A stretch of 64,000 nucleotides of DNA, taken from contig JACPHY010000015.1 of NCBI GenBank assembly GCA_016188355.1, forward strand, positions 1,040 through 65,039, written 5' to 3'. Positions 1 through 64,000 of the stretch are shown here, piece after piece. Both the position numbers and the translations under genes were made by a program. This DNA comes from Candidatus Uhrbacteria bacterium. GTDB taxonomy: Bacteria; Patescibacteriota; Patescibacteriia; JACPHY01. The first letter of the stretch is position 1. Every line of letters begins with the position of its first letter. The notes below the pieces were generated by a model, which saw nothing but the letters and a program-made list of their open reading frames with translations, made no database searches and had not been told where the DNA came from.

Positions 1-19
1 ATGGCGCCACGGGCACACA

Positions 20-352
20 TTGCTCGTCAGCGCAGCAATCGCGATCATCGGTACGATCCTCACACGCACCATGCTCCCCCGGGGCGACTGGGTCACGGAT
101 TTCCTGAGTTTCGTCTGCCTCGGCATTGCCGTGGTCTGCACGTGCGCAGGGATCTGCAGCCTGGCGGCGGACGACGCTACCGCGCGCACGATGTTCGAGC
201 GGGATCGATTTGAGGAGCGATACCATTACGGCCTCCATCAAAACGAGCGCCGCAGGCGCGGCGAACCCTGGACGCCCATGTATGCGGACGCACCATCCCC
301 GACCCTAGTAATGGGCTGGACATCCGACGATCGCCCGCTACCCAAAAGCTGA
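20..352 (+). CDS. small hypothetical membrane protein (two hydrophobic segments); may begin upstream of the window
   Basis: ORF with two hydrophobic stretches (AAIAIIGTIL, FLSFVCLGIAVVCTCAGICSL). A 13-bp perfect hairpin follows the stop. No recognisable family. Confidence 0.3.
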   Translation: MLVSAAIAIIGTILTRTMLPRGDWVTDFLSFVCLGIAVVCTCAGICSLAADDATARTMFERDRFEERYHYGLHQNERRRRGEPWTPMYADAPSPTLVMGWTSDDRPLPKS

Positions 353-358
353 AACGCA

Positions 359-389
359 ATCCCCCGAGGCACGACGTGCCTCGGGGGAT
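359..389. terminator. bidirectional intrinsic terminator hairpin between convergent genes
   Basis: atcccccgaggca-cgacg-tgcctcgggggat: 13-bp perfect stem with a 5-nt loop, lying between a plus-strand ORF ending at 352 and a minus-strand ORF ending at 421. Confidence 0.5.
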
Positions 390-420
390 ATCCATATGCA
401 CTACTGTAGGCCGCCGCGCA

Positions 421-801
421 TCACGCACGCTGCCCCTCAAGACGTGCCACGCGCGCCGTGAGCTGGTCATAGAGCGCCCGCAATGCAGCAAGCTCGATAT
501 CCACCTTCTGATGCAACTGCACAAAATCGTCCACATGCGCCGCGAGCGTGTTGATACGATCATCCACGCGAGCAAACTCTTCCTTCATTTCCTTTCGCAG
601 GACGCCAAATTCACGATCGATCCCATCGAAACGTTGGTCGACTCGAGCAAAACGCTGGTCAATCTCGTCGAAACGTTGGTCGACTCGAGCAAAACGCTGG
701 TCGATCCCATCGAAGCGCTGATCTATTTTCGTGAAGTGCTCCTGCAGGAATTCGAGGAGCCCTTGTTGTTGTGGCTCTGCCATACGGACACCAGTATACA
801 T
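421..801 (-). CDS. small coiled-coil protein with tandem x-D-x-R-F heptad repeats (paralog of 37710..38120)
   Basis: Translation contains IDQRFDGIDQRFARVDQRFDEIDQRFARVDQRFDGIDREF followed by a heptad-periodic helical tail. The N-terminal LLEFLQEHF motif resembles FIEEQTEI of the ORF at 37710. The DNA at 625-702 carries a 42-bp tandem duplication encoding exactly two heptads. Confidence 0.5.
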   Translation of the reverse strand: MYTGVRMAEPQQQGLLEFLQEHFTKIDQRFDGIDQRFARVDQRFDEIDQRFARVDQRFDGIDREFGVLRKEMKEEFARVDDRINTLAAHVDDFVQLHQKVDIELAALRALYDQLTARVARLEGQRA

Positions 802-829
802 TGGTCCCGCCCGCTCGTCCTACGACGCG

Positions 830-3700
830 TCAAGTCCGCATTGCTTCCTTGAGATACTTCCCGGTGATCGACCGTTTCTCCTTTGCAATATCTTTTGGTG
901 TCCCCGCGACCACCACCTCGCCACCATGTACGCCGCCTTCGGGTCCCATATCGATGACCCAATCGGCGCTCTTGATGACATCGAGATTGTGTTCAATGAC
1001 GAGCACCGTATTGCCAACGTCCACCAATTTGCCGAGCACCTTGAGCAGCCGATCGATGTCGGCGAAATGCAGCCCGGTCGTCGGTTCATCCAGAATGTAG
1101 AGCGTGCGACCGGTGGCACGACGAGAAAGCTCCGTTGCGAGTTTAATACGCTGCGCCTCACCACCGGAGAGCGTCGTCGCGGATTGTCCGAGTTTCACGT
1201 AGCCCAATCCCACCTCCTCTAAAATCTCCAGCTTCTCGGCAATCGCGGGGATTGTTGCAAAGAACGCACGCGCCTCTTCGACGGTCATGTTGAGCACGTC
1301 AGAAATGTGCCGGCCCTTGTAATGAATCTCGAGCGCCTCGCGATTGTAGCGCTTCCCGTGGCATTCCTCGCATTCGACGTACACATCCGGAAGGAACTGC
1401 ATTTCAATTTTCACCATGCCGTCGCCCTGGCACGCCTCACAGCGCCCACCGACCACATTGAAACTGAATCGCCCCGCCTTGTATCCGCGCACTTTCGCTT
1501 CCGGCAATTCCGCGTAGAGTTCGCGCATCGGGGTGAAGACGCCCGTATACGTTGCCGGATTTGATCGCGGCGTCCGACCAATCGGCGACTGATCAATATC
1601 AATCACCTTGTCGATATGCTCCACGCCCGTGATGGTTTTATGCTTTCCGGGCGCATCTTTCGCGTTGTAGAACTTCTGATTCAGGAAACGGCTCAAGATA
1701 TCAATCATGAGCGTCGATTTTCCGGAACCCGAAACACCCGTGATGCACACGAGTTTCCCGAGTGGGATCGCCACGTCGACATTCTTCAAATTGTGCTCCG
1801 TCGCGCCTTTGATCGTAATCAATTTCCCATTCCCCCTCCGGTACGCCGCAGGCGATGCGATGGCCAGTGCACCGGACAGATATTTTCCGGTGAGCGACTC
1901 GGGGTGCTTCGCGATTTCTGCTGGCGTCCCCGCGGCAATAATTCTCCCCCCATGCTCACCCGCGCCCGGACCAATATCAATGAGGTAATCCGCGGCGCGC
2001 ATCGTTGCTTCATCGTGCTCCACCACGATCACCGTATTACCGAGATCACGCAATTCCTGGAGCGTCGTGAGTAGTTTGTCGTTATCGCGTTGATGCAATC
2101 CGATAGACGGCTCGTCGAGGATGTAGATCACCCCAGTCAACGCGGAACCAATCTGTGTCGCCAGCCGAATGCGTTGCGCCTCTCCGCCGGAAAGGGTAGA
2201 TGCTGCGCGGTCGAGCGTCAGGTAATCGAGGCCCACGTTCTGGAGGAACGTGAGTCGCGCGGTAATTTCCTTGAGCACGATTGCAGCAATCTTCGCCTCC
2301 CGCGCATCGAGCACGGGCGCATCGTGATGCGTGCGCTTCGCCGTCTTCCCCTTGCCGGTCGTCGGTACTGCATTTTCCGTTGCCCGCGCGAGGGACACGA
2401 AGAATGCGGCTGCATCTTCAATGGAAAGTCCGGTCACCACCGCAATGTTCTTGCCCGCCACGGTCACCGCGAGCGCCTCGGGACGCAGTCGCTCCCCATG
2501 GCACGCCGGGCACGGGGACGAACGCATGTAGTGCTCGATTTCCGAACGGATGTACTCAGAATCCGTTTCCTTGTGCTTCTGCTCGAGATACGGGATCACG
2601 CCCTGGAACCCTCCATCACCATAGAGAATGACGTCGAGCTGCTGCTTCGTGAGATCCTTCACTGGCGTTGCAGTCGTAAACCCATGGACTACCGCAACTC
2701 GCTCGAGCGTTTGGTACATCCAGCTCTGGTTGGCGAACACCTTTGTCCACGGCCGAATCGCACCCTGCGCAATGGTGAGGGTCTTGTTGGGAATAATGAG
2801 ATCCGCATCGAGCTCCAGAAGGGAACCAAGTCCGGAGCAGGTGGGGCATGCCCCATGCGGCGAGTTGAACGAAAAGTTGCGCGGCTCGAGTTCGGGAATA
2901 CTCACTCCGCATGCCGGACAGGAAAACAGTTGCGAGAAGAGGAGCACTTCCTGCTCCTGATCCGCGTCATTGAGCACCGCCGCCACGAGCAACCCATTCG
3001 CAAGGTCCAGTGCGGTTTCCGCAGAATCCGCAATCCGCGAACGCTCCGACGGATCCACAGTGACGCGATCCACCACCACTTCGAGGGAGTGCTTCTTCTG
3101 CTTATCTACCGTCAGGCTCGCCGCCTCATCAATCGTGTAGACCACACCATCGAGGCGCACGCGGGAATACCCCGCTTGATCCACCTTCTTCAAGATCGCC
3201 TTGTGCTCGCCCTTCTGATCGCGAATGAGCGGGGCGAGCAGTAGTACGCGCGTACCCTCTTCGAGCGTGAAGAGTCGATCCACGATTTGATCGATGGTCT
3301 GTCGCACCACCTCACGACCACACTGCGGACAGTGCGGGCGCCCGATGCGCGCGAACAGCAACCGGACGTAATCGTAAATTTCCGTGATCGTGCCGACCGT
3401 GGATCGTGGATTATGCGAGACGGTGCGCTGATCAATGGAAATGGTCGGCGATAATCCCTCGATGCTATCCACGTCCGGCTTGTCCATGACCCCCAAAAAT
3501 TGCCGCGCGTACGCGGACAACGACTCCACGTATCGACGCTGTCCTTCCGCGTAAATGGTATCGAACGCGAGCGACGATTTTCCCGAACCGGACAATCCAG
3601 TGAGCACCGTGAGCTTCCCGCGCGGGATCTCCGCGTTCACGCTCTTCAGGTTGTGCACGCGCGCACCACGAATGGTGATCTTGTCAGGGCCGAAGGACAT
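830..3700 (-). CDS. uvrA: excinuclease ABC subunit A (UvrA)
   Basis: N-terminus [21 protein letters not shown]...[36 protein letters not shown]. Two ABC ATPase modules (Walker [11 protein letters not shown], signature LSGGEAQR twice) and zinc-finger Cys pairs. Start set at the ATG at 3698-3700; the ORF track extends 16 codons further upstream. Confidence 0.95.
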
Positions 3701-3852
3701 AGCATTGGGGTGGAGGAAGGCGCCGCGGGTATTCCCCGCGCACCACAAAGCAGGCGTTCCGCCCGCACGTACGGGCTTGGAACGCTCAAATCAAGAGAAC
3801 CCATGGCTTCCAGAATAGATTCCTCCGGAAGACGCGTCAAGCAGTATCCAAA

Positions 3853-5160
3853 TTAACGATCATCGAAGTTGGCCCGGGTCACATTGAGATCACAGCGCAC
3901 CACGGGTGCCCCGGGTTTCTGGAATAACGCGTCCACTACTTCGCCGACTCCAAAAAACTCCTCCGCTGGAATTGCCAACCAATCGGATGCAGTAAAATCA
4001 TCGAAATCTGTTTCCCCTCCCTTGCTCTCGATGGGCCTCGCCTCTCCGGAGCAGGATTTCTTGCCCACGAGAAAGAAATCATCGCTGCCAGAACCAAAGG
4101 TTCCGCCCTCATCATTCACCTCTGCCGCCAATAAAAATCCACGCACCGCCTGACTGCGCTCGGTCAATGAGAGTGTGTTATATGACTTCCCGTTCACCGT
4201 ACAGGGCATTCCCCCTAATCCCTGAATTGCAGACTGCACCGCGAACGCATACGCCTGCTTCGCGTGCCGATCGTCCGCGTCGACCACGTCCACATCGTCC
4301 ACGGTCCATGTTCTTCCATCCGCGCACACCCCCATGAGCCGGATATTATTATCAATGAATGCGTCGCCATCATTGGTAATGGTTCCCCCAAATGCCCCTT
4401 TCTTGCAGGGATTCGGATCCGACGAATCAATTGGCAAACACACCTCCCCGCTTGGGCACACGTCACCCGTACATTGACCAGACGACGCACCGATCACGGT
4501 GAATATCTGCCCGCACTTCAGCTGGGATCGATCGGTAACGATTGATCCATTCGGACCGAATTTACGAATCTCGACCTCCCGTGGAAGACTCGAACAAAAC
4601 TTTTGACCAGTCGCAATCGGACGGAGCATCATCGTCCGCGGCAACGAGAGTTGCACGAGATCCGGGTTGATAGTTTGCAGTAATACGTACGACCCAATCG
4701 ACAAGAGGAGACCGATGAGCGCATTCCGAATCCACTGCTTCGCCGTATCAATACGCCCGGCACCCGCCGAAGTGATCCACATGAGCCCGCCCGCCATGAT
4801 CACCACCACCGCAAGGATCGCAGCGAATCGCACGAGCCACACGTACGCCAATACAATGTACTGACGGAGATCCGAAACCTCGCGCACATCCTCACCCCTT
4901 GGCGTCGCGAGGTGAATCTGCAACGCAACACGCTTTCCTGCGTAGCAATGCCCCCACTCCACACCACCACAGCCCTCCACCGCCTTCTCCCAATGCGTTT
5001 CCAGTGGTCCCAGATTCGCATGCGCGCATTGTTTCTCGGTCCAACACACGGGATTTTGCGCAGGAGCAACATCCGCTTGTCCGGGCAGCGGTCGCACCAT
5101 CGCTCCCAGCACCGCAAAAAATAGGATAATCCGCCACGTGCGATGCATACGCGATGTCAC
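3853..5160 (-). CDS. Cys-rich exported membrane protein: signal peptide, Cys-containing segment, two-helix hydrophobic hairpin, then a ~280-aa Cys/Asp/Gly-rich extracellular domain
   Basis: N-terminus MTSRMHRTWRIILFFAVLGAMV is signal-like. Hydrophobic helices IVLAYVWLVRFAAILAVVVIMAGGLMWI and ALIGLLLSIGSYVLLQTI. About 16 Cys residues. The start overlaps the stop of the upstream DsbA-like gene by 4 nt. Confidence 0.6.
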   Translation of the reverse strand: MTSRMHRTWRIILFFAVLGAMVRPLPGQADVAPAQNPVCWTEKQCAHANLGPLETHWEKAVEGCGGVEWGHCYAGKRVALQIHLATPRGEDVREVSDLRQYIVLAYVWLVRFAAILAVVVIMAGGLMWITSAGAGRIDTAKQWIRNALIGLLLSIGSYVLLQTINPDLVQLSLPRTMMLRPIATGQKFCSSLPREVEIRKFGPNGSIVTDRSQLKCGQIFTVIGASSGQCTGDVCPSGEVCLPIDSSDPNPCKKGAFGGTITNDGDAFIDNNIRLMGVCADGRTWTVDDVDVVDADDRHAKQAYAFAVQSAIQGLGGMPCTVNGKSYNTLSLTERSQAVRGFLLAAEVNDEGGTFGSGSDDFFLVGKKSCSGEARPIESKGGETDFDDFTASDWLAIPAEEFFGVGEVVDALFQKPGAPVVRCDLNVTRANFDDR

Positions 5161-5894
5161 TGCGGGTTATGCAAAAAATGATCCAACACCCGGAACAACG
5201 CTTCTCGGGGGATCACGCCTTCCACGCGCCGCGCATGCGCCGTATCGTTGCCGAGCACAAAAAACCAGGTCGGCGTTCCGCGGACACCGAGCTTCTGACC
5301 CGCCTCCACGTCTGCAGCCACCTCTGCGGCGAAGCGCCCGGAACTCAAGCACACATCAAACTGTTGCCCATCCAAACCGACCGCCCGTGCATACTTCCGC
5401 AGCGATGCATCATCCAAAATGCCCGCATGCGCAAAGAGCTTGTCGTGATACGCCCAAAACTTGCCCTGCGCATGCGCACACTGCCCCGCCTCCGCGGCAC
5501 GGCGCGCAAATTCATGGAGGGAATCGACCGGAAAATCGCGATACACTACCCGAAGGCGATTCCCGTATCGCGCCATCGCCTCACGAATGACCGGGAACGC
5601 ACGCAGAGAAAATGGGCACTGGAAATCACTGAACTCCACAATCGTCAGGCGCGCATCCGTAGCACCCATGGACGGATCATCGTCCGTGATGATCGGCACA
5701 TTCGGATCAATCGTCACCGGCACCGCGCCCGATTGCGCCTCCGTAAACTCCGAAGTACGTAACACCTCTACCGAAGTGGCACGCGGCACCGCCACACGGC
5801 GCGATACAATCAAAAACCAGCCGCCCAATGCCCCCGTGCTCCCCACATACACCAACAACGCAATGCCCCACCATCGGCGATACCATGAACGCAT
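5157..5894 (-). CDS. membrane-anchored DsbA-family thioredoxin-fold protein with a CXXS (C-P-F-S) active-site motif
   Basis: N-terminal TM segment WWGIALLVYVGSTGALGGWFLIV. Thioredoxin/DsbA core VEFSDFQCPFSLRAFPVIREAMARYGNRLRVVYRDFPV...FFVLGN. The second active-site Cys is replaced by Ser; confirmed on the DNA as gtggagttcagtgatttccagtgcccattttctctgcgtgcg (reverse strand). Confidence 0.8.
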   Translation of the reverse strand: MRSWYRRWWGIALLVYVGSTGALGGWFLIVSRRVAVPRATSVEVLRTSEFTEAQSGAVPVTIDPNVPIITDDDPSMGATDARLTIVEFSDFQCPFSLRAFPVIREAMARYGNRLRVVYRDFPVDSLHEFARRAAEAGQCAHAQGKFWAYHDKLFAHAGILDDASLRKYARAVGLDGQQFDVCLSSGRFAAEVAADVEAGQKLGVRGTPTWFFVLGNDTAHARRVEGVIPREALFRVLDHFLHNPQ

Positions 5895-6097
5895 ACATCA
5901 ACGAATCGTTGCCTCTCCGGGAGGCGAGGGACGCAAACCAACCGTACGCACTTGCAGTGTATCATTCTTGCATTTCCCATTCCCAATAATCACGCCTCGT
6001 CAGGACGTGATCATCCCACAGAACAACAGGAGCGCAATGGGTGCTGTCCGTGGATGAGCAACGGGCATATTTCCGGATACCAAGGATTCCGCTTTTA

Positions 6098-6127
6098 TTG
6101 ACACACCACACCAACCAATGATATGGT
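6098..6127 (+). promoter_or_regulatory. candidate sigma70-type promoter for secG
   Basis: TTGACA at 6098-6103, an 18-nt spacer, TG-extended -10 TATGGT at 6122-6127 (TG at 6119-6120), about 50 nt upstream of the secG ATG. Confidence 0.35.
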
Positions 6128-6178
6128 TTTGGGGTGAGGCATCACGCCTCTTTTTGCTATTCCCGTACTCTGGCTGAT

Positions 6179-6394
6179 ATGTCCGCCCTCCGCATTCTTC
6201 AAGTACTTAGCGCCATTTTGCTCATCGTGGTCGTCCTCCTCCAGCAACGCGGCACCGGCCTCGGCAGCTCGTTTGGCGGTGACAGCACCTCCTATCGCAC
6301 CATCCGTGGTCTCGAACGCACCCTTGCCGTGATCACCGCAGCACTCGCAGTCATCTTCTTTGGCAGCGCACTCGCGCAAATCGCGCTTTCGTAA
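6179..6394 (+). CDS. secG: preprotein translocase subunit SecG
   Basis: MSALRILQVLSAILLIVVVLLQQRGTGLGSSFGGDSTSY...AVITAALAVIFFG matches the SecG pattern (TM, LLQ.G.G...FGG, TM). Start taken at the internal Met of the 6134 ORF. Confidence 0.85.
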   Translation: MSALRILQVLSAILLIVVVLLQQRGTGLGSSFGGDSTSYRTIRGLERTLAVITAALAVIFFGSALAQIALS

Positions 6395-6539
6395 TACCCA
6401 CAATCCTCTCCGCCGCTGCCCCTGACTCCTCGTCGTTGTCATTGCGAGGAGTCCTCGACGAAACCATCCCACGCCATGCACCGGTAATGCTGCGCGCGCG
6501 ATTGTTTCGAGGACTCGCAATGACCGGCTCCATCTCATC

Positions 6540-8426
6540 ATGCCTCTTGCCGATCGCATTCGACACGTACTCCGATCGTTCCCTCTTCCCTCTGCACGAC
6601 AATTGCTCCGCCTCCCGACGGTCCTCGATGCACGGGAACGCATGCGCGCCATCGCCGGTATCGTAGCGCTGCTCACGGGCGGTGCCCTGCTATTCTATTC
6701 GTGGTACGAACGCACCACAGTGGAAGCTCCCGCAATCGGTGGTACCTACGTGGAGGGATTAGTTGGCGAACCACGATTCGTCAATCCTATTTTTGCGATG
6801 GCGAATGATGTGGATGCGGATCTCGCGCGACTCATCTATTCCGGTCTCTTCCGCACCGATCGCACGGGTGCAGTGGTCCCTGATCTCGCGGAGCGATACG
6901 AACTTTCTGACGACGGAAAATCCCTCACCGTCCAGCTCAAGGATGGTCTCCGTTGGCACGATGGCGCGCTCCTCACCGCGAGCGACGTGGTCTTCACCAT
7001 GAATCTCATTGAGGATCCGAATGCCGGAAGCCCGCTCCGCGGCAGTTTCCGCGGCGTGACGGTCGAGCGCGTAGATGATCGCACGGTACGATTCACCATT
7101 GAGCGACCGCTTGCCATTTTCCTGAGCGCGCTCACGGTGGGCATTCTCCCGGAGCATGTTTGGGTGGATATTCCGCCCAGTCATCTTCCCCTTGCCGAAA
7201 TGAACCTCCGACCAGTGGGTTCGGGTCCATTCGCATTTGTGGGACTCACAAAAGATCGGCGCGGCAGCATTCGTTCATATACCGTCGAACGCTACCCGGG
7301 ATACCACGACATCCCCGCTCGCATCGCGCGTATCACCTTCCGGCTCTACGGGAGCACCTCAGAGCTCCTCACCGCGTTCAATGGCCGAGAGGTAGACGGC
7401 ATCGGAACGCTGGTTCCCATGGGAGCGGCAGCGATCACGCGACACGACATCACCCGCTACCCCGTACATCTCCCACAAACAACGGCAATGTTCTTGAACG
7501 AAAAACGTGCACCGGCGCTCCGCGATACCGCGGTCCGACGCGCGCTCTCCATTGCCATTGATCGACGCACGCTCCTCACGGATGCACTCAACGGCGCTGG
7601 CACATTAGTGGGAGGACCACTCATTCCTGGATTTAGTCCAATTGCCGATCCTCCCGCACCAGATCCTTTCGATGCCGCCGGCGCAGCAACTGCGCTCGAT
7701 CGTGCGAAATGGGAACGCGTGGACACTGCGGCAATCATTCAAGCAAAAATTCGTTCTGCGCTCCTCGCACTAGAGGCCGCGAAGGCGAAAGCGGGCAAGA
7801 AGAAAAAAGAACTCGCCGCGACAGACGAGGAGCGAAAACAAATCGGGGATCGCATCCGGGCGGAGGTGACGGAAACGCAGCCGTACTATCGCCTTCGGAA
7901 TGGCACCGTGCTCGAAGTGACCATCACCACCCCCGATGCACCGGAATTCGTTGCCATCGCAGAACGCGTCCGTGACGCGTGGCGTGCTATTGGCGTCCGT
8001 GCAACCGTTGATGCGGTCTCCATTGAACGCATCCGCGGAGACGCCATTCCGAATCGGGCGTACGATGCACTCCTCTTCAGTCAAATTCTCGGTCCCGATC
8101 CCGACCCCTTCCCCTTCTGGCACTCCTCGCAAGTACGCCACCCCGGACTCAATCTCTCCTTCTTCTCCAATAAGGCAATCGATAAGGCACTCGAGGATGC
8201 ACGCGGCACGCTCGACCGCTCCGTGCGTGGACAGAAATACCAGGAATTCCAGCGACTCCTCGCCGAGGAGCGGCCTGCTATTTTCCTCATGACCCCCTCA
8301 CTCTCCTACGTCGTCAGCAATGCCGTCCGCGGCATCACCCTGGAGCAACCCACACAACCCACCGACCGATTCGCCACCATCACCGAATGGTATACTGAGG
8401 TGCAACGGGTGCGTAGGAAGAACTGA
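6540..8426 (+). CDS. ABC transporter substrate-binding protein, family 5 (OppA/DppA-like), N-terminally membrane anchored
   Basis: YVEGLVGEPRFVNPIFAMANDVDADLARLIYSGLFRTD...LTVQLKDGLRWHDGALLTASDVVFTM is typical of SBP family 5. Hydrophobic anchor IAGIVALLTGGALLF. Contains a Lys/Glu-rich helical insert. The true start may be the Met at 6642. Confidence 0.85.
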   Translation: MPLADRIRHVLRSFPLPSARQLLRLPTVLDARERMRAIAGIVALLTGGALLFYSWYERTTVEAPAIGGTYVEGLVGEPRFVNPIFAMANDVDADLARLIYSGLFRTDRTGAVVPDLAERYELSDDGKSLTVQLKDGLRWHDGALLTASDVVFTMNLIEDPNAGSPLRGSFRGVTVERVDDRTVRFTIERPLAIFLSALTVGILPEHVWVDIPPSHLPLAEMNLRPVGSGPFAFVGLTKDRRGSIRSYTVERYPGYHDIPARIARITFRLYGSTSELLTAFNGREVDGIGTLVPMGAAAITRHDITRYPVHLPQTTAMFLNEKRAPALRDTAVRRALSIAIDRRTLLTDALNGAGTLVGGPLIPGFSPIADPPAPDPFDAAGAATALDRAKWERVDTAAIIQAKIRSALLALEAAKAKAGKKKKELAATDEERKQIGDRIRAEVTETQPYYRLRNGTVLEVTITTPDAPEFVAIAERVRDAWRAIGVRATVDAVSIERIRGDAIPNRAYDALLFSQILGPDPDPFPFWHSSQVRHPGLNLSFFSNKAIDKALEDARGTLDRSVRGQKYQEFQRLLAEERPAIFLMTPSLSYVVSNAVRGITLEQPTQPTDRFATITEWYTEVQRVRRKN

Positions 8427-8443
8427 AGACGATCACTTTCGAG

Positions 8444-8526
8444 CCGCGGTGGTGGAATGGCAGACACGCATGGTTCAGGGCCATGTGCCCGCAAGGGCAT
8501 GGGGGTTCAAGTCCCCCCCGCGGCAA
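8444..8526 (+). tRNA. tRNA-Leu (anticodon CAG), long variable arm
   Basis: Hand fold: acceptor gccgcgg/ccgcggc, anticodon stem catgg/ccatg with loop ttCAGgg, long variable arm tgcccgcaagggca, T-arm ggggg-ttcaagt-ccccc, discriminator A, no encoded CCA. Confidence 0.85.
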
Positions 8527-8535
8527 AGACATCGT

Positions 8536-8690
8536 GGAGGAACCTCCCCCACTCCGCTCCTGAACGGAGCTTCGCGGGGCAAGCCGGTTTCCCTCCCGTG
8601 CCCCCTTCCCTCCAGACGGACGAAGCAACCCTACGGCCGCCTGCCCCGCGAAGCGCTGCGCGAAGTGGGGCTGCGCTCGGGCATCGGAAA
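8536..8690 (+). ncRNA. conserved structured tRNA-trailer element, copy 1 (see findings); unknown function
   Basis: The ~57-nt block aacctcccccactccgctcctgaacggagcttcgcggggcaagccggtttccctcc is near-identical (1 mismatch) to the reverse complement of 53467-53525. Distal block ctgccccgcgaagcgctgcgcgaagtggggctgcgctcggg is also conserved and base-pairs with gcttcgcggggca of block 1. Confidence 0.5.
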
Positions 8691-8822
8691 CCGAAAATTC
8701 GGACAGCAGACACCACGATTCCGTCTCATCTTTTAGATTTTCGAAACGCGCAATTTCCTTTTCATTTTCCATTCGACATTCTTTTTCTTCGCGCCGCTGC
8801 GTTTGTTGCGGATCCTCGATCT

Positions 8823-10670
8823 GCGCTCGCGTGCCGGACGCGCACTGTATTCATGTCTCCTATTGCTCCTGCCGTTCCCCCATCTCCTGCGGCTCTCACC
8901 GCACCCATGGGATCGCGTCTCCGACGACGCGGCGCCCGACCACCGCATCGTGGCCGACCACGACCCGTACCACAAGCCGCTGCAGTGCCCACGGAACACG
9001 CACGTGACGTCCTCCGCGTCATTCCGATTGGCGGCTGTGACGAAGTCGGGAAAAACATGACCATCCTCGAGTACGGGAATGATATCCTCATCATGGACAT
9101 GGGGGTCATGTTCCCCGAGGAAGACATGCCCGGAGTGGACTTCATCATTCCGAACATCAAGTACCTCAAGGGGAAAGAGAAGAACATTCGCGGCATCTGT
9201 ATCACCCACGGCCACTTCGACCACATTGGTGCCGTGAGCTATCTCGCGCCGCGCCTCGGGAACCCGCCCATCTTCGGCACACCCCTTACCCTCGCGCTCA
9301 TCAAAAAGCGCCACGAGGAATTCCGAGTGCAGCCGCTCCGGCTCCATCCCATTCATCCCGGAGAACAAATCCAGCTCGGCTGCTTCCGCGTGGAGGCATT
9401 CTACGAGAGCCACAACATTCCGGATTCCGTTGGACTCATCGTCCAAACACCGCACGGCATCGTCGTGAATACGGGTGACTTCAAATTTGACCTCGCCCCG
9501 CTCGGCACCACCCCCGGCGATATCGCAAAGGTGGCCGCACTCGCCGATAAGCACGTGCTCGCGCTCCTCTCCGATTCCACCGCCGCCGAAAAACCGGGGC
9601 ACCAAATCTCGGAGTCGGAGATCACAAAAACCCTCGACCAAATCGTCAAGGATTCTCCGGGGCGCATTATCGTGGGCCTCTTCTCGACGCTCCTCTCGCG
9701 CATCCAGCAGCTCCTCTGGATTGCCGAGAAGCACAATCGCAAAGTCGCGATCGAGGGGTTCTCCATGAAAACGAACATTGAAATCGCGCGCGAACTTCGG
9801 TACATGCAATACCCGAAGGGGCTCATCATAGAAACCGCCGAACTCCTGAAACTCCCTCCGGAGCACCAGATGTTCCTCGTGACCGGCGCCATGGGACAGG
9901 ACCGTGCCGCGCTCATGCGCATCGCGAATCGGGAACACCAGCTCCTGGAGATTGAACCAGGCGACACCGTCATCTTCTCGTCCTCCGTGATTCCGGGAAC
10001 AGAGCGCTCCGTGCAGCGCCTCAAGGACAACGTGGCACGACAGGGCGCGAACGTCATTCACTATCAGATGATGGACGTGCACTCCGGTGGACACGGACTG
10101 CAGGATGACCTGAAGCTCATGATTAAGCTCGTGAATCCGCAGTACTTCATTCCCGTGCACGGCAACTACTCCTTCCTCGTGACCCACGGCAAACTCGCGC
10201 AGCAGGTCGGCATCCCCAAGGAAAACGTGCTCATTCCGGAGAATGGTCGCGTGATCACCTTTGACCGCACCGGTGGCCGCATGACCAACGAACGCGTGCC
10301 CGCGGAACACGTTATGGTGGATGGACTCGGCGTCGGCGACGTCTCCGAAGTCGTGCTCCGCGATCGTCAGCAGCTTGCGGAGGACGGCATGCTCGTCATC
10401 ATCGCCACCATCGAACGGGAAACCGGCGCACTCGCCACGAACCCCGATCTCATCTCCCGCGGATTCGTCCACCTCAAAGAATCAAAACCGCTCCTCGAGG
10501 TGGTACGGCAGAAGGTGCGGGAAATCGTGGAATCCAGTGGAGACGCAAAATCTCGCAGCGGCCCTATCGAGCCCTATCTCCGCACAAAGATCCGCGACGA
10601 AATCGGTAACTTCCTGTTCCAAAAAACAGAACGCCGCCCAATGATTCTGCCCGTGGTCATCGAAGTATAA
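8823..10670 (+). CDS. rnj: ribonuclease J (metallo-beta-lactamase / beta-CASP RNase)
   Basis: VIPIGGCDEVGKNMTILEYGNDILIMDMGVMFPEEDMPGVDFIIPNIKYL...GICITHGHFDHIGAVSYL (HxHxDH motif) plus beta-CASP and C-terminal domains. The ORF-track start at 8457 would overlap tRNA-Leu, so the ATG at 8823 (MSPIAP...) is used. Confidence 0.9.
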   Translation, partial: ALACRTRTVFMSPIAPAVPPSPAALTAPMGSRLRRRGARPPHRGRPRPVPQAAAVPTEHARDVLRVIPIGGCDEVGKNMTILEYGNDILIMDMGVMFPEEDMPGVDFIIPNIKYLKGKEKNIRGICITHGHFDHIGAVSYLAPRLGNPPIFGTPLTLALIKKRHEEFRVQPLRLHPIHPGEQIQLGCFRVEAFYESHNIPDSVGLIVQTPHGIVVNTGDFKFDLAPLGTTPGDIAKVAALADKHVLALLSDSTAAEKPGHQISESEITKTLDQIVKDSPGRIIVGLFSTLLSRIQQLLWIAEKHNRKVAIEGFSMKTNIEIARELRYMQYPKGLIIETAELLKLPPEHQMFLVTGAMGQDRAALMRIANREHQLLEIEPGDTVIFSSSVIPGTERSVQRLKDNVARQGANVIHYQMMDVHSGGHGLQDDLKLMIKLVNPQYFIPVHGNYSFLVTHGKLAQQVGIPKENVLIPENGRVITFDRTGGRMTNERVPAEHVMVDGLGVGDVSEVVLRDRQQLAEDGMLVIIATIERETGALATNPDLISRGFVHLKESKPLLEVVRQKVREIVESSGDAKSRSGPIEPYLRTKIRDEIGNFLFQKTERRPMILPVVIEV

Positions 10671-10750
10671 ATCCGCACCGAACACTTGACGCGCCCACCG
10701 TACCATCGTACGGTGGGCGCGTTCATTCCCAACAGAAGGAAGGAAAGCTC

Positions 10751-11326
10751 ATGCTACTCTACGCGGCACTGCTCCTGTCGATCGGCATGCCCGTCGTCGG
10801 GTCATTCGATCCTCCTGAAGATTTCGTTGCGGACTGCGATGCCCATGTGGCGACGTTTCAGGTCACCTACGCAACGCTCGGCGAGAATCATCGTGCGTTC
10901 TGCGTGGTCCGAAAGGACACGCTGCCCAGTCCACCGCTCCGTCACGCATGCGTGCAGCTTCGTATGTCACTCGTGACGCTCAGCCGAGTCCTCGTCGAGG
11001 CTCGACGGGCGATCGTCGCCGCGCGACCGAAAGAGCGCACCCCACTCTCCCCTGATCATGGAGCGGATCCCATCACTCGAGAGCACCACGAGGTCATGCA
11101 TCGTACATTCCAGGATATGCATGCCACCATGCTGGCTGCCATCGAACGTCAACTCGAAGTCGTACGCGCATTCGCGAATCACTTCGGTCGTACACACCCC
11201 GCCATTGATCAGGCAAACGATCGTTTCGCGCACGTCGTACAGCAGCTCACTTCCGGCATCACACGTGCTCGACGCATCAATCTGCATCTCGGACACCCCG
11301 AAGCACCGCCACATACAGAGGAGTAG
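10751..11326 (+). CDS. hypothetical protein with signal-like N-terminus
   Basis: MLLYAALLLSIGMPVVGS hydrophobic N-terminus; no recognisable motifs. Confidence 0.35.
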   Translation: MLLYAALLLSIGMPVVGSFDPPEDFVADCDAHVATFQVTYATLGENHRAFCVVRKDTLPSPPLRHACVQLRMSLVTLSRVLVEARRAIVAARPKERTPLSPDHGADPITREHHEVMHRTFQDMHATMLAAIERQLEVVRAFANHFGRTHPAIDQANDRFAHVVQQLTSGITRARRINLHLGHPEAPPHTEE

Positions 11327-11335
11327 AGAACACGC

Positions 11336-12088
11336 ATGATGTACCGGCAGATCATTACGCTGCTCATCCTATTGCTCGGCATCAGCGCACTGCCATTGAC
11401 TGCGCATGCGCACGATGAAGCGCCTTGGCGTGGTCCACGGTTTTCCGTAGAAACGCGCACGCATGCCGGCAAATCATTCCGCATCTTCCATGGCGGCGCG
11501 ATGGACTTCACGACGACGCGCCCGCAGCACACCAATACACGCGTCCTCCTCATGGTGGCGGGAACCTACACCAGCCCACAGAACACCGCGGAAGGACACA
11601 TCATTGATCACGGTACTGCGCAACATCGCACCTGTGATCTCAGCTGTCGGAACTGGAACGCAGTGGCGATCATCGAATCCGGGTACGTGCGCATCATGCG
11701 TCAAGACGCCGAAGCGCTCGAACGATCGCGTCTCCTCACCGAAGTCATTCGATCTCGAGGATCGCTCATCCAAGGACACCTCCTCGTGGAGCATGGCGTC
11801 CCGATCCGTGGATACGCTCGTGGCCGACCGTACCATCGTCGCGCGCTCGCTACCATGGACGATCGCCTCCGCATCGGCGACATCATCGAGAGCGCTCAGC
11901 CGCACACGAGCCTCTCCGATTTCGCCAAGCACCTCGCCGCGCTCGGGTACCGCAATGCGATCAACCTCGACATGGGCGCGTGGGATGAGGGTTGGTATCG
12001 CGATCCGAACACCGGAACCATCCATCCGATTGGCCAGATACGCACGGCAACCAACCGCCAGACAAACTGGATCATCATCCGGAAATAA
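11336..12088 (+). CDS. secreted hypothetical protein, possibly phosphodiester-glycosidase-like
   Basis: Signal peptide MMYRQIITLLILLLGISALPLTAHA. C-terminal AINLDMGAWDEGWY loosely resembles the NLDGGGS motif of the phosphodiester glycosidase family; weak. Confidence 0.45.
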   Translation: MMYRQIITLLILLLGISALPLTAHAHDEAPWRGPRFSVETRTHAGKSFRIFHGGAMDFTTTRPQHTNTRVLLMVAGTYTSPQNTAEGHIIDHGTAQHRTCDLSCRNWNAVAIIESGYVRIMRQDAEALERSRLLTEVIRSRGSLIQGHLLVEHGVPIRGYARGRPYHRRALATMDDRLRIGDIIESAQPHTSLSDFAKHLAALGYRNAINLDMGAWDEGWYRDPNTGTIHPIGQIRTATNRQTNWIIIRK

Positions 12089-12276
12089 TCATTCCCGAAC
12101 AGGCGATCTGTAGCACGTGCCGCATCAACGGCGCATGGGGGTCGATTCCGAATTCGTTCGAAGGGTATCCGCAGTAATCACCACACCGAAGCCTCCGATC
12201 TCCCATAACCGCACCCACACAACCCCCGCACCATTTCGGTGCGGGGGTCACTCTCTGCCTCCTCATCACACGATCA

Positions 12277-12720
12277 TCATGGAGCATGAGCTCGCATCGG
12301 CTCGGGCGGTGTGACGGGAATGAGTTGCGCCGACCATTGAATGCCGGGTGGTCCCTCTTGGTGCAGTATGCTCTCCGAGCGCATCTCCTGATTGAGTACC
12401 GGGAGATAGCTCGGCACCGCACTCGACGGATTACCCGGAAGATAGTCCAAAGCACCCCCCAAGCGAATCGTCGATGACACGGGCGCGGACACAGGTGGAA
12501 ACGAGAACTCAAAAACGTTTGCAGTGACTCCCGAATCGGAACCATCAGGCATCACTACGACGGGCGATGACGGCAATAATCCTTCATCCGGTAAAATCCG
12601 CACCCCACGCGACTCATCCACAAAACTCGAGAGCGACTTCGCCGCGATCACGGTCGCAGAGGTCGCAAAGAGCACCACCCCCACCACGAGCGCCATCTCC
12701 TTCCCGTACGGAAGTTGCAT
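12277..12720 (-). CDS. hypothetical membrane-anchored Pro/Ser-rich protein
   Basis: N-terminal TM ALVVGVVLFATSATVIAA followed by a Pro/Ser-rich extracellular region. Confidence 0.4.
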   Translation of the reverse strand: MQLPYGKEMALVVGVVLFATSATVIAAKSLSSFVDESRGVRILPDEGLLPSSPVVVMPDGSDSGVTANVFEFSFPPVSAPVSSTIRLGGALDYLPGNPSSAVPSYLPVLNQEMRSESILHQEGPPGIQWSAQLIPVTPPEPMRAHAP

Positions 12721-13902
12721 AGATGCGCAAGAAAAGTGAGCCGCCCACCATTGAGCGTAGCCCTATGGAATCAGTATATCACGAATATTGGCCAAAAAGT
12801 GCTCTGTCCGTTTCGTAACATTCACCAAACAACACACCAGGCGTTCTGCGCATATTCCAGCCGCCCGAATAATGCATGGGAGGAGACCGTGCAAGGTGTA
12901 TTGTTACGTTTCAAGGGCATTGACTCAACGTGCTGCACGTGCTATGGTTCGCGCAGTTCACTCGAAAGGAGCCCCTTACCAATGGACACCACGAAGCCAA
13001 TTTCGCATTGGCGCCACACCTGGAACGAACTCCGCGTGAAGGGCGAAATGATCATCGGGTCCATTCCCGCTGCGATCGCCGTAATCACCGATCCGCCACG
13101 GGCGCGAGGCATCCAGCTCCAGCTCAAGAACATCGAACGCTGGGAGGCCACTCCGAGCACCAAACAAGCAGACGGTCGCCACACGCTCGTCGTCTTCAAC
13201 TGCACGGCATGGCAGCCGGAACGCAAGCATCACTACGTCGATGGCGACGGCGAGCTCCGCGAAAGCCGCATTGAAGGGCACCGGTACGATTGCCGTATCG
13301 CGATCAATGTCGCCCGCGAGCGCATCGATCGCGGCCTCTATACGAGCGGTCACCTCTTTCACGAGGAGCACCAGGGCTCGGGCATGATCGGCGTCATGCT
13401 CTTCGCCGCGCCAGTGCTCCTCCTCAGCACGCCGATCCTGTATCCGATCTGCAAATACCGCGCATGGCAGGAGCGACGCGATGGCATGTCCCGTCACGGC
13501 CGCGCCATCCTCGATGCGCTCGCCCCCGATCTCACGCCCGACGACACCGCGCTCCTCGCGCGGGCGCTCCGGAACACCTGGTCACAAGATCAAGCAATGG
13601 AGCGCACCGTCACGTTCGTCGAGGCACAGCAACTGCTCCAGCAATGCACGCTCCGTCGCACCGAGTTCGCTCCACACAAATTCGATGGCTCAATCACCGG
13701 CGCGGCATGGTTCGATGGCCACGGCGACTGCGTGGCGCGCGACACCCGTAACGCGCGCGCGACGAGCGAGCAGTTCTCCATCCGCGTCCTCGGCACCGAG
13801 TTCACCGGTGGCCAAGCCCGGATGCTCCTCGAATGCTACCGAACCCAGACCGTACGCCATCTCGGGAACGATGCAGAAGCTGAGGATGATGACATCCCAT
13901 AA
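12715..13902 (+). CDS. hypothetical protein with one internal TM segment
   Basis: 395-aa ORF, TM MIGVMLFAAPVLLLSTPILYPI; no family recognised. Many overlapping alternative-frame ORFs in this stretch are high-GC artefacts. Confidence 0.4.
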   Translation: MHRCARKVSRPPLSVALWNQYITNIGQKVLCPFRNIHQTTHQAFCAYSSRPNNAWEETVQGVLLRFKGIDSTCCTCYGSRSSLERSPLPMDTTKPISHWRHTWNELRVKGEMIIGSIPAAIAVITDPPRARGIQLQLKNIERWEATPSTKQADGRHTLVVFNCTAWQPERKHHYVDGDGELRESRIEGHRYDCRIAINVARERIDRGLYTSGHLFHEEHQGSGMIGVMLFAAPVLLLSTPILYPICKYRAWQERRDGMSRHGRAILDALAPDLTPDDTALLARALRNTWSQDQAMERTVTFVEAQQLLQQCTLRRTEFAPHKFDGSITGAAWFDGHGDCVARDTRNARATSEQFSIRVLGTEFTGGQARMLLECYRTQTVRHLGNDAEAEDDDIP

Positions 13903-14010
13903 GGATGCTACACCACGGCGCTCGCCCACTCTGGGCAGCGCCGTTTTCATTGTTTGGTTCCAGAGAACTAGCAGATGCCTCATTCTCCACTTACCATAGG
14001 GGAAGCACCT

Positions 14011-15009
14011 ATGATCATCCTCTCTGGCATCCAACCCTCAGGCAGGCTCCACATTGGCAATTACCTTGGCGCGGTCCGCAACTGGCTCACGCTCCAGGAA
14101 GATGCGGCAAACGCCTGCCGATTCTTTCTCGCGGATTGGCATTCGCTCACGGAAGCGTTCGATCCCACCACGAAAGCCGCACAGGTACGGGAGCTCGCAG
14201 TAGAGCTGCTTGCGCTCGGAGTGGATCCGGAACGCGTCGTCTTCTTCCGGCAATCGGATATCCATGAGCACCTGGAACTCGCATGGTATCTCACGTGCGT
14301 GACGCCCGTCGGTGAGCTGGAGCGCATGACGCAGTTCAAGGACAAAACCGCACACGGGGAATCCCCCAGCGTCGGCCTCTTCACGTACCCCGTCCTCATG
14401 GCGGCGGATGTTCTCATGTACCGCACGAATGCCGCGGAACCCGTCCATGTGCCGGTGGGCCATGACCAAGTGCAGCACCTCGAACTCACGAATGATCTCG
14501 CACGACGATTCAACAATCGATTCGGGGCGACGTTCCCGGAAGTGCAGCCGCTCCTCACGAGCACCGCACGCGTCATGAGCCTCAAGGATCCCACCCGGAA
14601 AATGTCAAAGTCCCATGGCCCGGATCACTGCTTGTTCCTCAATGATGCGCCGGAGGAGGTGGAGCGCAAGTTGCGGAGCGCGGTGACCGATGTGGGATCG
14701 CCCACATCTCCCGGGGACATGTCCCCAGGCGTTGCCACGCTCTTCTCGATCCTCGAGGCATTCGGTACGCCGGACGAGATGGCGCACTTCCGCGCACAGC
14801 ACGCGAACGGCACGATCAAGTACAGCGAACTCAAACCTGCAGTCGCCCGCGCATTTGCTGAGTATTTCGGCGCGTTCCGCGAGAGCAAGCGAGCGCTCCT
14901 CGCCGATCCCGCCCGCGTCGATGCCATCCTCGCGCAGGGAGCCGAGCGCGCGCACACGCTCGTGGCATCAACGATGCAGGCAGTGCGCACCCGCGTCGGC
15001 ATCCGGTAG
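14011..15009 (+). CDS. trpS: tryptophan--tRNA ligase
   Basis: MIILSGIQPSGRLHIGNYLGAV (HIGH motif) and KMSKSHG (KMSKS) at positions typical of TrpRS; 332 aa. Confidence 0.9.
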   Translation: MIILSGIQPSGRLHIGNYLGAVRNWLTLQEDAANACRFFLADWHSLTEAFDPTTKAAQVRELAVELLALGVDPERVVFFRQSDIHEHLELAWYLTCVTPVGELERMTQFKDKTAHGESPSVGLFTYPVLMAADVLMYRTNAAEPVHVPVGHDQVQHLELTNDLARRFNNRFGATFPEVQPLLTSTARVMSLKDPTRKMSKSHGPDHCLFLNDAPEEVERKLRSAVTDVGSPTSPGDMSPGVATLFSILEAFGTPDEMAHFRAQHANGTIKYSELKPAVARAFAEYFGAFRESKRALLADPARVDAILAQGAERAHTLVASTMQAVRTRVGIR

Positions 15010-15093
15010 CGTGCTCCACACCGCATCCGTGCCCCTCCCCCGGAGGGGCACGTTTCGTTTGACGAGCAGATATGACCGAGCTACCTTTAGGCC

Positions 15094-15681
15094 GTGTCCC
15101 AAACCAATCGCACCTGGCCGCCACCCCCGCCAACACTCCCCCGAACGCCCATTCACATCCGTGGTGATCAACTCCGCCTCTACCTCGATCTCCTCGCCGC
15201 CATTCGCAGTCCGATCTGGCATGGCCCCAATCCGCCAGAAGTTGTGTTCGGTTTTTCCCGATCGCGCACATACCATGCCCTCGAGCAGTGCGGCTGGACC
15301 GCAGACGTCTGGCGACGCATCGCCGCCTATGAGGCAGCGCCGACATGCACGCAAGAGGATACGATCGACCCGAGCGCTCCGTACCGGCTACTCCCCTGGG
15401 CACGCCAATGCATCGGCGCCATTCCAAACGAACAGCTCCGCGCAATCGCTGTGGACGTGCCGCCACTCTGCGGAGATCAGTTGCTCACCGTACTGCATGA
15501 AGCTATCGGTCTCCAGTACCAAACCACCGGACGGATCAATAGCAATCACGCACGGATGCATGCCGGACGAGCCGCAGAGGCCACCATCGCACTTTTCGCC
15601 GCACATGAGCATGTGCTCCGCGCTATCGCAGCGGGCGAACTCACCGAGGACATGATTCGCGTCACCGAACCCATCCCGTAA
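15094..15681 (+). CDS. hypothetical protein
   Basis: 195-aa ORF with coding-like composition; no motif. Confidence 0.35.
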   Translation: MSQTNRTWPPPPPTLPRTPIHIRGDQLRLYLDLLAAIRSPIWHGPNPPEVVFGFSRSRTYHALEQCGWTADVWRRIAAYEAAPTCTQEDTIDPSAPYRLLPWARQCIGAIPNEQLRAIAVDVPPLCGDQLLTVLHEAIGLQYQTTGRINSNHARMHAGRAAEATIALFAAHEHVLRAIAAGELTEDMIRVTEPIP

Positions 15682-15766
15682 CACGACGTTCCGATAGGTA
15701 CTCCGTACGAGCAGCGCCCGCAAAGGACAACGACCGACCATCATGGGTCGGTCGTTTTGCTTCACC

Positions 15767-16204
15767 TCATTCTTGATGCGCGAGGGACGCATGGGCATCC
15801 GCATCCACCTCGAACCCAATGAGTCCATAGAGACGCGCCAGCCGCTGATGCAGCTCGCGGCGTATCCCGACTGGCAGCTCGGTCAACGTGAGCGCAATCC
15901 GATACACGGTGATCGCGTGATGCCATTCGCCCGATTCCGTTAACGTGCTCGCGAAAGCAGCGTAACGAGCATATGCGCGATCCCCTTCACCTTGTCGCGC
16001 GAGTCGATTCGCCTCCAGGAGCTGCTGCTGGTATTGGGTCGGTTGATCCCGCGTCAGCCGCTCACGTACTGCTAACTGGTCCACGATGCGCATCCTCCCG
16101 CAACACATATCGCGACACTGGCACCACCGTAAACCACTCTCCCGCTCCCGCCAAGCCCCATCCGTCTGGGCCGCATCGTTTTTGTCGATACACATCGGCA
16201 TCAC
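15767..16204 (-). CDS. hypothetical helical protein
   Basis: 145-aa ORF, Ala/Leu/Arg-rich, helical-repeat-like. Confidence 0.35.
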   Translation of the reverse strand: MMPMCIDKNDAAQTDGAWRERESGLRWCQCRDMCCGRMRIVDQLAVRERLTRDQPTQYQQQLLEANRLARQGEGDRAYARYAAFASTLTESGEWHHAITVYRIALTLTELPVGIRRELHQRLARLYGLIGFEVDADAHASLAHQE

Positions 16205-16294
16205 TGCCCGCCGCGTGCCGAAACTCCTGCGCGCGAAGACAGGATCATGGAAACATGACAGGTGGCTGTCCGAACTGGGCAGCCGCTTTTGCGA

Positions 16295-17302
16295 TTACAA
16301 ATTCTGTGGACCAAAGTCGAACGGAAGGAGTGCACCGAGCGTCGTGCGCTCGAGCGCCCAGAGGTCGCCGTTTGCACGGAGCTTCGCACCGAGGATCTCC
16401 GTCTCTGGGTTCCCGAACTCCCGGATCCACTGACGACAGATGCCGCACGGGAGCGCGTGCTGATGCTCCCCCTCGGCCACCAACGCGACCGCAATGGCCT
16501 GGATCGGCCACACGCTCGGCGGCTCCGTGCAAGGATACTCATTCACCATTCGCACGATCGCCGCCTGCTCCGCGTGAATGCCAGCGTACACGGAATTCTC
16601 CACGTTCGTACCAACAATCGGTGCGCTCGTCGGCTCACGGGTGAGCGCGGCGCCAACCTGAAATTTCGAGTACGGTGCATGGCCGAACCGCCGCACATTC
16701 ATCGCCGCGTCGAGCAAGACGCGAAGCTCAACATCCCGAACGAGTTCATTGGTCAGCGCATCTCCGGTGTACACCTGGAGACCGAAAGAGTCCCCCCGGC
16801 ATCCCGCAGCAGGCGGTAACCGTGTCATCGACGCGCAGAACAACGCTCCCGACGTCGTCTTCTCCACCTGCCACACCGTCGCCAACGGATCCGACCGTAG
16901 CATGATCCCGAGTACCGGGGTTGTGGCATCCGTATACCTCCGCAACCATTTGCAGCAATCGGCACACGGCAGTGCACTATCCCCCGAGTTCGGTGCCAGC
17001 GCCATGGTGATCACGGCGTGGATCGGCCGCTCATCCCCAGGCGCATGCGATGCACGCGCATCGCGCTGTACGACGGCATGCGATATTGCATGTACGACAC
17101 GATGCGCTGGTGGTGCCGCATACCCCACGAAATAATCCACGCCATCCCAGAGCACCGCGCTCATCATCTGCGGATTCGCGACCACCATTCGATCTAATGG
17201 CTGACGCGCGAGCCGAATCATCTCCACGAGCGTCGGCATCGGGATACCGCACTGCGCGAGATCCTCTGCCTCGTGATCCTTTCGAATACAAATGAGCTCC
17301 AT
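16295..17302 (-). CDS. cdd: two-domain cytidine deaminase (E. coli-type CDA fold), catalytic module C-terminal
   Basis: C-terminal module has the zinc ligands VYAGIHAEQAAIVRMV and LPCGICRQWIREFG (HAE and PCxxCRQ). The N-terminal module retains PCADCCKWL but lacks HAE (degenerate/broken domain). Confidence 0.7.
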   Translation of the reverse strand: MELICIRKDHEAEDLAQCGIPMPTLVEMIRLARQPLDRMVVANPQMMSAVLWDGVDYFVGYAAPPAHRVVHAISHAVVQRDARASHAPGDERPIHAVITMALAPNSGDSALPCADCCKWLRRYTDATTPVLGIMLRSDPLATVWQVEKTTSGALFCASMTRLPPAAGCRGDSFGLQVYTGDALTNELVRDVELRVLLDAAMNVRRFGHAPYSKFQVGAALTREPTSAPIVGTNVENSVYAGIHAEQAAIVRMVNEYPCTEPPSVWPIQAIAVALVAEGEHQHALPCGICRQWIREFGNPETEILGAKLRANGDLWALERTTLGALLPFDFGPQNL

Positions 17303-17449
17303 GCGTACTCCTCTGCCGAAACCATCGGCGATGGTAGCGTACCTCGCGCGATGACATGCATCAAGATCCCCCTCAAAATCCCCAGGCGCGCAACAAGAGA
17401 CGCGACAGCTGTTCGGTTTTTGTTCGCTTTTATGCTACCCTATCGATGT

Positions 17450-18661
17450 ATGGACATACCACTCGCGGAGCGCATGCGGCCGATCACACTCGCGGAATTT
17501 GTTGGCCAAGAAAAACTCATTGGGCCGAAGGCATTCCTCCGCAAGGCGATTGCGGAGGATCGCGTGCCGTCCATGATTCTCTGGGGGCCGCCCGGGAGCG
17601 GCAAAACGACGCTCGCGCGGATCATTGCGCACGAAACACGTGCAGAGTTCGTCGCGCTTTCGGCAACGGGGAGCGGGATCAAGGAGCTCCGGGAAATCTT
17701 CACGCGCGCCGAACAACTCCATCGTCTCGGGGGTAAGACGATGCTTTTTATTGATGAAATACACCGATGGAACAAGGCACAGCAGGACGCGCTCCTGCCA
17801 CAGGTGGAGTCCGGCATCGTCACGCTCATTGGTGCGACCACGGAGAATCCAAGCTTCGAGGTGAACTCGGCGCTCATTTCTCGTGCGCGCGTGTTCGTAC
17901 TTGATCGCTTGGAGGCAACGGATATTGCCGCGCTCCTCCGCCGCGCGCTTGCGGATGCGGAGCACGGGCTCGGCGCAACACCCATCAAGGTCCCCGAGGA
18001 CGTCATCGCCTTCATTGCGGCCATGGCGAACGGCGATGCACGGATGGCACTGAACACCCTCGAAGCGGCAGCGGCCGTGGGGAAACGCGTGACCATCGCC
18101 CTCGTGAAAGACGTGCTCCAAAAATCCCACCTCCTCTACGACAAAACCGGCGAGGAACATTACAACGTCATTTCCGCGCTCCACAAATCCATGCGCGGGG
18201 GAGATGCGAATGCGGCGGTGTACTGGCTCGCACGCATGCTCGAGGGTGGCGAAGATCCTCTCTACGTTGCCCGACGGCTCGTCCGATTCGCTTCCGAGGA
18301 CATCGGCCTCGCGAATAACACCGCGCTCGTGCTCGCGAATGCGGTATTCGACGCGTGCCACAAGCTTGGCATGCCGGAATGCAGCGTCCACCTCGCACAC
18401 GGTGTCATCTACCTCGCGAAATCACCGAAAGACGTTCGCGCATATTTTGCATACACCCGTGCGAAACAGGACGTCGAGGAACACGGCAATCTCCCCGTAC
18501 CCCTCCACATCCGCAATGCGCCCACAAAACTCATGAAAGAACTCGGCTACAGCAAGGAATACCGATACCCGCCCACCGAGGAGAGTGCCGATCAAACATA
18601 CTTGCCGCCGGAATTGGAGGGGAGGAAATATGTGGAGAACGAAGAGCGACCGCGAACGTAG
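17450..18661 (+). CDS. rarA: replication-associated recombination protein A (RarA/MgsA AAA+ ATPase)
   Basis: MDIPLAERMRPITLAEFVGQE...PSMILWGPPGSGKTTLARIIA...MLFIDEIHRWNKAQQDALLP...VTLIGATTENPSF and the C-terminal MgsA helical domain. Start at the ATG at 17450. Confidence 0.9.
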   Translation: MDIPLAERMRPITLAEFVGQEKLIGPKAFLRKAIAEDRVPSMILWGPPGSGKTTLARIIAHETRAEFVALSATGSGIKELREIFTRAEQLHRLGGKTMLFIDEIHRWNKAQQDALLPQVESGIVTLIGATTENPSFEVNSALISRARVFVLDRLEATDIAALLRRALADAEHGLGATPIKVPEDVIAFIAAMANGDARMALNTLEAAAAVGKRVTIALVKDVLQKSHLLYDKTGEEHYNVISALHKSMRGGDANAAVYWLARMLEGGEDPLYVARRLVRFASEDIGLANNTALVLANAVFDACHKLGMPECSVHLAHGVIYLAKSPKDVRAYFAYTRAKQDVEEHGNLPVPLHIRNAPTKLMKELGYSKEYRYPPTEESADQTYLPPELEGRKYVENEERPRT

Positions 18662-18825
18662 TCGAGAGATTTCACTCTACGGCATGCACCATCATGCGCT
18701 CATGTGAGATCCTTCGCTTCGCTCAGGATGGCGCCAAAAAACAGACATCGTCACGATGGGGAAGATCACTCGACAGGAACGACCAACCACTTGACCGCGC
18801 CCCATTTCCGCCGTACACTCCAATC

Positions 18826-19312
18826 GCTGCGGGTGTCCGGGTGATCGCCCTATCGCAAGATAGGGAGGAAAGTCCGAGCACTTTCGACTCGGAAGAGTCG
18901 TGACATGAGGTAGTCGTTAACGACGACGGGGAGCGACGAGATTGGAGAACGCGCTAGCGCCTTCAATGTCGCCAAGCCCACGGAAGTCCGCCGGTGCAGG
19001 CGGACGTGCGTCTCCGGGCAACCGGAGGGATCCCGCGTGCGGGGCATCGGACTTCGCACGTGACGACCGCAACAGAAAAAATACCGCCAAGGCTCCGATC
19101 CTGAACGCCTTGGTAAGGGTGAAATGGTGGAGTAAGCGCCCACCGGCGCCGCGGTGACGCGGCGAGCATGGCAAACACCTACCCAGTGCAAGGGGAGTAC
19201 CCCCGCTTGAGCCATGCAGTAATGCATGGCCCAGAGAGATGATCACCACCCGCGGAGGACGCGCAAGCGCTCTCCCGCGTGGGACAGAACTCGGCTTACA
19301 CGACACCCGCAG
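18826..19312 (+). ncRNA. rnpB: RNase P RNA, bacterial type A (rnpB)
   Basis: P1 helix gctgcgggtgtc (18826-37) pairs with gacacccgcagc (19301-12). P4 strands agGGAGGAAAGTCCGagc and ACAGAAcTCGGCTTAc. J11/12-P12 region GGTAAGGGTGAAAtGGTGgaGTAAGcGCcCACC. gcAACAGAaAAaAtACCGCC. No ORF of significance in the region. Confidence 0.85.
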
Positions 19313-19350
19313 CATACGAAACCCCGGAATATCTCCGGGGTTTCGTATGC
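19311..19350 (+). terminator. hairpin terminator after rnpB
   Basis: gcatacgaaaccccgga-atatc-tccggggtttcgtatgc: 17-bp perfect stem immediately after the RNase P RNA 3-prime end (no T-run). Confidence 0.5.
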
Positions 19351-19431
19351 ATGACTTCTCTGCATTCGCTCTCTCCAGCCATTGCCATTTCCCTTCCACA
19401 TGATACGGTACGATGTCGGTAGCAGTACCCT

Positions 19432-20817
19432 ATGACCCGCGCCGAACGAACGGTGGCCGCGCTCCTCGTGCCTCTCGATTACGCCGCGCTTCTGGCTGCG
19501 GCGGCGATGGCGTATGGGGTACGGTATACGAATCTCGCGACCCGCTGGCCCACGACCACGCTGCTCTCGTTTCCTGAATACGTGGGACGCGTGTCGATCA
19601 TCGCCCTGGGCTGGATCGCCATCTTCGCGCTTGCCGGCTGTTACGCCGCTGGCGCGCGGCGCCGTTGGACCACGGAATTCGGACGCATCGTACTCGCATC
19701 CACGGCAGGATTCGGACTCGTGCTCGCAGTGATCGTGTTCTCACGAGAGCTTTTCGCTTCCCGATTCATCGTGCTCACGAGTTGGCCGCTCGCGATTGCG
19801 GCCGTCGGCATGCTCCGCCTGCTCGTCCGCGCGATGGAACGTATCTGCTTCCTACATGGGATCGGCGCGCATCGCATCGTCCTCATCGGCACGGGACGAT
19901 CCGCCGATGCGCTCGCCAACGCACTCACCCAACGCCCGAGCCTCGGCTACCGCATCGTGCATCGCACGCCCATCCTCGACGACGCCGCGATCGCCATGAT
20001 CACGGCACACTGGCAGCGCGGAACCATCGACGGCGTCATCGACGCCACCACGCCGCCCCACCCGGAGCACATCCGCCAGCTCCTCGACCTCGGAAAAATG
20101 CACCACATCCCGGTCCGCTACTCCGCGGACTTCCTCGCCACCCACGCGCCGCGCATCACCATCGAGACCTTTGCTGGCGTTCCATTGGTCGAGGTCCATC
20201 GCACACGCCTCCTCGGGTGGGGGCGCATCTTCAAACGCGTCGCCGATTGCATCATCGCGGGCATTGCGCTCCTCCTCCTGAGTCCGCTCCTCTTTGCGAT
20301 CGCGATCGCCATTCGTCTCGATTCGCGCGGTCCCATCTTCTTCCGGCAGCAACGCATCGGGGAAGCGGGTCGACCGTTCTTATTTCTCAAATTCCGCTCG
20401 ATGACCGATGGTGCACATGCACAGTGGGCATCACTCCGTACCCAATCGGATCGCTCCGGCATTATTCCGAAGATCAAGCATGATCCCCGCGTGACGCGCG
20501 TGGGTCGGTTCCTGCGCCGCTGGAGCCTCGACGAGCTTCCCCAACTCCTCAACGTGCTCGGCGGTACCATGTCGCTCGTCGGTCCGCGCCCCCATCTCCC
20601 CGAGGAAGTCGCGCAATATGCGACGCATCACCGCATGGTACTCGCCGTTCCCCCCGGCATCACCGGCCTCGCACAGGTCTCCGGCCGCGCGGATCTCGAT
20701 TTTGAAGAAGAGGTGCAGCTCGACACGTACTACGTCGAACATTGGTCCCCCGCCCTCGATCTCGTCATCTGCATTCGAACGCCATTCGCGGTCATACGGA
20801 CACGGGGAGCGTATTGA
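19432..20817 (+). CDS. polyprenyl-phosphate glycosyl-1-phosphate transferase (bacterial sugar transferase, WbaP/EpsL-like initiating enzyme)
   Basis: N-terminal multi-TM region plus the C-terminal catalytic domain FKRVADCIIAGIALLLLSPLLFAIAIAIRLDSRGPIFFRQQRIG...FLFLKFRSM...DELPQLLNVLGGTMSLVGPRP. Confidence 0.9.
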   Translation: MTRAERTVAALLVPLDYAALLAAAAMAYGVRYTNLATRWPTTTLLSFPEYVGRVSIIALGWIAIFALAGCYAAGARRRWTTEFGRIVLASTAGFGLVLAVIVFSRELFASRFIVLTSWPLAIAAVGMLRLLVRAMERICFLHGIGAHRIVLIGTGRSADALANALTQRPSLGYRIVHRTPILDDAAIAMITAHWQRGTIDGVIDATTPPHPEHIRQLLDLGKMHHIPVRYSADFLATHAPRITIETFAGVPLVEVHRTRLLGWGRIFKRVADCIIAGIALLLLSPLLFAIAIAIRLDSRGPIFFRQQRIGEAGRPFLFLKFRSMTDGAHAQWASLRTQSDRSGIIPKIKHDPRVTRVGRFLRRWSLDELPQLLNVLGGTMSLVGPRPHLPEEVAQYATHHRMVLAVPPGITGLAQVSGRADLDFEEEVQLDTYYVEHWSPALDLVICIRTPFAVIRTRGAY

Positions 20818-20885
20818 CGCATCCCTCACGATGCGCTACGTTGTCGCCAGCAGACATCATTCCCAATCTATCCCCCGGAGGGGCC

Positions 20886-21815
20886 ATGGCAAGCACCGAA
20901 ACAAAAATGCAATCCTTCGCGGACCTTGGTCGCACCGCACAGAAATGGATCCTTACACAAGTCGAGCATGATCTTGGATACTGGATCACCAATGAAGCGG
21001 GGGTTCACTGCTCCGCCATCCACATCGTTTCTTGGGTGGGGCTCGTCGTCAGCATCACGGCTTGCGCGTTCACGTTCTGGGGACTCCTGCCTGTTGGCAT
21101 CTTTGGTATCAGCATCCTGGCCAGCGTGGCTGTCGATCGCGCAAAGACCATCGCCCATAGACTACGAGACGTATACCCTTCCGAGCTGCACATGGTCTGC
21201 GCGTTCCTCCGTGCGCGAGTGGATACCACGGAACAGGAAATCATTGGCGCGGAGTCGCCGATCACGCAGCTCACCCAACACCTCGAACGCCTCCAGGGTG
21301 AGGCGCGGAGCACCGCAGCGCAGATCGAAAAGCGCATCGGGAATCCCTCGCCATCCGGCATCCTCCAACCCGATGATCTCCGCATGTCGCAGGAGACGGT
21401 GACGCTCCTCACGCGCGATCTCGACCGCATGCGAAAACACGTGGATGATCTCCGCGCCTTTTTCGTTCGGGCGCGCCAGCAGGTGGACGATCTCCTGAAC
21501 CCGGAGTCCGAACTTTCCCTCAAACGGAAGGTCACCGAGCTCCATGCCGCCGCACAGCAGGCGGGGCACCGCGTCGACCTAGTGCTCACCCAGAGCACGG
21601 TGGGCATTCACGCTGCACTCGAACGCATGCAGGAAGATCTCCGCACGCTCATCGCGGACACCGGCGTCGCTGCCGCCGCCGCACTCCCCGCTACCGGCAA
21701 CGCCGCAGCAGATATCGAAGCGGTCGAACGCGTGGTCACCACGTACCTCACGCAAGCGCATGCGCTTGATCTCTCCATCCCTTCGACCACCACCACAGGA
21801 GGTGCCGCATGCTGA
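20886..21815 (+). CDS. hypothetical membrane-anchored coiled-coil protein
   Basis: TM hairpin IVSWVGLVVSITACAFTFWGLLPVGIFGISILASVAV followed by about 200 aa of helical Arg/Glu/Leu-rich sequence. Confidence 0.45.
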   Translation: MASTETKMQSFADLGRTAQKWILTQVEHDLGYWITNEAGVHCSAIHIVSWVGLVVSITACAFTFWGLLPVGIFGISILASVAVDRAKTIAHRLRDVYPSELHMVCAFLRARVDTTEQEIIGAESPITQLTQHLERLQGEARSTAAQIEKRIGNPSPSGILQPDDLRMSQETVTLLTRDLDRMRKHVDDLRAFFVRARQQVDDLLNPESELSLKRKVTELHAAAQQAGHRVDLVLTQSTVGIHAALERMQEDLRTLIADTGVAAAAALPATGNAAADIEAVERVVTTYLTQAHALDLSIPSTTTTGGAAC

Positions 21816-22417
21816 GCTTCACGATCTTCTTGATGAGCGCAGCGGGCATCATCATCAGCTACAGCATCCTTGGCGAGAAACGCCCATCGCTCTGGGGCGC
21901 CGCCGCTCGCGTGCTCGTCGCGTTGCTAGGGCTTGGTCATCCGATCGTCTTCGAAGATGCAACCGGCCCGGGGTGCGGGTCCGTGGTGACCGCACAACCA
22001 CCCGATGGCCAGCTCGAGCGACACGAACACCTCGCCTGGTGTCCCGATGCGTGCGTCAACGTACCGAAATCGATCAACATAGACATCATATTGCCTAACC
22101 AAAATCGTTTCACCGCGCATTTCCCGGTGCGTGATCCCGTAGCAGCCGTCCGAGCATTCAAGCTCCTTTCCGCGGACACCGTCGTCAGCAACAATGCCAC
22201 CACCGAGGCGATTCGAAAATTGGCAACACCGCATCTCCTCGCGTTCTCCGATGAGCACAAGAACGATCTGCTCGCGCGCAATTTCTGCACCCAGGAAGGC
22301 CTCGATCGCACGGGCCAGGAATTTGCGCAATACCTCGATCAGCACCCAGCCGTCCTCCTGAGTTTCCGGGAGCACGGCATTGCCTTCACCGGAATCACAT
22401 CGCTGGAGCGATGTTAA
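21809..22417 (+). CDS. hypothetical membrane protein
   Basis: Start overlaps the upstream stop (atgctga). N-terminal TM FTIFLMSAAGIIISYSIL. Confidence 0.4.
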   Translation: MLSFTIFLMSAAGIIISYSILGEKRPSLWGAAARVLVALLGLGHPIVFEDATGPGCGSVVTAQPPDGQLERHEHLAWCPDACVNVPKSINIDIILPNQNRFTAHFPVRDPVAAVRAFKLLSADTVVSNNATTEAIRKLATPHLLAFSDEHKNDLLARNFCTQEGLDRTGQEFAQYLDQHPAVLLSFREHGIAFTGITSLERC

Positions 22418-22526
22418 GCAGCCACACACCCGCACCGCTCTGGTGCGGGTGTTGCCTTGACCTCGATACCGGCAACGGATACCATGACCGCGATACTGCC
22501 CTTTTCCAAAATGGGAGACAAGCAAC

Positions 22527-23198
22527 GTGAGTCACACGAACACCGAACTCATGCAGCAACTCCGTACCCGATGGACGACATTCTGGCAGCGCATCGGTGC
22601 TGCGGGGGATGGACCTGCTCTCTTCGAGCAACTCGCGCGATGCTACGAGCACGAGGATCGCGCGTACCACAACTTGACGCACATCGCCGCGTGCATGGCG
22701 GATCTCGACGAGGTCCGATCCCAACTCAACGGTCCCGATGAGGTGACCGCAGAAGCGGCGCTCTGGTTCCACGACGTCATCTACCTCCCCGGCATCGCCC
22801 TCAATGAGCAGTACTCCGAGGAATTCGCCGCGTGGGCACTGTTCGAGGTCGGCGAGGTCCCAGACAAAACGCTGCGTCCGCGCGTGCACGACGCGATCCT
22901 CGCGACGAAGCGCCATGCACATTCGCCGAACCTCGCCACGCGCGTGGTGGTGGACATCGACCTCGGCATCCTCGGCGCGGAGCCCGCCCGGTGCGCACAA
23001 TACTGTGTCGCGATCCGACAGGAGTATTCGTTCCTCGATGAGCGCACGTTCGCAACGGGTCGACTCGCATTCCTCCAGAAACTCGCGAAACGAAAATCGC
23101 TCTACCACACCACGCACTTCCAGAAGAAATACGAAGCGCGCGCTCGGGAGAACATCGATACCGAGATCCGCATGCTCCATACGCTCCTCCGTCGCTAG
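22527..23198 (+). CDS. predicted HD-superfamily metal-dependent phosphohydrolase (uncharacterised family)
   Basis: RAYHNLTHIAACMADL ... ALWFHDVIY ... conserved C-terminal FLDERTFATGRLAFLQKL...YHTTHFQKKYEARARENI; H...HD spacing typical of HD-domain proteins. Confidence 0.5.
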   Translation: MSHTNTELMQQLRTRWTTFWQRIGAAGDGPALFEQLARCYEHEDRAYHNLTHIAACMADLDEVRSQLNGPDEVTAEAALWFHDVIYLPGIALNEQYSEEFAAWALFEVGEVPDKTLRPRVHDAILATKRHAHSPNLATRVVVDIDLGILGAEPARCAQYCVAIRQEYSFLDERTFATGRLAFLQKLAKRKSLYHTTHFQKKYEARARENIDTEIRMLHTLLRR

Positions 23199-23294
23199 CA
23201 ACCATACCGCGCCCCCATCGGGCCGCGGTATTTCCCCACGAAGCAGCGGTACGGCCATTCCGTTATCGGTGTCCTCATTCAGGAATCACGATGG

Positions 23295-23489
23295 ATGCAC
23301 CGATCCCAAAGCTTGCAGGAGACCAAACGGGCGATCTACGCAAAGTACGGTCTGACGCCGCCCGCATGGTGCACGCCGGATGCAGACGACGTCCCGGAAG
23401 GTCTCGGTCCCTTTTGCGATCACCTCTTCCACATCCGCGATCTCACCGCCAAGGCGATGGAACCGCTCTTTGATCCGATACTGCGCTGA
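23295..23489 (+). CDS. small hypothetical protein (64 aa)
   Basis: Isolated 64-aa ORF in an otherwise empty intergenic gap, followed 10 nt downstream by a canonical intrinsic terminator. Confidence 0.35.
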   Translation: MHRSQSLQETKRAIYAKYGLTPPAWCTPDADDVPEGLGPFCDHLFHIRDLTAKAMEPLFDPILR

Positions 23490-23499
23490 AAGCAACCGA

Positions 23500-23527
23500 C
23501 CACCGGCATACTCGCCGGTGGTTTTCA
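23500..23527 (+). terminator. rho-independent terminator
   Basis: accaccggc-atactc-gccggtggt followed by tttc; sits between convergent genes. Confidence 0.55.
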
Positions 23528-23539
23528 TTGCCGCCCATT

Positions 23540-23953
23540 TCATACCGCACCCGTGCCCATCCACTGCCGATAGCGCCGCACGATCGAGTGCATCCAATCG
23601 GGAAACGCCGGATCATCGCCCCGTACCGGAACCCATCGATATTCCGTATGTTCTTCAGAAAGGATGATATCTGAGGACTGGGGATGACAGAGGAACACCA
23701 TCATCGTGATCACCTGACCGTCTTGGCGGGTGAAATGGTGAATCTCGAGTGGCAAGTCGATCGTCGCCGTGATGCCGATTTCCTCACGCATTTCACGCAC
23801 CAATCCTTCGTGGGGACTCTCCCCGAGCGAGAGGCGACCACCGGGAATATCCCACGCGCTCGGCTGATGCACATCATTCGGCCGACGCCGCAACAGCAAC
23901 ACCCGACCCTCATGCACCAACCATGCTTTCGCGGCATTTGCGGGAGGAATCAT
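23540..23953 (-). CDS. Nudix hydrolase
   Basis: Nudix box WDIPGGRLSLGESPHEGLVREMREEIGI (GX5EX7REUXEEXGU). Start taken at MIPPANAAKAWLVHEGRVLLL so that it overlaps the upstream gene by 4 nt. Confidence 0.8.
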   Translation of the reverse strand: MIPPANAAKAWLVHEGRVLLLRRRPNDVHQPSAWDIPGGRLSLGESPHEGLVREMREEIGITATIDLPLEIHHFTRQDGQVITMMVFLCHPQSSDIILSEEHTEYRWVPVRGDDPAFPDWMHSIVRRYRQWMGTGAV

Positions 23954-24783
23954 AGTTTTCCCTCCCGCTCCTGAACGGCGGCGATGCGCCGCACGAGATG
24001 CGGATGCGTGGACCACCACTCTGCCGCGCGGACCCAGTATCCGCGCTCCTCACGTGCTTGAGCAACCACCATCGCCGGGTCAATACGGGCGAAGAGCGTC
24101 TTTCCTGCTGCAAGCGCGAGCAATCCCGGGGTCGCTCCCGCGGGCACCAAGTATGCCCCGTACCGATCGCACGTGTACTCCGCCGCGCGCTGATATGCCG
24201 CACCAAGGAATGGAATGAGCAAACCCGGAAAGAGGAGTGCGCGCCAAACAAGGTGCTTCCGATGAATGTGCGCCAGCTCATGCGCGAGCACGAACGCGAC
24301 CGCATCGTTGCCTTGCGCATACGCCAACTCGAGGACATCGGAGAAAATGACGACGTATGTACTACGCAAAAACTTCGCCGCGAACGCATTCATCGATCCC
24401 CCTGCTTGCAACACGTACACCGCAGGCACCACACGAAATCCCATGCGGTGCGCGAGATCCACCGTCATCGCGTGCACTTCGGGCAACTGCTGCTCCGAGA
24501 TACGCAACGCATTGCCACGAATCATGCCCCAGAACATCCCGTGCGCATGCAGGAGAATAACCCCCCACACCAGTAACCAGAGCATACCCACAATACTAAC
24601 CACCAGCCCGATGTAGACCACTACACTCACGAGCACCAAGAGCACAAAATACACACGCTCCCGAGGATGCACGAGGGTACGGGGAAGCACAGGAGATGAA
24701 GCGACCATAAAAAGATGGCACCGAGATATCAACTCTGCCGACCATGTGATTGCAGGTATACTAGCACGAGATTCGTTGCCCAC
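23950..24783 (-). CDS. M48-family zinc metalloprotease (HtpX-like), membrane-bound
   Basis: Two N-terminal TM helices and HEXXH in AFVLAHELAHIHRKHLVW, with a downstream Glu ligand in AAEYTCDRYGAYL. The true start may be the internal Met at 24708. Confidence 0.8.
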   Translation of the reverse strand: MGNESRASIPAITWSAELISRCHLFMVASSPVLPRTLVHPRERVYFVLLVLVSVVVYIGLVVSIVGMLWLLVWGVILLHAHGMFWGMIRGNALRISEQQLPEVHAMTVDLAHRMGFRVVPAVYVLQAGGSMNAFAAKFLRSTYVVIFSDVLELAYAQGNDAVAFVLAHELAHIHRKHLVWRALLFPGLLIPFLGAAYQRAAEYTCDRYGAYLVPAGATPGLLALAAGKTLFARIDPAMVVAQAREERGYWVRAAEWWSTHPHLVRRIAAVQEREGKL

Positions 24784-24795
24784 CAGTTTCGTTTT

Positions 24796-26040
24796 ATGCG
24801 CTCAAAATTCTTCGCGTTCGCGGCGCTCATTGCGTGGTGCATGCCGCCCCTCGCACAGGCGTGCGCGATTGCGCCGTTTACTCCGCCGGAGGTTACCGTT
24901 CAACCCACCGGACACACCAATATTCTGGTGCGTTGGGACCACGGCGTCACGCAACAGGGAAATGTGGCGATTGCACCAAAATCTGGGCGCGAAACTCTGG
25001 TCATTGCACCCGAACTCCGCGGCAATGCTGCGGACTTTGGATTGGTATTTGGATTCCCCGCAAGACCGGAACTCAGTGAACCCCCCACAGAACTCTTCGC
25101 CACGCTCGCCACGATGACTCGACCATTGCCGCCACCCGTGCAATTTGGAGGATTGTTCGATGGCGCAACCGCGACCGCGCCTCCCAGCACCACTGCGCCC
25201 GAGGTGGCGGTCACAGAAGAACGAGTAATCGGCGATCTCCAGATCACCGTACTCACCGCAAAAAACGGCCGTGCGCTTGAGGAATGGCTGCGCGCACGTA
25301 CGTATGTGGTCGATGCGCAGGATCGAGCAAATATCGCGTACTACCTGAATCGCCGCAATCTCGAGCGCTTCTCGCGTGCTCCCGATCCTCACTTCGTCGC
25401 CATCCAGCTCACCGCGAAAGCACGCGCCGCCGCACAAAACGAACTCACCGATGATGAAATCGAACCCTCCGAGCAACCGCTCGCTCCGTATGATATCCGT
25501 CCAATCGGATTCACCTTTTCCACCAATATGCCGTTTCTCCCGATTCGATTTGCGGCAGACGGTGACCCAACCCAACCCGTGACCCTCTACACCATCAGTT
25601 CGTCGCCACTGATCATTCCCGGCGCAGGACTCGCGTTCCATGGACGCCTGGGCATGGAAGTCCGCGAACCCTCCCATGCGCTCGCCCGTCTCGCCCAACC
25701 CGGAGACCGTCTCCTCCGTTTGGAACTACGCATCGATCCGCGCCGAATCACGCGGGATCCTGAACTCGTTCCCCAATGGACCATCTCCAAGGAAATACGC
25801 CCGACTGTTGGCGATGCACTCCTCATTCTTGCGCCGGAATCCACGCCAATCGACGCAGGCATCGTGCGGCCTGCCCCAGGCGAGCTCCGCGCCATCGACG
25901 ACGCGCCGGCCATTGCTGATCCGCCACCACCACCCGCAGCGCCTCCAACATCCACACGTCATTGGCCATTTTTTGCCGCACAACAGATGCTGCGCCTCCC
26001 ACTCCTGCTCTTCTTCGCGGCGCCCTTTGTGGGCGAATAA
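24796..26040 (+). CDS. hypothetical secreted protein with C-terminal hydrophobic anchor
   Basis: Signal peptide MRSKFFAFAALIAWCMPPLAQA. Pro-rich C-terminus ending in the hydrophobic tail WPFFAAQQMLRLPLLLFFAAPFVGE. Confidence 0.5.
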   Translation: MRSKFFAFAALIAWCMPPLAQACAIAPFTPPEVTVQPTGHTNILVRWDHGVTQQGNVAIAPKSGRETLVIAPELRGNAADFGLVFGFPARPELSEPPTELFATLATMTRPLPPPVQFGGLFDGATATAPPSTTAPEVAVTEERVIGDLQITVLTAKNGRALEEWLRARTYVVDAQDRANIAYYLNRRNLERFSRAPDPHFVAIQLTAKARAAAQNELTDDEIEPSEQPLAPYDIRPIGFTFSTNMPFLPIRFAADGDPTQPVTLYTISSSPLIIPGAGLAFHGRLGMEVREPSHALARLAQPGDRLLRLELRIDPRRITRDPELVPQWTISKEIRPTVGDALLILAPESTPIDAGIVRPAPGELRAIDDAPAIADPPPPPAAPPTSTRHWPFFAAQQMLRLPLLLFFAAPFVGE

Positions 26041-26232
26041 CACTGCGCGCATTGTCGGAATACTCGTCATGCACAGGAACACTGCCCGCACATGGGCAGT
26101 GTTCCGGTATACTAAGCGCAGAGACTCTTCATTGCTCTTGCGAACCCACGAGCCTGTCCCTGACGGTGCACGCATCGCGCCACGCCATGCGCATCGCACC
26201 TGCACCGACGAGGACAGGCCCGTCCCAATCCT

Positions 26233-29200
26233 ATGCTCATGAGCACGCCCCAGACGCGATGGCATCGTCTCGCGCCACTCCTCGTCCTCTGCGCGCTCGC
26301 GCTCCTGCCGCAATCCGTATCCGCAGGCTGGTTCGATTGGCTCTTCCCACCACCGCCCCCTCCCCCGCCCCCACCCGCATTGGAAGTCCGATGCGACGAT
26401 GCACTCCGATGGACCATTCCCAATGTGGAACTCGGGCAATATCGAACGTGCCCGAAAGCCGGTGAGGCGTATGCGGGCGACATCCTCATCATCGACGCGA
26501 AGCACTTCCCCGCGGACAGCGAGGCAAAGCCCGCGCGCATCGCCAAGCTCTACATCTACCAAAACGGCCAATGGCCCACCCGCGCGCTCACCTACGGACC
26601 AACCCGAACCGGGAACGGCAACTTCCGTCTGATGGCGCTCGTGCCCTCGTCCCTCGCGCCGGGCAATTACACCTTCATCCTGCGGGTCGTGGACACCTGC
26701 GGCACACCCTGCACGCGCCCCATACAGTACGAAGGACTCTGTCCGTCCACCGAGTGCCTCCAGGAGCATCGCGACGTCTTCGTGCAGGCATCGTTTGATC
26801 TCCGCATCCGTGATCCCAAACAGGAGGTGCGTCCACCCATCAACCCCGGCAACGGACCGTTCGACTTCACCTGTTCCTGGACCGAAAAAACCTGGAATGC
26901 AGCAACGGAACAATTTGATACGGTAAAAAAATCGAGCAAGGACACCTGCCCCGGTGGCTCTTCATTTTCGCTTAACGCAGGACCTTTTCCACGCGCATAC
27001 CGAGACGAAATGCTCAAGGTGTACCTCCGAGGACCCGCGGACGCAATGGGACTCTGCAAGGATGGCGCGGAGGGTCCCACGCAGTACGGCCATAACGGAT
27101 TCTGCTACTTCCCGCAATACACTCCATTCGCCGGACGGACGTGCGATCCCATGATCGTGTTCCAAGGACCGCGTTGTCGTCAGGGCAAGAGCGACCCCAT
27201 GACCTGCGATGGACCCAATCGTCCGCACTCGCAGACGCCAACGAATTGCCGCATCGCCGTCCAGCATCACCTCGTTGCTCCGCCGGGAACTACCTACGCA
27301 TTGGTCGTGCGGAATTCCTGGGCATCGAATCCTCCAACCCCAGATCGATGGGAGGTGGTCGGGCAATCAGTACTCATCACCGAGCCCATCACGGAACCCA
27401 AGCAAACGTATCGCGGTAAGCAGTTCACCGTCACCCTCGATCGCGATCAGCTCACTTTCGAGAATCCGTACGGATATCCGACGCTCGTTCCGCAGTACAT
27501 CCGAAAAGGACAGCTCATTCCGGGTGCGCGCTTCCAACTGCCGGTGCGCTGGGATGCACCCGCCGGAACCACCTTCCCCTTCTTCCCGCGACACAAGATG
27601 CAGCTCGTCCTAGATGCGGATAGTGCCGGTAATGGCGGAACGGTGCTCCGGGAAGGAAACGCCGCGGAGGCAAAATCGGGGAAAACCACTACGTGGGAAA
27701 ATTTGCAATCACCCAGCGATCTCCAACCGGGGCGACATCGCCTCACCATCCGCTGCACCAACTGCGATGACCAGCTCACCGTCGGCGATCCCGCAATTGG
27801 GAATCGCCCGCGTCCCGTATTCTATGTGCCCACAAGCGTAGAGGTCGAGGTGGTGGATCTTGCCGCTCTCCCCCTGCCCGCCCTTCGCGTACAGCCGACC
27901 GCAGTCGCGCCACACGGAACAATAACGGTATTCGGTACCAATTTTCCACCCGATGCCCGCATCACCGAGGTGACCATTGCGGGACGCGGCGGCAGCGCAA
28001 CGCTCGGCAGCACGTATCGCGCTCCACCATATGAACGATTCACGTTCACCGTGGAAGGACAGCGGGTCACCAAGGAACAGCCTCGCATCGACGTACCCGT
28101 AGCATCCGATGGGCGCATGGCGCTCGTCATCCCACTACCGCCACTCGCCGGAGATCTCGTGGCCGGCCGCGGAGAGGTGCGCGTGGAGGTGACCGTCCGC
28201 GACGGCGCCACCACGTTCAAGAAGCAAACCACCTTCACGATCGATGCGTCGGATTGTCCACTCGGAGCGGAGCGTCCCATTCTTTCCTTTGGCAAAGAAC
28301 GGAGCGATTGGATGGCGCCGACCGTTCCCGTCACCACCGCGGCACCACTCGGGTACTTCCAAGGACAAACGGCGGAAATCTACGGGAAACACTTCGCATG
28401 TCGATCACCCATCACGAAGGTGACGGCGACGTGGAAATCCGGCGGGAACACGTACGGACCCATCGCGCTGCCCCTCCGCAAACTCGAACGCGAGGAAGCG
28501 GCGCCATTTGCCGTCGTGGGTCAAGAGGCAACCAACCATGATGGCACGATCGGGGGGAGCAGCGGACTCGCCCTGCGACCGACCGGATCCCTCTGGTGGC
28601 GCAATCATCTTGATGTGGATCACGTCCTCATCGCGATTACAGATCAGAGCGGCCGCACGAGTGCGCCTACACGGCTTGAGCTCCAGTCGCCCCCCTTCCG
28701 TGCCACGCCGGTCACTCCGAGCGGCGTTGCCGCCGGCGAACGCGCCGCGATCCGGCTCTCCGGTTTTACCTCCGGCCACCGCATTGTCATCGCACCGCTT
28801 CCGAATGAAGGTCTGGGCAATGAGCCGCTCGAATACGCAGAAAATCTCACATGGAATACGGCGCTGGGAAAACGATTTGCGCAGCTCACGAAGAACTTCC
28901 GCCTGGAACGCAATCCGGATACCGTGGACTACCAAATCCCCAGCGACCTCACGACCGGAGTCCACACCTTCGCGGTGGTCGACACCACTGAGGGCGAGGA
29001 GGCGCGCGTGGATTTGAGTCGCCTCCATCATCAGCTCCTCCGCTCGCGACCGCGCGCCCTCTTCACCATGGAGATCGGCGGCAAGAAAACCGCGCCTGAT
29101 GATCAGAAAGACCAGAAGACGGACATTCCGGGGAAAGAAAACCTCGCGATCACCGTAGCGCCCACCACTGCGGCGCCAGGAACCCGCATCACCATCACAC

Positions 29201-31569
29201 TCGCACAATTCACTCCCAACAGCGTACCCACGATCACGTTGGGGGGTGACCGCATCTCACGGTTTACCGAATATACCGACGGCCGCGGGGCACTCATGAA
29301 ACAGTACGAAATTCCCAAGAGTCAAACCCCTGGCACCTACCCCATCACCGCAACCGACCAGAGCGGCGCCAAGGTGGCCGCATCGCTCGTGGTGAACGGC
29401 GTTGCCGCTCCCCCTACACTCACCATCGACCCCACGACCACCACATCAGCATCCTCCGTGGTGGTGCGTGGGAAAAACTGGGGCGATGGTCCATGGACGA
29501 TCACCATGCGCCTCGCGAACGGCAAAGGAAAAGAGTATCCGCTCCCGATCGATATCAATCTCTGTGCGAGAACAGTGAAAGCAGAGGAATGTCAGGACGG
29601 CGATCTGGCCGTGAAGGTCATTCTCCCCGAAGCACTAGAGCCGGGCACATACCGCGTGAACGTTGCGGGAACCACGGTGAGCAAGAGCGCGACACTCACC
29701 ATCATCGCGCAGGATATCCAAGAAGGAACGGAGGCCGCGATCGCCATCACGCCGACCACGGGCGCGCCGGGCACCTCCGTCATCATTAGCGGCACACGTT
29801 TCCAGCCCAATTCGAACGTCATCATCAAGTTTGATGAGCAGGTACTCCGCGCACAGCGCGGCGCCACGCGCACCGACGCACGCGGCGCATTCTCTGGCAT
29901 CACCGTCACCGTGCCCATCACCACCGCCGCAAAACACCAGATCACCGTACTCGACGGACAAGGGCATCGCACATCTACCGCATTCATCGTTGGCGCGATC
30001 AAGGAAGCCGATGGAGACGAAAAGAAAAAAGAGGAACAAAAGGAGACGCCATGCAATCCCGATCTCCCCTCGTTCTACGAGGGCGCATGCCCGAAGGGTA
30101 CGACTCCAGAGCAGAAAAAGGAGGAACCGAAAAAGGATGCGCCGTGCGATCCGAATCTTCCCTCCTGGTGGGCGGGCGCATGTCCAGCAAAATCAAACGC
30201 ACCAACGCCGGAACCCAAGAAGGAGACACCGCAACCAGAGACACCAAAATCCAACCCACCCTGCAACCCCGATCTCCCGTCATGGTGGGAAGGAGCATGC
30301 AAGCCATCCGAACCGTCTCCTCTTCCCGCGCCACAGCCACCCGTCGATACATCCAAATGTAATCCACTCGCTCCGAGCTACACACAACCGCCGGAATGTC
30401 GAAGCGCCGCGGCACCGACCTCGAACACCATCGCCGCAGGCGCTGCGCTCCTGAATCGCGTCGTAGAACCGCTCCTCGCGTTGTTCACGATGCCCACTTC
30501 CGCCGCAGCCGCAAAGGCACCCGCATTCACATCGAAATTCATGGCGGGATCGTACCGCTGCTGGAGCTACAACGTGAGCGGCGGGGGCGGCTCCTGCCGA
30601 CTTGCGCCGCCGCTCGAACTCAAGGCGAACGGAACGTACACCATGTCCAGTGAACGCGGGAGGTTCACCGTGCGCGGAAACCAACTCACCCTCTCGCAAT
30701 CCAAGCTCCGCGGCAAAGGGACGGTGAGCGAAGATGGCATGCGCATCCTGTTCGAGTATCCCTATAACGGATGGCAGCATACCGTCACCTATCTCCGCAG
30801 CACTCCACTCCCCGGGAGCGTGGCAGTGGAACTCACGATCCGATATCCCGAAGAACAGGGATGGCTCGACTGGGTTTCGACGGTGGCATTGGAGCCAACG
30901 AACGGCAGTGCCACGCGATACGATGGCGTCGCTACCGCACCGGATCGACGCACCATAAAAACCACGTACAACCGCGGCGTCATGGGCGGGCTAACCTACC
31001 GCGTGTTCGTCTCTACCGGAACGGACCGACAGGAGGTAGGGGTGCTCGATCTCCGGAAACAACGTGGCGGCAGCATCACGCGCACCATTGATGCACCGCT
31101 ACCGAAACCCACAGCTACCGAACCCGCTGATCCGCCCGTCGCCCCCATCATCGTTCCGATCGTTCCCGCCATGCCGACGACGCCCACCACTCCGGTCACG
31201 CCTCCCGCATCATCGGGAATACCGTGCGATCCCAATGTGCCCAAGTACTCGCAACCAGGCTGCGTCGATCCCGATGCTCCGGTGGTGAGCTCGCCGCCTC
31301 CGACCGCATCCCCCATCATCGAAACGCCGATCTTCGGCACACTCTCAGAGGGACCCACCTGGAATGCCCCTCCTCCCCCCGCGGACCCCACGCCCGCGTC
31401 GCCGCCCGCGTCATCGCCAAGCGCGCCGCCACGAAAAAACATCGGCGACCCATGGACGGATAGCTACGAAAACGAAGACACGCCCATACGCGAGTACTAC
31501 CGCACGCATCCCGGGGCAACCATGGGTCCGCCCCTCCTCCGCTATAACCTTCCCTCAGGGATTTTCTAA
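26233..31569 (+). CDS. giant secreted cell-surface protein (1778 aa): signal peptide, poly-Pro, Cys-rich N-domain, multiple IPT/TIG-like Ig-fold repeats, Pro/Lys/Glu stalk with Cys-bracketed CxPxLPxYWxGC repeats
   Basis: Signal peptide MLMSTPQTRWHRLAPLLVLCALALLPQSVSA and a Pro10 run. IPT/TIG-like segments such as ITVFGTNFPPDARITEVTIAGRG, TSVIISGTRFQPNSNVIIKFDEQVL and SSVVVRGKNWGDGPWTITMRLANGK. Repeats PCNPDLPSFYEGACP, PCDPNLPSWWAGACP, PCNPDLPSWWEGACKP, KCNPLAPSYTQPPEC, PCDPNVPKYSQPGC. Confidence 0.85.
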   Translation: MLMSTPQTRWHRLAPLLVLCALALLPQSVSAGWFDWLFPPPPPPPPPPALEVRCDDALRWTIPNVELGQYRTCPKAGEAYAGDILIIDAKHFPADSEAKPARIAKLYIYQNGQWPTRALTYGPTRTGNGNFRLMALVPSSLAPGNYTFILRVVDTCGTPCTRPIQYEGLCPSTECLQEHRDVFVQASFDLRIRDPKQEVRPPINPGNGPFDFTCSWTEKTWNAATEQFDTVKKSSKDTCPGGSSFSLNAGPFPRAYRDEMLKVYLRGPADAMGLCKDGAEGPTQYGHNGFCYFPQYTPFAGRTCDPMIVFQGPRCRQGKSDPMTCDGPNRPHSQTPTNCRIAVQHHLVAPPGTTYALVVRNSWASNPPTPDRWEVVGQSVLITEPITEPKQTYRGKQFTVTLDRDQLTFENPYGYPTLVPQYIRKGQLIPGARFQLPVRWDAPAGTTFPFFPRHKMQLVLDADSAGNGGTVLREGNAAEAKSGKTTTWENLQSPSDLQPGRHRLTIRCTNCDDQLTVGDPAIGNRPRPVFYVPTSVEVEVVDLAALPLPALRVQPTAVAPHGTITVFGTNFPPDARITEVTIAGRGGSATLGSTYRAPPYERFTFTVEGQRVTKEQPRIDVPVASDGRMALVIPLPPLAGDLVAGRGEVRVEVTVRDGATTFKKQTTFTIDASDCPLGAERPILSFGKERSDWMAPTVPVTTAAPLGYFQGQTAEIYGKHFACRSPITKVTATWKSGGNTYGPIALPLRKLEREEAAPFAVVGQEATNHDGTIGGSSGLALRPTGSLWWRNHLDVDHVLIAITDQSGRTSAPTRLELQSPPFRATPVTPSGVAAGERAAIRLSGFTSGHRIVIAPLPNEGLGNEPLEYAENLTWNTALGKRFAQLTKNFRLERNPDTVDYQIPSDLTTGVHTFAVVDTTEGEEARVDLSRLHHQLLRSRPRALFTMEIGGKKTAPDDQKDQKTDIPGKENLAITVAPTTAAPGTRITITLAQFTPNSVPTITLGGDRISRFTEYTDGRGALMKQYEIPKSQTPGTYPITATDQSGAKVAASLVVNGVAAPPTLTIDPTTTTSASSVVVRGKNWGDGPWTITMRLANGKGKEYPLPIDINLCARTVKAEECQDGDLAVKVILPEALEPGTYRVNVAGTTVSKSATLTIIAQDIQEGTEAAIAITPTTGAPGTSVIISGTRFQPNSNVIIKFDEQVLRAQRGATRTDARGAFSGITVTVPITTAAKHQITVLDGQGHRTSTAFIVGAIKEADGDEKKKEEQKETPCNPDLPSFYEGACPKGTTPEQKKEEPKKDAPCDPNLPSWWAGACPAKSNAPTPEPKKETPQPETPKSNPPCNPDLPSWWEGACKPSEPSPLPAPQPPVDTSKCNPLAPSYTQPPECRSAAAPTSNTIAAGAALLNRVVEPLLALFTMPTSAAAAKAPAFTSKFMAGSYRCWSYNVSGGGGSCRLAPPLELKANGTYTMSSERGRFTVRGNQLTLSQSKLRGKGTVSEDGMRILFEYPYNGWQHTVTYLRSTPLPGSVAVELTIRYPEEQGWLDWVSTVALEPTNGSATRYDGVATAPDRRTIKTTYNRGVMGGLTYRVFVSTGTDRQEVGVLDLRKQRGGSITRTIDAPLPKPTATEPADPPVAPIIVPIVPAMPTTPTTPVTPPASSGIPCDPNVPKYSQPGCVDPDAPVVSSPPPTASPIIETPIFGTLSEGPTWNAPPPPADPTPASPPASSPSAPPRKNIGDPWTDSYENEDTPIREYYRTHPGATMGPPLLRYNLPSGIF

Positions 31570-31578
31570 GCACGCGCT

Positions 31579-32196
31579 ATGGATGCAAAAAAGCCAATAA
31601 ACCCCATGAAGCTCTACCTCGGGGGCATGATGGGGGGGCTCGTGATCGCGCTCATCGTCATCCTCGTGGTCAATTCTCAGAAGACGCCCCCACCCACCAC
31701 TCCTCCCTCTGCTGCTCCCCCATCTGCTTCCGCATATGCCGCATGGGTCGCATTACCGGAAGATGCGCCCGTACGCGCAAAGCTCCCCGCGCAAGCAGTA
31801 GTAGAAACAGAGGTCCTGCCCATCGGAGAAAATCGGACTGCCACGCAGCGCCGCTACATCGCTTCCGATACGAACGAGCAGGTCTATTTTGTCACTACCC
31901 TTGAATACCCAGCGCCCATGAATCTCGAACAGCCGGAACCCGTACTCCGCGCCGGCCTCGACGGCATGGTGCGTGCCGTGCCATCGAACACACTCAAGGA
32001 GACGCGCTTCGGCTCCTTCCAGGGAATGCCCGCGCTCGACTTCACCATTGATGATCCCGCGGGTGCGCTGACGCATCGCGGCAAACTTTTTGCGCGAGAC
32101 CGAACGTTCTATCAGGTATTCGTGACGCACAATGCGGATAAATTTGATGCAACCGCGTACGAGTACTTCCTCTCCTCATTTGCGGCGCAACCGTAG
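31579..32196 (+). CDS. hypothetical membrane-anchored protein (N-terminal TM, Pro/Thr linker, globular domain)
   Basis: LYLGGMMGGLVIALIVILVV TM followed by a PPPTTPPSAAPPSASA linker; lies between the two giant genes. Confidence 0.55.
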   Translation: MDAKKPINPMKLYLGGMMGGLVIALIVILVVNSQKTPPPTTPPSAAPPSASAYAAWVALPEDAPVRAKLPAQAVVETEVLPIGENRTATQRRYIASDTNEQVYFVTTLEYPAPMNLEQPEPVLRAGLDGMVRAVPSNTLKETRFGSFQGMPALDFTIDDPAGALTHRGKLFARDRTFYQVFVTHNADKFDATAYEYFLSSFAAQP

Positions 32197-32205
32197 TGGA
32201 TCTCT

Positions 32206-35200
32206 ATGACACCTCACGCATCGGTACGTCGCTCGCTCGCGCGACACGCGCTCATCGCGCTCGCGATGGGAGCGCTCCTCGTTCCCGCGCCCACGCTCGC
32301 CGCAGAACGACTCCTCGCGCGACCCAGTTCGGAACTCATGGACACTCCTCAACGGAGGCCGCGCGTGTCCCCCGAAACGATCCTGCAACGACAAGCCGTC
32401 CAAGCGCTCCGTACGGTGTTTGCTCCGGAAATCAAACAGTACGCCGGACTTGATGCCTGGCTCACCGATCGCGCCCATCCACCACTCCCCCGTGCTATTG
32501 CCGATCTCCAGGCGATCCGCGCAACCAATCCGAGTGCCGGCCTCACCGAACTCACCGGGAACATCCGCGGCAATCGCAACGTGTATCTCCAGTACATGGG
32601 TATCCAGGCGTGGATCGATCAATACGCACCACCCATCATCACGAGCATCGCCCCCGATGCCGTGATCGCTGGCGATCGCGTCACGATCCGAGGAGATCGA
32701 TTTTCGGATATCAAGGGATTGCAATTTGGCACTCGACCACTTCCCACACAAGATTACATTGTCGTTTCGCCGCAAGAACTCATCGTGGAAATTCCGGAAA
32801 CGAATTCCCGATACGGTCCATATGCAATCGCATTCACGATCCGCACTGCCCACGGCACCACCACCTCTTCCAGCATCACCCAATGGACCGGCACATGCAC
32901 CGATGCACGCATCGGACGTGCATTCACCGAGCTCCTCAACACGAAACCCCGAGGCGACAAGACGCAAGGACAATGCGACCCCGCTCCGTACGGCGCGTAT
33001 ACGTCATATACGGATCTCCTCATCAAGGTAGCCCAACGACACGGATACACGAAACGCGATGCGCCCGTCATCACGGAAATCGCTCCCGGGGTAGGTAATC
33101 CTGGAGACCGCATCACCATTCGCGGTCGCAATCTCTACCAACTCACGGATGTCCTGTTCGGAAATCACCGCGCAGCATTCACCTCACTCTCCGCCGACGA
33201 AATTACCGCCACCGCACCCGGGGAAGGCGCCGGTGTTATCACCATCATCACTAAATCCGGATCCGCAAGCTCCCCACAAGCGTTCGCGTTCCATCCCATT
33301 CCCAAGATCACCGCTACCACGCCCGCGGAAGTCATGTTCACTGATCAACCGCTCACGTTATTCGGTGAACATCTCGGCGAGGACACTGCGAACACCGAAG
33401 TGCGCATTGGCAACGTGCGCTACCCCGTCGAAACCACGCGCGGTGCGGGTGAGGTGATCATCCGCCCGAACCAGCCGGCACAAAACGCCATCATCACGGT
33501 TCGGCGCAATGGCCGACAATCAGAATTCCGATCCGGCATCGACATTTGGACCGGCAAATGCCGCGATCCATGGATCACGCAAGCATTTCAGGACCTCTTT
33601 GGGCGTCCCCCATGGGGGCAGGACGATCTCGGCCAATGCGATTACCGAAAATATCGCAATGGCAAGTGGAATAATTACGAGGAGCTCAAATTCGGCGTAC
33701 GCCAAGTGTACGGATACGGCACCGGCGCCGCGCCCACGATCACCCGCGTCGACCCCCCATCACCCGTTGCAGGAACGCGTGTCACCATCCACGGAACGGG
33801 ATTCACCAATCTCCAGTCGGTTATTTTTGGGAGCAATGCCGCGCAGGATGTCGTACTGCAATCGAATACCGCGATTGCCGCCACCGTTCCCTACGGTGCC
33901 GGGAGTGGCGATGTGGTCGTGGGCACCCTCTTCGGGGTCGCACGTCTGGCCTATACCGTGCAATATCCCCCCGTCGTCAGTCGCATCGAGCCGGTGAATC
34001 CCCGACCAGGAACGACGATCACCCTCTTCGGCTCCCATCTCGACGTCGTGGATACGGTGATGATCGGATCCGCCACAAGCACGATCCGCGAGCAATCGAC
34101 AACCAAACTCGTCGTCGAGGTGCCGCGCGACCTTGCGGGCAAGCACCGCGTCACCGCGAAATCGCCGCGGGGAGACTCTGCATGGCCCGCAGACATTGAT
34201 ATTGCCGTCGTGAAAAACCTCCTCGGCGAGGAAGAATACTGCTTCCCGGGGGTCGGCAAACAATGCCTGGGAAGCGGCGACGAATGGGAATGGCATGGGC
34301 TCGGATCGCAAAAGATCCTCAAGCCCATCGGCTGCTCGAAGGAGGATACCATCACCCTTGATGGAGAAACGTTTGCTGCGCGGTCCTGTTGGGTGGTCCC
34401 TGGTAGCATCAAGCACGATAACTGCTGCCTGCAGCATCCTTCAGGAAAAAATTGCGGAGGACCAGGGAAGAATCCATTCAATAAGGACGAGCCGGATCGC
34501 GATTGGATCTCGGGCAAAGTGAATCCTGCAGGCGAATTCAACCACGACGGCACCTGCGTCCAGGAATGGGATGATGCATTCTGGGATGTGGCCTGGGGTC
34601 GCGCGTGGCCTGCCTTGTTCCGGTCACAAGTACCGGCAAATATCAGCCCCGCCCCCAGTCCACATAACCGGTACCCCAAGGGCGAAGTGGTTGATTCTGC
34701 ATCCGCGTGCGCTCCGGATGGCACCTATCTCACCGCGAAGCATGGCGCAGGATTCTGTTGCTCCGGGAAATTCGAGAAGGACACCGCATACTACGTGCTC
34801 GGCGTGGAGCCATGGGCACGATGCGGGAACGGTCTCGGGAGCATCGTGAAAAATTTGAAAGCAGATCTCGCGATCACGGGCCTGGACCTGAGCACCGCGC
34901 CGCCGTCACCGAACGATCTCCTCCAAACGACGCGCATGCCCACACCGTCCCCAATCACCACCAGTAATCCGCTCGCCACGGGCATCGTGGGCAATTTCAC
35001 GCAGCCCGTACCGGGACCAAGCGCCATCACCACCTCCAATCCCTTCTCGGTACCTGCAGGCCGATCGAGTCGAGGCGTCCAAGGAATCACCCCCGGTACC
35101 ATTGAGCAGGGCGGCGTCATCGCTCCTCCCGCACCCACCAGTCCCCCCACACCCATCCCGACGACGCTGGACGTAACCACCAAGTACTGCAATCCGGAGC

Positions 35201-36363
35201 TTCCGAAGTATTGGCAGCCAGGGTGCACGGAACGGCCAGCCAACGCGCCGCCGGAGGTCAAATACTGCGACCCTACTCTGCCCCGCATTTGGCAGCAGGG
35301 ATGCGTCGCGCGCGGCTCCGCTACGGATCCCGTACTGCAACCGACCACGCCAACACCCGCGCCCCCGGGACGCGAACTCACCCCCGCAAACACCACCGGG
35401 CCCGTACCCGCCGCACCGTCCACTCCGCCCATTCCCCCGCCGAGCGCTGCTGCCCCAAGCGTGCAGTACTGCGATCCCGAACTCCCGAAGTATTGGCAGC
35501 AGGGATGCGTCGAGCCGACCACGGCACCCACACCAATTCCCGCCGCACCCACTCCAGCCGCATCGCGCTGTGATCCGGCGGTGCCCATGTACATGCAGCG
35601 CGGCTGCACGGAGGCAACGCTGCCACCCGAGCAACGCATAACGCACGCCCCATCCTCGCCTTCGCTCGCCAGTAGGTTGCTCCAACCACTCGTTGCTGCG
35701 CTCCTCGCCCCCACTCCCATCACCGCCGCGGAGCCGCCCGCAATCACGCCCCCGGACCAAACAAAATCTACCGCGACCATCACCGTCGCACCCAAAACCG
35801 CACGTCCCGGTCGCCGACTCCTCGTGCAGGGAGAAGGATTCACACCGGAACTTCGCATCGCGGTAGCCATTGATGGCAAGTTCGAACCGGAAATTGAGGA
35901 GGAAACCGAGGAGGACGGATCATTCGATTGGGCCTACGTCATCCCGCGCACCATGGCCAATGGCCCACACGAATTGCTCGTAGTGGATCGCAATGGCGTC
36001 AAGGCGAGAACCAGCTTCACGGTCTTTGGCTCTGCCGTTCGCGCCCGACGAACACCACCGCCAACCACCAACCCATCGCCCAGCGTGCCGCCGACGATTT
36101 CCGTTCCCGTCGCCCCCGCCACGCCGACGGATCGCCGATGCGTGCCGCTCATTCCCCGCCTCTGGCAGCCCGGATGCATCGAAGAATCGGCGCCATCTGC
36201 ACCGCTCCCCTTTGCGGGGAAGTCATGCGACATGAATATTCCGATCACGTTCCAACCCGGCTGCATCGAACCGGAACGCCCGCTCCCCGCACTCTCGGAT
36301 ATGACCGGAAAACCATGCGATCCCCGCGTACCCAAATACACCCAGCGCGGATGCGTGGAGTAG
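32206..36363 (+). CDS. giant secreted cell-surface protein (1385 aa): five IPT/TIG domains, duplicated W-T-G-x-C...G-Q-C-D module, Cys-rich domain, Pro-rich stalk with seven CxPxLPxYWQxGC repeats
   Basis: Signal peptide MTPHASVRRSLARHALIALAMGALLVPAPTLAA. IPT repeats PIITSIAPDAVIAGDRVTIRGDRF, PVITEIAPGVGNPGDRITIRGRNL, PTITRVDPPSPVAGTRVTIHGTGF, PVVSRIEPVNPRPGTTITLFGSHL. Repeats YCNPELPKYWQPGC, YCDPTLPRIWQQGC, YCDPELPKYWQQGC, RCDPAVPMYMQRGC, RCVPLIPRLWQPGC, SCDMNIPITFQPGC, PCDPRVPKYTQRGC. Confidence 0.85.
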   Translation: MTPHASVRRSLARHALIALAMGALLVPAPTLAAERLLARPSSELMDTPQRRPRVSPETILQRQAVQALRTVFAPEIKQYAGLDAWLTDRAHPPLPRAIADLQAIRATNPSAGLTELTGNIRGNRNVYLQYMGIQAWIDQYAPPIITSIAPDAVIAGDRVTIRGDRFSDIKGLQFGTRPLPTQDYIVVSPQELIVEIPETNSRYGPYAIAFTIRTAHGTTTSSSITQWTGTCTDARIGRAFTELLNTKPRGDKTQGQCDPAPYGAYTSYTDLLIKVAQRHGYTKRDAPVITEIAPGVGNPGDRITIRGRNLYQLTDVLFGNHRAAFTSLSADEITATAPGEGAGVITIITKSGSASSPQAFAFHPIPKITATTPAEVMFTDQPLTLFGEHLGEDTANTEVRIGNVRYPVETTRGAGEVIIRPNQPAQNAIITVRRNGRQSEFRSGIDIWTGKCRDPWITQAFQDLFGRPPWGQDDLGQCDYRKYRNGKWNNYEELKFGVRQVYGYGTGAAPTITRVDPPSPVAGTRVTIHGTGFTNLQSVIFGSNAAQDVVLQSNTAIAATVPYGAGSGDVVVGTLFGVARLAYTVQYPPVVSRIEPVNPRPGTTITLFGSHLDVVDTVMIGSATSTIREQSTTKLVVEVPRDLAGKHRVTAKSPRGDSAWPADIDIAVVKNLLGEEEYCFPGVGKQCLGSGDEWEWHGLGSQKILKPIGCSKEDTITLDGETFAARSCWVVPGSIKHDNCCLQHPSGKNCGGPGKNPFNKDEPDRDWISGKVNPAGEFNHDGTCVQEWDDAFWDVAWGRAWPALFRSQVPANISPAPSPHNRYPKGEVVDSASACAPDGTYLTAKHGAGFCCSGKFEKDTAYYVLGVEPWARCGNGLGSIVKNLKADLAITGLDLSTAPPSPNDLLQTTRMPTPSPITTSNPLATGIVGNFTQPVPGPSAITTSNPFSVPAGRSSRGVQGITPGTIEQGGVIAPPAPTSPPTPIPTTLDVTTKYCNPELPKYWQPGCTERPANAPPEVKYCDPTLPRIWQQGCVARGSATDPVLQPTTPTPAPPGRELTPANTTGPVPAAPSTPPIPPPSAAAPSVQYCDPELPKYWQQGCVEPTTAPTPIPAAPTPAASRCDPAVPMYMQRGCTEATLPPEQRITHAPSSPSLASRLLQPLVAALLAPTPITAAEPPAITPPDQTKSTATITVAPKTARPGRRLLVQGEGFTPELRIAVAIDGKFEPEIEEETEEDGSFDWAYVIPRTMANGPHELLVVDRNGVKARTSFTVFGSAVRARRTPPPTTNPSPSVPPTISVPVAPATPTDRRCVPLIPRLWQPGCIEESAPSAPLPFAGKSCDMNIPITFQPGCIEPERPLPALSDMTGKPCDPRVPKYTQRGCVE

Positions 36364-36371
36364 ATGCAACA

Positions 36372-36400
36372 AACCGGCCTCCCTTCGGAGGCCGGTTTTC
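36372..36400 (+). terminator. rho-independent terminator after the giant surface-protein gene
   Basis: aaccggcctcc-cttc-ggaggccggtt followed by tttt, 9 nt after the stop codon. Confidence 0.8.
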
Positions 36401-36510
36401 CGTTGCGCTGCATTGCTCCCATTGGCAACCAAACTGCAGGCCATGATCCCGGAAGATGACGGCGACCGAGTTCTTGCTATCATGCTACCGCACTGACACC
36501 GACTCGGCGT

Positions 36511-37674
36511 ATGCGCCTTGCGCTCGTCCACGACCATCTCAATCAAATCGGCGGCGCGGAACGAGTCCTCCTCACGCTCACGGACGTGTACCCGAAAGCG
36601 CCGATCTACACCCTGCTCTACGATCCGCACGCGATCGCGGATTTCTTCCGTGGGTGCGATATTCGTACCTCCTTCATCGAACGTCTCCCGGGAGGACGGC
36701 GTTGGTTCAAATGGTTCCTCCCCCTCATGCCCACGGCATTCGAGACCTTTGATCTGACCCGGTACGATGTCATCCTCTCCTCATCTTCCGCGCTCTCCAA
36801 AGGGGTCATTGCACACCCCCACCAGCTCCACATTTGCTACTGCCACACGCCCACGCGGTATCTCTGGAGCGATACACACGAGTACCTGGAGAAGCTGCCC
36901 CAACGCGGCACGGCACGACTCCTCCTCCCCATGCTCCTCACCCGGCTGCGGATGTGGGATTACCAATCCGCGCAACGAGTGGATCGCTTCATCGCGAACT
37001 CGCGCTGGGTCGCTGGACGCATCCGAAAATACTATGGGCGCCCCGCGGATGTGATCTATCCACCCGTTGATACCCGATACTTCGTTCCGAGTAGCGGTGA
37101 AGGCGGATACTACTGCATCGTCTCCCGCTTACGGCCGTACAAGAAAGTCGATATTGCCATTGCCGCATGCAATCGACTCCAGTTGCCCTTGGTCATTGCA
37201 GGAAGCGGCGAAGACGAAGCACGACTCCGCGCCATGGCAGGGCCCACCATCGCGTTCCGCGGACAGGTGAGCGAGCGCGAAAAACGCGACCTCCTCCAAA
37301 ACGCGCTCGCCTTCATTCATCCGCAGGAGGAGGATTTTGGCATCACGGCGGTTGAAGCGATGGCCGCAGGACGCCCGGTGATCGCGTTCCGCCGCGGCGG
37401 TGCAATGGAAACCATCATCGAAAACGAAACGGGCATCTTTTTCGATGAGCAGTCCTGGGAAGGTCTCGCCGACGCCCTCCTCCGCTTCCGCGGCCACGCA
37501 CGTCACTGGGATCCGAAACACATTCACCGCCACGCCGAGCAATTCGACACGAGCGTGTTCCGGGATAAAATTACCCAATACGTGCGCAATGCGCGGAAGG
37601 AATTCCAAGACACCACCGCCGCCACTCCGCCCGCAGCTCCATCCGCCTCATCCCCACAAGCAACGGGAAATTGA
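36511..37674 (+). CDS. glycosyltransferase family 4 (GT-B, retaining)
   Basis: MRLALVHDHLNQIGGAERVLLTL N-terminus and C-terminal EDFGITAVEAMAAGRPVIAFRRGGAMETI (GT4 E-x7-E region). Confidence 0.85.
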   Translation: MRLALVHDHLNQIGGAERVLLTLTDVYPKAPIYTLLYDPHAIADFFRGCDIRTSFIERLPGGRRWFKWFLPLMPTAFETFDLTRYDVILSSSSALSKGVIAHPHQLHICYCHTPTRYLWSDTHEYLEKLPQRGTARLLLPMLLTRLRMWDYQSAQRVDRFIANSRWVAGRIRKYYGRPADVIYPPVDTRYFVPSSGEGGYYCIVSRLRPYKKVDIAIAACNRLQLPLVIAGSGEDEARLRAMAGPTIAFRGQVSEREKRDLLQNALAFIHPQEEDFGITAVEAMAAGRPVIAFRRGGAMETIIENETGIFFDEQSWEGLADALLRFRGHARHWDPKHIHRHAEQFDTSVFRDKITQYVRNARKEFQDTTAATPPAAPSASSPQATGN

Positions 37675-37709
37675 CATCCCGCGTACACCGATCGATACTG
37701 TGCGTACGT

Positions 37710-38120
37710 ATGATGGACGCGGAAACAAAAAAATTCATCGAGGAGCAGACCGAGATCATCCTCCGCGTCACGAAGGAGGGATTTGATGCTGTGGATGAAC
37801 GATTTCGAGGAGTCGACGGTCGACTCGATGGCATCGATCATCGACTCGATGCGCTGGACCTCCGCTTGCAAACTATCGAATCCGATATTGCGGACCTCAA
37901 ACAACGCATGTCACGGGTAGAGCAAGAGGTAATCACCCTCGGCGCGCAAATGGTCACGAAGCAGTACCTCGATGCAAAAATTGATGCACTCCTCTCGCAG
38001 CCGCCCATCAACAAAGTCGACGGCGTCCGAAAGGCGGTGCTTGCCGTGCTCCTCCACCTCGAACGCGCGAAGCTCTTACCGAGCGAAGAACGCGCGACAC
38101 TCGAAATGCTCCTCATGTGA
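37710..38120 (+). CDS. small coiled-coil protein with D-x-R-[FL] heptad repeats (paralog of 421..801)
   Basis: MMDAETKKFIEEQTEIILRVTKEGFDAVDERFRGVDGRLDGIDHRLDALDLRLQTIESDIADLKQRM...; same architecture and heptad motif as the ORF at 421..801 (minus strand). Confidence 0.5.
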   Translation: MMDAETKKFIEEQTEIILRVTKEGFDAVDERFRGVDGRLDGIDHRLDALDLRLQTIESDIADLKQRMSRVEQEVITLGAQMVTKQYLDAKIDALLSQPPINKVDGVRKAVLAVLLHLERAKLLPSEERATLEMLLM

Positions 38121-39241
38121 GTCGCATTCTCTTTGATGGTCGGAGTCTCCAATCGCCCCCGCCCCGCGGGGGCGTCGGTGTCGTGGCGGAGCAGCTCCTG
38201 CAGCATCTCCTCGCCGGAGACACCGCGAACGAGTATCTCCTCTTCGTCAACGGCATGGGGAATTTCGCTGGACATCTTCCCGTCCTCACCGCTCCGCATG
38301 CGCGCTGGATGCGGACGTACTGGCCCAACAAATGCTGGAACGCCGCCGCAAGGTGCGGATTGCCGGTCCTGCGCCCTCCGGAGGTCGATGTCGTGTTCCT
38401 CCCGAACCTCAATTTCCTTCCCCCACTCCACCGGTGCACCAAGCTCGTGGTCATGGTCCACGACCTGAGTTTTGTCCATTTCCCTGATTGCTTCACCCCA
38501 AAGCAACGCCTCTGGCATCACGCGATACGACCGCGCACCCTCCTCCAGCGCGCCAACGCCATTGTTGCGGTTTCTCACACGACTGCGCGGGATATTGTGG
38601 ATACGTACGGCATCCCCACATCGCGCGTCCACGTGATTCCTCCCGGCATCACCCATTGCGCACCCACAGAATCACCCCACGCACTCCGTTCGCGATATGC
38701 GCTACCCGTGAAATTCATCCTTACGCTTTCCGCATGGGAGCCACGAAAAAATTTGGACGGCCTCATTGCGGCATTCGAACAATGCGCCACGCACCCCGAA
38801 CTCCAGGATACGCATTTGATCATTGCGGGCATTCCAGGCAGCGCGACCCGCACCATACGTCGCCTCGCCGATCATTCCGCGATGCGCAATCGTATCCGTT
38901 TCCTCTCCGCGATTCCGGACCACGAAAAGCACGCGCTCTATGCGCTTGCCACTTGCTTCGCCTATCCCAGCATCTGGGAGGGATTCGGCATCCCCCCCCT
39001 CGAAGCCATGGCCGCCGGAACGCCGGTCGTCGCGTCCACTGGCGGATCGCTTCCGGAAATCCTCGGCAATGCCGCACTCCTCGTAGATCCGCTCGACCCC
39101 GGCGCCATTGCGCGCGCAATCGTGCATGCATGCACCGACCACCATCTCCGTGCGGAGATCATCGCACAGGGTCGCGCACGCGCACAGCGCTATTCCTGGA
39201 TCACCGCTGCTCAACAACTCCACCACCTCCTCATCGCATGA
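38117..39241 (+). CDS. glycosyltransferase family 4
   Basis: Start overlaps the upstream stop (atgtga). C-terminal [38 protein letters not shown]. Confidence 0.85.
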
Positions 39242-39270
39242 AAAGTGCCGACCCGCATGGGTCGGCACTG
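39241..39270. terminator. intrinsic terminator hairpin (T-run on the minus strand, hairpin usable from either side)
   Basis: aaaa-gtgccgaccc-gcat-gggtcggcac: 10-bp perfect stem. The A4 on the plus strand gives a U-run for minus-strand transcripts. Confidence 0.5.
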
Positions 39271-39401
39271 CACGCTACTGCGTTTCGTAATGGAGAAGCA
39301 GGCCGACGACCACCAGATTTCCGGTTCCGCCACTAAATCCGGTAACGATCGCCATCGCCATGACGCACTCTGCCCAGTTTCACATCAACGCTTCTCTTTT
39401 C

Positions 39402-39938
39402 TCATGGAACCGGATCGATGACCAACTTCGTTCCGTCCGAGGCCCAATGATACCGATGCGCTCGTCCATGGTCGTACTGTTGCAGGGTCGCGCCAGCGGT
39501 CAGTGCAGGCGACTCGAGCAGTATGGGAGCGATCGCCGCGGCCAGCACCTGCGCGAGATCGGGACTGTCTCCGATGCCGTGCTGCCGCATCCACTGCGGA
39601 TCCTCGATGCAGGCGTGCGCCAGCGCAGCGAGCGCATGCACGTCGAAGGAAACCGAGTCCTGCGATGCGGCCTCCAAGAGCGCCCGAACCACCACCACAA
39701 CCGCGCTCTGGATGATGGGCTGGAATGTGCGTTGCCGGATTTGCTCCTCATCTGCTTCGGAGAGCGGCAACGCCTTGGCGGGATCGAGTCCGATCCTCCG
39801 GCAAAAATCTTCCATCCATTGATCCGAACACGACTGCGCCGCCTTCATGCCGGGAAGCTGCGCAATCGCATCCTTCGTCCGCGCGAACATCTCCGCAGAT
39901 AACTGATCCAGTACCGCCTGGGAAGCATTGCTCGACAT
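39402..39938 (-). CDS. hypothetical protein
   Basis: ORF 39402..40001; start taken at MSSNASQAVLDQL. Helical, no motif recognised. Confidence 0.35.
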   Translation of the reverse strand: MSSNASQAVLDQLSAEMFARTKDAIAQLPGMKAAQSCSDQWMEDFCRRIGLDPAKALPLSEADEEQIRQRTFQPIIQSAVVVVVRALLEAASQDSVSFDVHALAALAHACIEDPQWMRQHGIGDSPDLAQVLAAAIAPILLESPALTAGATLQQYDHGRAHRYHWASDGTKLVIDPVP

Positions 39939-40007
39939 GGCCACCTCCAAACGCAGCAACACTGCTACCCGGACGGTAGCAGTGCTGTGCGCACTTGTCA
40001 ATCTCCA

Positions 40008-40724
40008 TCACTTCGGAAACAGCTCCCTCCGGAACGCATGATCTTTTCGCATGTGGTGGCGTTCATGGTATGCCTCCGTCACGGTGCACACTTCGGCGAC
40101 GGTCGGCTCCACAGCGAGATGTGCGAGGCCGCGCTCGAACTGCCGAACGACTTCGTGAATTTCTCGATGCGCCCCATCATCATGCGCAATGCGATCTGCG
40201 AGCCGCCGGAGGTTCGCGAGATGCTGTTCGATTTCATGCTGGATGGCCGCATACACGCGAACACGCTGCTGGTACTCCGTGGCATCCGCAACAATCGCGG
40301 CACGCACATGCGTCTCCGCCTCGCGACGCGCCTCTGCGAGCACCGCACAGAGCGCGCCCAGTTCGGCAGTCGTAAATCGACCCCCGATGCGACTCGTGTC
40401 ATGCAGCAGGAGGATCGATCCGCCATCCGCACGAAATCCAGCGTACTTCTCTCGCAATTTGCGATCCAATTTGGCAACAAAGCGATCAAAATCATGCGCC
40501 TCCAGGTGCTCACGCACGAGTGCCTCGAGCGCCTTCCGATACGGCCAGAGTATTTTCCCGTACGCCACCAGTACCTCCTCCAGTTCCGCCGTGTGGCTCG
40601 GTGGCATGCGGAGCAATCGCTCGTACGCCGCACGCGCCGCGCGAATGGTCGGTTCCGGGGTAAACGGTGGCGCAGCAGTGGCAATCGACTTGAGGAGCGC
40701 CATGGAATGCGGGTAGGGGTGCAT
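40008..40724 (-). CDS. hypothetical all-alpha protein
   Basis: 238-aa ORF, Ala/Arg/Glu/Leu-rich; no motif recognised. Confidence 0.4.
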   Translation of the reverse strand: MHPYPHSMALLKSIATAAPPFTPEPTIRAARAAYERLLRMPPSHTAELEEVLVAYGKILWPYRKALEALVREHLEAHDFDRFVAKLDRKLREKYAGFRADGGSILLLHDTSRIGGRFTTAELGALCAVLAEARREAETHVRAAIVADATEYQQRVRVYAAIQHEIEQHLANLRRLADRIAHDDGAHREIHEVVRQFERGLAHLAVEPTVAEVCTVTEAYHERHHMRKDHAFRRELFPK

Positions 40725-40749
40725 ACGATATCACCATGATATCACGCAC

Positions 40750-41652
40750 TCACCACATCCACACCCGATGCCGTATCGCTGCTCGCCAGATATGCCATCG
40801 GCGACGCAACAGATAGCACGGCCATTTCGCAAAGAACAGCACGGGATCGCGCCCACCGTGCGTCACGTAGCGGACGATCAGGAGCGGGAGCAGGAATGGA
40901 AATCCGAGCAGCGGGAGATAATCCTCCGCGTTGACGACGTGCCGCCATCGGATCGGCGGACGGAACTCCGATGTAAAGATTTCGTTTCCATACCGCGCAG
41001 CGAGGAGCGGCCATACGCTCGCATTGCGCGACTGCGCTGCGAGCGTTGCGGGAGTCCAGAACGATTCCGCATGGATCGCGACCGCACCCGATGCAGGAAC
41101 CAGCCGTCCCACACGAGCCAATCGATAGGCGATCTCCGTGTCTTCGTTGTGATACCGACCAAATTGCGAATCGAATCCACCAACGGCACGGAGCGCCGCC
41201 GCGCGATAGGCGATACACCCCGCGCCCGGCCACGTCGGGCCGAGGTTCTGGACGATGCGTTCGGGAAATCGACCCCGATACCCCGGGGCACGGTAGATCA
41301 CTGAACCGTACGCAGCCACAACCTCCGGATCCCCGCAGGATGCGACGAGCGCAGCGAGCCAGCCCGACTGCACCACGCAATCATCATCGGTAAACGCAAG
41401 CACCTCGCCCTGGGCCTGCGCGAGCGCCGAGTTCCGCGCTGCGCTGACTCCCTGATTTTGTGCATGGCGTACGACGTGCAGCTTTGGGTGCATGCGTTGC
41501 AATTCCTGGCAATATGCTGCAGTGTCGTCCGTCGAACCGTCATCAATCACCAGGAACTCGTTCGCTCCTGCCGCATGCCGCAAAATCGACGCCAAGCACT
41601 GTTCAAGCAATGCGCGCCGATTATACGTACAGATGGCGACGGTGACCGTCAT
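40750..41652 (-). CDS. glycosyltransferase family 2
   Basis: MTVTVAICTYNRRALLEQCLASILRHAAGANEFLVIDDGSTDDTAAYC...FTDDDCVVQSGW (GT-A with DxD-type motifs). Confidence 0.85.
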   Translation of the reverse strand: MTVTVAICTYNRRALLEQCLASILRHAAGANEFLVIDDGSTDDTAAYCQELQRMHPKLHVVRHAQNQGVSAARNSALAQAQGEVLAFTDDDCVVQSGWLAALVASCGDPEVVAAYGSVIYRAPGYRGRFPERIVQNLGPTWPGAGCIAYRAAALRAVGGFDSQFGRYHNEDTEIAYRLARVGRLVPASGAVAIHAESFWTPATLAAQSRNASVWPLLAARYGNEIFTSEFRPPIRWRHVVNAEDYLPLLGFPFLLPLLIVRYVTHGGRDPVLFFAKWPCYLLRRRWHIWRAAIRHRVWMW

Positions 41653-41992
41653 AGGAACACATGGAACCATTGCTGCGCTTCTATCGTATCCCCTTTCGTA
41701 GGAAGCACACGGATATTTCGTTCGTCATTTCGACCACGGTGAGCACTACTCTATGCCCGTCACCATCCGCAAAAAAGGCAGCAAGTACGAGGTTCGTACC
41801 CCGCAGGGCGTTAAAGCGAAGGGGACGACCAGGGCCAAGGCGGAAGCGCAAAGGCGTCTCCTGAAAGGCATCGAGAGCGGCAAGTGGCGACCAACGGGGA
41901 AACCCAGACGGAAACGAACGACCCGCGCATGAGCATACATGATGCGTCCACCAACGAAACGACGGCCACCCGGTTGGGTGACCGTCTCCTGA

Positions 41993-42811
41993 TCAGCTCG
42001 TCGCGCCGTTCCCCTGCGATTCGATGACGACTTCCTGAAACCGCACTCGTCGCCGAACGCGCACCACCACGCTCCAACCGCTCGGGAGATGCGGGCTCAG
42101 GACACGCACCATGAGTTGCGCGAACTCCTTGATATTCTCTTCACTGGCTCCGGTTCGAGCCCCCGAAAGCCTCGCCAGATCGTGAAAGTTGCCCTCTGCC
42201 TGCACGAGGATCGTTTTGGCATTTGCCGGATACCAGCGGTAACCGAGCACCACGAGCGGTCCGTCATCCGGATCGTGGACGTGTTCGTCCTTTGCACGCA
42301 GACGCCTCCGGCTTCGCTCGGTGAGGTACGCAGGAAAGAGGTCATGGTCGAGCGGAATTGCTTGACCGATCTTGTTCCGGGTGGCCGTCCAATATTTATC
42401 CAGCCATTCCCACACAAACGAATAGCGCGCCCGCAACACCTCACGCGCGAGGGCGTGCCGCTTACTCTCCTCCGCCTGTTCCGGGGTTGGCTCTGGGAGC
42501 TTTCCGCTCGCGCGAATGCGATCAACGAATTCCAGCATCGCTTTCGCTTGCGCCGGATCCAAGTCCTCCTCCTCCAGAATACATTCCGCAAACGCCACCA
42601 CTGCCGCAGGAGAAGGCTCTGGCTCTGGATCGGGCCCTCCTCCATGCTCGAGCGCCCTGTCCATGTCCGCCCACGACTCCAGAACGAACGACACGCAGAG
42701 CTCCTCCGGAACGAGCCGAACAAGCTCCTCGATTCGCTGCCGGCCTCGCTCGAGATCTTCCAATGGACTTCCGCGCCCTTTGCGATCACCGATTGGCTCG
42801 TCAGAACTCAT
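41993..42811 (-). CDS. hypothetical acidic protein
   Basis: 272-aa ORF, Glu/Asp/Pro-rich central region; no motif. Confidence 0.4.
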   Translation of the reverse strand: MSSDEPIGDRKGRGSPLEDLERGRQRIEELVRLVPEELCVSFVLESWADMDRALEHGGGPDPEPEPSPAAVVAFAECILEEEDLDPAQAKAMLEFVDRIRASGKLPEPTPEQAEESKRHALAREVLRARYSFVWEWLDKYWTATRNKIGQAIPLDHDLFPAYLTERSRRRLRAKDEHVHDPDDGPLVVLGYRWYPANAKTILVQAEGNFHDLARLSGARTGASEENIKEFAQLMVRVLSPHLPSGWSVVVRVRRRVRFQEVVIESQGNGATS

Positions 42812-42958
42812 GCAACCTCCTCAGGAAGGCTTCAGCCACCTCTTCGCAGTAAAAACAGATGCGATAAATATGCCGCGAATCCCTATTGTTGTCAATAAGA
42901 CGGACTTCCAGAAAAAACTGCCTCCGTGCGCCACCCGTTTCGCTATAATGGCAGCACT

Positions 42959-44113
42959 ATGCGCATCGGGATCGACGCACGACTCTACGGGGTGGCCAGC
43001 GGAACGGGTATTGGTCGATATACGGAAGAACTCGTGCACGCACTCGGTGCCATGCCAATAGAAACAGCGGACCTCGAATTTGTCGTCTTCCTCCGTCGGG
43101 ATGCATTCGCAACTTTTGCGCCGCCGAACACGCGGTGGTCGAAGGTACTCGCCGAGTTTCGGCCGTATACCCTGACTGCGCAGACACAATTCCCGCGCGT
43201 GCTTGCCGATGCGCGCGTGGATCTCATGCATTTTACGCACTTTGATCACCCGCTCGCGTATCGTGGGCCATTCCTCACGACCATCCACGACACCATCCTC
43301 CTCGACCACCCCACTACCCGCGCCTCGACGCTCGGCCCCATCAAATTCTGGACGAAATACCTCGCATATCGCTCGGTCATCCGTGACGCCGTCCGTCGCA
43401 GCATGCGCGTCCTCACCCCATCCCGCGCGGTCAAAGATGACCTCGTGCGGCGATTCCGCGTACTCCCGGAACAGGTCATCGCCGCGCATCTTGGGGTGAA
43501 CCACGCTGCACCCCCTCCTCCATCAGCGCAGCAGAATCGAACAGCAGCGGACGCGCCACCACTCCCCAATCGCCCATTCGTGCTCTACGTCGGTAATGCG
43601 TACCCACACAAGAATCTCGCATGGCTCGTTCGCGTATGGCCGAATATCGCCGAGGCTGAGGATGGTCTTCTCTTGGTGCTCGTGGGGCGAGAAGACGATT
43701 TCTACCACACACTCCGCACCCATGTGGATACTCGAACACCAATCGTGTTCATGGGGCCATGCGGTGATGAAGCACTACAGTGGCTCTATCAACACGCGAC
43801 CGCATACGTGAGCCCGAGTCTTGCGGAGGGATTCGATCTCCCCACGCTCGAGGCCGCAGCAAAAGGAATTCCCGTAGTTGCGACAAAAATACCCGTGCAC
43901 ACGGAAATACTCGGCGACGGTGCGCACTTCTTTCCCCCGGGGGACGGAGAAGCACTGCACCATGCCATACGCGAACTCCGAACCCATCACGAACTCCGTG
44001 ATATACTGATACGTCACGGGCGTGCGCGCGCGCAGCAATACTCCTGGTCCTCCTGCGCAACGGAAACACTGCGCGCGTATCGCGAGGCGCTCGCCCTCCG
44101 TTTCCCGTCCTAA
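42959..44113 (+). CDS. glycosyltransferase family 4
   Basis: MRIGIDARLYGVASGTGIGRY N-terminus and EGFDLPTLEAAAKGIPVVATKIPVHTEILGDGAHFF C-terminal motif. Confidence 0.85.
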   Translation: MRIGIDARLYGVASGTGIGRYTEELVHALGAMPIETADLEFVVFLRRDAFATFAPPNTRWSKVLAEFRPYTLTAQTQFPRVLADARVDLMHFTHFDHPLAYRGPFLTTIHDTILLDHPTTRASTLGPIKFWTKYLAYRSVIRDAVRRSMRVLTPSRAVKDDLVRRFRVLPEQVIAAHLGVNHAAPPPPSAQQNRTAADAPPLPNRPFVLYVGNAYPHKNLAWLVRVWPNIAEAEDGLLLVLVGREDDFYHTLRTHVDTRTPIVFMGPCGDEALQWLYQHATAYVSPSLAEGFDLPTLEAAAKGIPVVATKIPVHTEILGDGAHFFPPGDGEALHHAIRELRTHHELRDILIRHGRARAQQYSWSSCATETLRAYREALALRFPS

Positions 44114-44119
44114 TACCCC

Positions 44120-47063
44120 GCGCCGCTGCGGGATCACCTACCTGCGGCCATCGGCATCGCTGCCACACCGCAGACCCTCCCGGACTGTGCCCCGTGCCAT
44201 TTCCTCCACGCCGCGACCACGCCGCACCGCATCCCGCGTCAAACGGGATAGCATCCCTCCTGATCACAACCTCCCGGAGCTTCTGGGATGCCTCCCTGCG
44301 CTCCTTTCCGATCGAAACCTCACGGCGTTCCACGACGAAGCCACGGGCACGCTCCATGCGTGGGAGCCGCTCATCACGTACCACGCACCGCCCGATCGCA
44401 CCGCGCACACGCCCATCACATCTTCCCTTGCCACCACCCCCGCACCCCTCACACCGAAAGTCGGTGTCGCAGCACCAGTGCCCAATCGCATCGCCATCCC
44501 CATTGCCGCCGGCACCGCGCCACAACGATCCACCTCCGCTCCGATGGTCACCGCTCCTGGCGCACGCACCTCGACCGCGCCCCTCCCATTCGCCGTTCCC
44601 ATTGATGCTCGCCTCCCGCGAGATCCATCGCGCCACGTCATCGCCCTCACCCGGCCGGCACCGCAGCGACGCCCAATCCCCACCCCCGCACTCGATCTTG
44701 CAGCAAGCGTTCGTACACAGATTGCGGCGCGACTCCCCCAGCAATCCCCCGTCACCACACTGCGTCTATGGTGGCAGCAGATCCGTACGCGATCATTTCG
44801 GATCTCCGTGTCACCCACCCCATCCGTTCCTGCCCCCGCCATCGCCGTTCGCGCGCCGTACGACGAACTCCTCATCTGCACCGTCTGCATCGGCACCATG
44901 GACACGCTCTGGCGGGAACTCGGTTGGCCGATCTGGCAATTTTTCCGCCTTCCGCACCCCCACACACTTCGCACGCAGCTCCGGCTCTGGTGGTGGGCAC
45001 GTACCCTGCCCTATCGCGCATTGCCCGCGCTGAGTCCGGCGAGCAATCGTCTCTGCGTGGCACCGGTGCGCATTGCGCCGGTCGAACGCACCCGCATCCA
45101 ATTCCGCCATGCCGCCACATTCGCACTCACCCTCACCCTCACCATTCTCCCGCTCAAAATTTTCGGACTGAGTGCGGAACTTCCTGCAATCCGTAGCCGT
45201 GTCCTCGGTGCAACCGCACACGTGCTCGATGGATTCGCTACCGGCGCTGCGGCGGTGCAACAGTCCTCCTTCCAACAGGCAATCACGGACTTCAATGCCG
45301 CACGCACCACCCTCGACAACATCGCCCAAATCGCCGGCCCCGCATCACAGCTCGGACTCGCGGCGAGTCGCCATGTACCATTCCTGCAATCGACCATCGG
45401 ACGCGCGGAAGACGCGCGGCGCGCAGCAATAGCCCTCGCGGACGCCAGTAGCGCCGCCACTCGTGGCATTGCACTGCTCACGACCATCGACCCCCAATCG
45501 CCCGACAGTCGCGACGCGCTCCGTGCGGCAACTGCCGCATTCCACACGGCACGCACCCGCGCTGATGCAGCAGCGGAACTCCTCCCCCATGCGGCGCCCG
45601 CACTCGTCCCCACGATTACCCGAGCACAATACGAGCTCCGTCGCGTGGAATCTCTCCTCCCCATCCTCACCGCGCTCGCCGGCATGGATCGTCCACGACG
45701 GATCCTCCTCGTATTCCAAAACCCCGCAGAGCTTCGCCCGACCGGCGGATTCATGGGATCCATTGCGCTCCTCGATGTCGCAAATGGCACGGTGCAAAAT
45801 TTTGAACTTCCGGGAGGAGGGTCGTACGACATCTCCGGACAATCCCGCCTGCGCGTCCTCCCACCGGAACCCCTGCGACTCCTCACCTCCACATGGCAAT
45901 TCCATGACGCGAACTGGTTTCCTGATTTTCCCACGAGCGCACGACAGCTCCGCACGTTCTACATCGCCGGAGGAGGCCCCAGCGTCGATGCGGTGATTGC
46001 CGTGAACGCGCCACTCCTCTCGGACATACTCGCACTCACCGGTCCAGTGACGGTCGGAGAGCGCTCATTCGGTGCAGCGGATGTGCTCACCGCAATCACG
46101 GACACCGTGGAAAGTGCGGCCGCACGGCGTACGGGACAGCCAAAGGCCATCCTCGGCGCGCTCGCACCGGAATTGCTCCGCCGACTGACTACCCTCACCA
46201 TGGATGGCGACACCTCGACACGCCTCCTGCTCCTGGATCGACTCCTCCGCGCATTCGATGAACGAGATGTACTCGTCCATTTCTCCGATGATGCCGTGCA
46301 ACGCGCAGTGGCGACCGCGCGATGGGATGGAGCCGTACACAGCGCACCACGAGATTCCCTCTTCGTCGTTCATGCGAACATTGGCGGCGGGAAAACCGAT
46401 ACCTCCATCCGCACGAATACCGCACACACCGCGAACCTCCGGGCCGATGGTTCCATCGTGGACACCCTCCGAATCACGAGAACGCATGAGGGCACGCCCG
46501 CACCTGTCGGAACACCGGCATCCGCGCGCCTTGCCGGACTCCATCATCTCGACTACATTCGCGTGTATGTGCCGCGAGGCGCCACGTTGCTCAGTGCGCA
46601 AGGATTCCAATCTCCGGATGCCGCTGCCTTTGAGCCCATCCCCACGGATGCCATCCCTGATCGTACCCTCCTCGCCACGGAACTCACCCCCACCATCGAT
46701 CCGCGCACCGGCATTCGCATTACCGAAGAATTCGGTCACACGGTGTTTGGCGGCTGGCTGCAAATCGATCCGGGCACATCGACTGCCGTGCAATTGACCT
46801 ACGTCCTGCCATGGCAAATCGAACGGACACGCACGAACGCGATCGGCACACCAGTTCCCGCCGATCCGCAGTCCTACTCGCTTGCCGTGCAAAAACAACC
46901 GGGGATGCAAACCACCTTCCAACACTCCTTCACCATCGATCCAAGCTGGCGCACCACATGGATCGCGCGCAACCTCCACGCACAGGGAACACGCACCTGG
47001 AACGTTGATGATCTCCTCACCACCGATCTCTTCACGGGAGCACTCGTGGCTCCAAAAAACTAA
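44120..47063 (+). CDS. large membrane-anchored extracellular protein, possibly DUF4012-like; start codon uncertain
   Basis: Long ORF (44022..47063) whose first ~30 codons overlap the GT4 gene, and no ATG occurs in the first ~170 codons. Internal TM ATFALTLTLTILPLKIFGLSA. Conserved-looking core NPAELRPTGGFMGSIALLDVANGTVQNFELPGGGSYDISG. The DUF4012 attribution is from memory only. Confidence 0.5.
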
Positions 47064-47086
47064 AACACGAAAAACGCGAGAACCAT

Positions 47087-48526
47087 ATGTCGCATGAGTC
47101 GAACAAACGGAAACGTCACGGCATTCCCACGCGCATTCGCCGAGAAAACGTGGAGCGCATTTATCGAGATGCCGACGGCAATCTGCCCGACTTTACGCGA
47201 CTCGATCGCCGACCGCCCACCTGGCGCCGATGGGCAATTGCGGGAAGCCTCGTGGCACTCGCCATGCTCGCGGTTGCCGCATGGACGAGCTTCCTCCTCT
47301 TTAAGCCGTACGCCGTTTCGAGTGGCAGTGACGTCCTCCTCACCATCGATGCACCCTCCGCCGTCGGATTCGGCGAGGAAACCACCTATCGGGTCACGCT
47401 CACCAACAACGATCGCGTCCCCCTTGCGTCCAGCAGCATTGAACTCCGACTCCCGGGAGACTTCCGCATGATCACCGCGCTCCCGACGCCCGATGATACC
47501 CACACGCTCCGATGGACGCTGGGCACCATCCCGGACCATGGACATAAAACGATTGAGGTACGGGGACAGATATTCGGCGCGCCCGCCAATAGTGTCGTGA
47601 TCGACGCATTGGCCATCTACCGACCCGCCAATTTCAATGCGGACTTCCAAACCACCGCGTCCGCGTCCACCGTACTCGGTGCAAGTCCGATCGCCCTCAG
47701 TATCGAGGGACCCACCGAAATACTGCCGCGCAGTCCCGTCACCTACACCCTCACCTACGAACACCTCGGGGAACGCATCCTTCCCCCCATGCAGGTCACC
47801 GTAGATGCACCGCGCACCTTCGTGCTCACCTCTGCAAAGCCAGAACGCGCACGGAAAGACCTGCTGCAATGGTCCCTGGGCGAACTCCCCCCGAATGCCA
47901 AGGGCACCATCATCCTCACCGGGAACTTCACGGATGGCGGACGGGATCCCATCACGCTCCGCGCGACCGCACTCCTAAAAACCACGAACGATCACTCCAT
48001 CGCGCTCGCCAGCACGGAGACCAGTACCATGGTGGTGGGTGGAGATGTGGCGGTCGTTGCCACGGCCAACGATCAAGCGACAGCACTGGACGTCCATGCC
48101 GGCGATACGCTGCGCTTCCGATCCACCATTCGCAATGATGGCACCAAACCCCTGCAAGGCGTGACCGTGCATGCCATACTCGAAGCTCCGGCAATTGGCG
48201 ACCGCAGCATCCTCAACTTCAACCACATCACCGACACGGCAAACGGAATCGCCATCGGGGAACAACTGGGCGCCGGGCGACGCCGGGGCACCATTACGTG
48301 GACCGCCACAGAAATCCCTGCTCTGACCACGATTCCGCCCGGCGAGCAACGACAAATCGACTTCGTCCTTCCCCTCCATACCACCGAATCCCTTCCTGGT
48401 TTCCCCACGAAAGGAACCATCACCTTCCGCACGACCGTCGATATTGCGACCACCGGAACTACGCCCGCACGCACCGTACCGAGCAACACGCTCACCATGC
48501 AGCTCCGAGACGCCACCACCCCATAG
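47087..48526 (+). CDS. exported protein with DUF11-type (conserved repeat domain) beta-sandwich repeats
   Basis: TM/signal anchor WAIAGSLVALAMLAVAAWTSFLLF. Repeats of the DUF11 flavour: ETTYRVTLTNNDRVPLASSSIELRLPGDF, PVTYTLTYEHLGERILPPMQVTVDAPRTF, DTLRFRSTIRNDGTKPLQGVTVHAILEA. Confidence 0.55.
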   Translation: MSHESNKRKRHGIPTRIRRENVERIYRDADGNLPDFTRLDRRPPTWRRWAIAGSLVALAMLAVAAWTSFLLFKPYAVSSGSDVLLTIDAPSAVGFGEETTYRVTLTNNDRVPLASSSIELRLPGDFRMITALPTPDDTHTLRWTLGTIPDHGHKTIEVRGQIFGAPANSVVIDALAIYRPANFNADFQTTASASTVLGASPIALSIEGPTEILPRSPVTYTLTYEHLGERILPPMQVTVDAPRTFVLTSAKPERARKDLLQWSLGELPPNAKGTIILTGNFTDGGRDPITLRATALLKTTNDHSIALASTETSTMVVGGDVAVVATANDQATALDVHAGDTLRFRSTIRNDGTKPLQGVTVHAILEAPAIGDRSILNFNHITDTANGIAIGEQLGAGRRRGTITWTATEIPALTTIPPGEQRQIDFVLPLHTTESLPGFPTKGTITFRTTVDIATTGTTPARTVPSNTLTMQLRDATTP

Positions 48527-48627
48527 CGCCACGTCGCCGCCAGACTCATGAGTCTGGCGGCGACGCATCTCATGCGCAACGATCGCGTCCGCTGTTCGTT
48601 CCATCACCCCACCCGGAGGAGGGAGTC

Positions 48628-49032
48628 ATGCCGCCAACCAGTCGCACCATGAAGCCTGCGGATATTCTGGGCGCGCTGCTCGCGCTCACCCAAACGGAAC
48701 ACGACGTACTCCCCTACGACCGCACCCGTCTCCATCACGCCCTCTGTGTCGCACGGCTCGCATCGCCCATGCTCACGCACCTCGGATGCGCCGCATATCC
48801 CCACGAGGACCACCCCATCGTCGACGCGACGCTCATTCAGATGCAACGCGCGAGGGTACTCAAAATCGTGGAAACCGATGGACGCTGCACCATCGAACTC
48901 TCCGCAGTTCGCTACTTCGATGAAATCGTACTCGCCAAATTTACCCGCGACGACCTGAGCGCCTTACGCCGTGCGGCAAAAATATTTGGCGCAGCACTCC
49001 TGGGACCGGAACCAACCCCCACCGGAGCATGA
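48628..49032 (+). CDS. hypothetical protein (134 aa)
   Basis: ATG at 48628 preceded by ggaggagggagtc (strong Shine-Dalgarno). MPPTSRTMKPADILGALLALTQTEHDV... Confidence 0.45.
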   Translation: MPPTSRTMKPADILGALLALTQTEHDVLPYDRTRLHHALCVARLASPMLTHLGCAAYPHEDHPIVDATLIQMQRARVLKIVETDGRCTIELSAVRYFDEIVLAKFTRDDLSALRRAAKIFGAALLGPEPTPTGA

Positions 49033-49085
49033 GACAACGAGCGGACCACCGAGGTGGCCCGCGTTTTCTTGTTCGGCACATCCCC

Positions 49086-49859
49086 TCATGGTTTTCCCGG
49101 ACGCACGATCGGCACCGCTGCGTGCCACAGGAGATCGAATGTCGTACGGAACGTCACCGCAATTTCGCCGCTCGCAATGAGGATCATTGTATTCTCCCGA
49201 CGCGTCGTGATGAATCCCACCTCTTCTCCAAAGGTAATCGTGGTCGCCGGCAAGGTGATGCCCTGCGGCAAAAAACGCGATTCCCGCAGCTCATCCGCAT
49301 CTTTCGCCACAATGCGACGCGCAGCAGGAGAATCCACAATGAGCTGCCGACTCCGAATGCCGCGACGAATCCGCTCTGCGATAATCCGCTCCACCAGATA
49401 CGCCTCGCGGACGAATTCCGTCAGCCCCACGCCGCTCGTACAAATTTCGTATGCGGAAACCCCGGAGCGAAAAATACGCTCCCACAGCTGGCGGAATCCA
49501 TCACTCCCCTCGTAAAGCGTCACCCCCGCGCCAGGGCGAACGCTCGCACGGATAGCCTCCAATTCCGGCAATATCTCCGTGAATGCCTGGGAACGTGTCT
49601 GGAGCCGTGCGGCAAGTGCTGCGGGCGATTCCGCCGTGTACACACTCCCGCGGTGACGTTTACCCAAACGAACATATCCCTCTCGTCGGAGGGACTCGAG
49701 CATGGGATACAGCGTCGTCCGCGGTAAACGAGTCCGCCGCGCAAGCTCCAAAACCGTGGTAGATCCCAACTCCAAACACGCAAGGTACACCTGCGCGTGC
49801 TTTGCATCGAACCCGAAGACGCGGAGCGCATCCACGAGATGTGCGGTGATCATGCGCAT
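49086..49859 (-). CDS. TrmB-family transcriptional regulator
   Basis: N-terminal winged HTH LRVFGFDAKHAQVYLACLELGSTTVLELARRTRLPRTTLYPMLESLRREGYV matches the TrmB HTH pattern. Confidence 0.7.
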   Translation of the reverse strand: MRMITAHLVDALRVFGFDAKHAQVYLACLELGSTTVLELARRTRLPRTTLYPMLESLRREGYVRLGKRHRGSVYTAESPAALAARLQTRSQAFTEILPELEAIRASVRPGAGVTLYEGSDGFRQLWERIFRSGVSAYEICTSGVGLTEFVREAYLVERIIAERIRRGIRSRQLIVDSPAARRIVAKDADELRESRFLPQGITLPATTITFGEEVGFITTRRENTMILIASGEIAVTFRTTFDLLWHAAVPIVRPGKP

Positions 49860-49951
49860 ACAGTATGGAATGCACCATCATACCCGGACAGCAGATACGT
49901 TGTCGATTTTTTCGACAGATACGGATCGCGCGATCCGCACGCACGACCTCT

Positions 49952-49983
49952 AAAAAAAACGACCGGTCCCAAAGGGACCGGCC
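49952..49983 (-). terminator. rho-independent terminator (minus strand)
   Basis: On the minus strand: ggccggtccc-ttt-gggaccggtc followed by tttttttt, 5 nt downstream of the stop of the 49988..50527 gene. Confidence 0.8.
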
Positions 49984-49987
49984 ATCA

Positions 49988-50527
49988 TTACTCCGCACGC
50001 GCGGCAGCATGCGCGCGCCACCAAGAAAGGCGGACCACGAGACATGGGTCACGCTCACCCCAATCCGCAATCGCACACTGCACGCGCCCGCTCCTCCCGA
50101 TGAGTTGATCCAGCTCCCGAATCAACGCGCAGCCGCGCGGATAGTAGCAATACCGAAGAAAGAGCATGGTGATTACACTGTACGCGAGCAACGTCACGGA
50201 AATCGCAAAGAGCACACGGAGCGATTCCAGCGAAAGGAACGGCCCCACGATCACACACACGCACACGGCGAACGGCATGCCGAGGAATCCAAGGAGAAAC
50301 GGCGCATCACCGCACCATCGCAGGGAACGAAGGAGCGCTTGTGCTCGGATCATCGCCAACTCGCGTTCCCGCACTCGCTCTGCCGCGATCACGCCGCGCA
50401 CCAGCATCGTGCGCTGCTGCGTACGGGGTAACACATCCACCATGTCGCACCTCCATGACCAAAAGAACAACCCACGAGCAACGGCTCGGGGAAGTTGATA
50501 TCGTACACCACGCAAAAACGGAGTCAA
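49988..50527 (-). CDS. hypothetical membrane protein
   Basis: Two hydrophobic helices FLLGFLGMPFAVCVCVIVGPFL and VLFAISVTLLAYSVITMLFL. Confidence 0.4.
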   Translation of the reverse strand: MTPFLRGVRYQLPRAVARGLFFWSWRCDMVDVLPRTQQRTMLVRGVIAAERVRERELAMIRAQALLRSLRWCGDAPFLLGFLGMPFAVCVCVIVGPFLSLESLRVLFAISVTLLAYSVITMLFLRYCYYPRGCALIRELDQLIGRSGRVQCAIADWGERDPCLVVRLSWWRAHAAARAE

Positions 50528-50590
50528 GGAAAGCCGATCGCCTCCCTTAAACCACGAACAACGTCCGCCCCCGAAGGAGCGGACGCAACC

Positions 50591-51448
50591 TCACGCGTCA
50601 ACCAGAAGCACGACGACGCCCGCCGCCACCGCAACCATTGCGGTAACGTATGCGGTAACGTAGGGACGCACGCGCTCCCACATCGGATGCGCGGTCTGCA
50701 CGGATACTCCACTGCTCCGCGCAGGGACGCGACGTTCGCGCATGCTTTCTGCGTGCTCCGGCGCGCATTCCATCGTCTCACTGCTCGGATAATACGGAAT
50801 CCCCGCTGCATCCTCATGCCGAATGGCATGCATATATCGTGCCAGCCGAGCGATCGGCTCTCGCTGCGGGTCCAGCAGGATGAGCAGGGCGGGATCCCCC
50901 CAACCATCAATGGCCACCACCGCGGCATCACGGATGCGCACGTCACCATGACGAAGCGCCGCACGCATAATCGCTACTCCCCAGTCACCAACGACCGCCA
51001 ACCCGCAGCGGCCCACGCAGCGCACGAGCCCTGCCGCAAGTATCGCATTCCGCTCCGCGTATTCCGCGTACAGCGCCTCCAACCATCCCGGCACCCGTAA
51101 CGGCTGGGCACGGAGTACGGATGCAAAATACGTTTCTGCGGGGTGCGGCACGCCATCCTCAACCATCGTCGCGGACAGCAACTGATACGCCTGCGCGCGG
51201 AATGCCGCGAAACCACCGTACGCCGAATCGACAACCGAATCTGGAGCCGTCTCCAGAATCATCTCCTCATCAACGACCACCTCTAGTGCGGCCGCAACAG
51301 GGGAAGACACGACACACACCTCCATGGGGCATCCGCTATCGGGCGGCCCACTATTCTGCAGGAATGAACCAATTTCGGATACTGGAGGCAGGGTAGCAGT
51401 CAGCACCGGAAAAGACAAGCGCCCGACCCCGAAGGGGCGGGCGCTCAC
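50591..51448 (-). CDS. hypothetical protein with HEAT-like repeats and C-terminal TM anchor
   Basis: LVRCVGRCGLAVVGDWGVAIMRAALRHGDVRIRDAAVVAIDGWGDPALLILL resembles PBS-lyase/HEAT-like repeats. C-terminal TM VTAYVTAMVAVAAGVVVLLV. A hairpin cgtccgcccc-cgaa-ggagcggacg lies just downstream at 50556-50583. Confidence 0.4.
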   Translation of the reverse strand: MSARPFGVGRLSFPVLTATLPPVSEIGSFLQNSGPPDSGCPMEVCVVSSPVAAALEVVVDEEMILETAPDSVVDSAYGGFAAFRAQAYQLLSATMVEDGVPHPAETYFASVLRAQPLRVPGWLEALYAEYAERNAILAAGLVRCVGRCGLAVVGDWGVAIMRAALRHGDVRIRDAAVVAIDGWGDPALLILLDPQREPIARLARYMHAIRHEDAAGIPYYPSSETMECAPEHAESMRERRVPARSSGVSVQTAHPMWERVRPYVTAYVTAMVAVAAGVVVLLVDA

Positions 51449-51462
51449 CGATCGGACGATCG

Positions 51463-51843
51463 CTACCGTAGCTGGACGCGGAGGGCGAGGTCAATGAGGA
51501 ACTGAACCTGTCCCCCAACGGCGCGCATGGCCCTCTCCGCAACCTCACGCCAGCACATCGCCCGGAACTGATCCCCTCCCGCCTCGGAGCTCCCGAGGTA
51601 TTGCGTCATCCATTGCAGGTCCGGAATCTTCCTGATGTACTCGCGCAGACGCCGCTGCGCATCCTCGAAGCTCTCCCCCCCCTCCATCCGCATATACTCG
51701 AAGTACGTCCCCGGCTTCGCGGTCATGGACGTTGACGGCTGCGACGCGATGCACACGCTGCGCACGAACGGTACCGGCACGTCGGTCGCAAGCTCGATCA
51801 TGAGGTACGCGGTATCCCGATTCACTGCCTGTGGCTTGGCCAT
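51463..51843 (-). CDS. hypothetical protein (127 aa)
   Basis: MAKPQAVNRDTAYLMIELATDVPVPFVRSV... The ORF-track start (52116) is rejected because it overlaps the divergent gene at 51992. A hairpin agcgcccg-accccgaagggg-cgggcgct lies downstream at 51412-51440. Confidence 0.4.
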   Translation of the reverse strand: MAKPQAVNRDTAYLMIELATDVPVPFVRSVCIASQPSTSMTAKPGTYFEYMRMEGGESFEDAQRRLREYIRKIPDLQWMTQYLGSSEAGGDQFRAMCWREVAERAMRAVGGQVQFLIDLALRVQLR

Positions 51844-51991
51844 TGTTCGCCTCTCCCTTGCTGCCCGGTCATTGCGGGCGAAAAGAAACACCAGATAATC
51901 TGAATGACTTGGCACAATACCAAAATCCAAATAATCTGTCAACCCTGGCCGCCATTCGGCCAGTGCGTGCGGAAGGAGTACAATATCATCT

Positions 51992-52435
51992 ATGCATCGA
52001 ATGCGTGTGTGTGCTCGGGTATGCGTGCTGGTGTTCTTGGGCATCCTCATCGCTGCCCCGAGCATTGCCGCGACCAAAAAGAAAATCACGAAACCAGCTC
52101 CTCGCACCTCCATCAAAGCAGCAAAACAACCAGCACGTTTCGGACCATTTACGTCAGAACGACAGGTACTGGCGATCTATCAAAAGGTCTCCTTTGCCAG
52201 CCTAGCTCCAAACGCGCAAAAATTACTCTGTAAGGAAATCACTCGCGGACATCCGAAGTCCTACACCATCGCGCGACCCACGCCCAAGCAAGCAGCGAAA
52301 TTGAGTGAGCTCTACGGCGGATGCCAAGCCCTCGCCCGCCTTGAGTACCTCAAAACACTCGCCCCCACACCGGACAACGCCGCCATCGGGAGCATCGAAT
52401 CATCCATACCCGCCCCTCCTCCGGCAGTGCCATAG
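51992..52435 (+). CDS. small secreted Lys/Pro/Ala-rich protein
   Basis: Signal peptide MHRMRVCARVCVLVFLGILIAAPSIAA followed by a basic, Lys-rich region. Confidence 0.5.
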   Translation: MHRMRVCARVCVLVFLGILIAAPSIAATKKKITKPAPRTSIKAAKQPARFGPFTSERQVLAIYQKVSFASLAPNAQKLLCKEITRGHPKSYTIARPTPKQAAKLSELYGGCQALARLEYLKTLAPTPDNAAIGSIESSIPAPPPAVP

Positions 52436-52477
52436 CGATGCTCCCATATCTGCGCTAGCCCGGATATCGACGACAAT

Positions 52478-52521
52478 ACACAGAGCAGCTCCGCCTCTCC
52501 CGAGGCGGAGCTGCTCTGTGT
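52478..52521 (+). terminator. very stable hairpin (19-bp perfect stem) downstream of the 51992 gene
   Basis: cacagagcagctccgcctc-tcccga-gaggcggagctgctctgtg. No following U-run, so this may be a terminator or an RNA stability element. Confidence 0.5.
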
Positions 52522-52738
52522 AAACGAAAACCCCGCGCACCATGGCTTGGCCATAGGGGCACGGGGCTCCATACCGTAACGATCACATCTTGATCTTGCC
52601 GCGCGGCCGTCGGGGAGCATCACGCGCATTGCTGATTGTGCGGCCAATGCCGTAGCACGTAGCCACGAAAATAACCGCGAACGCGATGCCGGCAGAATTC
52701 GAAACAAAATGCCGAATGAGCTCGATCATGACCTCTCC

Positions 52739-53059
52739 TCAGCCCATGAGATCCAACACGTGACGACGATGGATGCGCCTGCCGTATGCTGCACGTGCCA
52801 ATTGGTACTCCACATTTCCATGAAGGCCCGCCAGATCAAGCGCCGCACGAATGTCGCTGCACGTGGGATCCGATTTCCCGCTCTGCTTGCGCGCGATCAT
52901 GCGCATGATCTCCACCACTTCCTGCAGCGCATGCGCCGCCCGATCTGCAGCGAAAGTACTTTCCGCAAGAATCTCCAGATCCGCTTCCGTGCATCCCCGC
53001 GCGAGCAGTGCCGCCGCAAGCTTCGTGCCAAGTTGATCCATCAGATACTCCTTCCGCGT
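52739..53059 (-). CDS. hypothetical small helical protein
   Basis: MDQLGTKLAAALLARGCTEADLEILAESTFAADRAAHALQEVVEIMRMIARKQ...; alternative to an overlapping plus-strand ORF, so weak. Confidence 0.3.
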   Translation of the reverse strand, partial: TRKEYLMDQLGTKLAAALLARGCTEADLEILAESTFAADRAAHALQEVVEIMRMIARKQSGKSDPTCSDIRAALDLAGLHGNVEYQLARAAYGRRIHRRHVLDLMG

Positions 53060-53219
53060 TGGCGCGCTATTTGTATACCATAAACCACCGCTCGCGTCAA
53101 CGTTCCCCCCCAAAAAAAACAAAACATCGTCGGGCGACGAGTTTTGCTTGCAAACAAGATATTTGTTGATCCTCGCACCACCAATCCGTTCGCGGATCCA
53201 TCCGATCCCGAGCGCAGCC

Positions 53220-53527
53220 CCCACTTCGCGCCCCACGCCGTCAAACTCTACGGGGCAAGCAACGCTTCGCGGGGCAAGCGAGGACGCGTTCGGGGAAGAA
53301 GACAGGCCGACCCTTGTGTCGTCTCGAGGAGCGCTGGGCGACGAGAGATCTCACATGCCCCATGTATGGTGTGAGGTCCCTCGCGGACTCGGGATGGTGC
53401 CAAGCACCAGCTTCACGCCGACCCCGAATGCGCCCGCAGGCAAGCGACCGAATGCTTCTGCGTCGTCTGATTGGAGGAGGGAAACCGGCTTGCCCCGCGA
53501 AGCTCCGCTCAGGAGCGGAGTGGGGGA
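53220..53527 (-). ncRNA. conserved structured tRNA-trailer element, copy 2 (longer, with a ~200-nt insertion between the conserved blocks)
   Basis: Reverse complement of 53467-53525 is aacctcccccactccgctcctgagcggagcttcgcggggcaagccggtttccctcc (1 mismatch to copy 1). Distal block cttgccccgcgaagcg...gcgcgaagtgggggctgcgctcgggatcgga is conserved; a 15-bp pairing gcttcgcggggcaag / cttgccccgcgaagc is possible. Confidence 0.5.
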
Positions 53528-53546
53528 GGTTTGCCCATGATGTCTC

Positions 53547-53621
53547 TGCGCCCAGCAGGATTTGAACCTGCGGCCTTGTGCTCCGGAGGCACACGCTCTA
53601 TCCAGGCTGAGCTATGGGCGC
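53547..53621 (-). tRNA. tRNA-Arg (anticodon CCG)
   Basis: Minus-strand sequence GCGCCCATAGCTCAGCCTGGATAGAGCGTGTGCCTCCGGAGCACAAGGCCGCAGGTTCAAATCCTGCTGGGCGCA. Acceptor GCGCCCA/TGGGCGC, anticodon stem TGTGC/GCACA with loop CTCCGGA, T-arm GCAGG-TTCAAAT-CCTGC. Confidence 0.85.
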
Positions 53622-53931
53622 GAAAAGTGAGCGCCGTGCGCGCGAAGCGCGCAACGACTACGGCGCGGACTCGGCAGCCGAGCCATCCTGCTCGGATGAC
53701 GGGTCCGTGACGGAGTCGTGAACGGGCGATCGCCTGCACATGGTTTCGAGCGAGGAGCGCACACACCGAGTCTGCGAGGTGGGGGCGCGATCTGGCTCCA
53801 GTAACCCGCACATCACACCACCAGACACATGCGGGCGGCCATCCTCGAGCGAGGCACGCACACACCGAGTCTGCGAGTGGGGGGGGCGCGCTACTCGGAG
53901 CGTAGCGAAACGCTCCGCGCGCGGCAACACC

Positions 53932-54726
53932 CTATTGCATACCCAAAAGGAACAAGACGAGTACACCAAGCGCGATGCGGTACCAGCCGAACGGTGCCAG
54001 CGACCGTGTCCGCACGTAGCGAAGGAATACCGCCAACACCCCCCACGCGACGACAAACGCCACCACAAACCCAAGAGACAGGAGACCGATCATGCGCACA
54101 TCGAACGGCACCGAGGTCTTCAGGAGCGCATACCCTGATGCAGCAGCAAGCGTCGGGACTGCGAGAAAAAACGAGTACTTCGCCGCAAGCTCCCGCGAGC
54201 ATCCGAGGAGCATCGCTCCGATGATCGTCGCTGCCGATCGCGAAACGCCGGGCATGAATGCGAGACACTGGATACTCCCAATGCCGATGACCGTCCGGAG
54301 CGGGAGCTCTTCGAGCACCTGCCAACGCGGTTTCCACGTTCGCCGCTCGATCGCGAGGAGCACGACCCCGCCGACCGCGAGCGCGATCGCGACCACGATC
54401 GGACGGAAGAACATCCGCTCCAGTGACTCCGCGAAAAGTGCGCCGACCGCGAGCGCCGGGAGCACCCCAACACCGATACGCCACCAACGCCGCGGAAGGA
54501 CGTGCGGAGATGCGGCCTCCCCCACGACGAGCTCGCGACGGAAGACGATGAGCACCGCCGCGATCGCGCCAAACTGAATCACGATATCAAAAAGCGCGGT
54601 GAGGCGCGCACCGGAAAACGCGAACCACTGATTCGCGAGGATGAGGTGTCCCGTGGAGGAAATCGGAAGGAACTCCGTCACTCCCTCCACAATACCCAAG
54701 ACGATCGCGGCGATGATATCGCTCAT
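53932..54726 (-). CDS. uppP: undecaprenyl-diphosphate phosphatase (UppP/BacA)
   Basis: MSDIIAAIVLGIVEGVTEFLPISSTGHLIL...; multi-TM; the C-terminal region also matches UppP. The ORF-track N-terminal extension (to 55326) overlaps the next gene and is rejected. Confidence 0.9.
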   Translation of the reverse strand: MSDIIAAIVLGIVEGVTEFLPISSTGHLILANQWFAFSGARLTALFDIVIQFGAIAAVLIVFRRELVVGEAASPHVLPRRWWRIGVGVLPALAVGALFAESLERMFFRPIVVAIALAVGGVVLLAIERRTWKPRWQVLEELPLRTVIGIGSIQCLAFMPGVSRSAATIIGAMLLGCSRELAAKYSFFLAVPTLAAASGYALLKTSVPFDVRMIGLLSLGFVVAFVVAWGVLAVFLRYVRTRSLAPFGWYRIALGVLVLFLLGMQ

Positions 54727-54809
54727 AGAAATGCAGTGCGCGACGGCCCGTGAGCCGTCGCGCCATTGATTGCATGCTATCGCATCATCGCACCGCGCGC
54801 ACCCCCGCA

Positions 54810-55457
54810 TCACCCCTGCAGGTGATACACCTGATCGCGATAGAGGAGCTGGTGACGTTCGTTGGCTTCTTGCCAGGTACTCGGAAATCGAGGCGACTCC
54901 TGGAGTACCTCGCGCACGGCGCAACACATCTGGCGTGCGCAGGTGTCGAGCGGCACTCGACCGATTCCCGTCCCCATACCCGGGAACGCGATGCGCTGCA
55001 CCCGATGCGCGATCGGCGTTCCATCCGGAAATGTCCCGTATCGCACGAGGAGCAACGCTGCGCGCGTCGCGAGGTATGGATGCACGGTTTCCGGACCGAG
55101 GATCATGGGCACCCGCATGGTCGGTGCGGCAATGCAGTACGGGGTGCGCGGATGATCGGTCGGCACGATTGCGGCAGCACCCACGAGCAGCTCCCCGTAA
55201 TGCTGCGTACGAATGGATTCCTGGAGCCGCTCCTGGACCTGCGGCCCGAAGTGCGCGGTGTACGCGCGATCGATGCCGCCGTCCATGAATCCAAAACTGT
55301 TCGCCGGACTCACGACCGCGTCCCAATCACCCATGAGTATGGTCCCATGCACCACCTCAACAGATGCCGGAAGTGCCGCGCACTGTTGTCGCCATGCCGC
55401 ACAGAGCGGTCCCTGAAAATCAACGAACGCAACCGTGCAAGGTACGGACGTGCTCAT
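54810..55457 (-). CDS. macro domain (ADP-ribose / Appr-1-p binding) protein
   Basis: DAVVSPANSFGFMDGGIDRAYTAHFG resembles the macro-domain core (D-x-[IV]-V-N-A-A-N...G-G-G-[IV]-D). Confidence 0.55.
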   Translation of the reverse strand: MSTSVPCTVAFVDFQGPLCAAWRQQCAALPASVEVVHGTILMGDWDAVVSPANSFGFMDGGIDRAYTAHFGPQVQERLQESIRTQHYGELLVGAAAIVPTDHPRTPYCIAAPTMRVPMILGPETVHPYLATRAALLLVRYGTFPDGTPIAHRVQRIAFPGMGTGIGRVPLDTCARQMCCAVREVLQESPRFPSTWQEANERHQLLYRDQVYHLQG

Positions 55458-55503
55458 GTGTCATCAACCTCCTGTCCTGTCATACCGCATACGAGCGCAT
55501 CCA

Positions 55504-56475
55504 TCAAGGGCGCAGGCGCGCCAGGAGTGCGAACCCTTGATACCAAAACGGACGCAGGACGAGATCCAATGTGGGGGGATGATGCATCGCCTCGCCTCCG
55601 AATCGTTTTTTAAATTCCGTAATCCCCGCCCAGGACGCAAAATCATGGGATGCAGCATCCGACTCTGGCGCGATGCCACCAAAATCGTACCAGCGCATCC
55701 CCACGGCCTTCGCGTCGCGCATTGCGGTCCAGTGGAGCAGCTGCGGCGCCACCAGTGCGCGGTGTGCGTATGCGGATCCCCCGTGGAGATACGTGGCCGT
55801 TTCCCCACAATACGCAACCAGGATAGCCGCAATGGGCACACCCGCATGCTCCGCGATGTACAATCGCACATCCGTATCATGCGCATCGGATGCCCTGGGA
55901 CGCTGGAGCGCACGGATCATGGCATCGTAGTACGGACGCGGATGCGTGTGAATCTGTTGCCGCTGCGCCGTATCTTGCAGGAGTGACCAGAAGACATCCA
56001 TGTCGGCCGGTGTCCCGTGCGCCGTTCGCACGGCGACTCCTTTGCGTTGCGCGAGGCGCACATTGTATCGACACTTCTCATGCATGGCAGCGAGGAGCGT
56101 ATCTTCGCTGGGTAGCAAATCCACCCGCCACGTCCACTCCGGTTCGCGCAAGCGCCGCAGGATGCGCGGCGCCGTCAGCGCCGTACCCGTAGGTGCCACC
56201 GTAAAGGGCCACTCCAATCGCCACGAAACCGCCTGCACCCGTTCCGCTTGCGCGCGCACCTGCTCGACGAGCGCGAGGAACTGATCGACCCGCGCGACGT
56301 GCGAATTGATCTCCGCGAAAGTACGCGGAGAAGACACGTAGCACCTCCGCAGTGGCAGGGGCGCTTGAATGAGCAGGATACCATCGACACGAACGGTCGT
56401 TCGTCCCACTGCATGTTGAAATTGTTCCCATCCGCTGGATTGGAGAAGTTTGTGATGTGCAGCATTGCTCGTCAT
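55504..56475 (-). CDS. FemAB-family aminoacyl-tRNA-dependent peptidoglycan transferase
   Basis: MTSNAAHHKLLQSSGWEQFQ...MHEKCRYNVRLAQRKGVAVR...LYIAEHAGVPIAAILVAYCGETATYLHGGSAYAHRALVAPQLLHWTAMRDAKAVGMRWYDFGGI, typical of FemX/FemAB. Start set at the ATG at 56475; the longer ORF-track start is rejected. Confidence 0.8.
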   Translation of the reverse strand: MTSNAAHHKLLQSSGWEQFQHAVGRTTVRVDGILLIQAPLPLRRCYVSSPRTFAEINSHVARVDQFLALVEQVRAQAERVQAVSWRLEWPFTVAPTGTALTAPRILRRLREPEWTWRVDLLPSEDTLLAAMHEKCRYNVRLAQRKGVAVRTAHGTPADMDVFWSLLQDTAQRQQIHTHPRPYYDAMIRALQRPRASDAHDTDVRLYIAEHAGVPIAAILVAYCGETATYLHGGSAYAHRALVAPQLLHWTAMRDAKAVGMRWYDFGGIAPESDAASHDFASWAGITEFKKRFGGEAMHHPPTLDLVLRPFWYQGFALLARLRP

Positions 56476-56599
56476 ATCGCCACAGGAAACACGTATCGGT
56501 ACGGTCCCTTCCATCCTGCCGCACAAACGGAGAACGAGCGAACAATGAAAGCGGCCGGACTCATTGGTCCGGCCGCCCATATCGCCAGCAGCACCCGAA

Positions 56600-57934
56600 T
56601 CAGGAACTACAGGACCGCCGAACAGCAGATTTCTCCGTAAGCTTTGTGCGCGCCTGCGCATCGAACGGTATGATCCCGCTCCGACTGATGTACAAGAGCG
56701 CACTCTGTGATGGTCCACCCGCGAGCAGGAGCGTTGCGGCGCGCGACCACTGCTCCAAATGCACCGACGGCCACTGCAATACGTCGAGGAGATTTTGCTC
56801 CAGGGTACCGAAATCTGAGAACTGCGCAGGATGATCGAGTACCCAAGCGATTGCACGTTGCGCGTATCCCACCAATGCCTCTCGATATACTACCGGGGCG
56901 CGGTCCGCAAGGTGGAGAAAATGGTAGATCGGCCGTATGAGCTGCTCCATGGTCTGCCATCGTAACTCGAGCATACTCCACGCACGTCGACGCAGGTCCT
57001 CATCTCCATGCATACTCACGAGCGCATATTCCAGGATCTCCAAACTCGGTTGGCCATCGAGGACCCTCGAAACCCACGCGCAGTGCCGATGATGCTCTTC
57101 CGTGTGCCCCACCACCGATTCTCGCTGTTCCTGTGAGCCGTATGTCATGAGCATATCGATGGCGCGATCTCGATACTCGTCGAAACCGGGATCCATGAGT
57201 TGCGGGACCCCACACACGAAGTCCTGCAGCTTATGCAGCACATTGAGCGTCGGACCATCTGCAATGAGCTTCCGCCACGCCTGCTCACGGAGCTGCGGAT
57301 CGCGACAGTACCGGATCACGAGCACCGCACTCTGCGGATGTTCCACCACGACCCGCAAGGCCGCCTGCCCTTGCTGTGGTTCGGGGCCGCTACGCAACAC
57401 CACCAACCAATCATCCAAGCTCTTCCCGTGCAGCAGCACCTCCGAAATCGCGCGGCGATACCGAAGGGGCAGTCCGCGACGCTCCAGGAGATTCCGCATG
57501 ATGTCGAGCGTCCCGGATTTCTCTCGCGGCAGCTCGAGCAAGCGCTCCCACGCGCCCCACCGATACGGCTCGGGCGCATAGATCAGCATGCACCGAAGCA
57601 GACGCGGGTCGCGTTCGTTTTCCTGAATCAGCTTCCGCGCGAGACGCACCCGATTCACGCGAGGCGCGTGTATGAAGATCGTTTCATACCCACAACCCGC
57701 AGTGATCATCCGGTCCGCCGCCTTGCGCCGGTACTCGGCCGTCGCAGAGTACAGAATACCCCGGAAGTGCTCTGGGGTATCCGCCTTGAGGAGCTTTCGC
57801 CACGCCCGTGCCTTATACGGCTCTGGCGCTCGATAGAGGATGCGGCGCAGGGTGGTGAGCGGTACCTGCTTGCGCGCAAGCAGCCGTTCTGCCGTTGCCG
57901 CATCCATGGGACGCGCACGTTGTCCGAATGCCAT
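56600..57934 (-). CDS. hypothetical alpha-helical repeat protein
   Basis: Recurrent ~30-aa helical units: RILYRAPEPYKARAWRKLL, LIYAPEPYRWGAWERLLEL, VLRSGPEPQQGQAALRVVVEHP, IRYCRDPQLREQAWRKLI. Confidence 0.45.
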   Translation of the reverse strand: MAFGQRARPMDAATAERLLARKQVPLTTLRRILYRAPEPYKARAWRKLLKADTPEHFRGILYSATAEYRRKAADRMITAGCGYETIFIHAPRVNRVRLARKLIQENERDPRLLRCMLIYAPEPYRWGAWERLLELPREKSGTLDIMRNLLERRGLPLRYRRAISEVLLHGKSLDDWLVVLRSGPEPQQGQAALRVVVEHPQSAVLVIRYCRDPQLREQAWRKLIADGPTLNVLHKLQDFVCGVPQLMDPGFDEYRDRAIDMLMTYGSQEQRESVVGHTEEHHRHCAWVSRVLDGQPSLEILEYALVSMHGDEDLRRRAWSMLELRWQTMEQLIRPIYHFLHLADRAPVVYREALVGYAQRAIAWVLDHPAQFSDFGTLEQNLLDVLQWPSVHLEQWSRAATLLLAGGPSQSALLYISRSGIIPFDAQARTKLTEKSAVRRSCSS

Positions 57935-58043
57935 CGTTCACTCCTTTCCGTGTTGTAAATGCCGCTGCTCCTGCTATAGCACAAGGCACCGATACTGTCC
58001 AACGCGGCTTCCCGTGCGCCACGTACTCCTCGCGCTCAGTCCG

Positions 58044-58634
58044 TCACGATGGTCGCGCCAATGCACGCAACGCGACCTTCAATTTTGCTTCGGTCGTCGT
58101 CGCCTCTTCGGGCATCTTGCGAATGACCTCACGAATTTCCTGTACCTTGTATCCGAGCTGCGCCAATGCCGCGAGCAGATCCTCATGGTCATCCGCGGGC
58201 GCACCATCGTCGGTTACGGGAGCCAGCGCAATACGCTCCTGCATTTTCCCCTTGAGATCCAGGACGACGCGCTCTGCGGTTTTTCGACCAATGCCGACCA
58301 CTTTCGAGAGATACGCTACATCCTCTCGTGCAATCGCCCTCCGAATCTCCCCTGGCGATCCGAGCGCGAGCATGCCAATCGCACTTTTCGGACCCACCCC
58401 GGACACGCCGATAAGATCGTGGAACAACCCGAGCGCGTCATCGCTCGCCACGCCGAACAACTCCCGACGATCATCCCGAATGACCTCATGCGTATAGAAT
58501 TCCACGGATTCCCCCACACGCAACCGTTCCCGTAGCGTCGACGGCAGATGCACGCGATATCCAAGATTCGCCACCTCCACGATGACGGAATCCGAAAACG
58601 TCGCTCGAATGGTACCGCGGAGAAAGGCGAGCAT
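58044..58634 (-). CDS. ruvA: Holliday junction DNA helicase RuvA
   Basis: MLAFLRGTIRATFSDSVIVEVANLGYRVHLP... OB-fold N-terminus, the two helix-hairpin-helix motifs LIGVSGVGPKSAIGMLALG / VVGIGRKTAERVVLDL, and C-terminal domain III. Confidence 0.9.
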   Translation of the reverse strand: MLAFLRGTIRATFSDSVIVEVANLGYRVHLPSTLRERLRVGESVEFYTHEVIRDDRRELFGVASDDALGLFHDLIGVSGVGPKSAIGMLALGSPGEIRRAIAREDVAYLSKVVGIGRKTAERVVLDLKGKMQERIALAPVTDDGAPADDHEDLLAALAQLGYKVQEIREVIRKMPEEATTTEAKLKVALRALARPS

Positions 58635-58744
58635 AGGGAGAGATCGTTTCTTTAGGATACCGTGTCACCGAGGCCACGAAAAGCAACGCAAACAATACAC
58701 ATGCTACAGTGACCTACCAACCACCCGCATCACTATGCCCACCG

Positions 58745-59931
58745 AACACACCGAACCACACATGCACGAGATTTCTCCTGAGCAACGTGATCGCTGGGCA
58801 CGACGGGGCCGAGAAACCCTGGAAACCCTCCCCTTCCCCGAGACGCTCCTCCCCATCATCCGTGCAACACTCGACACTCCGCAGTGGGGCCCGTACCACA
58901 ATGAAGGACTGCGCATGGACGCGCATTTTGGTGCGATCCTCGAAGCGGTCGAGCAAATCGCCGATGGGACATTTGATTTCGATGCCCTCGGCCTTCCCCC
59001 TGACCGACGCGACGCGGCGAAGGAGCTCATCACGAAAATCGTGCGCGATCACCGAACTGCAATCGCGATCTACGTCTATCTCCACGATCTCAAGAAACCG
59101 GACTGCATGAATGTGGAACTGGAAGACGGATCCGCACGCATCTTCACGATGGAAGAATGGCGCGCACTCGTGGCGGAAGCGCACGGAGATGACGTGCAGA
59201 TCCGCGCAGCGCTCCGCGAACGCGGGATTGCCAAAATCGGATATCGCCACGACGCGGAGCTCACGGGTGGAATCGAGCGCGATCATGGACCGGAAGGCGT
59301 GCAGTATCTCGAAGCATTGGGACGCGAACGTACGGATGTTGCGGATTTTCTTCGCGAGCATACGCTCATCCTCGCAGGCATCGCGAATCACGAGATGCAC
59401 TTCCAGGCCTTCCCCCATTCCGCTGCTGCGAAATTGTACCAGGAAAAAATTGCGTCACGATTTTCCGAGGAGGAAGCAGGTTTCATCCTCACGGTCTGCT
59501 TTCTCGACATGGCAGGCTCGAAATCTCCGGACGGCAGCTCAGAGTATGCGGGACTTCGGAACATGCTCGAGTCGCGCGACGCGTACCGAATCATTGAGCG
59601 CTATCGCGAACAACGGGAAGCGGCGCGTCGTCCACTTCAGAAAAATGCCTACGGACAACTGCTCAATATCGATGACATCGATGCGGTGCGTCAAAAAATA
59701 GCGCGCCTCGAACAACCGCCAAAACCGACCGCCCTCACACCCGCACAACTCGCTCTGGTCGAACAGAAACTCCCCGACTGGCTGCAGGATCTCGATATTC
59801 CCGAAACAGAACACGAAGCGATTCGCGCCGCGCTGCGATCAGAGCACTACGCGCGCGAACTCAATGCATGCGAACAGCCGCGGCTCATTCCGGTCATCAA
59901 GCAGCTACTCAAAAAGCAACCACCATCTTGA
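58745..59931 (+). CDS. HD-domain protein (predicted metal-dependent phosphohydrolase), function unknown
   Basis: WGPYHNEGLRMDAHF ... IAIYVYLHDLKKPD ... IGYRHD; an H...HD...H...D arrangement consistent with an HD domain. Confidence 0.5.
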
Positions 59932-60042
59932 CCGTATCTCCACACCGCGCGACTGACATTCGGCATCATGTTTCCGAGGTGATGGATCATCGCCAAGAAC
60001 GCCGCCCCTCGCTGGGCGGCGTTCTTTCGTGGATGTATTTGA

Positions 60043-61593
60043 TTACCGTCGCGCAGCCCATCCTCGTGCGAGGTCCACGAGCAGATGCACGCCCACGCCA
60101 GTTGCGCCCTTCGCAATCCATGGCGACCGATCAGTCCACGCAGTACCGGCAATGTCGAGGTGCGCCCACGGCCGTCCCTCCGCACATGCCTCAAGGAATG
60201 CTGCTGCAGTGGATGCGCCTCCCTCGCGTCCACGCTTCCCCAAATTTTGGAGATCCGCAATGTCGCTCTTCACTTCGCGCCGGAACGGATCCGTCACCGG
60301 CATGCGCCACACGCGATCCCCAGAAGACGCCGACGCGAGCTCCACGCGACGCTCGAGTTTCTCATCATTCGCAAAGAGACCGGTATAGTGCGAACCCAGC
60401 GCCACCACAATGGCACCCGTGAGCGTGGCTACGTCCACAATCGCTTTCGGCTCGTAGCGGAGGCTGTACCCAATACCGTCCGCGAGTACGAGGCGTCCTT
60501 CCGCATCCGTGTTCAATACTTCAAGCGTCTTCCCGCGACAGGTCCGCAGAATATCTCCTGGCTTGTACGCACTCCCCGAAGGGAGATTGTCACACGCAGG
60601 CACGATGCCCACCACATTCACGGGAAACCCAAGCTGGCCAATGGCGCGCATCGCCCCAAGCACCGAACCGCCGCCGCTCATATCAAACTTCATCTCGTCC
60701 ATCTTATCCCCTGGTTTGATCGAAATCCCACCCGAATCAAAGGTGATCCCCTTTCCCACAAACGCGTACCAATCTCCTGCCGGCGCCCCATCCTTTTTCG
60801 TTCGTGCGAGCCGCCGAGGATTCCCGCGCCATTCGAGCACGATGCATTTCGGCGGGGCAGTGGCACCGCGACTCACTCCGAGGATCGCACCCATCCCGAG
60901 CTGCTCCATGTCGGAACGATCGAGCACGGTGCAGTGGAACCGTTTATCCATCGCTGCAATTGCGGTAGCGCATTCCGCAAGATGTGTCGGCGTTGCATCC
61001 GAGGACGGGAGATTCCCGAGATCCCGAACCACATGCATCGACTCGGCGAGTATGGCGCCCTCCGCGATACCCTCCTCGTACTTCCGTTGCTCCACTGCGG
61101 TCACCGGTCCCACCACAATTTCCTCCGGCATGGGTAACTTTGCATCAGGAGCCGATTGGTACCGATGGAACTGATACGTCGATACCAATGCCGCCTTCGC
61201 AATCATGCGCCCCACATCCTCCGGACGAAACGCCCGCCGCAACTCCTGTGGCAACGCAAGCGCCCATCGCGCGCACTTCGCGGATTGCAGTGTGCGCGCT
61301 GCGGCACCCACAATATGTTGCAGCTCGAGCAGGGTACGATCTTTCCGATTCCCCGCACCGACCAAGAGGAGCCGCGGCGCGGGCAGTTTCCCGTTCGTGA
61401 GCAGCGTAAATGTGGTGTGCTCCTGCCCAGAGAAATCCTTGAGCGCCAATGCGGCCGTGAGCAACCCATCGAGCAGTCGATCGAGCGCACGAAATTCCGA
61501 CGGGAGCTTTGCCGCCGCAGGTTCCGTGAGCACCAGCACCACCGCATCGACCGCAGCCGAAACGGGGTAATCGCGAGTCATGGTGATACGCAT
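60043..61593 (-). CDS. pepA: leucyl aminopeptidase (peptidase M17)
   Basis: M17 signature NTDAEGRLVLADGIGY plus the upstream catalytic motifs GKGITFDSGGISIKP and DMSGGGSVLGAM. Confidence 0.9.
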   Translation of the reverse strand: MRITMTRDYPVSAAVDAVVLVLTEPAAAKLPSEFRALDRLLDGLLTAALALKDFSGQEHTTFTLLTNGKLPAPRLLLVGAGNRKDRTLLELQHIVGAAARTLQSAKCARWALALPQELRRAFRPEDVGRMIAKAALVSTYQFHRYQSAPDAKLPMPEEIVVGPVTAVEQRKYEEGIAEGAILAESMHVVRDLGNLPSSDATPTHLAECATAIAAMDKRFHCTVLDRSDMEQLGMGAILGVSRGATAPPKCIVLEWRGNPRRLARTKKDGAPAGDWYAFVGKGITFDSGGISIKPGDKMDEMKFDMSGGGSVLGAMRAIGQLGFPVNVVGIVPACDNLPSGSAYKPGDILRTCRGKTLEVLNTDAEGRLVLADGIGYSLRYEPKAIVDVATLTGAIVVALGSHYTGLFANDEKLERRVELASASSGDRVWRMPVTDPFRREVKSDIADLQNLGKRGREGGASTAAAFLEACAEGRPWAHLDIAGTAWTDRSPWIAKGATGVGVHLLVDLARGWAARR

Positions 61594-61855
61594 ACGGGTA
61601 CGTGCAGCGTATCACCTCTGCTGCCGCAACGAAACGCGTACACCCAGTCACATTGGCGACTGGGTGTACCGTGCCGCTCGCGGACTTCATCCGAATCCGA
61701 GCGCAGCGACCGAAGTATGTGGGGAGGAAGGGCTTTGCCCGACCCCACATACGGAGGGAGCAAGCGACCGAATGGCTGCTTCGACCGAAAAGAGGGAGTG
61801 GGCCCACGGGCGAACCGGGAGGTTCGTCCCGTGATTTCTGGCGCGTACTCCTTTC

Positions 61856-63709
61856 CTAGAATCCGGACGGACCCATGGCGGATCCCGCCCATCCATCCTG
61901 CGAAGGTCCTCGTGCGCTCGGAGCGGATGCCTCCGCACGAACGCCTCCCGCGCCACCACCGAATTGTTCCGAGTATTGGCGGAACACATCCGGCAATTGC
62001 GGCTGCTGCGGAGCGCGGCTGAACTCGGACGCGATGCTGCGCGGCATCGGACGACCGCCGAAGAGCACATCCGCACGGCCTCCGCAGTCCTCGAGCTGCT
62101 GGAGCACCTCATGCGCCGCATCCACATCCACCGGCTTCGCACGCGCAATGGTTTGCAGTGCAGTGACGAGCGGCTTACATTCTGCCAGGAGCTCCTCCGC
62201 CTCGGTCACATCCTTGCCTTGTCGCTTCATGGTCGCGAGCATGCGTTCTGCTTGCTTCATCTCGCGACCTGCTTCGGTCATCGCACGCGAAATGTTCAAG
62301 ACGCCACGGAGCGCGCCCGTATTCTCCCGAAGATCATTGATACGCTCCCGTACATCCTGCAGCTTCTCCATCGCATCCTCAAATGCGTCCGCGGTGCGAA
62401 CCTGCGCGATGGAAGTGACCTCCGTACGCAGCGCGTTGGTCGTCTGGAGCACCTCATTCGACTGCTCCGTCAAATCCATTTTCGCGCGCTTGGCCTGCGC
62501 AACAATTTGCTTCGTCTCGCGCTCCACCTGTGCAATTTCGCGAATCAGTTGTTTCGTAATGCGGGGGAGTTCCTGGAGCCGACGGCAGGACTCCGCGAAT
62601 TCGCGCACGCGATCGAAATGTTCGGGCATGTCGGCGAAGAGCTCCTGGAGCACCTCAGGATCCGTCGCGGCCTGCACTTTCGCAGGAATATCTTTGAGGG
62701 TCGCCAGACTCGTCGATGCCTCACCCGAGACTTCGATCTTTGCCTGCGCGCACACCTTCATTTCCCGCTCGAGCATGCGAATGCCCTGGGTCATGCCGCG
62801 CGCATTGCGCTTCATATCCTCGAGCATGCGCTTCTGCTGTTTCTCCATTTCTGCTTCGCGGCGAGCATCGGACATTTCCTGGGGAACGGATTCACCGAGC
62901 TGCAAGCGGCCAGAATCCTCCGGACGCATGCCACTCACGGGCGGCATCATCATGCCGGACTCCATGCCGGGCCCACGACCTGTCATGCCCGGGCTCCCCA
63001 TGGGGAACTGGCCCATACCCATGCCGTTCGGTGCGGAGCCCATATTCGGACCCATCGTACCAGGCATGTTTGGTCCATTTCCCGGTTTCGGGCCCATCAT
63101 GTTGGGGTCGCCCATTATGCCTTGCGGCATGCCCTGGTTCATGCCCTGGTTCATGCCCTGGTTCATGCCCTGCGAAAATCCTTGCATCATGCCGTTCGGC
63201 ATGCCATTCATCGGTCCATTCATCTGGCCATTGGCAGGACCGTTCATGGAACCGTTCATGGGACCATTCGAAAACCCATTCATGGGACCATTCGGTGTCC
63301 CCTGCATGCCGCCAGGGCCCATGCCCTGCGGCGCTCCCGGCATCATCCCGCCCATGTCCGACGGACGATTCATGCCACCCGGCATCGGACCGCCAGGAAA
63401 TCCACCCATACCCGGACCCATGCCCCCACTTCCGGGAGTGGGATTACCTCCAGGCGGCATGCCTGGATTTCCCGGCATAGGACCAGGCATTGGGTTATTC
63501 GGGATAGGAGCATCTGCCGGAGGTTTCATCTCGCCTCCCGGAGCACCGGAACTCGGTGGCGGAGCCGGAGGAGCCTCTTGCGTAAACCGTATTACCGGCG
63601 GATCAACGAAATCCACAACGGGCTCAGCGGCGAACAATGCAGTAGACGGCGCTGCCAACGTAAAAACGACTGCCAAGAGCAGCCGCTTGCTGACCGGTTC
63701 AGTCCACAT
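61856..63709 (-). CDS. secreted protein with a ~190-aa Met/Gly/Pro/Asn/Gln low-complexity region followed by a coiled-coil C-terminal half
   Basis: Signal peptide MWTEPVSKRLLLAVVFTLAAPSTALFA. Low-complexity segment NPMPGPMPGNPGMPPGGNPTPGSGGMGPGMGGFPGGPMPGGMNRP...NGPMNGFSNGPMNGSMNGPANGQMNGPMNGMPNGMMQGFSQGMNQGMNQGMNQGMPQG..., then a Glu/Lys/Arg/Leu-rich helical region. The minus-strand gene's 3-prime end abuts three hairpins at 61600-61850. Confidence 0.6.
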   Translation of the reverse strand: MWTEPVSKRLLLAVVFTLAAPSTALFAAEPVVDFVDPPVIRFTQEAPPAPPPSSGAPGGEMKPPADAPIPNNPMPGPMPGNPGMPPGGNPTPGSGGMGPGMGGFPGGPMPGGMNRPSDMGGMMPGAPQGMGPGGMQGTPNGPMNGFSNGPMNGSMNGPANGQMNGPMNGMPNGMMQGFSQGMNQGMNQGMNQGMPQGIMGDPNMMGPKPGNGPNMPGTMGPNMGSAPNGMGMGQFPMGSPGMTGRGPGMESGMMMPPVSGMRPEDSGRLQLGESVPQEMSDARREAEMEKQQKRMLEDMKRNARGMTQGIRMLEREMKVCAQAKIEVSGEASTSLATLKDIPAKVQAATDPEVLQELFADMPEHFDRVREFAESCRRLQELPRITKQLIREIAQVERETKQIVAQAKRAKMDLTEQSNEVLQTTNALRTEVTSIAQVRTADAFEDAMEKLQDVRERINDLRENTGALRGVLNISRAMTEAGREMKQAERMLATMKRQGKDVTEAEELLAECKPLVTALQTIARAKPVDVDAAHEVLQQLEDCGGRADVLFGGRPMPRSIASEFSRAPQQPQLPDVFRQYSEQFGGGAGGVRAEASAPSARGPSQDGWAGSAMGPSGF

Positions 63710-64000
63710 ATAAGTGATATTGGTATTTACCTCAGCGCACTCCGCGAAATCGCGGGACACTGAGTATTTCGCGCGCAGTGCACATGCCTTGCGCGGAGCG
63801 ATCGACCATTCATCCATATCCACAGGCATGTGGAGGTGTGGATGATGCTATACATCCAGGATAGCACAAAATCAAGCGTCGGTCGATCGGGATAACTCGC
63901 GGAATACACTAAAGAGACCTCTGCAAAAACGAATGCACGATACGCGCATCGCGTATCGTGCATTACGTGTTTCCGCGTTCGCTCACCCACGCACCGGCAC

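What the first reader, a model, noticed from the sequence alone, without database searches (positions are those of the whole stretch)
3853..5894. Operon of a CXXS (CPFS) DsbA-like thioredoxin with a Cys-rich exported membrane protein
The DsbA-fold gene (5157..5894, minus) has its active site as Cys-Pro-Phe-Ser instead of the canonical CPxC. This was verified on the DNA (tgcccattttct). It overlaps by 4 nt the start of a 435-aa protein with a signal peptide, a two-helix membrane hairpin (IVLAYVWLVRFAAILAVVVIMAGGLMWI / ALIGLLLSIGSYVLLQTI) and a roughly 280-aa extracellular domain carrying about 16 Cys. Single-Cys thioredoxin folds usually act as isomerase- or reductase-like partners, or form mixed disulfides, rather than as oxidases, so this may be a dedicated folding or attachment factor for the neighbouring Cys-rich protein. 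The two-helix hairpin with small-residue motifs (AGGLMWITSAGAG) is loosely reminiscent of VirB2/TrbC-type pilins fused to a large ectodomain, but no other type IV secretion gene is present, so that resemblance is speculative.
Basis: partly seen in the sequence, partly recalled or inferred. Interest (0 to 1): 0.55.

Follow-up and report, generated by a model that had tools for sequence, protein, structure and literature searches.

The report
Single-cysteine DsbA with disulfide-rich pilin-like partner
In this ultrasmall (Patescibacteria) bacterium, a disulfide-bond enzyme that has lost one of its two catalytic cysteines sits next to a membrane protein with seven predicted disulfides and a secretion-pilus-type anchor; the pairing, and the repeated loss of that cysteine, recur across this bacterial group and I found no published description of either.

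Summary
ORF 5157-5894(-) is a membrane-anchored DsbA-family protein whose active site reads Cys-Pro-Phe-Ser. It abuts ORF 3853-5160(-), which has a signal peptide, a two-helix hairpin and 14 cysteines (not about 16).

The window is from a Candidatus Uhrbacteria genome. The partner belongs to a very large Patescibacteria family. All 14 of its cysteines are invariant or nearly so, and 53 of 56 members hit Pfam T4SS_pilin. The C-terminal domain matches no Pfam family and no solved structure.

All 40 scorable full-length members in other genomes follow a DsbA gene (39 directly, one as a tandem second copy). In some lineages the pair lies in a VirB4 type IV secretion locus.

The four syntenic orthologues read CPFC and the closest homologue CPYC. 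Across the clade, however, 29 of 64 partner-linked DsbAs are CxxS or CxxT, from at least 12 independent switches. These variants keep the first cysteine and are under purifying selection, so CPFS is neither an error nor decay.

Best reading: a co-transcribed catalyst and client, with a single-cysteine DsbA acting by mixed-disulfide chemistry, probably as an isomerase. The mechanism is inferred. Interest 0.6.

The parts
5157..5894 (-). Gene for a membrane-anchored DsbA-family thioredoxin-fold protein (245 aa) with a single-cysteine CPFS active site
   Evidence: Pfam PF01323 E 2.8e-20 and PF13462 E 4.1e-17; nearest solved relatives are 3GYK (E 3.9e-19), 7UNO/7UNN, 4PWO, ScsC and BdbD.
5805..5873 (-). 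N-terminal transmembrane anchor of DsbA (residues 8-30, WWGIALLVYVGSTGALGGWFLIV), preceded by MRSWYRR. The catalytic domain is predicted to face outside.
   Evidence: Hydropathy scan (TM at residue 11). The orientation by the positive-inside rule is an inference.
5607..5618 (-). Active-site codons tgc cca ttt tct = Cys93-Pro-Phe-Ser96. Ser replaces the resolving cysteine.
   Evidence: Identical in an independent assembly. Aligned to the CxxC of 39 homologues by hmmalign.
5268..5279 (-). Gly-Thr-Pro-Thr (residues 206-209): the loop that holds the cis-proline in thioredoxin-fold enzymes
   Evidence: the Thr-Pro is kept in almost all of the aligned DsbA sequences, whether the active site is CxxC, CxxS or CxxT.
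5478..5480 (-). Cys139, one half of a presumed structural disulfide in the helical insert
   Evidence: Invariant in every aligned DsbA sequence that covers the column. Its pairing with Cys182 is inferred from co-invariance.
5349..5351 (-). Cys182, presumed partner of Cys139
   Evidence: No other Cys occurs in the catalytic domain of any CxxS/T homologue.
3853..5160 (-). Gene for the Cys-rich pilin-like membrane protein (435 aa from GTG; 431 aa from the ATG at 5148)
   Evidence: AlphaFold2 model: mean pLDDT 84.4, pTM 0.68.
5157..5160 (-). GTGA overlap of the DsbA stop codon and the partner's GTG start (or an 8-nt gap if the ATG at 5148 is used)
   Evidence: Orthologous pairs show gaps of about -35 to +160 nt.
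5074..5160 (-). Signal peptide (residues 1-29, ending PLPGQA)
   Evidence: P24 and A29 are invariant in the six closest homologues. The model shows a helix at residues 4-21. The cleavage site is inferred.
4870..5073 (-). N-terminal extracellular segment (residues 30-97) carrying C39, C45, C64 and C72
   Evidence: All four Cys are invariant in 56 diverse members and are present or absent together.
4654..4869 (-). VirB2-like two-helix membrane hairpin (residues 98-169) ending in the LQTINPDLV motif. The connecting loop is basic.
   Evidence: Model helices at 98-130 and 134-164. PF18895 T4SS_pilin is hit by 53 of 56 family members, but the window protein itself reaches only E 0.11. The family HMM's hairpin part matches short pilins next to VirB4.
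3856..4653 (-). C-terminal beta-rich extracellular domain (residues 170-435) with 10 Cys (189, 216, 230, 235, 241, 252, 279, 320, 370, 423) and an acidic EVND...DD motif
   Evidence: The Cys are invariant or at least 90% conserved. Co-occurrence defines modules 189-252, 279+320 and 370+423. No Pfam family, no PDB sequence match and no Foldseek PDB hit at E<=0.001.

Best explanation
This is a conserved two-gene module of Patescibacteria.

The first gene encodes a DsbA-family thiol-disulfide oxidoreductase tethered to the outer face of the membrane. The second gene is co-transcribed and probably translationally coupled. It encodes a protein anchored by a VirB2-like (T4SS_pilin) helical hairpin that displays two extracellular segments holding 14 conserved cysteines, presumably seven disulfides. 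I infer that this protein is a principal client of the DsbA and a surface or pilus-associated component linked to the Patescibacteria type IV secretion system.

In this genome the DsbA has lost its resolving cysteine (CPFS), as have about 45% of its relatives in other species. Such an enzyme cannot store an active-site disulfide, so it cannot act as a classical DsbB/VKOR-recycled oxidase. It most likely works through its single nucleophilic Cys93. This cysteine would attack client disulfides to form transient mixed disulfides that a client cysteine then resolves. That is disulfide shuffling (isomerase or chaperone activity), and it needs neither a re-oxidising nor a reducing partner.

Shown here: the anatomy, the conservation of the pairing, the recurrence and selective maintenance of CxxS/T, and the link of relatives to VirB4 loci. 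Inferred: the client relationship, the disulfide pattern, the isomerase chemistry and the surface or pilus role.
For: Pairing:
- Of 40 scorable full-length partner genes, 39 have DsbA directly upstream on the same strand, with gaps of about -35 to +160 nt. The 40th is a tandem second copy (L003 corrected).
- The pair survives in at least four different neighbourhoods: SecG|DsbA-partner-UvrA; PD40-DsbA-partner-RadA; next to ribosomal S2/EF-Ts; and around a por operon.

Client logic:
- All 14 Cys are invariant or at least 90% conserved across 56 members that share 25-43% identity.
- All 14 lie on predicted extracellular segments.
- Hairpin proteins in loci with a DsbA have a median of 16 Cys (n=83), against 6 (n=14) in loci without one. 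Mann-Whitney p=9e-4, not corrected for phylogeny.

Type IV secretion link:
- PF18895 is hit by 53 of 56 members.
- Twelve loci have a VirB4-like ATPase 1-3 kb upstream of a hairpin gene.
- L043 reads VirB4-x-x-hairpin-PD40-DsbA-hairpin-RadA. This agrees with PMC12102498, which reports T4SS loci with radA and recG in class ABY1.

Single-cysteine state is real and functional:
- In genome-contig loci the fourth position is C in 35, S in 20 and T in 9.
- An NJ tree with Fitch parsimony gives at least 12 switches from a Cys root, with whole clades fixed for CxxT or CxxS.
- Ser uses both TCN and AGY codons.
- The first Cys, Cys139 and Cys182 are invariant wherever aligned, and the Thr-Pro loop is nearly so.
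- No CxxS/T homologue has a compensating extra Cys.
- dN/dS within single-cysteine clades is 0.05-0.24, against 0.07-0.08 in CxxC pairs.

Established knowledge (my own): CxxS variants of PDI keep isomerase activity but lose oxidase activity, and natural CxxS members of the PDI family exist (also noted in PMC13628048).
Against: - No experiment and no structural model of a complex links the two proteins.
- Much of the adjacency lies inside a block of housekeeping genes (RNase J, SBP_bac_5, SecG, UvrA) that is itself conserved in 22-42 of 52 loci. Inherited gene order therefore explains part of the signal.
- Starting from DsbA instead of the partner, two of four Patescibacteria lineages keep DsbA but lack the partner next door. 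DsbA therefore probably has other clients.
- The window encodes two exported TIG-domain giants with 33 and 30 Cys.
- The window protein itself is below the Pfam threshold for T4SS_pilin (E 0.11), and no T4SS gene lies in the window.
- The four syntenic orthologues read CPFC and the closest homologue CPYC. The change here is therefore recent, and its functional consequence in this particular lineage is untested.
- Whether the genome holds a second, canonical DsbA or a VKOR/DsbB outside the 64 kb is unknown.
Confidence: 0.55

Rival explanations
1. General housekeeping oxidoreductase plus inherited gene order. The DsbA serves all exported proteins, its position next to the Cys-rich protein is only conserved synteny, and CPFS is a tolerated, nearly neutral weakening. 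Disulfides would form spontaneously or through small-molecule oxidants in these organisms.
For: - The whole block RNase J<-SBP_bac_5<-SecG | DsbA->partner->UvrA is conserved.
- DsbA persists without the partner in L086/L087 and L091.
- Other Cys-rich exported proteins occur in the window.
- No VKOR/DsbB-like ORF was seen in the window.
- The frequent C/S/T switching could reflect relaxed constraint on that one position.
Against: - The pair stays together in several unrelated neighbourhoods, including a VirB4 locus.
- Start and stop codons overlap or nearly touch.
- The first Cys is never lost in the roughly 70 sequences aligned, and single-cysteine clades are under strong purifying selection. 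This argues against simple decay of the redox function.
- The Cys content of hairpin proteins tracks the presence of DsbA.
Confidence: 0.25
2. Peroxide- or small-disulfide-driven oxidase. The lone Cys93 is oxidised to a sulfenic acid, or to a mixed disulfide with a small thiol. It passes that oxidising equivalent to the client, whose second cysteine closes the disulfide. This would be a quinone-independent route for making disulfides in organisms without respiratory chains.
For: - CxxS and CxxT are the motifs typical of thioredoxin-fold enzymes that use a single reactive Cys, such as the CxxT of glutathione peroxidases (own knowledge, not tested here).
- Ser and Thr are the only replacements seen among the 29 non-Cys sites.
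- No DsbB/VKOR-like gene was found in the window.
- No paper in the searched library links Patescibacteria with VKOR or DsbB.
Against: This is pure inference. No peroxidase-type residues were identified. Many relatives keep CxxC, so the ancestral chemistry was dithiol. The oxygen or peroxide exposure of these groundwater organisms is unknown.
Confidence: 0.1
3. Covalent attachment or retention factor. The single-cysteine DsbA forms a long-lived intermolecular disulfide with an unpaired cysteine of the partner, holding or presenting it, in the manner of ERp44.
For: Thioredoxin-fold proteins that lack the resolving Cys trap mixed disulfides (PMC13628048, PMC7949104). Both proteins are membrane-tethered and made together.
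Against: The partner has an even number of Cys (14), and partner Cys counts are mostly even whether the neighbouring DsbA is C, S or T: odd counts occur in 5 of 25, 2 of 18 and 3 of 9. All 14 Cys are conserved as co-occurring sets. About half of the clade keeps CxxC, which would resolve such a bond.
Confidence: 0.05
4. Artefact. The Ser codon is a sequencing or assembly error, or a minority allele, of a normal CPFC gene.
For: The four syntenic orthologues have CPFC and the 75%-identical homologue P0008 has CPYC. TGT to TCT is a single-base change.
Against: - The sequence is identical over 4,874 bp in an independent assembly.
- The next residue also differs from relatives (S-L-R versus C-R-A or C-R-R).
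- The same replacement occurs in 29 of 64 related species, with both Ser codon classes and with Thr.
Confidence: 0.03

Closest known systems
TrbB and TraF of F-like plasmid type IV secretion systems
   Same: They are thioredoxin-fold proteins encoded with a T4SS and thought to fold its Cys-rich periplasmic components (TraN 22 Cys, TraU 11, TraH 6). TrbB is a disulfide isomerase and chaperone. TraF has lost the CxxC motif altogether (PMC11315126).
   Different: TrbB and TraF are soluble proteins of diderm plasmids, more like DsbC or thioredoxin. They are not membrane-anchored DsbA-family (PF01323/PF13462) proteins. Their clients are not pilin-hairpin fusions. A recurrent CxxS/T state that keeps the first Cys is not described for them.
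MdbA of Actinobacteria (Corynebacterium diphtheriae DsbA, PDB 4PWO) and other monoderm DsbA-like proteins (BdbD 3EU3, ScsC 4GXZ)
   Same: They are among the nearest solved sequence relatives. They are membrane-anchored or lipoprotein DsbA-fold enzymes acting outside a single membrane. MdbA is needed to fold pilins (own knowledge).
   Different: All are CxxC oxidases, recycled by VKOR or DsbB-type partners where these are known. They are general rather than operon-linked to one client. Their pilins are sortase-type, not VirB2-like.
Natural CxxS members of the protein disulfide isomerase family (for example yeast Eug1p, ERp44)
   Same: The resolving Cys is replaced by Ser while the nucleophilic Cys is kept. 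They act through mixed disulfides, either as isomerases or in thiol-mediated retention (own knowledge; CxxS isoforms are noted in PMC13628048).
   Different: They are eukaryotic ER proteins with a PDI domain architecture and are unrelated in descent to this DsbA clade. No bacterial DsbA clade with about 45% CxxS/T turned up in my literature searches.
VirB2/TrbC-like pilins of Patescibacteria (Pfam T4SS_pilin PF18895)
   Same: The partner shares the signal peptide plus two-helix hairpin. The family is widespread in Patescibacteria, often in arrays and often near virB4 (PMC12102498).
   Different: Typical members are short. The VirB4-linked examples here are 128-205 aa with 0-1 Cys. The window protein is 435 aa, with a 68-residue Cys-bearing N-terminal segment and a 265-residue Cys-rich C-terminal domain of unmatched fold. 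It lies away from any T4SS gene, and its own Pfam score is below threshold.
Staphylococcus aureus DsbA (a DsbA without DsbB)
   Same: It is a monoderm DsbA that works without a dedicated membrane re-oxidase (own knowledge). This is a precedent for partner-free Dsb chemistry.
   Different: It keeps CxxC and is not linked to a specific client gene.

Membership tests
DsbA family (Pfam PF01323 DSBA / PF13462 Thioredoxin_4) | Sequence match to the thioredoxin fold with the inserted helical domain | tested here: met
   PF01323 scores 73.4 bits (cut-off 25.6) and PF13462 scores 63.3 bits (cut-off 23.2). phmmer matches solved DsbA-like chains: 3GYK at E 3.9e-19 and 4PWO at E 5.8e-14.
DsbA family (Pfam PF01323 DSBA / PF13462 Thioredoxin_4) | CxxC active-site dithiol | tested here: not met
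   The motif is CPFS (codons at 5618-5607). The first Cys is present and the second is Ser. The protein is a homologue of the family, but it is not a classical dithiol oxidase.
DsbA family (Pfam PF01323 DSBA / PF13462 Thioredoxin_4) | Conserved cis-proline loop opposite the active site | tested here: met
   G-T-P-T at residues 206-209 aligns with the Thr-Pro of nearly all homologues. The cis conformation itself was not tested.
DsbA family (Pfam PF01323 DSBA / PF13462 Thioredoxin_4) | Extracytoplasmic location | tested here: inconclusive
   One N-terminal hydrophobic helix (residues 8-30) follows a basic N-terminus. The orientation is inferred from the positive-inside rule.
DsbA family (Pfam PF01323 DSBA / PF13462 Thioredoxin_4) | Re-oxidation by a DsbB or VKOR membrane partner | tested here: inconclusive
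   The 64-kb window holds no multi-pass membrane ORF with a CxxC of that kind and no second DsbA. The rest of the genome could not be searched.
VirB2/TrbC-type T4SS pilin (Pfam PF18895 T4SS_pilin, PF04956 TrbC) | Signal peptide followed by two hydrophobic helices joined by a short basic loop | tested here: met
   Sequence. The AlphaFold2 model has helices at 98-130 and 134-164 with block-mean pLDDT 84-92 over residues 101-160. The loop is GAGRIDTAKQWIRN.
VirB2/TrbC-type T4SS pilin (Pfam PF18895 T4SS_pilin, PF04956 TrbC) | Match to the family profile above the curated cut-off | tested here: inconclusive
   The window protein scores 13.0 bits against a cut-off of 26.6 (E 0.11). However, 53 of 56 aligned family members match at E<=0.01, best 2.1e-12, and homologues P0002 and P0006 carry the precomputed domain.
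VirB2/TrbC-type T4SS pilin (Pfam PF18895 T4SS_pilin, PF04956 TrbC) | Encoded with T4SS machinery (VirB4 and others) | tested here: not met
   Neither the window nor any of the roughly 40 full-length orthologue loci holds a VirB4 next to the gene. More distant hairpin relatives do lie 1-3 kb from VirB4 in 12 loci. In L043, DsbA and a Cys-rich hairpin protein follow in the same gene string.
VirB2/TrbC-type T4SS pilin (Pfam PF18895 T4SS_pilin, PF04956 TrbC) | Small size and polymerisation into a pilus | not testable with these tools
   At 435 aa with two ectodomain segments it is far larger than classical pilins. Whether it polymerises, caps a pilus or merely uses the hairpin as an anchor is unknown.
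Monothiol (CxxS/CxxT) thioredoxin-fold isomerases | Nucleophilic Cys retained, resolving Cys replaced, and no compensating Cys elsewhere | tested here: met
   C93 is invariant, S96 is present, and no CxxS/T homologue has an extra Cys in its catalytic domain.
Monothiol (CxxS/CxxT) thioredoxin-fold isomerases | Demonstrated disulfide-shuffling activity | not testable with these tools
   This needs biochemical assays (see decisive next steps).

The most novel reading that the evidence does not exclude
Patescibacteria of the Uhrbacteria/Magasanikbacteria radiation have evolved, many times independently, a single-cysteine DsbA that makes or shuffles disulfides without any quinone-linked recycling enzyme. 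It would work through sulfenic-acid, small-disulfide or pure exchange chemistry. Its job would be to mature a disulfide-rich, pilin-anchored surface protein of the type IV secretion apparatus that these epibionts need to live on their hosts. This would be a previously undescribed, partner-free branch of bacterial oxidative protein folding, tied to the host-interaction machinery of an uncultured phylum.
Probability: 0.15. Interest if true: 0.8.

Novelty: new variant of a known kind. Interest (0 to 1): 0.6.

Why it matters
Disulfide-bond formation in bacteria is understood mainly through DsbA/DsbB or VKOR oxidation and DsbC/DsbD isomerisation. Both depend on a two-cysteine active site and on membrane recycling partners tied to quinones or cytoplasmic thioredoxin. 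Patescibacteria lack most respiratory machinery, and how they fold their many cysteine-rich surface proteins is unknown.

This work finds a DsbA clade in which the resolving cysteine has been swapped for Ser or Thr at least a dozen times, yet the protein stays under purifying selection. That suggests a simpler chemistry that needs no recycling partner. The system is directly testable with a handful of recombinant proteins and natural C/S/T variants.

It also adds two unrecognised players to the Patescibacteria type IV secretion story: a DsbA, and large disulfide-rich pilin-hairpin fusion proteins of unmatched fold. These are candidates for host-contact functions in organisms whose T4SS is reported to be essential for epibiotic growth (PMC12102498, PMC11665869).

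Tried and rejected
Searches that failed or found nothing:
- Foldseek against the PDB gave no hit at E<=0.001.
- A family profile against PDB sequences gave none at E<=1. The ectodomain fold therefore stays unassigned.
- The search for related loci with the 56-sequence alignment failed for lack of a conserved stretch. It was redone with a 26-sequence subset and the pattern L[NQ]TINP[AD]LV.
- The first regular expression for the active site missed CPN-type motifs. It was replaced by hmmalign columns.
- The consensus promoter and terminator scan of 3500-6600 gave nothing above shuffles.
- Rfam found no family in the ORF-free gap of L087.
- NCBIfam gave only sub-threshold hits: Rcas_1661 thioredoxin-like lipoprotein at 72.7 bits against a cut-off of 190, and a Mycoplasma ICE pilin-like protein at E 0.25.
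- Literature searches found nothing on DsbA, VKOR or disulfides in Patescibacteria.

Hypotheses rejected:
- Sequencing error was rejected.
- A stable covalent DsbA-partner adduct is disfavoured by the parity of partner Cys counts.
- A relocated resolving cysteine was rejected.
- A second DsbA or a second hairpin paralogue in the window was not found.
- A VKOR/DsbB-like ORF was not seen in the window.

Limit of the model: coordinates of the AlphaFold model are not exposed, so no disulfide map could be read from it. Only Cys co-occurrence modules were obtained.


Full report
**1. The observation**

The window has 60% G+C. Its partner protein is 100% identical to an NCBI hypothetical protein of a Candidatus Uhrbacteria genome.

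ORF 5157-5894(-) is 245 aa and matches Pfam DSBA (PF01323, E 2.8e-20) and Thioredoxin_4 (PF13462, E 4.1e-17). Its nearest solved relatives are DsbA-like proteins: 3GYK, the Corynebacterium diphtheriae DsbA 4PWO, ScsC and BdbD. It has one N-terminal hydrophobic helix after a basic N-terminus. The active site reads FSDFQ-Cys93-Pro-Phe-Ser96, encoded by tgc cca ttt tct at 5618-5607. Its only other cysteines are C139 and C182.

ORF 3853-5160(-) starts with a GTG that overlaps the DsbA stop codon (GTGA). NCBI instead uses the ATG four codons later. The protein has a signal peptide, a 68-residue segment with four Cys, two long hydrophobic helices joined by a basic loop, and a C-terminal domain of about 265 residues with ten Cys. 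The total is 14 Cys, not about 16.

An independent Logan assembly of run SRR12113422 matches window 3623-8496 with no mismatch, so the Ser codon is not an assembler artefact.

**2. The partner belongs to a very large family**

The word-indexed search found only six relatives. A profile search of 1.84 billion cluster representatives found 24,578 proteins at E<=0.001 and 333 at E<=1e-30, and many of these align over the full length.

In an alignment of 56 diverse full-length members (25-43% identical to the window protein), ten of its cysteines are invariant and the other four are at least 90% conserved. Presence and absence patterns across 250 sequences group the cysteines into modules: 39/45/64/72, then 189-252, then the pairs 279+320 and 370+423. 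This suggests seven disulfides and at least two specific pairings, which is an inference.

Fifty-three of the 56 members hit Pfam T4SS_pilin PF18895 (best E 2.1e-12), although the window protein alone reaches only E 0.11.

The AlphaFold2 model is confident (mean pLDDT 84.4, pTM 0.68). It shows the helical hairpin (98-130, 134-164) and a beta-rich C-terminal domain. That domain has no Pfam family, no PDB sequence match and no Foldseek PDB hit at E<=0.001.

**3. The gene pair is deeply conserved**

The four closest relatives all show DsbA followed by the partner.

A scan of one genome per species with the hairpin motif returned 188 relatives, of which 80 loci were kept. Judged by family membership and gene context, all are Patescibacteria metagenome-assembled genomes: Magasanik-, Uhr-, Falkow-, Kerfeld-, Parcu- and Saccharibacteria and others. 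Several carry wrong titles such as 'uncultured Gammaproteobacteria'.

Local HMM searches show that, of 40 full-length members with enough upstream sequence, 39 have a DsbA gene directly upstream on the same strand. Gaps range from about -35 to +160 nt. The 40th is the second copy of a tandem duplicate (L003 corrected).

A caveat applies. The whole block RNase J <- SBP_bac_5 <- SecG | DsbA -> partner -> UvrA is conserved in 22-42 of 52 loci, so part of the adjacency is inherited gene order.

The pair nevertheless persists in other settings:
- after a PD40-like beta-propeller gene and before RadA and RecG (L082, L084, L072, L067);
- beside ribosomal S2 and EF-Ts genes;
- in at least 14 loci, around a pyruvate:ferredoxin oxidoreductase operon (DsbA-porG-porD-porA-hairpin protein-porB-hairpin protein).

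Starting from DsbA rather than from the partner gives a weaker picture. Two lineages have the pair, and two have DsbA without the partner next door. The partner thus always travels with DsbA, but the reverse does not hold. This fits a client and catalyst relationship in which the catalyst also has other clients. The window itself encodes exported TIG-domain giants with 33 and 30 Cys.

**4. Link to type IV secretion**

However, 12 of the 80 loci carry a VirB4-like ATPase (P-loop_TraG, AAA_10 and TraC_F_IV domains) 1-3 kb upstream of a hairpin-family gene. The conserved order is 167 aa - 226 aa - VirB4 - x - x - hairpin - PD40-like propeller. In L043 that string continues directly with DsbA (CPYC), a second Cys-rich hairpin protein and RadA.

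This agrees with the published survey. That survey found VirB2-like PF18895 pilins across Patescibacteria, often near virB4, and found T4SS loci of class ABY1 associated with recG and radA (PMC12102498). The survey does not mention disulfides, thioredoxins or DsbA.

Hairpin proteins in loci that contain a DsbA have a median of 16 Cys (n=83), against 6 (n=14) in loci without one. The Mann-Whitney p value is 9e-4, not corrected for phylogeny.

**5. The CPFS site in context**

The four syntenic orthologues read CPFC and the 75%-identical homologue reads CPYC. The change in this genome is therefore recent.

Across the partner-linked DsbA genes from other species, the picture changes. By hmmalign columns, the fourth residue is Cys in 35, Ser in 20 and Thr in 9, so 45% lack the resolving cysteine. 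The first Cys, C139 and C182 are invariant wherever aligned, and the Thr-Pro loop is nearly so.

By comparison, long non-Patescibacteria homologues show 86 CxxC motifs and 1 with Ser, plus 2 further regex hits ending in Ala.

Further points:
- A neighbour-joining tree, built with the four active-site columns masked, needs at least 12 Cys/non-Cys switches from a Cys root by Fitch parsimony. It contains deep clades fixed for CxxT (8 species) or CxxS (7 species).
- Ser is encoded by both TCN (14) and AGY (7) codons, each one step from TGY. Thr (ACN, 9) is one further step.
- No CxxS/T protein has a compensating extra cysteine.
- dN/dS within single-cysteine clades is 0.05-0.24, similar to CxxC pairs at 0.07-0.08.

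The single-cysteine state is therefore real, recurrent and maintained by selection.

**6. Mechanism**

A DsbA without the second cysteine cannot hold the active-site disulfide that a classical oxidase donates. It also cannot be recycled by DsbB or VKOR in the usual way.

It can still attack disulfides or oxidised thiols with Cys93 and form mixed disulfides that a client cysteine resolves. This is the chemistry of disulfide isomerases. It is retained by CxxS variants of protein disulfide isomerase (own knowledge; natural CxxS isoforms are noted in PMC13628048). A single-cysteine enzyme needs neither re-oxidation nor reduction, which would suit organisms with minimal redox machinery.

I therefore favour a co-transcribed catalyst and client pair in which the DsbA acts as a shuffling enzyme or chaperone for the seven-disulfide pilin-like protein (confidence 0.55 for the whole statement).

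Rival explanations:
- A general housekeeping DsbA with inherited synteny and a tolerated weakening (0.25).
- A peroxide- or small-disulfide-driven oxidase using a sulfenic intermediate (0.10).
- A stable covalent retention complex (0.05). This is disfavoured because partner Cys counts are mostly even whatever the DsbA state.
- Sequencing error (0.03).

**7. Comparison with what is known**

Closest in function are TrbB and TraF of F-like plasmids. These are thioredoxin-fold proteins encoded with a T4SS and thought to fold its Cys-rich components, and TraF lacks the CxxC (PMC11315126).

Closest in sequence and location are the monoderm DsbA-like proteins such as MdbA, BdbD and ScsC.

Closest in chemistry are the natural CxxS members of the PDI family.

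The hairpin is a member of the Patescibacteria T4SS_pilin family at family level. However, the protein is far larger than a classical pilin, lies away from T4SS genes in this genome, and carries ectodomains of unmatched fold.

As a DsbA-family member it meets the fold and cis-proline-loop criteria and fails the CxxC criterion. It is a homologue, but not a classical dithiol oxidase.

**8. Novelty and verdict**

I found nothing in the searchable literature on DsbA, VKOR/DsbB or disulfide formation in Patescibacteria, or on DsbA genes linked to PF18895 proteins.

The individual ingredients are known kinds. New here are the strict pairing, the embedding of the pair in some T4SS loci, and the repeated, selected loss of the resolving cysteine. 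I rate it a new variant of a known kind, with interest 0.6.

Noticed in passing
L050 803-6933 (also L049, L051, L053, L055, L060-L062, L064, L065, L069, L071, L074, L077): In at least 14 Patescibacteria loci, pilin-hairpin genes are interleaved in a pyruvate:ferredoxin oxidoreductase operon headed by a DsbA gene. The order is DsbA-porG-porD(Fer4)-porA-hairpin protein-porB(TPP_enzyme_C)-hairpin protein. The second hairpin protein of L050 also carries a Peptidase_C39_2 domain.
   Followed up: partly
L043 116-11679; also L057, L059, L068, L070, L075, L078-L081, L083, L085: There is a conserved T4SS gene string: 167 aa - 226 aa - VirB4-like ATPase - two small genes - hairpin pilin - PD40-like beta-propeller of about 420 aa. 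The propeller protein also directly precedes DsbA in L082, L084, L072 and L067. Its role is unknown.
   Followed up: partly
L087 5700-6500 (same in L086): An ORF-free stretch of about 800 nt lies between DsbA and UvrA, exactly where the Cys-rich gene sits in relatives. It has no Rfam family at gathering score and no remnant of the partner by HMM.
   Followed up: partly
window 18829-19314 (+): Bacterial RNase P RNA class A (165 bits). The mechanical ORF 18917-19399(-) over it is therefore spurious.
   Followed up: no
window 8443-8525 (+) and 8457-10670 (+): A tRNA lies at the 5' end of the 737-aa RNase J ORF. The orthologue in L001 is 599 aa, so the listed start is over-extended across the tRNA.
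   Followed up: no
window 26233-31569 (+) and 32206-36363 (+): Two giant predicted surface proteins (1778 and 1385 aa) have an N-terminal hydrophobic segment, IPT/TIG domains, and 33 and 30 Cys. They are other possible clients of the DsbA.
   Followed up: partly
window 53932-55326 (-): An undecaprenyl-diphosphatase (BacA) domain covers only residues 207-456 of a 464-aa ORF. The 200-residue N-terminal extension is unexplained or is an over-called start.
   Followed up: no
P0145, P0147, P0180, P0193: Some family hits of 600-890 aa contain three or four separate matches to the hairpin region. These are tandem pilin-like hairpins in one polypeptide.
   Followed up: no
L093 1222-3623: A 294-aa CPFS DsbA homologue (P0117) sits directly after Penicillinase_R and Peptidase_M56 (BlaR-type) genes. 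Closely related cluster representatives differ at the fourth position (P0105 and P0112 read CPFC; P0107 and P0117 read CPFS).
   Followed up: no
L009, L011, L013, L015, L021 and other CAY*/CAZ* records: Many loci that carry this Patescibacteria-type locus come from records titled 'uncultured Gammaproteobacteria bacterium', and one from a record titled 'Candidatus Udaeobacter'. These are probably mislabelled bins.
   Followed up: no
L032, L034, L037, L042, L044, L046, L052: A sub-family of partners (535-798 aa) shares only the N-terminal segment and hairpin with the window protein and carries 46-48 Cys. All seven neighbouring DsbAs are CxxS.
   Followed up: partly

Follow-up and report, generated by a model that had tools for sequence, protein, structure and literature searches.

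The window analyzed here is a 64,000-nt (64-kb) stretch of a Candidatus Uhrbacteria contig; Uhrbacteria belong to the ultra-small bacteria of the candidate phyla radiation (CPR/Patescibacteria). It contains two tRNA genes in opposite orientations, and the trailer behind each carries conserved blocks. ARAGORN placed tRNA-Leu(CAG) at 8443 to 8525, which confirmed the gene recognized in the initial annotation but shifted its coordinates by 1 nt. A scan of the window with Rfam 15 at gathering thresholds returned only the two tRNAs and RNase P. Repeat copies were identified with a covariance model, R1, whose training set lay outside the window and consisted of 110 sequences from other CPR contigs plus the tRNA-Arg trailer copy of a close relative (locus L006). 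The features are as follows.

8443 to 8525, plus strand: tRNA-Leu(CAG), no encoded CCA (ARAGORN; Rfam tRNA, 51.3 bits)
8526 to 8690, plus strand: Leu trailer unit, ~165 nt, with two convergent motif copies and a ~54-nt spacer
8541 to 8596, plus strand: shared 56-nt block, Leu side
8547 to 8584, plus strand: proximal Leu copy, forward, 38 nt (R1 match 8543 to 8590, 45.6 bits, E = 6e-10)
8639 to 8690: distal block, Leu side
8639 to 8670, minus strand: distal Leu copy, reverse complement, 32 nt (R1 match 8633 to 8674, minus, 36.2 bits, E = 1.6e-7)
53125 to 53140, minus strand: terminator-like hairpin followed by a T-run, ~60 nt past the distal end of the Arg unit
53190 to 53546, minus strand: Arg trailer unit, a paralogue of the Leu unit enlarged by nested extra segments
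53201 to 53281: distal block, Arg side
53219 to 53279, plus strand: distal Arg copy, reverse complement relative to the tRNA, 61 nt (R1 match 53215 to 53285, plus, 40.9 bits, E = 1e-8)
53273 to 53438, minus strand: extra segment in the Arg unit, 166 nt
53476 to 53531, minus strand: shared 56-nt block, Arg side
53488 to 53525, minus strand: proximal Arg copy, forward relative to the tRNA, 38 nt (R1 match 53482 to 53529, minus, 45.5 bits, E = 6.5e-10)
53547 to 53621, minus strand: tRNA-Arg(CCG), no encoded CCA (ARAGORN; Rfam, 69.2 bits)

Two convergent pairs of one motif

The 56-nt block common to both trailers (aacctcccccactccgctcctgaRcggagcttcgcggggcaagccggtttccctcc) contains one mismatch, and its 54-nt core pattern matched twice in the window, against 0.00 matches expected from 100 shuffles. 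This block had been reported before with its single mismatch, which is correct, but as 57 nt and with second-copy coordinates that are 6 to 9 nt off. The distal blocks and their ability to pair were also borne out: the distal CCCCGCGAAGC is complementary to the proximal GCTTCGCGGGG over 13 bp in the Leu unit, as reported, and over 16 bp rather than 15 bp in the Arg unit. Within the window, what is conserved is nucleotide sequence and not a protein-coding frame. All window copies lie in the interval that separates the tRNA from the following gene, and no supported ORF includes them; the 737-aa ORF at 8457 to 10670 that overlaps the Leu-side copies shows homology to RNase J no earlier than 8853.

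R1 detected exactly four copies in the window (E values of 1e-7 to 6e-10), and the next best match had an E value of 0.14 for the 64-kb window. These matches form two convergent pairs that coincide with the blocks. The blocks had implicitly been regarded as two different conserved elements; they are instead two inverted copies of one motif, which consists of CCCCACTYCGC, a variable hairpin, and then GCTTCGCGGGGCAAGC. The proximal Leu copy reads CCCCACTCCGC-TCCTGAACGGA-GCTTCGCGGGGCAAGC, with the central hairpin extended to 5 bp, and the proximal Arg copy differs from it by a G for an A in the loop. Because this central hairpin is longer, the proximal copies in this genome measure 38 nt. The distal Leu copy ends in CAGGC instead of CAAGC. 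The distal Arg copy has a 34-nt insertion in its central loop (53230 to 53263; 32 inserted bases in the R1 alignment), within which a further hairpin is predicted.

Once the 166-nt segment is taken out of the Arg unit, a full-length alignment of the two trailers, beginning right after the tRNA and reaching ...CTGCGCTCGGG.ATCGGA, shows 84% identity over 178 positions, and their paralogy is also seen by blastn. The trailers are therefore homologous over their whole length, and the ~165-nt trailer is a repeated, REPIN-like unit. This finding contradicts the initial annotation, in which the sequence between the blocks was considered unrelated and its variable length was used to argue for a structured RNA; the spacers are homologous. 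The 166-nt segment is bounded by a 9-nt direct repeat, TCGCTTGCC (53439 to 53447 and 53273 to 53281), and its ends form an imperfect 14-nt inverted repeat (GGGCGCATTCGGGG / CCCCGAACGCGTCC). Its first 72 nt recur in L006 at 90% identity, and no further copy of the segment was found within the window.

A third tRNA, the tRNA-Arg(TCG) of L006, has a trailer of the same kind that contains the proximal motif copy only, indicating that two-block pairing is not conserved. In all three known tRNAs of this Uhrbacteria lineage (Leu-CAG, Arg-CCG, and Arg-TCG in L006), the unit starts at the first base after the tRNA, and at least three different tRNA genes are immediately followed by it. The known copies in the lineage, four in the window and one in L006, are all in tRNA trailers and none is in an ORF, so they may have a secondary tRNA-related use.

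The predicted folds of the whole trailers were not clearly more stable than those of shuffled sequences (z = -1.2 and -1.8). When Rfam 15 was searched at E ≤ 10 over 8400 to 8860, the trailer unit at 8526 to 8690 matched no family apart from a 6-bit chance hit to RF01946 (E = 2.1). No intrinsic terminator was found on the tRNA strand in 8000 to 9200, and no U-run follows the Leu unit. The tRNA-Arg transcript probably ends at the hairpin and T-run at 53125 to 53140, in which case the Arg unit would lie inside it. A terminator structure had also been suggested for the units themselves and was rejected, as there is no hairpin with a U-run at them.

Sequence, hairpin and spread of the motif family

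Beyond the window, the pattern CCACTYCGC-N3-14-GCTTCGCGGGGCAAGC matched at least 120 metagenome stretches, so the further copies anticipated in the initial annotation are present in other CPR contigs and genomes. Matches to a 19-mer were found in genomes of Patescibacteria (including Parcubacteria), Peribacteria, and Saccharibacteria, and the GC content of the hosts ranges from 32 to 67%; this 19-mer requires CGG after the motif, and the scan of genome contigs therefore does not bear on absence outside CPR. The family consensus is (C)CCCACTTCGC, a loop or variable hairpin, GCTTCGCGGGG, and an unpaired CAAGC tail, with a core length of 30 to 31 nt. The borders of the motif are sharp and its flanks unrelated, with flank information of ~0 bits except for two C's that complete CCCC. 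The arms are identical across several phyla, and this perfection is partly built in, since the foreign copies were retrieved by exact pattern. The unpaired end CAAGC (GCTTG on the other strand), present in 111 of 111 aligned copies, is likewise fixed by the search pattern.

Structural covariation, proposed earlier as a check, was observed in the hairpin. The pair that closes the loop is C-G in 58 copies, U-A in 27, G-C in 3, and U-G in 3; a weaker copy in L071 has a compensatory change from C-G to T-A, and the longer "loops" are self-complementary stem extensions. The minimum-free-energy fold of the core agrees with the proposed hairpin on both strands. The consensus hairpin differed little in stability from shuffled sequences (z = -0.15 and -0.9), and the window-type hairpin was more stable than shuffles on the complementary strand (z = -3.1). 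What is conserved thus appears to be the sequence and not the stability of the hairpin.

No copy of the motif was found in viral contigs, PLSDB plasmids, or INPHARED phages. Clustering of 1,231 ORFs from 125 motif-bearing loci revealed no recurrent transposase-like family; the recurring families were host ones only (class I aaRS, pilins, LigA, and UvrD). No RAYT, the Y1 transposase whose gene is flanked by its cognate REP repeats, was seen near copies in the same clustering, which is a weak test. The signal for a target site duplication is mixed: direct repeats of 6 nt or longer accompany 11 of 112 copies, where 0.8 would be expected, and some of these lie within local 7-nt tandem arrays, but a clean comparison of a filled and an empty site (described below) shows none beyond CC. 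Motif orientation relative to GC skew was 48:27 (P = 0.02), a bias of the same size as the sense-strand bias and hence confounded with it.

Orthologous sites with and without the motif

Comparison of orthologous sites showed the motif to be present at some and absent at others. Four relatives keep the order SBP, tRNA-Leu(CAG), RNase J and lack the motif, and motif-free tRNA-Leu trailers occur in relatives whose RNase J is 79 to 81% identical. The closest relative (L138), with 92% identity in RNase J, has intact trailer flanks on either side of an exact 38-nt gap at the proximal copy. This gap corresponds to the motif including its unpaired tail, and comparison of the filled and empty sites, the one clean comparison of this kind, revealed no duplication beyond CC. 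The distal copy in L138 is decayed. For the tRNA-Arg locus, located through BacA homologues, the next best homologue was only 56% identical, so that no close relative was available for comparison.

Copies inside protein genes

Open frames of at least 150 aa contain 86 of 107 distinct copies, 59 in sense and 27 in antisense orientation, and all six frames are used. Random 31-nt windows of the same loci fell in such frames at a rate of 81%, compared to ~80% of motif copies. The motif is therefore not depleted from coding DNA. The host genes, confirmed by Pfam, include those for LeuRS, ValRS, MetRS, ArgRS, UvrD, LigA, TopA, RNase R, a PilB-type ATPase, and pilin leaders, so that the motif is tolerated in frame inside essential genes. 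The in-frame peptides are PHFAKASRGK, PLRQGFAGQA, PTSPRLRGAS, and three antisense versions. Among close ValRS homologues, 96 of 112 have an 8- to 9-aa linker after LGWP; in the remaining 16, ~10 residues are added, which read HFAEASRGKP or a decayed form of this peptide. ValRS proteins annotated by NCBI include the motif-encoded residues.

Discussion

We estimate a probability of about 0.8 that a ~30-base hairpin repeat dispersed in CPR genomes, present here in inverted copies, accounts for the conserved blocks behind the two tRNAs. On this reading, the conservation of the blocks reflects their origin as copies of one repeat, and their complementarity reflects the inversion of those copies. 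The apparent long-range pairing is then a by-product of the inverted copies and does not warrant an entry as a new tRNA-linked RNA. We classify the repeat as a new family of REP/RPE-like interspersed hairpin repeats of the selfish type; the motif is not a dedicated tRNA-linked RNA. The initial annotation had allowed that the blocks might be parts of a mobile element's repeats, and this is essentially what they are, but no prior description of the element was found. Against the family view stand the modest density of copies (4 per 64 kb in the window; a further 16 in the 702 kb that other loci comprise), the absence of a transposase-like family recurring near copies, and the identity of the arms across phyla, which is unusual for REP-type elements.

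A dedicated structured RNA on tRNA 3' trailers, acting as an sRNA, processing signal, or terminator and having its blocks conserved to pair across a variable spacer, is improbable. The unit does begin at the first base after all three known tRNAs of the lineage, the window copies are confined to trailers, the predicted long-range pairing spans 13 to 16 bp, and the window-type hairpin exceeds shuffles in stability on the complementary strand. Some copies in other CPR loci also abut tRNA 5' ends (L079 and L085) or lie 50 to 90 nt upstream of tRNA-Thr. However, the orthologous tRNA-Leu trailer lacks the motif in four relatives and is partly deleted in the closest, and L006 has just one of the two blocks. 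The earlier proposal of a trailer-borne sRNA is also opposed by the distribution of the motif: over 100 unrelated settings contain it, ~80% of these lying within ORFs and in both orientations, and dozens of unrelated genes have in-frame copies. In addition, the whole-trailer folds are not significant, the Leu unit lacks a U-run while a separate canonical terminator follows the Arg unit, and there is no Rfam match even at an E value of 10. That nucleotide identity instead reflects the coding sequence of a conserved peptide module is scarcely credible. The motif is translated elsewhere, and NCBI includes it in ValRS annotations, but the use of all six frames leaves no single conserved peptide, the window copies are outside any supported ORF, and identity extends to synonymous positions while the flanks diverge.

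Conservation of sequence rather than stability, occurrence in both orientations and in coding and noncoding DNA in proportion to abundance, the inverted pair at gene ends in the window, and identical arms across phyla would also be expected of a DNA uptake signal. If a competence receptor favored motif-bearing DNA, uptake bias and recombination could accumulate the motif and keep it identical across CPR lineages, and genes for type IV pili and ComEC are common among CPR bacteria, as is a lack of nucleotide synthesis. We judge this reading quite improbable because the density of the motif is ~1 per 16 to 44 kb compared to ~1 per kb in known USS/DUS. The motif is also a discrete 30- to 38-nt insertion or deletion relative to homologues, whereas known uptake sequences arise by point substitutions, and decayed ValRS copies persist. 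It is very improbable that the blocks are recombination sites, whether att-like remnants left at tRNA genes by an integrative element or inverted repeats through which the intervening 45 kb is flipped. The 3' ends of tRNAs are classic integration sites, and inverted units 45 kb apart with a 56-nt near-identical block could in principle support homologous inversion. An att-like origin is opposed by the lack of a duplicated tRNA 3' end anywhere in the window (≤3 mismatches) and of an integrase or transposase among the annotated ORFs. The 45-kb interval contains housekeeping and cell surface genes, e.g., those for a TrpRS/TyrRS-type synthetase, MgsA, RNase P RNA, and glycosyltransferases. GC content is uniform, GC skew is uniformly negative across both junctions and throughout the window, and relatives keep the junction of tRNA-Leu with RNase J together with the downstream gene order; neither a genomic island nor an inversion is supported.

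The dispersed hairpin repeat of the preferred reading resembles several known systems. As described in PMC3733652, REP elements are 20- to 40-bp imperfect palindromes with an unpaired GTAG or CGTC tag at one end; their units are often closely spaced and opposed and fold into larger structures, and they are often downstream of genes and in some cases within them. The 31-nt core of the motif is likewise an imperfect palindrome with a hairpin and an unpaired tag, and the convergent copies of the window form a REPIN-like dimer. Unlike in REP, the tag is CAAGC/GCTTG, and the weaker copies found by R1 also lack GTAG and CGTC. REP elements are mainly extragenic and high in copy number, whereas ~80% of motif copies are intragenic and their density is low. 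Arms shared by several phyla are a further difference, as REP-type elements are usually species or genus specific.

RPEs, as summarized in PMC2229807 (citing Ogata et al. 2000, 2002), are palindromic repeats that lie in frame in conserved protein genes of a reduced-genome bacterium, as well as beside or in RNA genes, and are regarded there as selfish and mostly neutral. The same source describes them as Rickettsia specific, 105 to 146 bp long, and bounded by terminal inverted repeats (PMC2229807). The motif resembles them in its in-frame fusion into conserved genes (ValRS with and without a 10-aa insert; Pfam-confirmed hosts) and differs in its length of 30 to 38 nt and its CPR hosts; the two were compared by description, and sequence similarity is not expected. 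MITEs (Correia/NEMIS, ERIC, and RUP) are nonautonomous, in some cases fuse open frames intragenically, and have inverted ends that give rise to transcript hairpins (PMC2229807). With a motif copy close to each end, the two being inverted, the ~165-nt trailer unit has the general layout of a MITE. MITEs are 100 to 170 bp long with TIRs and target site duplications of fixed length (often TA). In contrast, the trailer unit has no evident end duplication, the 38-nt indel in L138 leaves a CC ambiguity only, and flanking direct repeats accompany only ~10% of motif copies.

Haemophilus USS and Neisseria DUS share with the motif a short conserved sequence, both orientations, coding and noncoding locations, and inverted pairs at gene ends; the motif differs in a density 20 to 40 times lower and in arising by insertions or deletions, not substitutions. 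Heterocystous cyanobacteria reportedly contain imperfect-palindrome repeats of ~21 to 27 nt (Elhai et al., Genome Research, 2008) that were proposed to be mobile and are said to be nested in other repeats and occasionally in genes. Their sequence and host clade differ from those of the motif, and they are not known to lie mostly in frame in essential genes.

We suggest that the repeat spreads as a nonautonomous element whose sequence would be recognized by a putative trans-acting enzyme. The unit in the window is probably transcribed within the tRNA 3' trailer, where it could fold into a long hairpin and would be discarded after endonucleolytic 3' processing. It would then be at most a passive RNA hairpin, serving as a barrier or as a target of a double-stranded RNase. 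A more far-reaching version is possible but doubtful: the 30-nt hairpin may be an actively mobile element shared by the whole CPR radiation. It would insert, or be copied, with no preference as to coding status and would then persist as an in-frame part of essential genes, among them those for aminoacyl-tRNA synthetases, DNA ligase, topoisomerase, UvrD, and pilin leaders. One conserved putative trans-acting enzyme that reads its sequence would keep it near identical across phyla, and the tRNA-trailer dimers of Uhrbacteria would be a lineage-specific offshoot. If the mobile-element reading is true, the hairpin would rank with the smallest mobile DNAs described so far.

Searches of Rfam, of plasmid and phage collections, and of the searchable literature (by sequence, concept, or any of the six encoded peptides) gave no earlier description of the family, and a 2026 paper on tRNA introns in Patescibacteria mentions neither the repeats nor the trailers. 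Near-identity across hosts with 32 to 67% GC implies a conserved recognition factor, and the repeat lends itself readily as a marker of gene flow, or of machinery held in common, between CPR lineages. It adds 10 to 13 residues to many essential CPR proteins, which affects annotation, alignments, and phylogenies based on aaRS and repair genes. It also explains recurrent odd peptides in hypothetical CPR proteins, such as PHFAKASRGK, PLRQGFAGQA, PTSPRLRGAS, LAPRSLGEVG, and others. Finally, the repeat breaks short-read assemblies, and assemblies made independently break at it.

Inverted motif copies behind two tRNA genes

The tRNA-Leu(CAG) and tRNA-Arg(CCG) genes of the window, neither of which encodes CCA, are followed by four copies of one motif.

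Features of the two tRNA loci (window coordinates; E values from covariance model R1)
8443-8525, + strand: tRNA-Leu(CAG), ARAGORN
8543-8590, + strand: motif copy, model match, E = 6e-10
8633-8674, - strand: motif copy, model match, E = 1.6e-7
53215-53285, + strand: motif copy, model match, E = 1e-8, 32 extra loop bases
53482-53529, - strand: motif copy, model match, E = 6.5e-10
53547-53621, - strand: tRNA-Arg(CCG), ARAGORN

The two trailers share a 56-nt block with one mismatch (8541-8596 and 53476-53531), and a 54-nt core pattern of this block gave 2 matches, against 0.00 expected from 100 shuffles. A distal block is also present in both trailers, where CCCCGCGAAGC can pair with proximal GCTTCGCGGGG over 13 bp behind tRNA-Leu (copy 1) and 16 bp behind tRNA-Arg (copy 2). 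The shared blocks reported in the initial annotation are real, although the coordinates given for them were a few bases out. That annotation also regarded the sequence between the blocks as unrelated. Once a 166-nt segment is taken out of the Arg trailer, the trailers align at 84% identity over 178 positions, from the base right after the tRNA to ...CTGCGCTCGGG.ATCGGA. Since the trailers align throughout, what is repeated is the whole unit of ~165 nt (8526-8690) and not two islands.

On the opposite strand, the distal block reads CCCCACTTCGC-(loop)-GCTTCGCGGGGCA, and the proximal block, CCCCACTCCGC-(loop)-GCTTCGCGGGGCAAGC, is the same motif. Any two copies in inverted orientation would show such complementarity, which had suggested a designed long-range helix. 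Model R1 was built from sequences outside the window, including L006, a close relative's copy of the trailer, and the window was scanned with filters off. The four matches coincided with the blocks, and the next best had an E value of 0.14. A structured tRNA-trailer RNA, as originally proposed, is not supported as such; we consider both blocks to be copies of a dispersed repeat, with a probability of about 0.8.

A 9-nt direct repeat, TCGCTTGCC, delimits the 166-nt Arg segment (53273-53447, -), whose ends form imperfect inverted repeats of 14 nt. The segment looks like a small nested insertion; L006 shares its first 72 nt, and the window contains it only once. In the distal Arg copy, a 34-nt insertion with a further hairpin (53230-53263, +) occupies the central loop; the motif centre therefore tolerates large expansions. 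A hairpin with a T-run that resembles a canonical terminator lies about 60 nt beyond the Arg unit on its distal side (TCGTCGCCCGACGA, then TGTTTTGTTTTTTTT and a G7 run; 53100-53140, -). Because this terminator-like site lies beyond the unit, the unit is probably cotranscribed with the tRNA and then removed during 3' processing. The RNase P RNA of the window (18829-19314, +; bacterial class A, 165 bits) is 486 nt long against a 367-position model and so carries long insertions; model R1 found no motif copy inside it.

The RNase J encoded in the window is a 100% match to that of a Candidatus Uhrbacteria contig of 66,074 nt. Within the Uhrbacteria lineage, the trailer unit lies behind at least three tRNA genes, from the base right after the tRNA, and all known motif copies sit in tRNA trailers. 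In L006 (JACPAO010000147.1), the tRNA, Arg(TCG), and the upstream DNA are different, and ~190 nt of the same trailer is present, taking in the proximal copy and some of the 166-nt segment; the distal motif copy is absent from this trailer. The L006 record is titled "Methanobacteriota archaeon," its trailer is ~84% identical to the Uhrbacteria window, and the contig is probably mis-binned. At other loci from the candidate phyla radiation, antisense copies abut tRNA-Asp and tRNA-Ile at their 5' ends, where they overlap the acceptor G's, and some copies lie 50 to 90 nt upstream of tRNA-Thr. This placement may reflect tolerance, tRNA flanks being among the few noncoding sites in compact genomes. 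The unit could also have a secondary use in tRNA transcripts.

The tRNA-Leu locus compared with relatives

Four syntenic contigs were found through RNase J homologues (79 to 81% identical); of these, L139 and L140 have the same RNase J protein, from two different samples. The gene order SBP_bac_5, tRNA-Leu(CAG), RNase J was kept in all four, and the motif was present at this locus in none (0/4). In the closest relative, L138 (RNase J 92% identical), the 3' half of the tRNA is identical and the trailer flanks are the same. Exactly 38 nt is absent between ...GGAACCTCCC and GGTT..., which corresponds to the motif including its unpaired tail, and the distal copy is degraded. The edges of the gap are the borders of the element, not the base of the stem, which would be easier to reconcile with gain or loss specific to the element than with generic hairpin slippage.

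The AT-rich 150 nt preceding RNase J (8700-8853) is ~95% identical between the window and L138, next to a tRNA trailer scrambled by indels, and is probably an rnj promoter or 5' untranslated region under constraint. In L139 (9363-9490; RNase J 80% identical), the tRNA-Leu trailer lacks the motif and has GC-rich GAA-loop hairpins, GGGGC-GAA-GCCCC and CAGC-GAA-GCTG, the GCGAAGC-type mini-hairpin theme seen on the complementary strand of the motif. Three independent assemblies (Logan contigs L136 and L137 and the start of NCBI contig L138) end in or just after tRNA-Leu and the repeat, in L137 only 4 nt beyond where the model match stops; short-read assemblies are broken by the repeat.

Other readings of the trailer units

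A search of Rfam with the trailer unit (E up to 10) returned nothing but a 6-bit chance match spanning the proximal part. The suggestion of an att-like relic at the tRNA genes does not hold in the window, where neither tRNA 3' end occurs a second time and the annotated open reading frames include no integrase. Inversion of the intervening 45 kb was also suggested; GC skew is uniformly negative, and the junction and gene order are the same in relatives, giving no indication of it. The sequence conservation of the motif and its indifference to orientation would suit a DNA uptake signal, but motif density is low and the motif behaves as an insertion or deletion, making this reading very unlikely.

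Nor is there any indication of an integrated island between the units: the 45 kb contains housekeeping and surface genes, and its GC is uniform. A cell-surface locus does lie between the two tRNA units: two open reading frames of 1778 and 1385 aa with IPT/TIG domains (26233-31569 and 32206-36363, +), followed by a glycosyltransferase cluster at 36 to 44 kb.

A dispersed family of palindromic repeats

A 19-mer from the block was found at 15 loci in a scan of one genome per species. Ten were bare chance matches in coding DNA, and five had the extended motif: the close relative L006 and genomes labelled Patescibacteria, Peribacteria, and Saccharibacteria (two). In metagenomes, the pattern CCACTYCGC-N3-14-GCTTCGCGGGGCAAGC matched at least 120 stretches, and the matches listed were mostly contigs of 32 to 50% GC from groundwater and sediment. 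The flanks of 111 distinct foreign copies among the matches listed carry no information except for two C's completing CCCC, so the borders are sharp and the core measures 30 to 31 nt. No motif copies were found in viral contigs, plasmids, or phages. Literature searches by sequence, encoded peptides, and concept found no description of the family, and we file it as short interspersed palindromic repeats without an earlier description found.

The predicted fold consists of CCCC/GGGG, a C-G pair, a 3x3 internal loop, a central hairpin, and the unpaired CAAGC tail. Among the matches listed, the variable centre was 4 nt long in 94 of 124 copies, most commonly CAAG, and its first and last bases covaried (C-G, 58; U-A, 27; G-C, 3; U-G, 3). 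Where the centre is longer, it extends the stem with self-complementary sequence (for example, GCC-CTTCG-GGC, GCTCGA-TCCGG-TCGAGC, and, in the window, GCTCC-TGARC-GGAGC). In the lower stem of a weaker copy, C-G is replaced by T-A, a compensatory change. The complementary strand is predicted to be more stable (-12.8 versus -8.8 kcal/mol). The consensus fold is no more stable than shuffled sequences (z = -0.15 and -0.9), indicating that sequence, not stability, is conserved. The arms are identical across phyla. Ascertainment through the exact search pattern accounts for part of this identity, which nevertheless points to a conserved factor that recognizes the motif.

Copies inside genes

Among the matches listed, 86 of 107 distinct copies are located within open frames of 150 aa or more (59 sense, 27 antisense). 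Random 31-nt windows in the same loci fall within such frames in 81% of cases, which means that coding DNA is not depleted of the motif. The copies occupy all six frames (PHFAKASRGK, PLRQGFAGQA, PTSPRLRGAS, ACPAKPWRSG, LAPRSLGEVG, and LPREALAKWG). Among the matches listed, the prevailing centres measure 4, 7, and 13 nt, and the insert stays a multiple of three. Pfam confirmed housekeeping genes as hosts; these include LeuRS, MetRS, ArgRS, and one class II synthetase; three UvrD-type helicases, an AddB-like helicase-nuclease, two NAD-dependent ligases, and topoisomerase I; and an RNB-domain (RNase II/R-type) exoribonuclease, a PilB-type ATPase, and a Mur ligase, among others.

We compared 112 proteins sharing at least 65% identity with a Zambryskibacteria ValRS. 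The linker after FSTLGWP has 8 to 9 residues in 96 of them, and the other 16 have ~10 added residues, HFAEASRGKP or decayed forms (HVAQASRGEP, QSAYAMQGKS, APKGTLGET). The leaders of type IV pilins repeatedly contain antisense copies, directly before the GFTLxE cleavage motif. In the pilin loci (L025, L027, L030, L048, L055, L063, L069, L070, L077, L083, and L103), the GGGG end of the motif provides the glycine codon ahead of GFTLxE.

Traces of spread and comparison with known repeats

Exact direct repeats of 6 to 12 nt flank 11 of 112 copies among the matches listed, against 0.8 expected, and could be target duplications or footprints. Several of these copies lie inside locus-specific 7-nt tandem arrays, including (AAAACTC)n, (AAATCTC)n, (AAGAAAC)n, and (CGAAATT)n. 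Three aaRS genes have a diverged 33-nt duplication around the motif. Together, the repeats, arrays, and 33-nt duplications suggest duplication at insertion; the clean filled/empty pair, the window and L138, shows no duplication. No recurrent transposase-like family was found near motif copies. Any mechanism of spread is an inference, as is any role in tRNA transcripts.

Loci with flanking repeats or arrays are L017, L034, L047, L072, L073, L080, L086, L100, L105, L106, and L128. At L059 (10696-10745), L124 (75-115), and L130, in the N terminus of a class I aaRS, the host duplication KYNPSEIEPKW ... KYNPSLIEPKW flanks the motif.

The motif has the form of a tagged palindromic repeat, as do repetitive extragenic palindromes (REPs), and the motif dimers of the window resemble REPINs. 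A passage in PMC3733652 gives REPs a GTAG or CGTC tag; our motif, in contrast, has neither tag, is mainly intragenic, and is sparse. Closest in behaviour are Rickettsia palindromic elements, for which a passage in PMC2229807 describes in-frame fusion into conserved genes and a length of 105 to 146 bp, compared with the motif core of 30 to 31 nt.

Follow-up and report, generated by a model that had tools for sequence, protein, structure and literature searches.

A C-terminal Cys-loop repeat of secreted bacterial proteins and a neighbouring barrel domain as its possible partner

Two giant secreted proteins at an Uhrbacteria locus

The window, by which we mean the whole 64 kb stretch of DNA that was analysed, encodes two giant secreted proteins of a Candidatus Uhrbacteria MAG, here called P1 and P2 (Table 1). 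Both open reading frames are present as the original prediction had placed them, and the context described for them is borne out by signal peptides and Ig/TIG domains in each; the adhesion or S-layer-like role suggested from it is a possible one. From the N-terminus, P1 consists of a signal peptide, Ig-like/TIG domains, four Cys loops, a hydrophobic element, a globular region that we call domain X, one further Cys loop and a 101-aa extension. P2 has a signal peptide, TIG domains, a Cys-rich domain, four loops, a hydrophobic element, an Ig-like domain and three loops, after which the chain stops. Pfam/NCBIfam matches of the full-length proteins fall only in their N-terminal parts and only to TIG/Ig-like models; P2 also matches the NCBIfam 'choice-of-anchor Z' repeat domain, a name which suggests a domain combined with alternative C-terminal anchors. 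The glycosylation locus said to adjoin the two genes was confirmed in the window, and an M48 peptidase gene lies upstream.

Twelve copies of a Cys-bracketed motif had been described. All 12 are C-x11(12)-C motifs in frame, five in P1 and seven in P2, and the coordinates given for them are right, differing from those in Table 1 only by added flanking residues. Across all six reading frames of the 64 kb window, the strict motif pattern is confined to P1 and P2, where residue shuffling yields on average 0.0045 copies in P1 and 0.0075 in P2 versus the 5 and 7 observed. As claimed, the copies differ in DNA sequence: identity between 39-nt copies has a median of 56% and reaches 82% at most, so they are old and diverged. 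The proposed consensus needs correction at its Gln (+9) and Gly (+11), which are absent from the first three P1 copies, an S-[FW]-[WY]-x-G-A-C subtype. Likewise, the aromatic pair taken to be invariant varies, and the conserved unit is longer than the 13 residues assigned to it, as G-K-P precedes the first Cys and [VI]-[EDP] follows the second.

P1 and P2 each appear to consist of two family proteins fused end to end, and such fusion would explain both the mid-protein ('stalk') loops and the presence of domain X inside P1. The hydrophobic elements of the two proteins resemble each other. We considered transmembrane helices and judged them unlikely, as conserved Arg, Glu/Gln and Pro residues lie inside the elements. 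Additionally, a single transmembrane helix in P1 would leave domain X cytoplasmic, and stand-alone domain X proteins are exported. The P1 element IAAGAALLNRVVEPLLALFTMPTSAAAA may be a relict signal peptide.

Table 1. Coordinates of P1, P2 and their features in the window
Feature	Position	Strand	Description
P1	26233..31569	+	1778 aa, secreted; MBI2483316.1 'hypothetical protein', Candidatus Uhrbacteria
P1 internal loop block	30052..30399	+	three S-[FW]-[WY]-x-G-A-C units and one terminal-type unit
P1 S-[FW]-[WY]-x-G-A-C units	30052-30090, 30145-30183, 30262-30300	+	Cys to Cys
P1 fourth loop	30358-30399	+	CNPLAPSYTQPPEC; terminal-type, C-x12-C variant
P1 hydrophobic element	30430..30513	+	conserved, IAAGAALLNRVVEPLLALFTMPTSAAAA; apparent junction of two fused modules
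Domain X in P1	30535..31152	+	GSYRCWSYNVSGGGGSCR ... FEYPYNGWQHTVTYLR; modelled lipocalin-like 8-stranded barrel, then Ig/CBM-like beta-sandwich
P1 last loop	31225-31263	+	CDPNVPKYSQPGC; terminal subtype
P1 C-terminal extension	31264..31566	+	…LSEGPTW…PRKNIGDPWTDSYENEDTPIREYY…LLRYNLPSGIF, after last loop
Protein Y	31579..32196	+	205 aa, N-terminal TM anchor
P2	32206..36363	+	1385 aa, secreted; MBI2483318.1 'IPT/TIG domain-containing protein'
P2 internal loop block	35188..35607	+	three W-type units and one terminal-like unit
P2 W-type units	35188-35226, 35266-35304, 35470-35508	+	Cys to Cys
P2 fourth loop	35569-35607	+	CDPAVPMYMQRGC; terminal-like
P2 hydrophobic element	35662..35730	+	SLASRLLQPLVAALLAPTPITAA
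P2 Ig-like domain	35758..36075	+	in second, apparently fused module
P2 C-terminal three-unit module	36139..36354	+	29/30-aa spacing, then VE and stop codon
P2 fifth loop	36139-36177	+	CVPLIPRLWQPGC
P2 sixth loop	36226-36264	+	CDMNIPITFQPGC; ITFQPGC subtype, CDMNIP variant
P2 last loop	36316-36354	+	CDPRVPKYTQRGC; terminal subtype, ends 2 residues before stop

The repeat family and its terminal unit

The motif had been regarded as a private stalk feature of two paralogues, and it proved instead to be the C-terminal module of a rare, multi-phylum family. A profile search, as proposed with the original prediction, found relatives well beyond the window: a 19-position profile run against 1.84 billion (1.84e9) protein cluster representatives matched 67 of them at E<=1e-3, of which 44 also passed E<=1e-10. 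It was exhaustive profile search together with DNA-pattern scans that brought the family to light. Word-indexed homology searches perform poorly with a repeat flanked by low-complexity sequence, a P2 C-terminal query returning 1 match and a three-unit profile 2. Scanning genomes with a single-unit W-Q pattern produced ~17 chance matches as well; these were lone copies in short ORFs and were discarded once translated. Carriers include Uhrbacteria, Gallionellaceae and other Proteobacteria. Many of the carriers are groundwater and iron-oxidiser MAGs.

The repeat unit spans ~29 aa and reads G-K-P-C-[DN]-P-[ND]-[LIV]-P-[RK]-Y-[WAS]-Q-P-G-C-[VI]-[EDP] followed by a linker, which is Pro/Thr- or Lys/Glu-rich and variable in length. 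We counted 211 units in the family, all of the form C-x11-C and with both Cys invariant (211/211), and found strong conservation of Gln at +9 (201/211), Pro at +5 (193/211) and Gly at +11 (191/211). The modal spacing between units is 29 aa, and proteins carry 1 to 8 of them. The 12 motifs of the window are true copies of a previously undescribed ~29-residue repeat, and the claim that 12 diverged copies mark a selected mini-domain is supported.

The position of the repeat is equally characteristic. In 52 of 65 family proteins, no more than four residues lie beyond the last Cys (for example IP, VP, VE or VEQ…). The extension of P1, also conserved in its homologs P0015 and P0012, is an exception to the rule that the chain stops after the last Cys. 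Judged by sequence, the last unit is a subtype of its own, C-[DN]-P-N-[VI]-P-x-Y-[SA]-Q-P-G-C: terminal units have Tyr at +7 in 49/53 cases and Ser/Ala at +8 in 44/53, and internal units have Trp/Phe at +8 in 91/158. A simple pattern check found a signal-peptide-like N-terminus in 40 Met-initiated family sequences. The passenger domains are varied and include TIG (8), alpha/beta hydrolase (2), ricin lectin (2) and InlB B-repeat (2).

The statement that the motif belongs to no named domain agrees with every search made, as no Pfam/NCBIfam model matched over it even at E<=10. Stalk and tail segments scanned alone at this threshold gave nothing over the loops, and a scan of 55 family members revealed no common family over the tail. 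HMMs for SLH, CWB1, CWB2, LysM and WxL were without match in P1, P2, the isolated segments and the 55 family members. The three-unit profile matched no PDB sequence at E<=10, and a Foldseek comparison of the loop-module model, itself of moderate confidence, with the PDB also gave 0 matches at E<=10. Literature text matches of motif strings (YSQPGC, WQPGC and others) led only to unrelated lipase peptides, and a keyword search of the literature on CPR surface proteins to nothing relevant.

A disulfide-stapled loop, as originally suggested, is plausible from structure prediction. In AlphaFold2 (AF2) models, a beta-bridge joins the positions flanking the two Cys in 4/4 modelled units from two independent models, which fits a staple, and positions +6 to +8 form a helical turn; confidence in the loop-module model is moderate (mean pLDDT 67). 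Additionally, of 38 members with a signal-peptide-like N-terminus, 28 have an even number of Cys beyond residue 35. We infer that the two Cys of each unit probably form a disulfide.

Domain X and a possible docking tail

Domain X, which makes up the globular part of P1 between stalk and final loop, is a conserved partner that the original prediction missed. It is modelled as a lipocalin-like barrel joined to an Ig-like domain, and the structural neighbours of the barrel include the metalloprotease inhibitors 6iy4_I, 1smp_I and 8ehc_B. Because a Cys, a His and an Arg are invariant in the domain, a sortase-like enzyme with a Cys-His-Arg triad was considered and was rejected on the fold neighbours. 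No protease or foldase fold or motif was found in domain X.

In other genomes, domain X is usually a separate gene beside loop-tailed genes, with P1 representing the fused form. Among 24 contigs picked by the loop motif alone, 17 have domain X either fused to a loop gene or encoded beside one in the same orientation. When loci were selected through X, 6 of 8 had no nearby loop genes. In CPR bacteria, domain X is anchored to the membrane at its N-terminus; in Proteobacteria, it sometimes includes a PDZ domain. A PDZ domain occurs on domain X in four loci, with fusions seen at L016, L045 and L053, and that of L016 has sub-threshold NCBIfam matches to DegP/HtrA-type models. Some domain X proteins carry a loop tail themselves, and so X could be just another passenger. 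Protein Y, encoded between P1 and P2, had no match in Pfam, and its homologs adjoin domain X genes at two other loci (L039, 41% identity; L038, 30%).

A C-terminal repeat on secreted proteins together with a neighbouring domain X argues that the two are probably a surface tethering pair. By analogy with dockerin and cohesin, our favoured reading, which we hold tentatively and at somewhat less than an even chance, is that the repeat is a docking tail recognised by domain X. Each unit would present a 13-residue loop that is closed by its disulfide and has P-x-x-P-[RK]-Y/φ-[W/S/A]-Q-P-G as its conserved face; a Pro-rich or charged linker of ~16 residues would come after the loop. One to eight such units would make up the extreme C-terminal tail of Sec-exported proteins with varied passengers, closing with the specialised last unit and a chain stop 2-3 residues after it. 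The tail would be functionally coupled to the co-operonic, exported domain X, which may recognise it and so tether passenger proteins to the cell envelope or assemble them there; in the Uhrbacteria window, gene fusions would have joined two such proteins end to end. Several observations speak against docking, namely the 6 of 8 X-selected loci without loop genes, the tails on X itself, the ~100-aa extensions of the P1 type and the family C-termini (…GC-[VI]-[PE]), which are unlike classical hydrophobic PDZ ligands. Against tethering at the surface, diderm carriers have no evident route to it.

The loops could instead be passive, stapled elements in Pro-rich linkers that stiffen the stalk, resist proteases and project the passengers, with X an unrelated co-operonic passenger. 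The composition and variable length of the linkers, the range of 1 to 8 copies, the position of the window loops between globular parts and the tails on some X proteins, as on any passenger, all fit such a spacer. However, a spacer needs neither near-invariant surface residues across phyla (R/K +6, Y +7, Q +9) nor a specialised last unit. In 52/65 proteins the loops end the chain with nothing beyond to space, the single-loop tails of small proteins (168 aa at L028) cannot be stalks, and the pairing with X in 17/24 contigs is left unexplained, so we judge this reading unlikely. Conserved aromatic, Gln and basic residues in each loop could also bind a non-protein ligand (cell-wall glycan, exopolysaccharide or mineral) in the manner of CWB2, SLH or choline-binding repeats. 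The tandem C-terminal arrangement is that of known wall-binding modules, glycan biosynthesis genes adjoin the locus in the window and at L033, and groundwater or iron-oxidiser MAGs are frequent among carriers. Yet CPR bacteria and diderm Proteobacteria have no obvious common envelope polymer, no carbohydrate- or wall-binding family matched, and conserved pairing with X is not predicted; we consider ligand binding improbable.

The PDZ fusions bear on a further reading, in which the tail is an export, folding or processing tag instead of a lasting tether and X a dedicated chaperone, quality-control factor or processing adaptor, the hydrophobic elements of P1 and P2 being cleavage sites of polyproteins. 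PDZ domains of HtrA/Ctp-type envelope proteases recognise C-termini, which suits a C-terminal tag, as do the DegP/HtrA-type matches at L016 and the recurrence of the fusion at L045 and L053. The locus asymmetry, with loop genes mostly beside X and X often alone, points the same way, as do the M48 peptidase of the window and the signal-peptide-like hydrophobic elements with an A-A motif after the hydrophobic core. This reading is weakened by the fold of domain X, which is neither protease nor foldase, by conserved charges and Pro that are atypical of a cleavable signal, and by the neighbourhoods inspected, which show no consistent linkage to a secretion-system or sortase-like gene; we give it a low probability. 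Lastly, the loops are short, Pro-containing, with a basic residue and probably disulfide-closed, and the barrel of X has metalloprotease inhibitors among its neighbours, so tandem canonical protease-inhibitor loops were considered. A Bowman-Birk or SFTI loop is a nine-residue disulfide-closed C-T-[KR/other P1]-S-x-P-P-x-C. Here, by comparison, 11 residues separate the two Cys and the loop reads C-[DN]-P-[ND]-φ-P-[RK]-Y-x-Q-P-G-C; an inhibitor function is highly improbable.

To return to the docking tail, the attachment of large surface proteins in CPR/Patescibacteria is poorly understood, and at the loci inspected the tail proteins have no classical anchor signal. A tail recognisable by its ~29-aa units and diagnostic terminal unit, and a candidate receptor encoded alongside, now offer a testable handle. 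With it one could predict displayed proteins, search for the machinery of display, and engineer display or pull-downs. The pair occurs in CPR bacteria, Gallionellaceae and other Proteobacteria, which suggests an ancient or horizontally transferred module that is not bound to one envelope type. A bolder extension, which we think doubtful, is that tail and domain X form a new two-component surface-display or assembly system common to CPR bacteria and Proteobacteria. Here a disulfide-stapled 'loop tag' would be caught by a dedicated barrel receptor, which is held in the membrane in CPR bacteria and bears a PDZ domain in Proteobacteria, and receptors with their own tail could chain into larger assemblies. 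If so, it would be a new class of envelope anchoring, independent of sortases, exosortases, SLH domains and dockerins. In addition, two domain families missed by Pfam/NCBIfam annotation, the loop repeat and domain X, are new, and protein Y is possibly a third.

Comparison with known anchoring and binding modules

Similar to LPXTG/sortase and PEP-CTERM/exosortase signals, the tail is a conserved C-terminal signature on otherwise unrelated secreted proteins. Signals of those types consist of a short motif with a transmembrane helix and basic tail behind it, and a dedicated transpeptidase cuts them off. In contrast, the present chain stops 2-3 residues past the last Cys without a hydrophobic helix. 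No sortase-type C-terminal signal was found in the family, 52 of 65 proteins having 1-4-residue tails with no hydrophobic segment, and the local context given by the annotated neighbourhoods inspected contained no sortase- or exosortase-like gene.

CWB2, SLH and choline-binding repeats likewise occur in tandem, and they tether diverse secreted passengers non-covalently to the envelope, as we propose for the present tail (for CWB2, see PMC4973711). They are, however, longer domains with a fold of their own, bind polymers of the cell wall and occur only in monoderms, whereas the present module is also found in Proteobacteria, is paired with a protein partner gene and has no HMM match. In the Blastomyces adhesin BAD-1, disulfide-constrained tandem loops have been reported as binding modules, for heparin (PMC3708853). 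BAD-1 shares with our proteins tandem short surface-protein repeats, two conserved Cys and an aromatic-displaying loop, the disulfide being probable in our case, but it is fungal and has 41 copies of a 17-aa loop with a WxxWxxW motif (PMC3708853). The loops described here have 11 residues between the Cys and a P-x-x-P…Q-P-G core. BAD-1 has neither a specialised terminal unit nor a partner gene, and shows no sequence similarity to the present repeat.

The dockerin (type I/II) is a ~70-aa module with two 22-aa Ca-binding loop-helix repeats (Pfam PF00404). Our unit differs in being a 13-aa Cys-bracketed loop with no Pfam match. Nevertheless, as in the dockerin-cohesin pairs of cellulosomes, a short repeated module lies at the C-terminus of secreted proteins whose catalytic or binding passengers vary. 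As in those pairs, too, there is a separate beta-sandwich/barrel partner, here proposed as a surface holder, which is sometimes membrane- or wall-anchored and also occurs in fused forms.

Loop copies and the family to which they belong

In P1 and P2, the two giant signal-peptide proteins of the window, the Cys-bracketed loop is one unit of a repetitive C-terminal tail module, rare and spread over several phyla, whose conserved partner gene is likewise undescribed; the function of the loop is one that we infer. A pattern search of the translations recovered and confirmed all 12 copies of the original prediction, five in P1 and seven in P2, and six-frame translation of the 64-kb window contains no further match to the strict pattern. 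Residue-shuffled proteins contained a mean of 0.0045 (P1) and 0.0075 (P2) copies, compared with 5 and 7 observed (2000 shuffles each). Because DNA identity among the 39-nt copies is only 44–82% (median 56%), the copies are old and kept by selection rather than recent duplications, in line with their earlier description as diverged and selected. Both proteins come from a Candidatus Uhrbacteria MAG (66-kb contig), and NCBI names P1 a "hypothetical protein" (MBI2483316.1) and P2 an "IPT/TIG domain-containing protein" (MBI2483318.1).

In Pfam-A and NCBIfam scans, matches to IPT/TIG and other Ig-like models were confined to the N-terminal regions of both proteins, and the stalk and tail segments scanned alone gave nothing across the loops (E≤10). 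Similarly, a three-unit loop profile gave zero matches to PDB sequences (E≤10), a Foldseek search of the PDB with the predicted loop-module structure (mean pLDDT 67) gave zero matches, and the motif strings were absent from 8 million full-text papers save for two unrelated lipase peptides. Thus, the earlier statement that the motif belongs to no named domain holds in each of these searches.

We built a 19-position profile from the copies and ran HMMER with it over 1.84 billion cluster representatives. The family that emerged is real yet rare, counting 67 proteins at E≤1e-3, of which 44 reach E≤1e-10. We placed 211 units in 65 of these proteins; the two Cys always enclose exactly 11 residues, and the consensus is G-K-P-C-[DN]-P-[ND]-[LIV]-P-[RK]-Y-[WAS]-Q-P-G-C-[VI]-[EDP]. 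Counted from the first Cys, the best conserved positions are Q+9 (201/211), P+5 (193/211), G+11 (191/211) and P+2 (165/211). Since start-to-start distances peak at 29 residues (28–31 in 83 of 146 intervals), the true unit is a ~29-residue repeat, a 13-residue loop plus a ~16-residue Pro-rich or charged linker. Exactly two residues follow the last Cys in 37/65 proteins and four or fewer in 52/65, which identifies the module as a C-terminal tail. The motif does occur in stalks, as first described, but it is more than stalk decoration.

The terminal unit is specialized, carrying Tyr+7 in 49/53 and Ser/Ala+8 in 44/53 cases, and internal units mostly have Trp/Phe+8 (91/158). Two further subtypes were seen: I-T-F-Q-P-G-C, of which CDMNIPITFQPGC of P2 is a member, and S-[WF]-[WYF]-x-G-A-C, confined to P1 and its Uhrbacteria homologs. 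By a simple pattern check, 40 of the Met-initiated family sequences have a signal-peptide-like N-terminus. Passenger domains include TIG (8), alpha/beta hydrolase (2), ricin lectin (2) and InlB B-repeat (2), with none recognizable in most members. Named carriers comprise several Uhrbacteria, a Gallionellaceae MAG (contig >130 kb) and Beta-, Delta- and Gammaproteobacteria MAGs. Locus L016 adjoins a CHASE-PAS-GAF-GGDEF-EAL signalling protein and is therefore a genuine non-CPR carrier. In one Uhrbacteria locus (L026 1706-3810), a loop-tailed gene is apparently split into overlapping frames (1706-3190 and 3025-3810), which suggests a frameshift or MAG assembly error; NCBI protein MBI2483818.1 (226 aa) is the tail of this gene alone.

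Features of the window (nt); loop copies were located by Cys-pattern search of the translations
Feature	Position	Strand	Remark
tRNA-Leu(CAG)	8443-8525		overlaps start of mechanically listed ORF 8457-10670
Initiating sugar transferase	19432-20817		
M48 peptidase	23950-24783	-	
DUF2330 protein	24715-26040	+	directly upstream of P1; signal peptide, C-terminal hydrophobic segment
P1 ORF	26233..31569	+	1778 aa
P1 loop copy 1	30052-30090	+	
P1 loop copy 2	30145-30183	+	
P1 loop copy 3	30262-30300	+	
P1 loop copy 4	30358-30399	+	C-x12-C variant
P1 hydrophobic element	30430-30513	+	after internal loop block
P1 domain X	30535-31152	+	aa ~1435-1640; all-against-all comparison of family loci
P1 loop copy 5	31225-31263	+	
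P1 extension	31264-31566		101 aa after last loop; no family match
Protein Y	31579-32196		205 aa; between P1 and P2
P2 ORF	32206..36363	+	1385 aa
P2 Cys-rich domain	34231-34830		aa ~676-875; 14 Cys; no Pfam match
P2 loop copy 1	35188-35226	+	
P2 loop copy 2	35266-35304	+	
P2 loop copy 3	35470-35508	+	
P2 loop copy 4	35569-35607	+	
P2 hydrophobic element	35662-35730	+	after internal loop block
P2 loop copy 5	36139-36177	+	
P2 loop copy 6	36226-36264	+	
P2 loop copy 7	36316-36354	+	two residues short of stop codon
GT4	36511-37674		
GT4	38117-39241		
GT2	40750-41670	-	
DUF4012 protein	44022-47063		
tRNA-Arg(CCG)	53547-53621		

Architecture of P1 and P2 and their predicted loops

P1, its homologs P0015, P0012 and P0040, and P2 have long sequence past a loop block, in one common arrangement. 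An internal W-type block closes with a terminal-type unit (CNPLAPSYTQPPEC in P1, CDPAVPMYMQRGC in P2). It is followed by a conserved hydrophobic element, S-L-L-x-R-φ-φ-[EDQ]-P-φ-φ-x-φ-L…P-T…A-A (also in P0015 and P0040, looser in P0012), and then by a second module of a globular domain and terminal-type loop(s). Conservation at 44–45% identity in other Uhrbacteria indicates that this is not an assembly artefact, and the order is what would be expected if two tail-bearing members of the family had fused end to end. The signal peptide of the second protein may survive as a relict in the hydrophobic element, which is signal-peptide-like with an A-A motif, yet has conserved charged residues and Pro, and could also be a polyprotein processing site or an amphipathic helix. 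The P1 extension contains L-[SP]-E-G-P-[TS]-W, kept in P0015 and P0012 and also present in P0067, and PRKN-x-GD-x-W-x-D-[ST]-YENEDTPIR…LLRYNLPSG, kept in P0015 and P0012. The Cys-rich domain of P2, with 32–37% identity in P0031, P0028, P0043, P0034 and P0044, may be another undescribed extracellular domain.

We modelled the three-unit tail of P2 from a 12-sequence alignment (mean pLDDT 67; loops 70–80, linkers about 60). In each unit, DSSP assigned a beta-bridge at the residues flanking both Cys and a three-residue helical turn at +6 to +8, and the P1 loop in an independent domain X model displays the same pattern. Thus, the models bring the two ends of each loop together, as expected if a disulfide closes the unit. 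Cys counts past residue 35 are even in 28/38 signal-peptide-like members (32 in P1, 30 in P2), compatible with full pairing. The conserved repeat is very probably disulfide-closed, with the bond itself a prediction, and this fits the proposed stapled loop.

Domain X and the gene neighbourhood

Separate signal-peptide proteins encoded directly beside loop-tailed genes are homologs of domain X, a globular region of P1 (33–58% identity, E 1e-14 to 1e-40). To avoid bias, linkage was scored on loci chosen by loop motif alone. X was same-strand adjacent or fused in 6/9 genome contigs picked by loop motif and 11/15 metagenome contigs picked by terminal-unit pattern, 17/24 together, several of the X-less loci being short or truncated by the end of a contig. 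Both gene orders occur, with gaps of 15–33 nt and 4-nt stop/start overlaps in L051 and L053. Loops were adjacent or in cis at only 2/8 loci found via X. Linkage is therefore asymmetric: loop-tailed genes almost always lie beside X, and X also stands alone.

X carries its own terminal loop in window P1, P0074, P0078, L046 and L048, and a C-terminal PDZ fusion at four proteobacterial loci (L016, the Gallionellaceae contig L045, L053 and P0079). CPR forms have an N-terminal hydrophobic anchor and then a 30–50-residue linker. Every form opens with its own C-x11-C loop around an invariant GGGG. Just past the barrel, most non-CPR forms, short (~120 aa) and long, have an extra C-x-x-C (…TYLCQ-x-C…; e.g. 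P0080-P0093, L045 and L053 in domain X alignment A3), which CPR forms, window P1 included, lack. No relatives of X were found in Pfam, NCBIfam or PDB sequences. Fold neighbours of the modelled barrel are metalloprotease inhibitors (6iy4, 1smp, potempin), HslJ (2kts) and lipocalin-like 4qrl; the C-terminal subdomain groups with Ig/CBM-like sandwiches. These predicted neighbours are binding folds, and no enzyme-like neighbour stands out. A sortase was ruled out, as sortases were not among the top 60 fold matches.

Protein Y has an N-terminal TM anchor and no Pfam match. Its homologs adjoin X genes at L039 (835-1431, 41% identity) and L038 (5084-5461, opposite strand, 30%), and Y is a possible third component in CPR bacteria. 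Separately, several Uhrbacteria secreted proteins (L012 2337-3092 and 5788-7131; L026 2-400) share a repeated ~45-residue motif, R-L-A-G-[KR]-I-[VL]-L-Q-V-[EQ]-x-x-G-[EK]-A-W-Y-[VI]-N-P…L-G-[RK]-P-x-D-A-F-x-V-M-R-x-L-G-L-G-I. The L026 domain X protein has it N-terminally, and it also occurs in a protein that, by eye, looks like a trypsin-like serine protease in its C-terminal part.

P1, Y and P2, with Pro/Thr/Ser-rich linkers in P1 and P2, lie within an envelope-glycan locus. At the related Uhrbacteria locus L033, X is followed by a four-loop protein and, downstream, two GT4 genes and a PDZ protein. A DUF2330 gene was not found beside the loop family in the other loci.

Proposed role and comparison with known systems

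The conserved repeat forms the tail of exported proteins whose passengers vary, ends in a specialized unit and is linked to X, in operons or by fusion, across phyla. Because of this repeat, tail position, terminal unit and tight linkage, we tentatively propose that domain X recognizes the tail as a docking tag, a reading that we hold at somewhat below even chance. X would then tether or assemble passenger proteins at the envelope, being membrane-anchored in CPR bacteria and supplemented in Proteobacteria by PDZ, a C-terminus-binding fold. X proteins bearing their own tail could form chains.

It is unlikely that the loops are instead a passive, protease-resistant spacer, which would leave the unvarying surface residues, the position at the chain end and the linkage to X poorly explained. 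Binding of a glycan, wall polymer or mineral by the loops is quite improbable, and we give no greater weight to X handling the tail as a tag for folding or processing. Protease-inhibitor loops are hardly credible.

In its logic the proposed docking would resemble dockerin–cohesin, in which varied passengers carry a repeated C-terminal tag that pairs with a separate partner, although the loop tail and X have no sequence, Ca-binding or fold relationship to that pair. Comparison with this and other systems leads us to class the loop as a C-terminal tethering or docking repeat, with two, possibly three, new sequence families. Blastomyces BAD-1 repeats (PMC3708853) are likewise tandem, disulfide-constrained, aromatic-bearing loops (the disulfide here being predicted) but are fungal and differ in loop length and motif. 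Sortase and exosortase sorting signals also give unrelated secreted proteins a common C-terminal signature; however, when tested, the loop tail had no transmembrane helix after the motif. Lastly, SLH, CWB and LysM are tandem tethering repeats, as the loop tail would be, but the loop tail has no HMM match to them.
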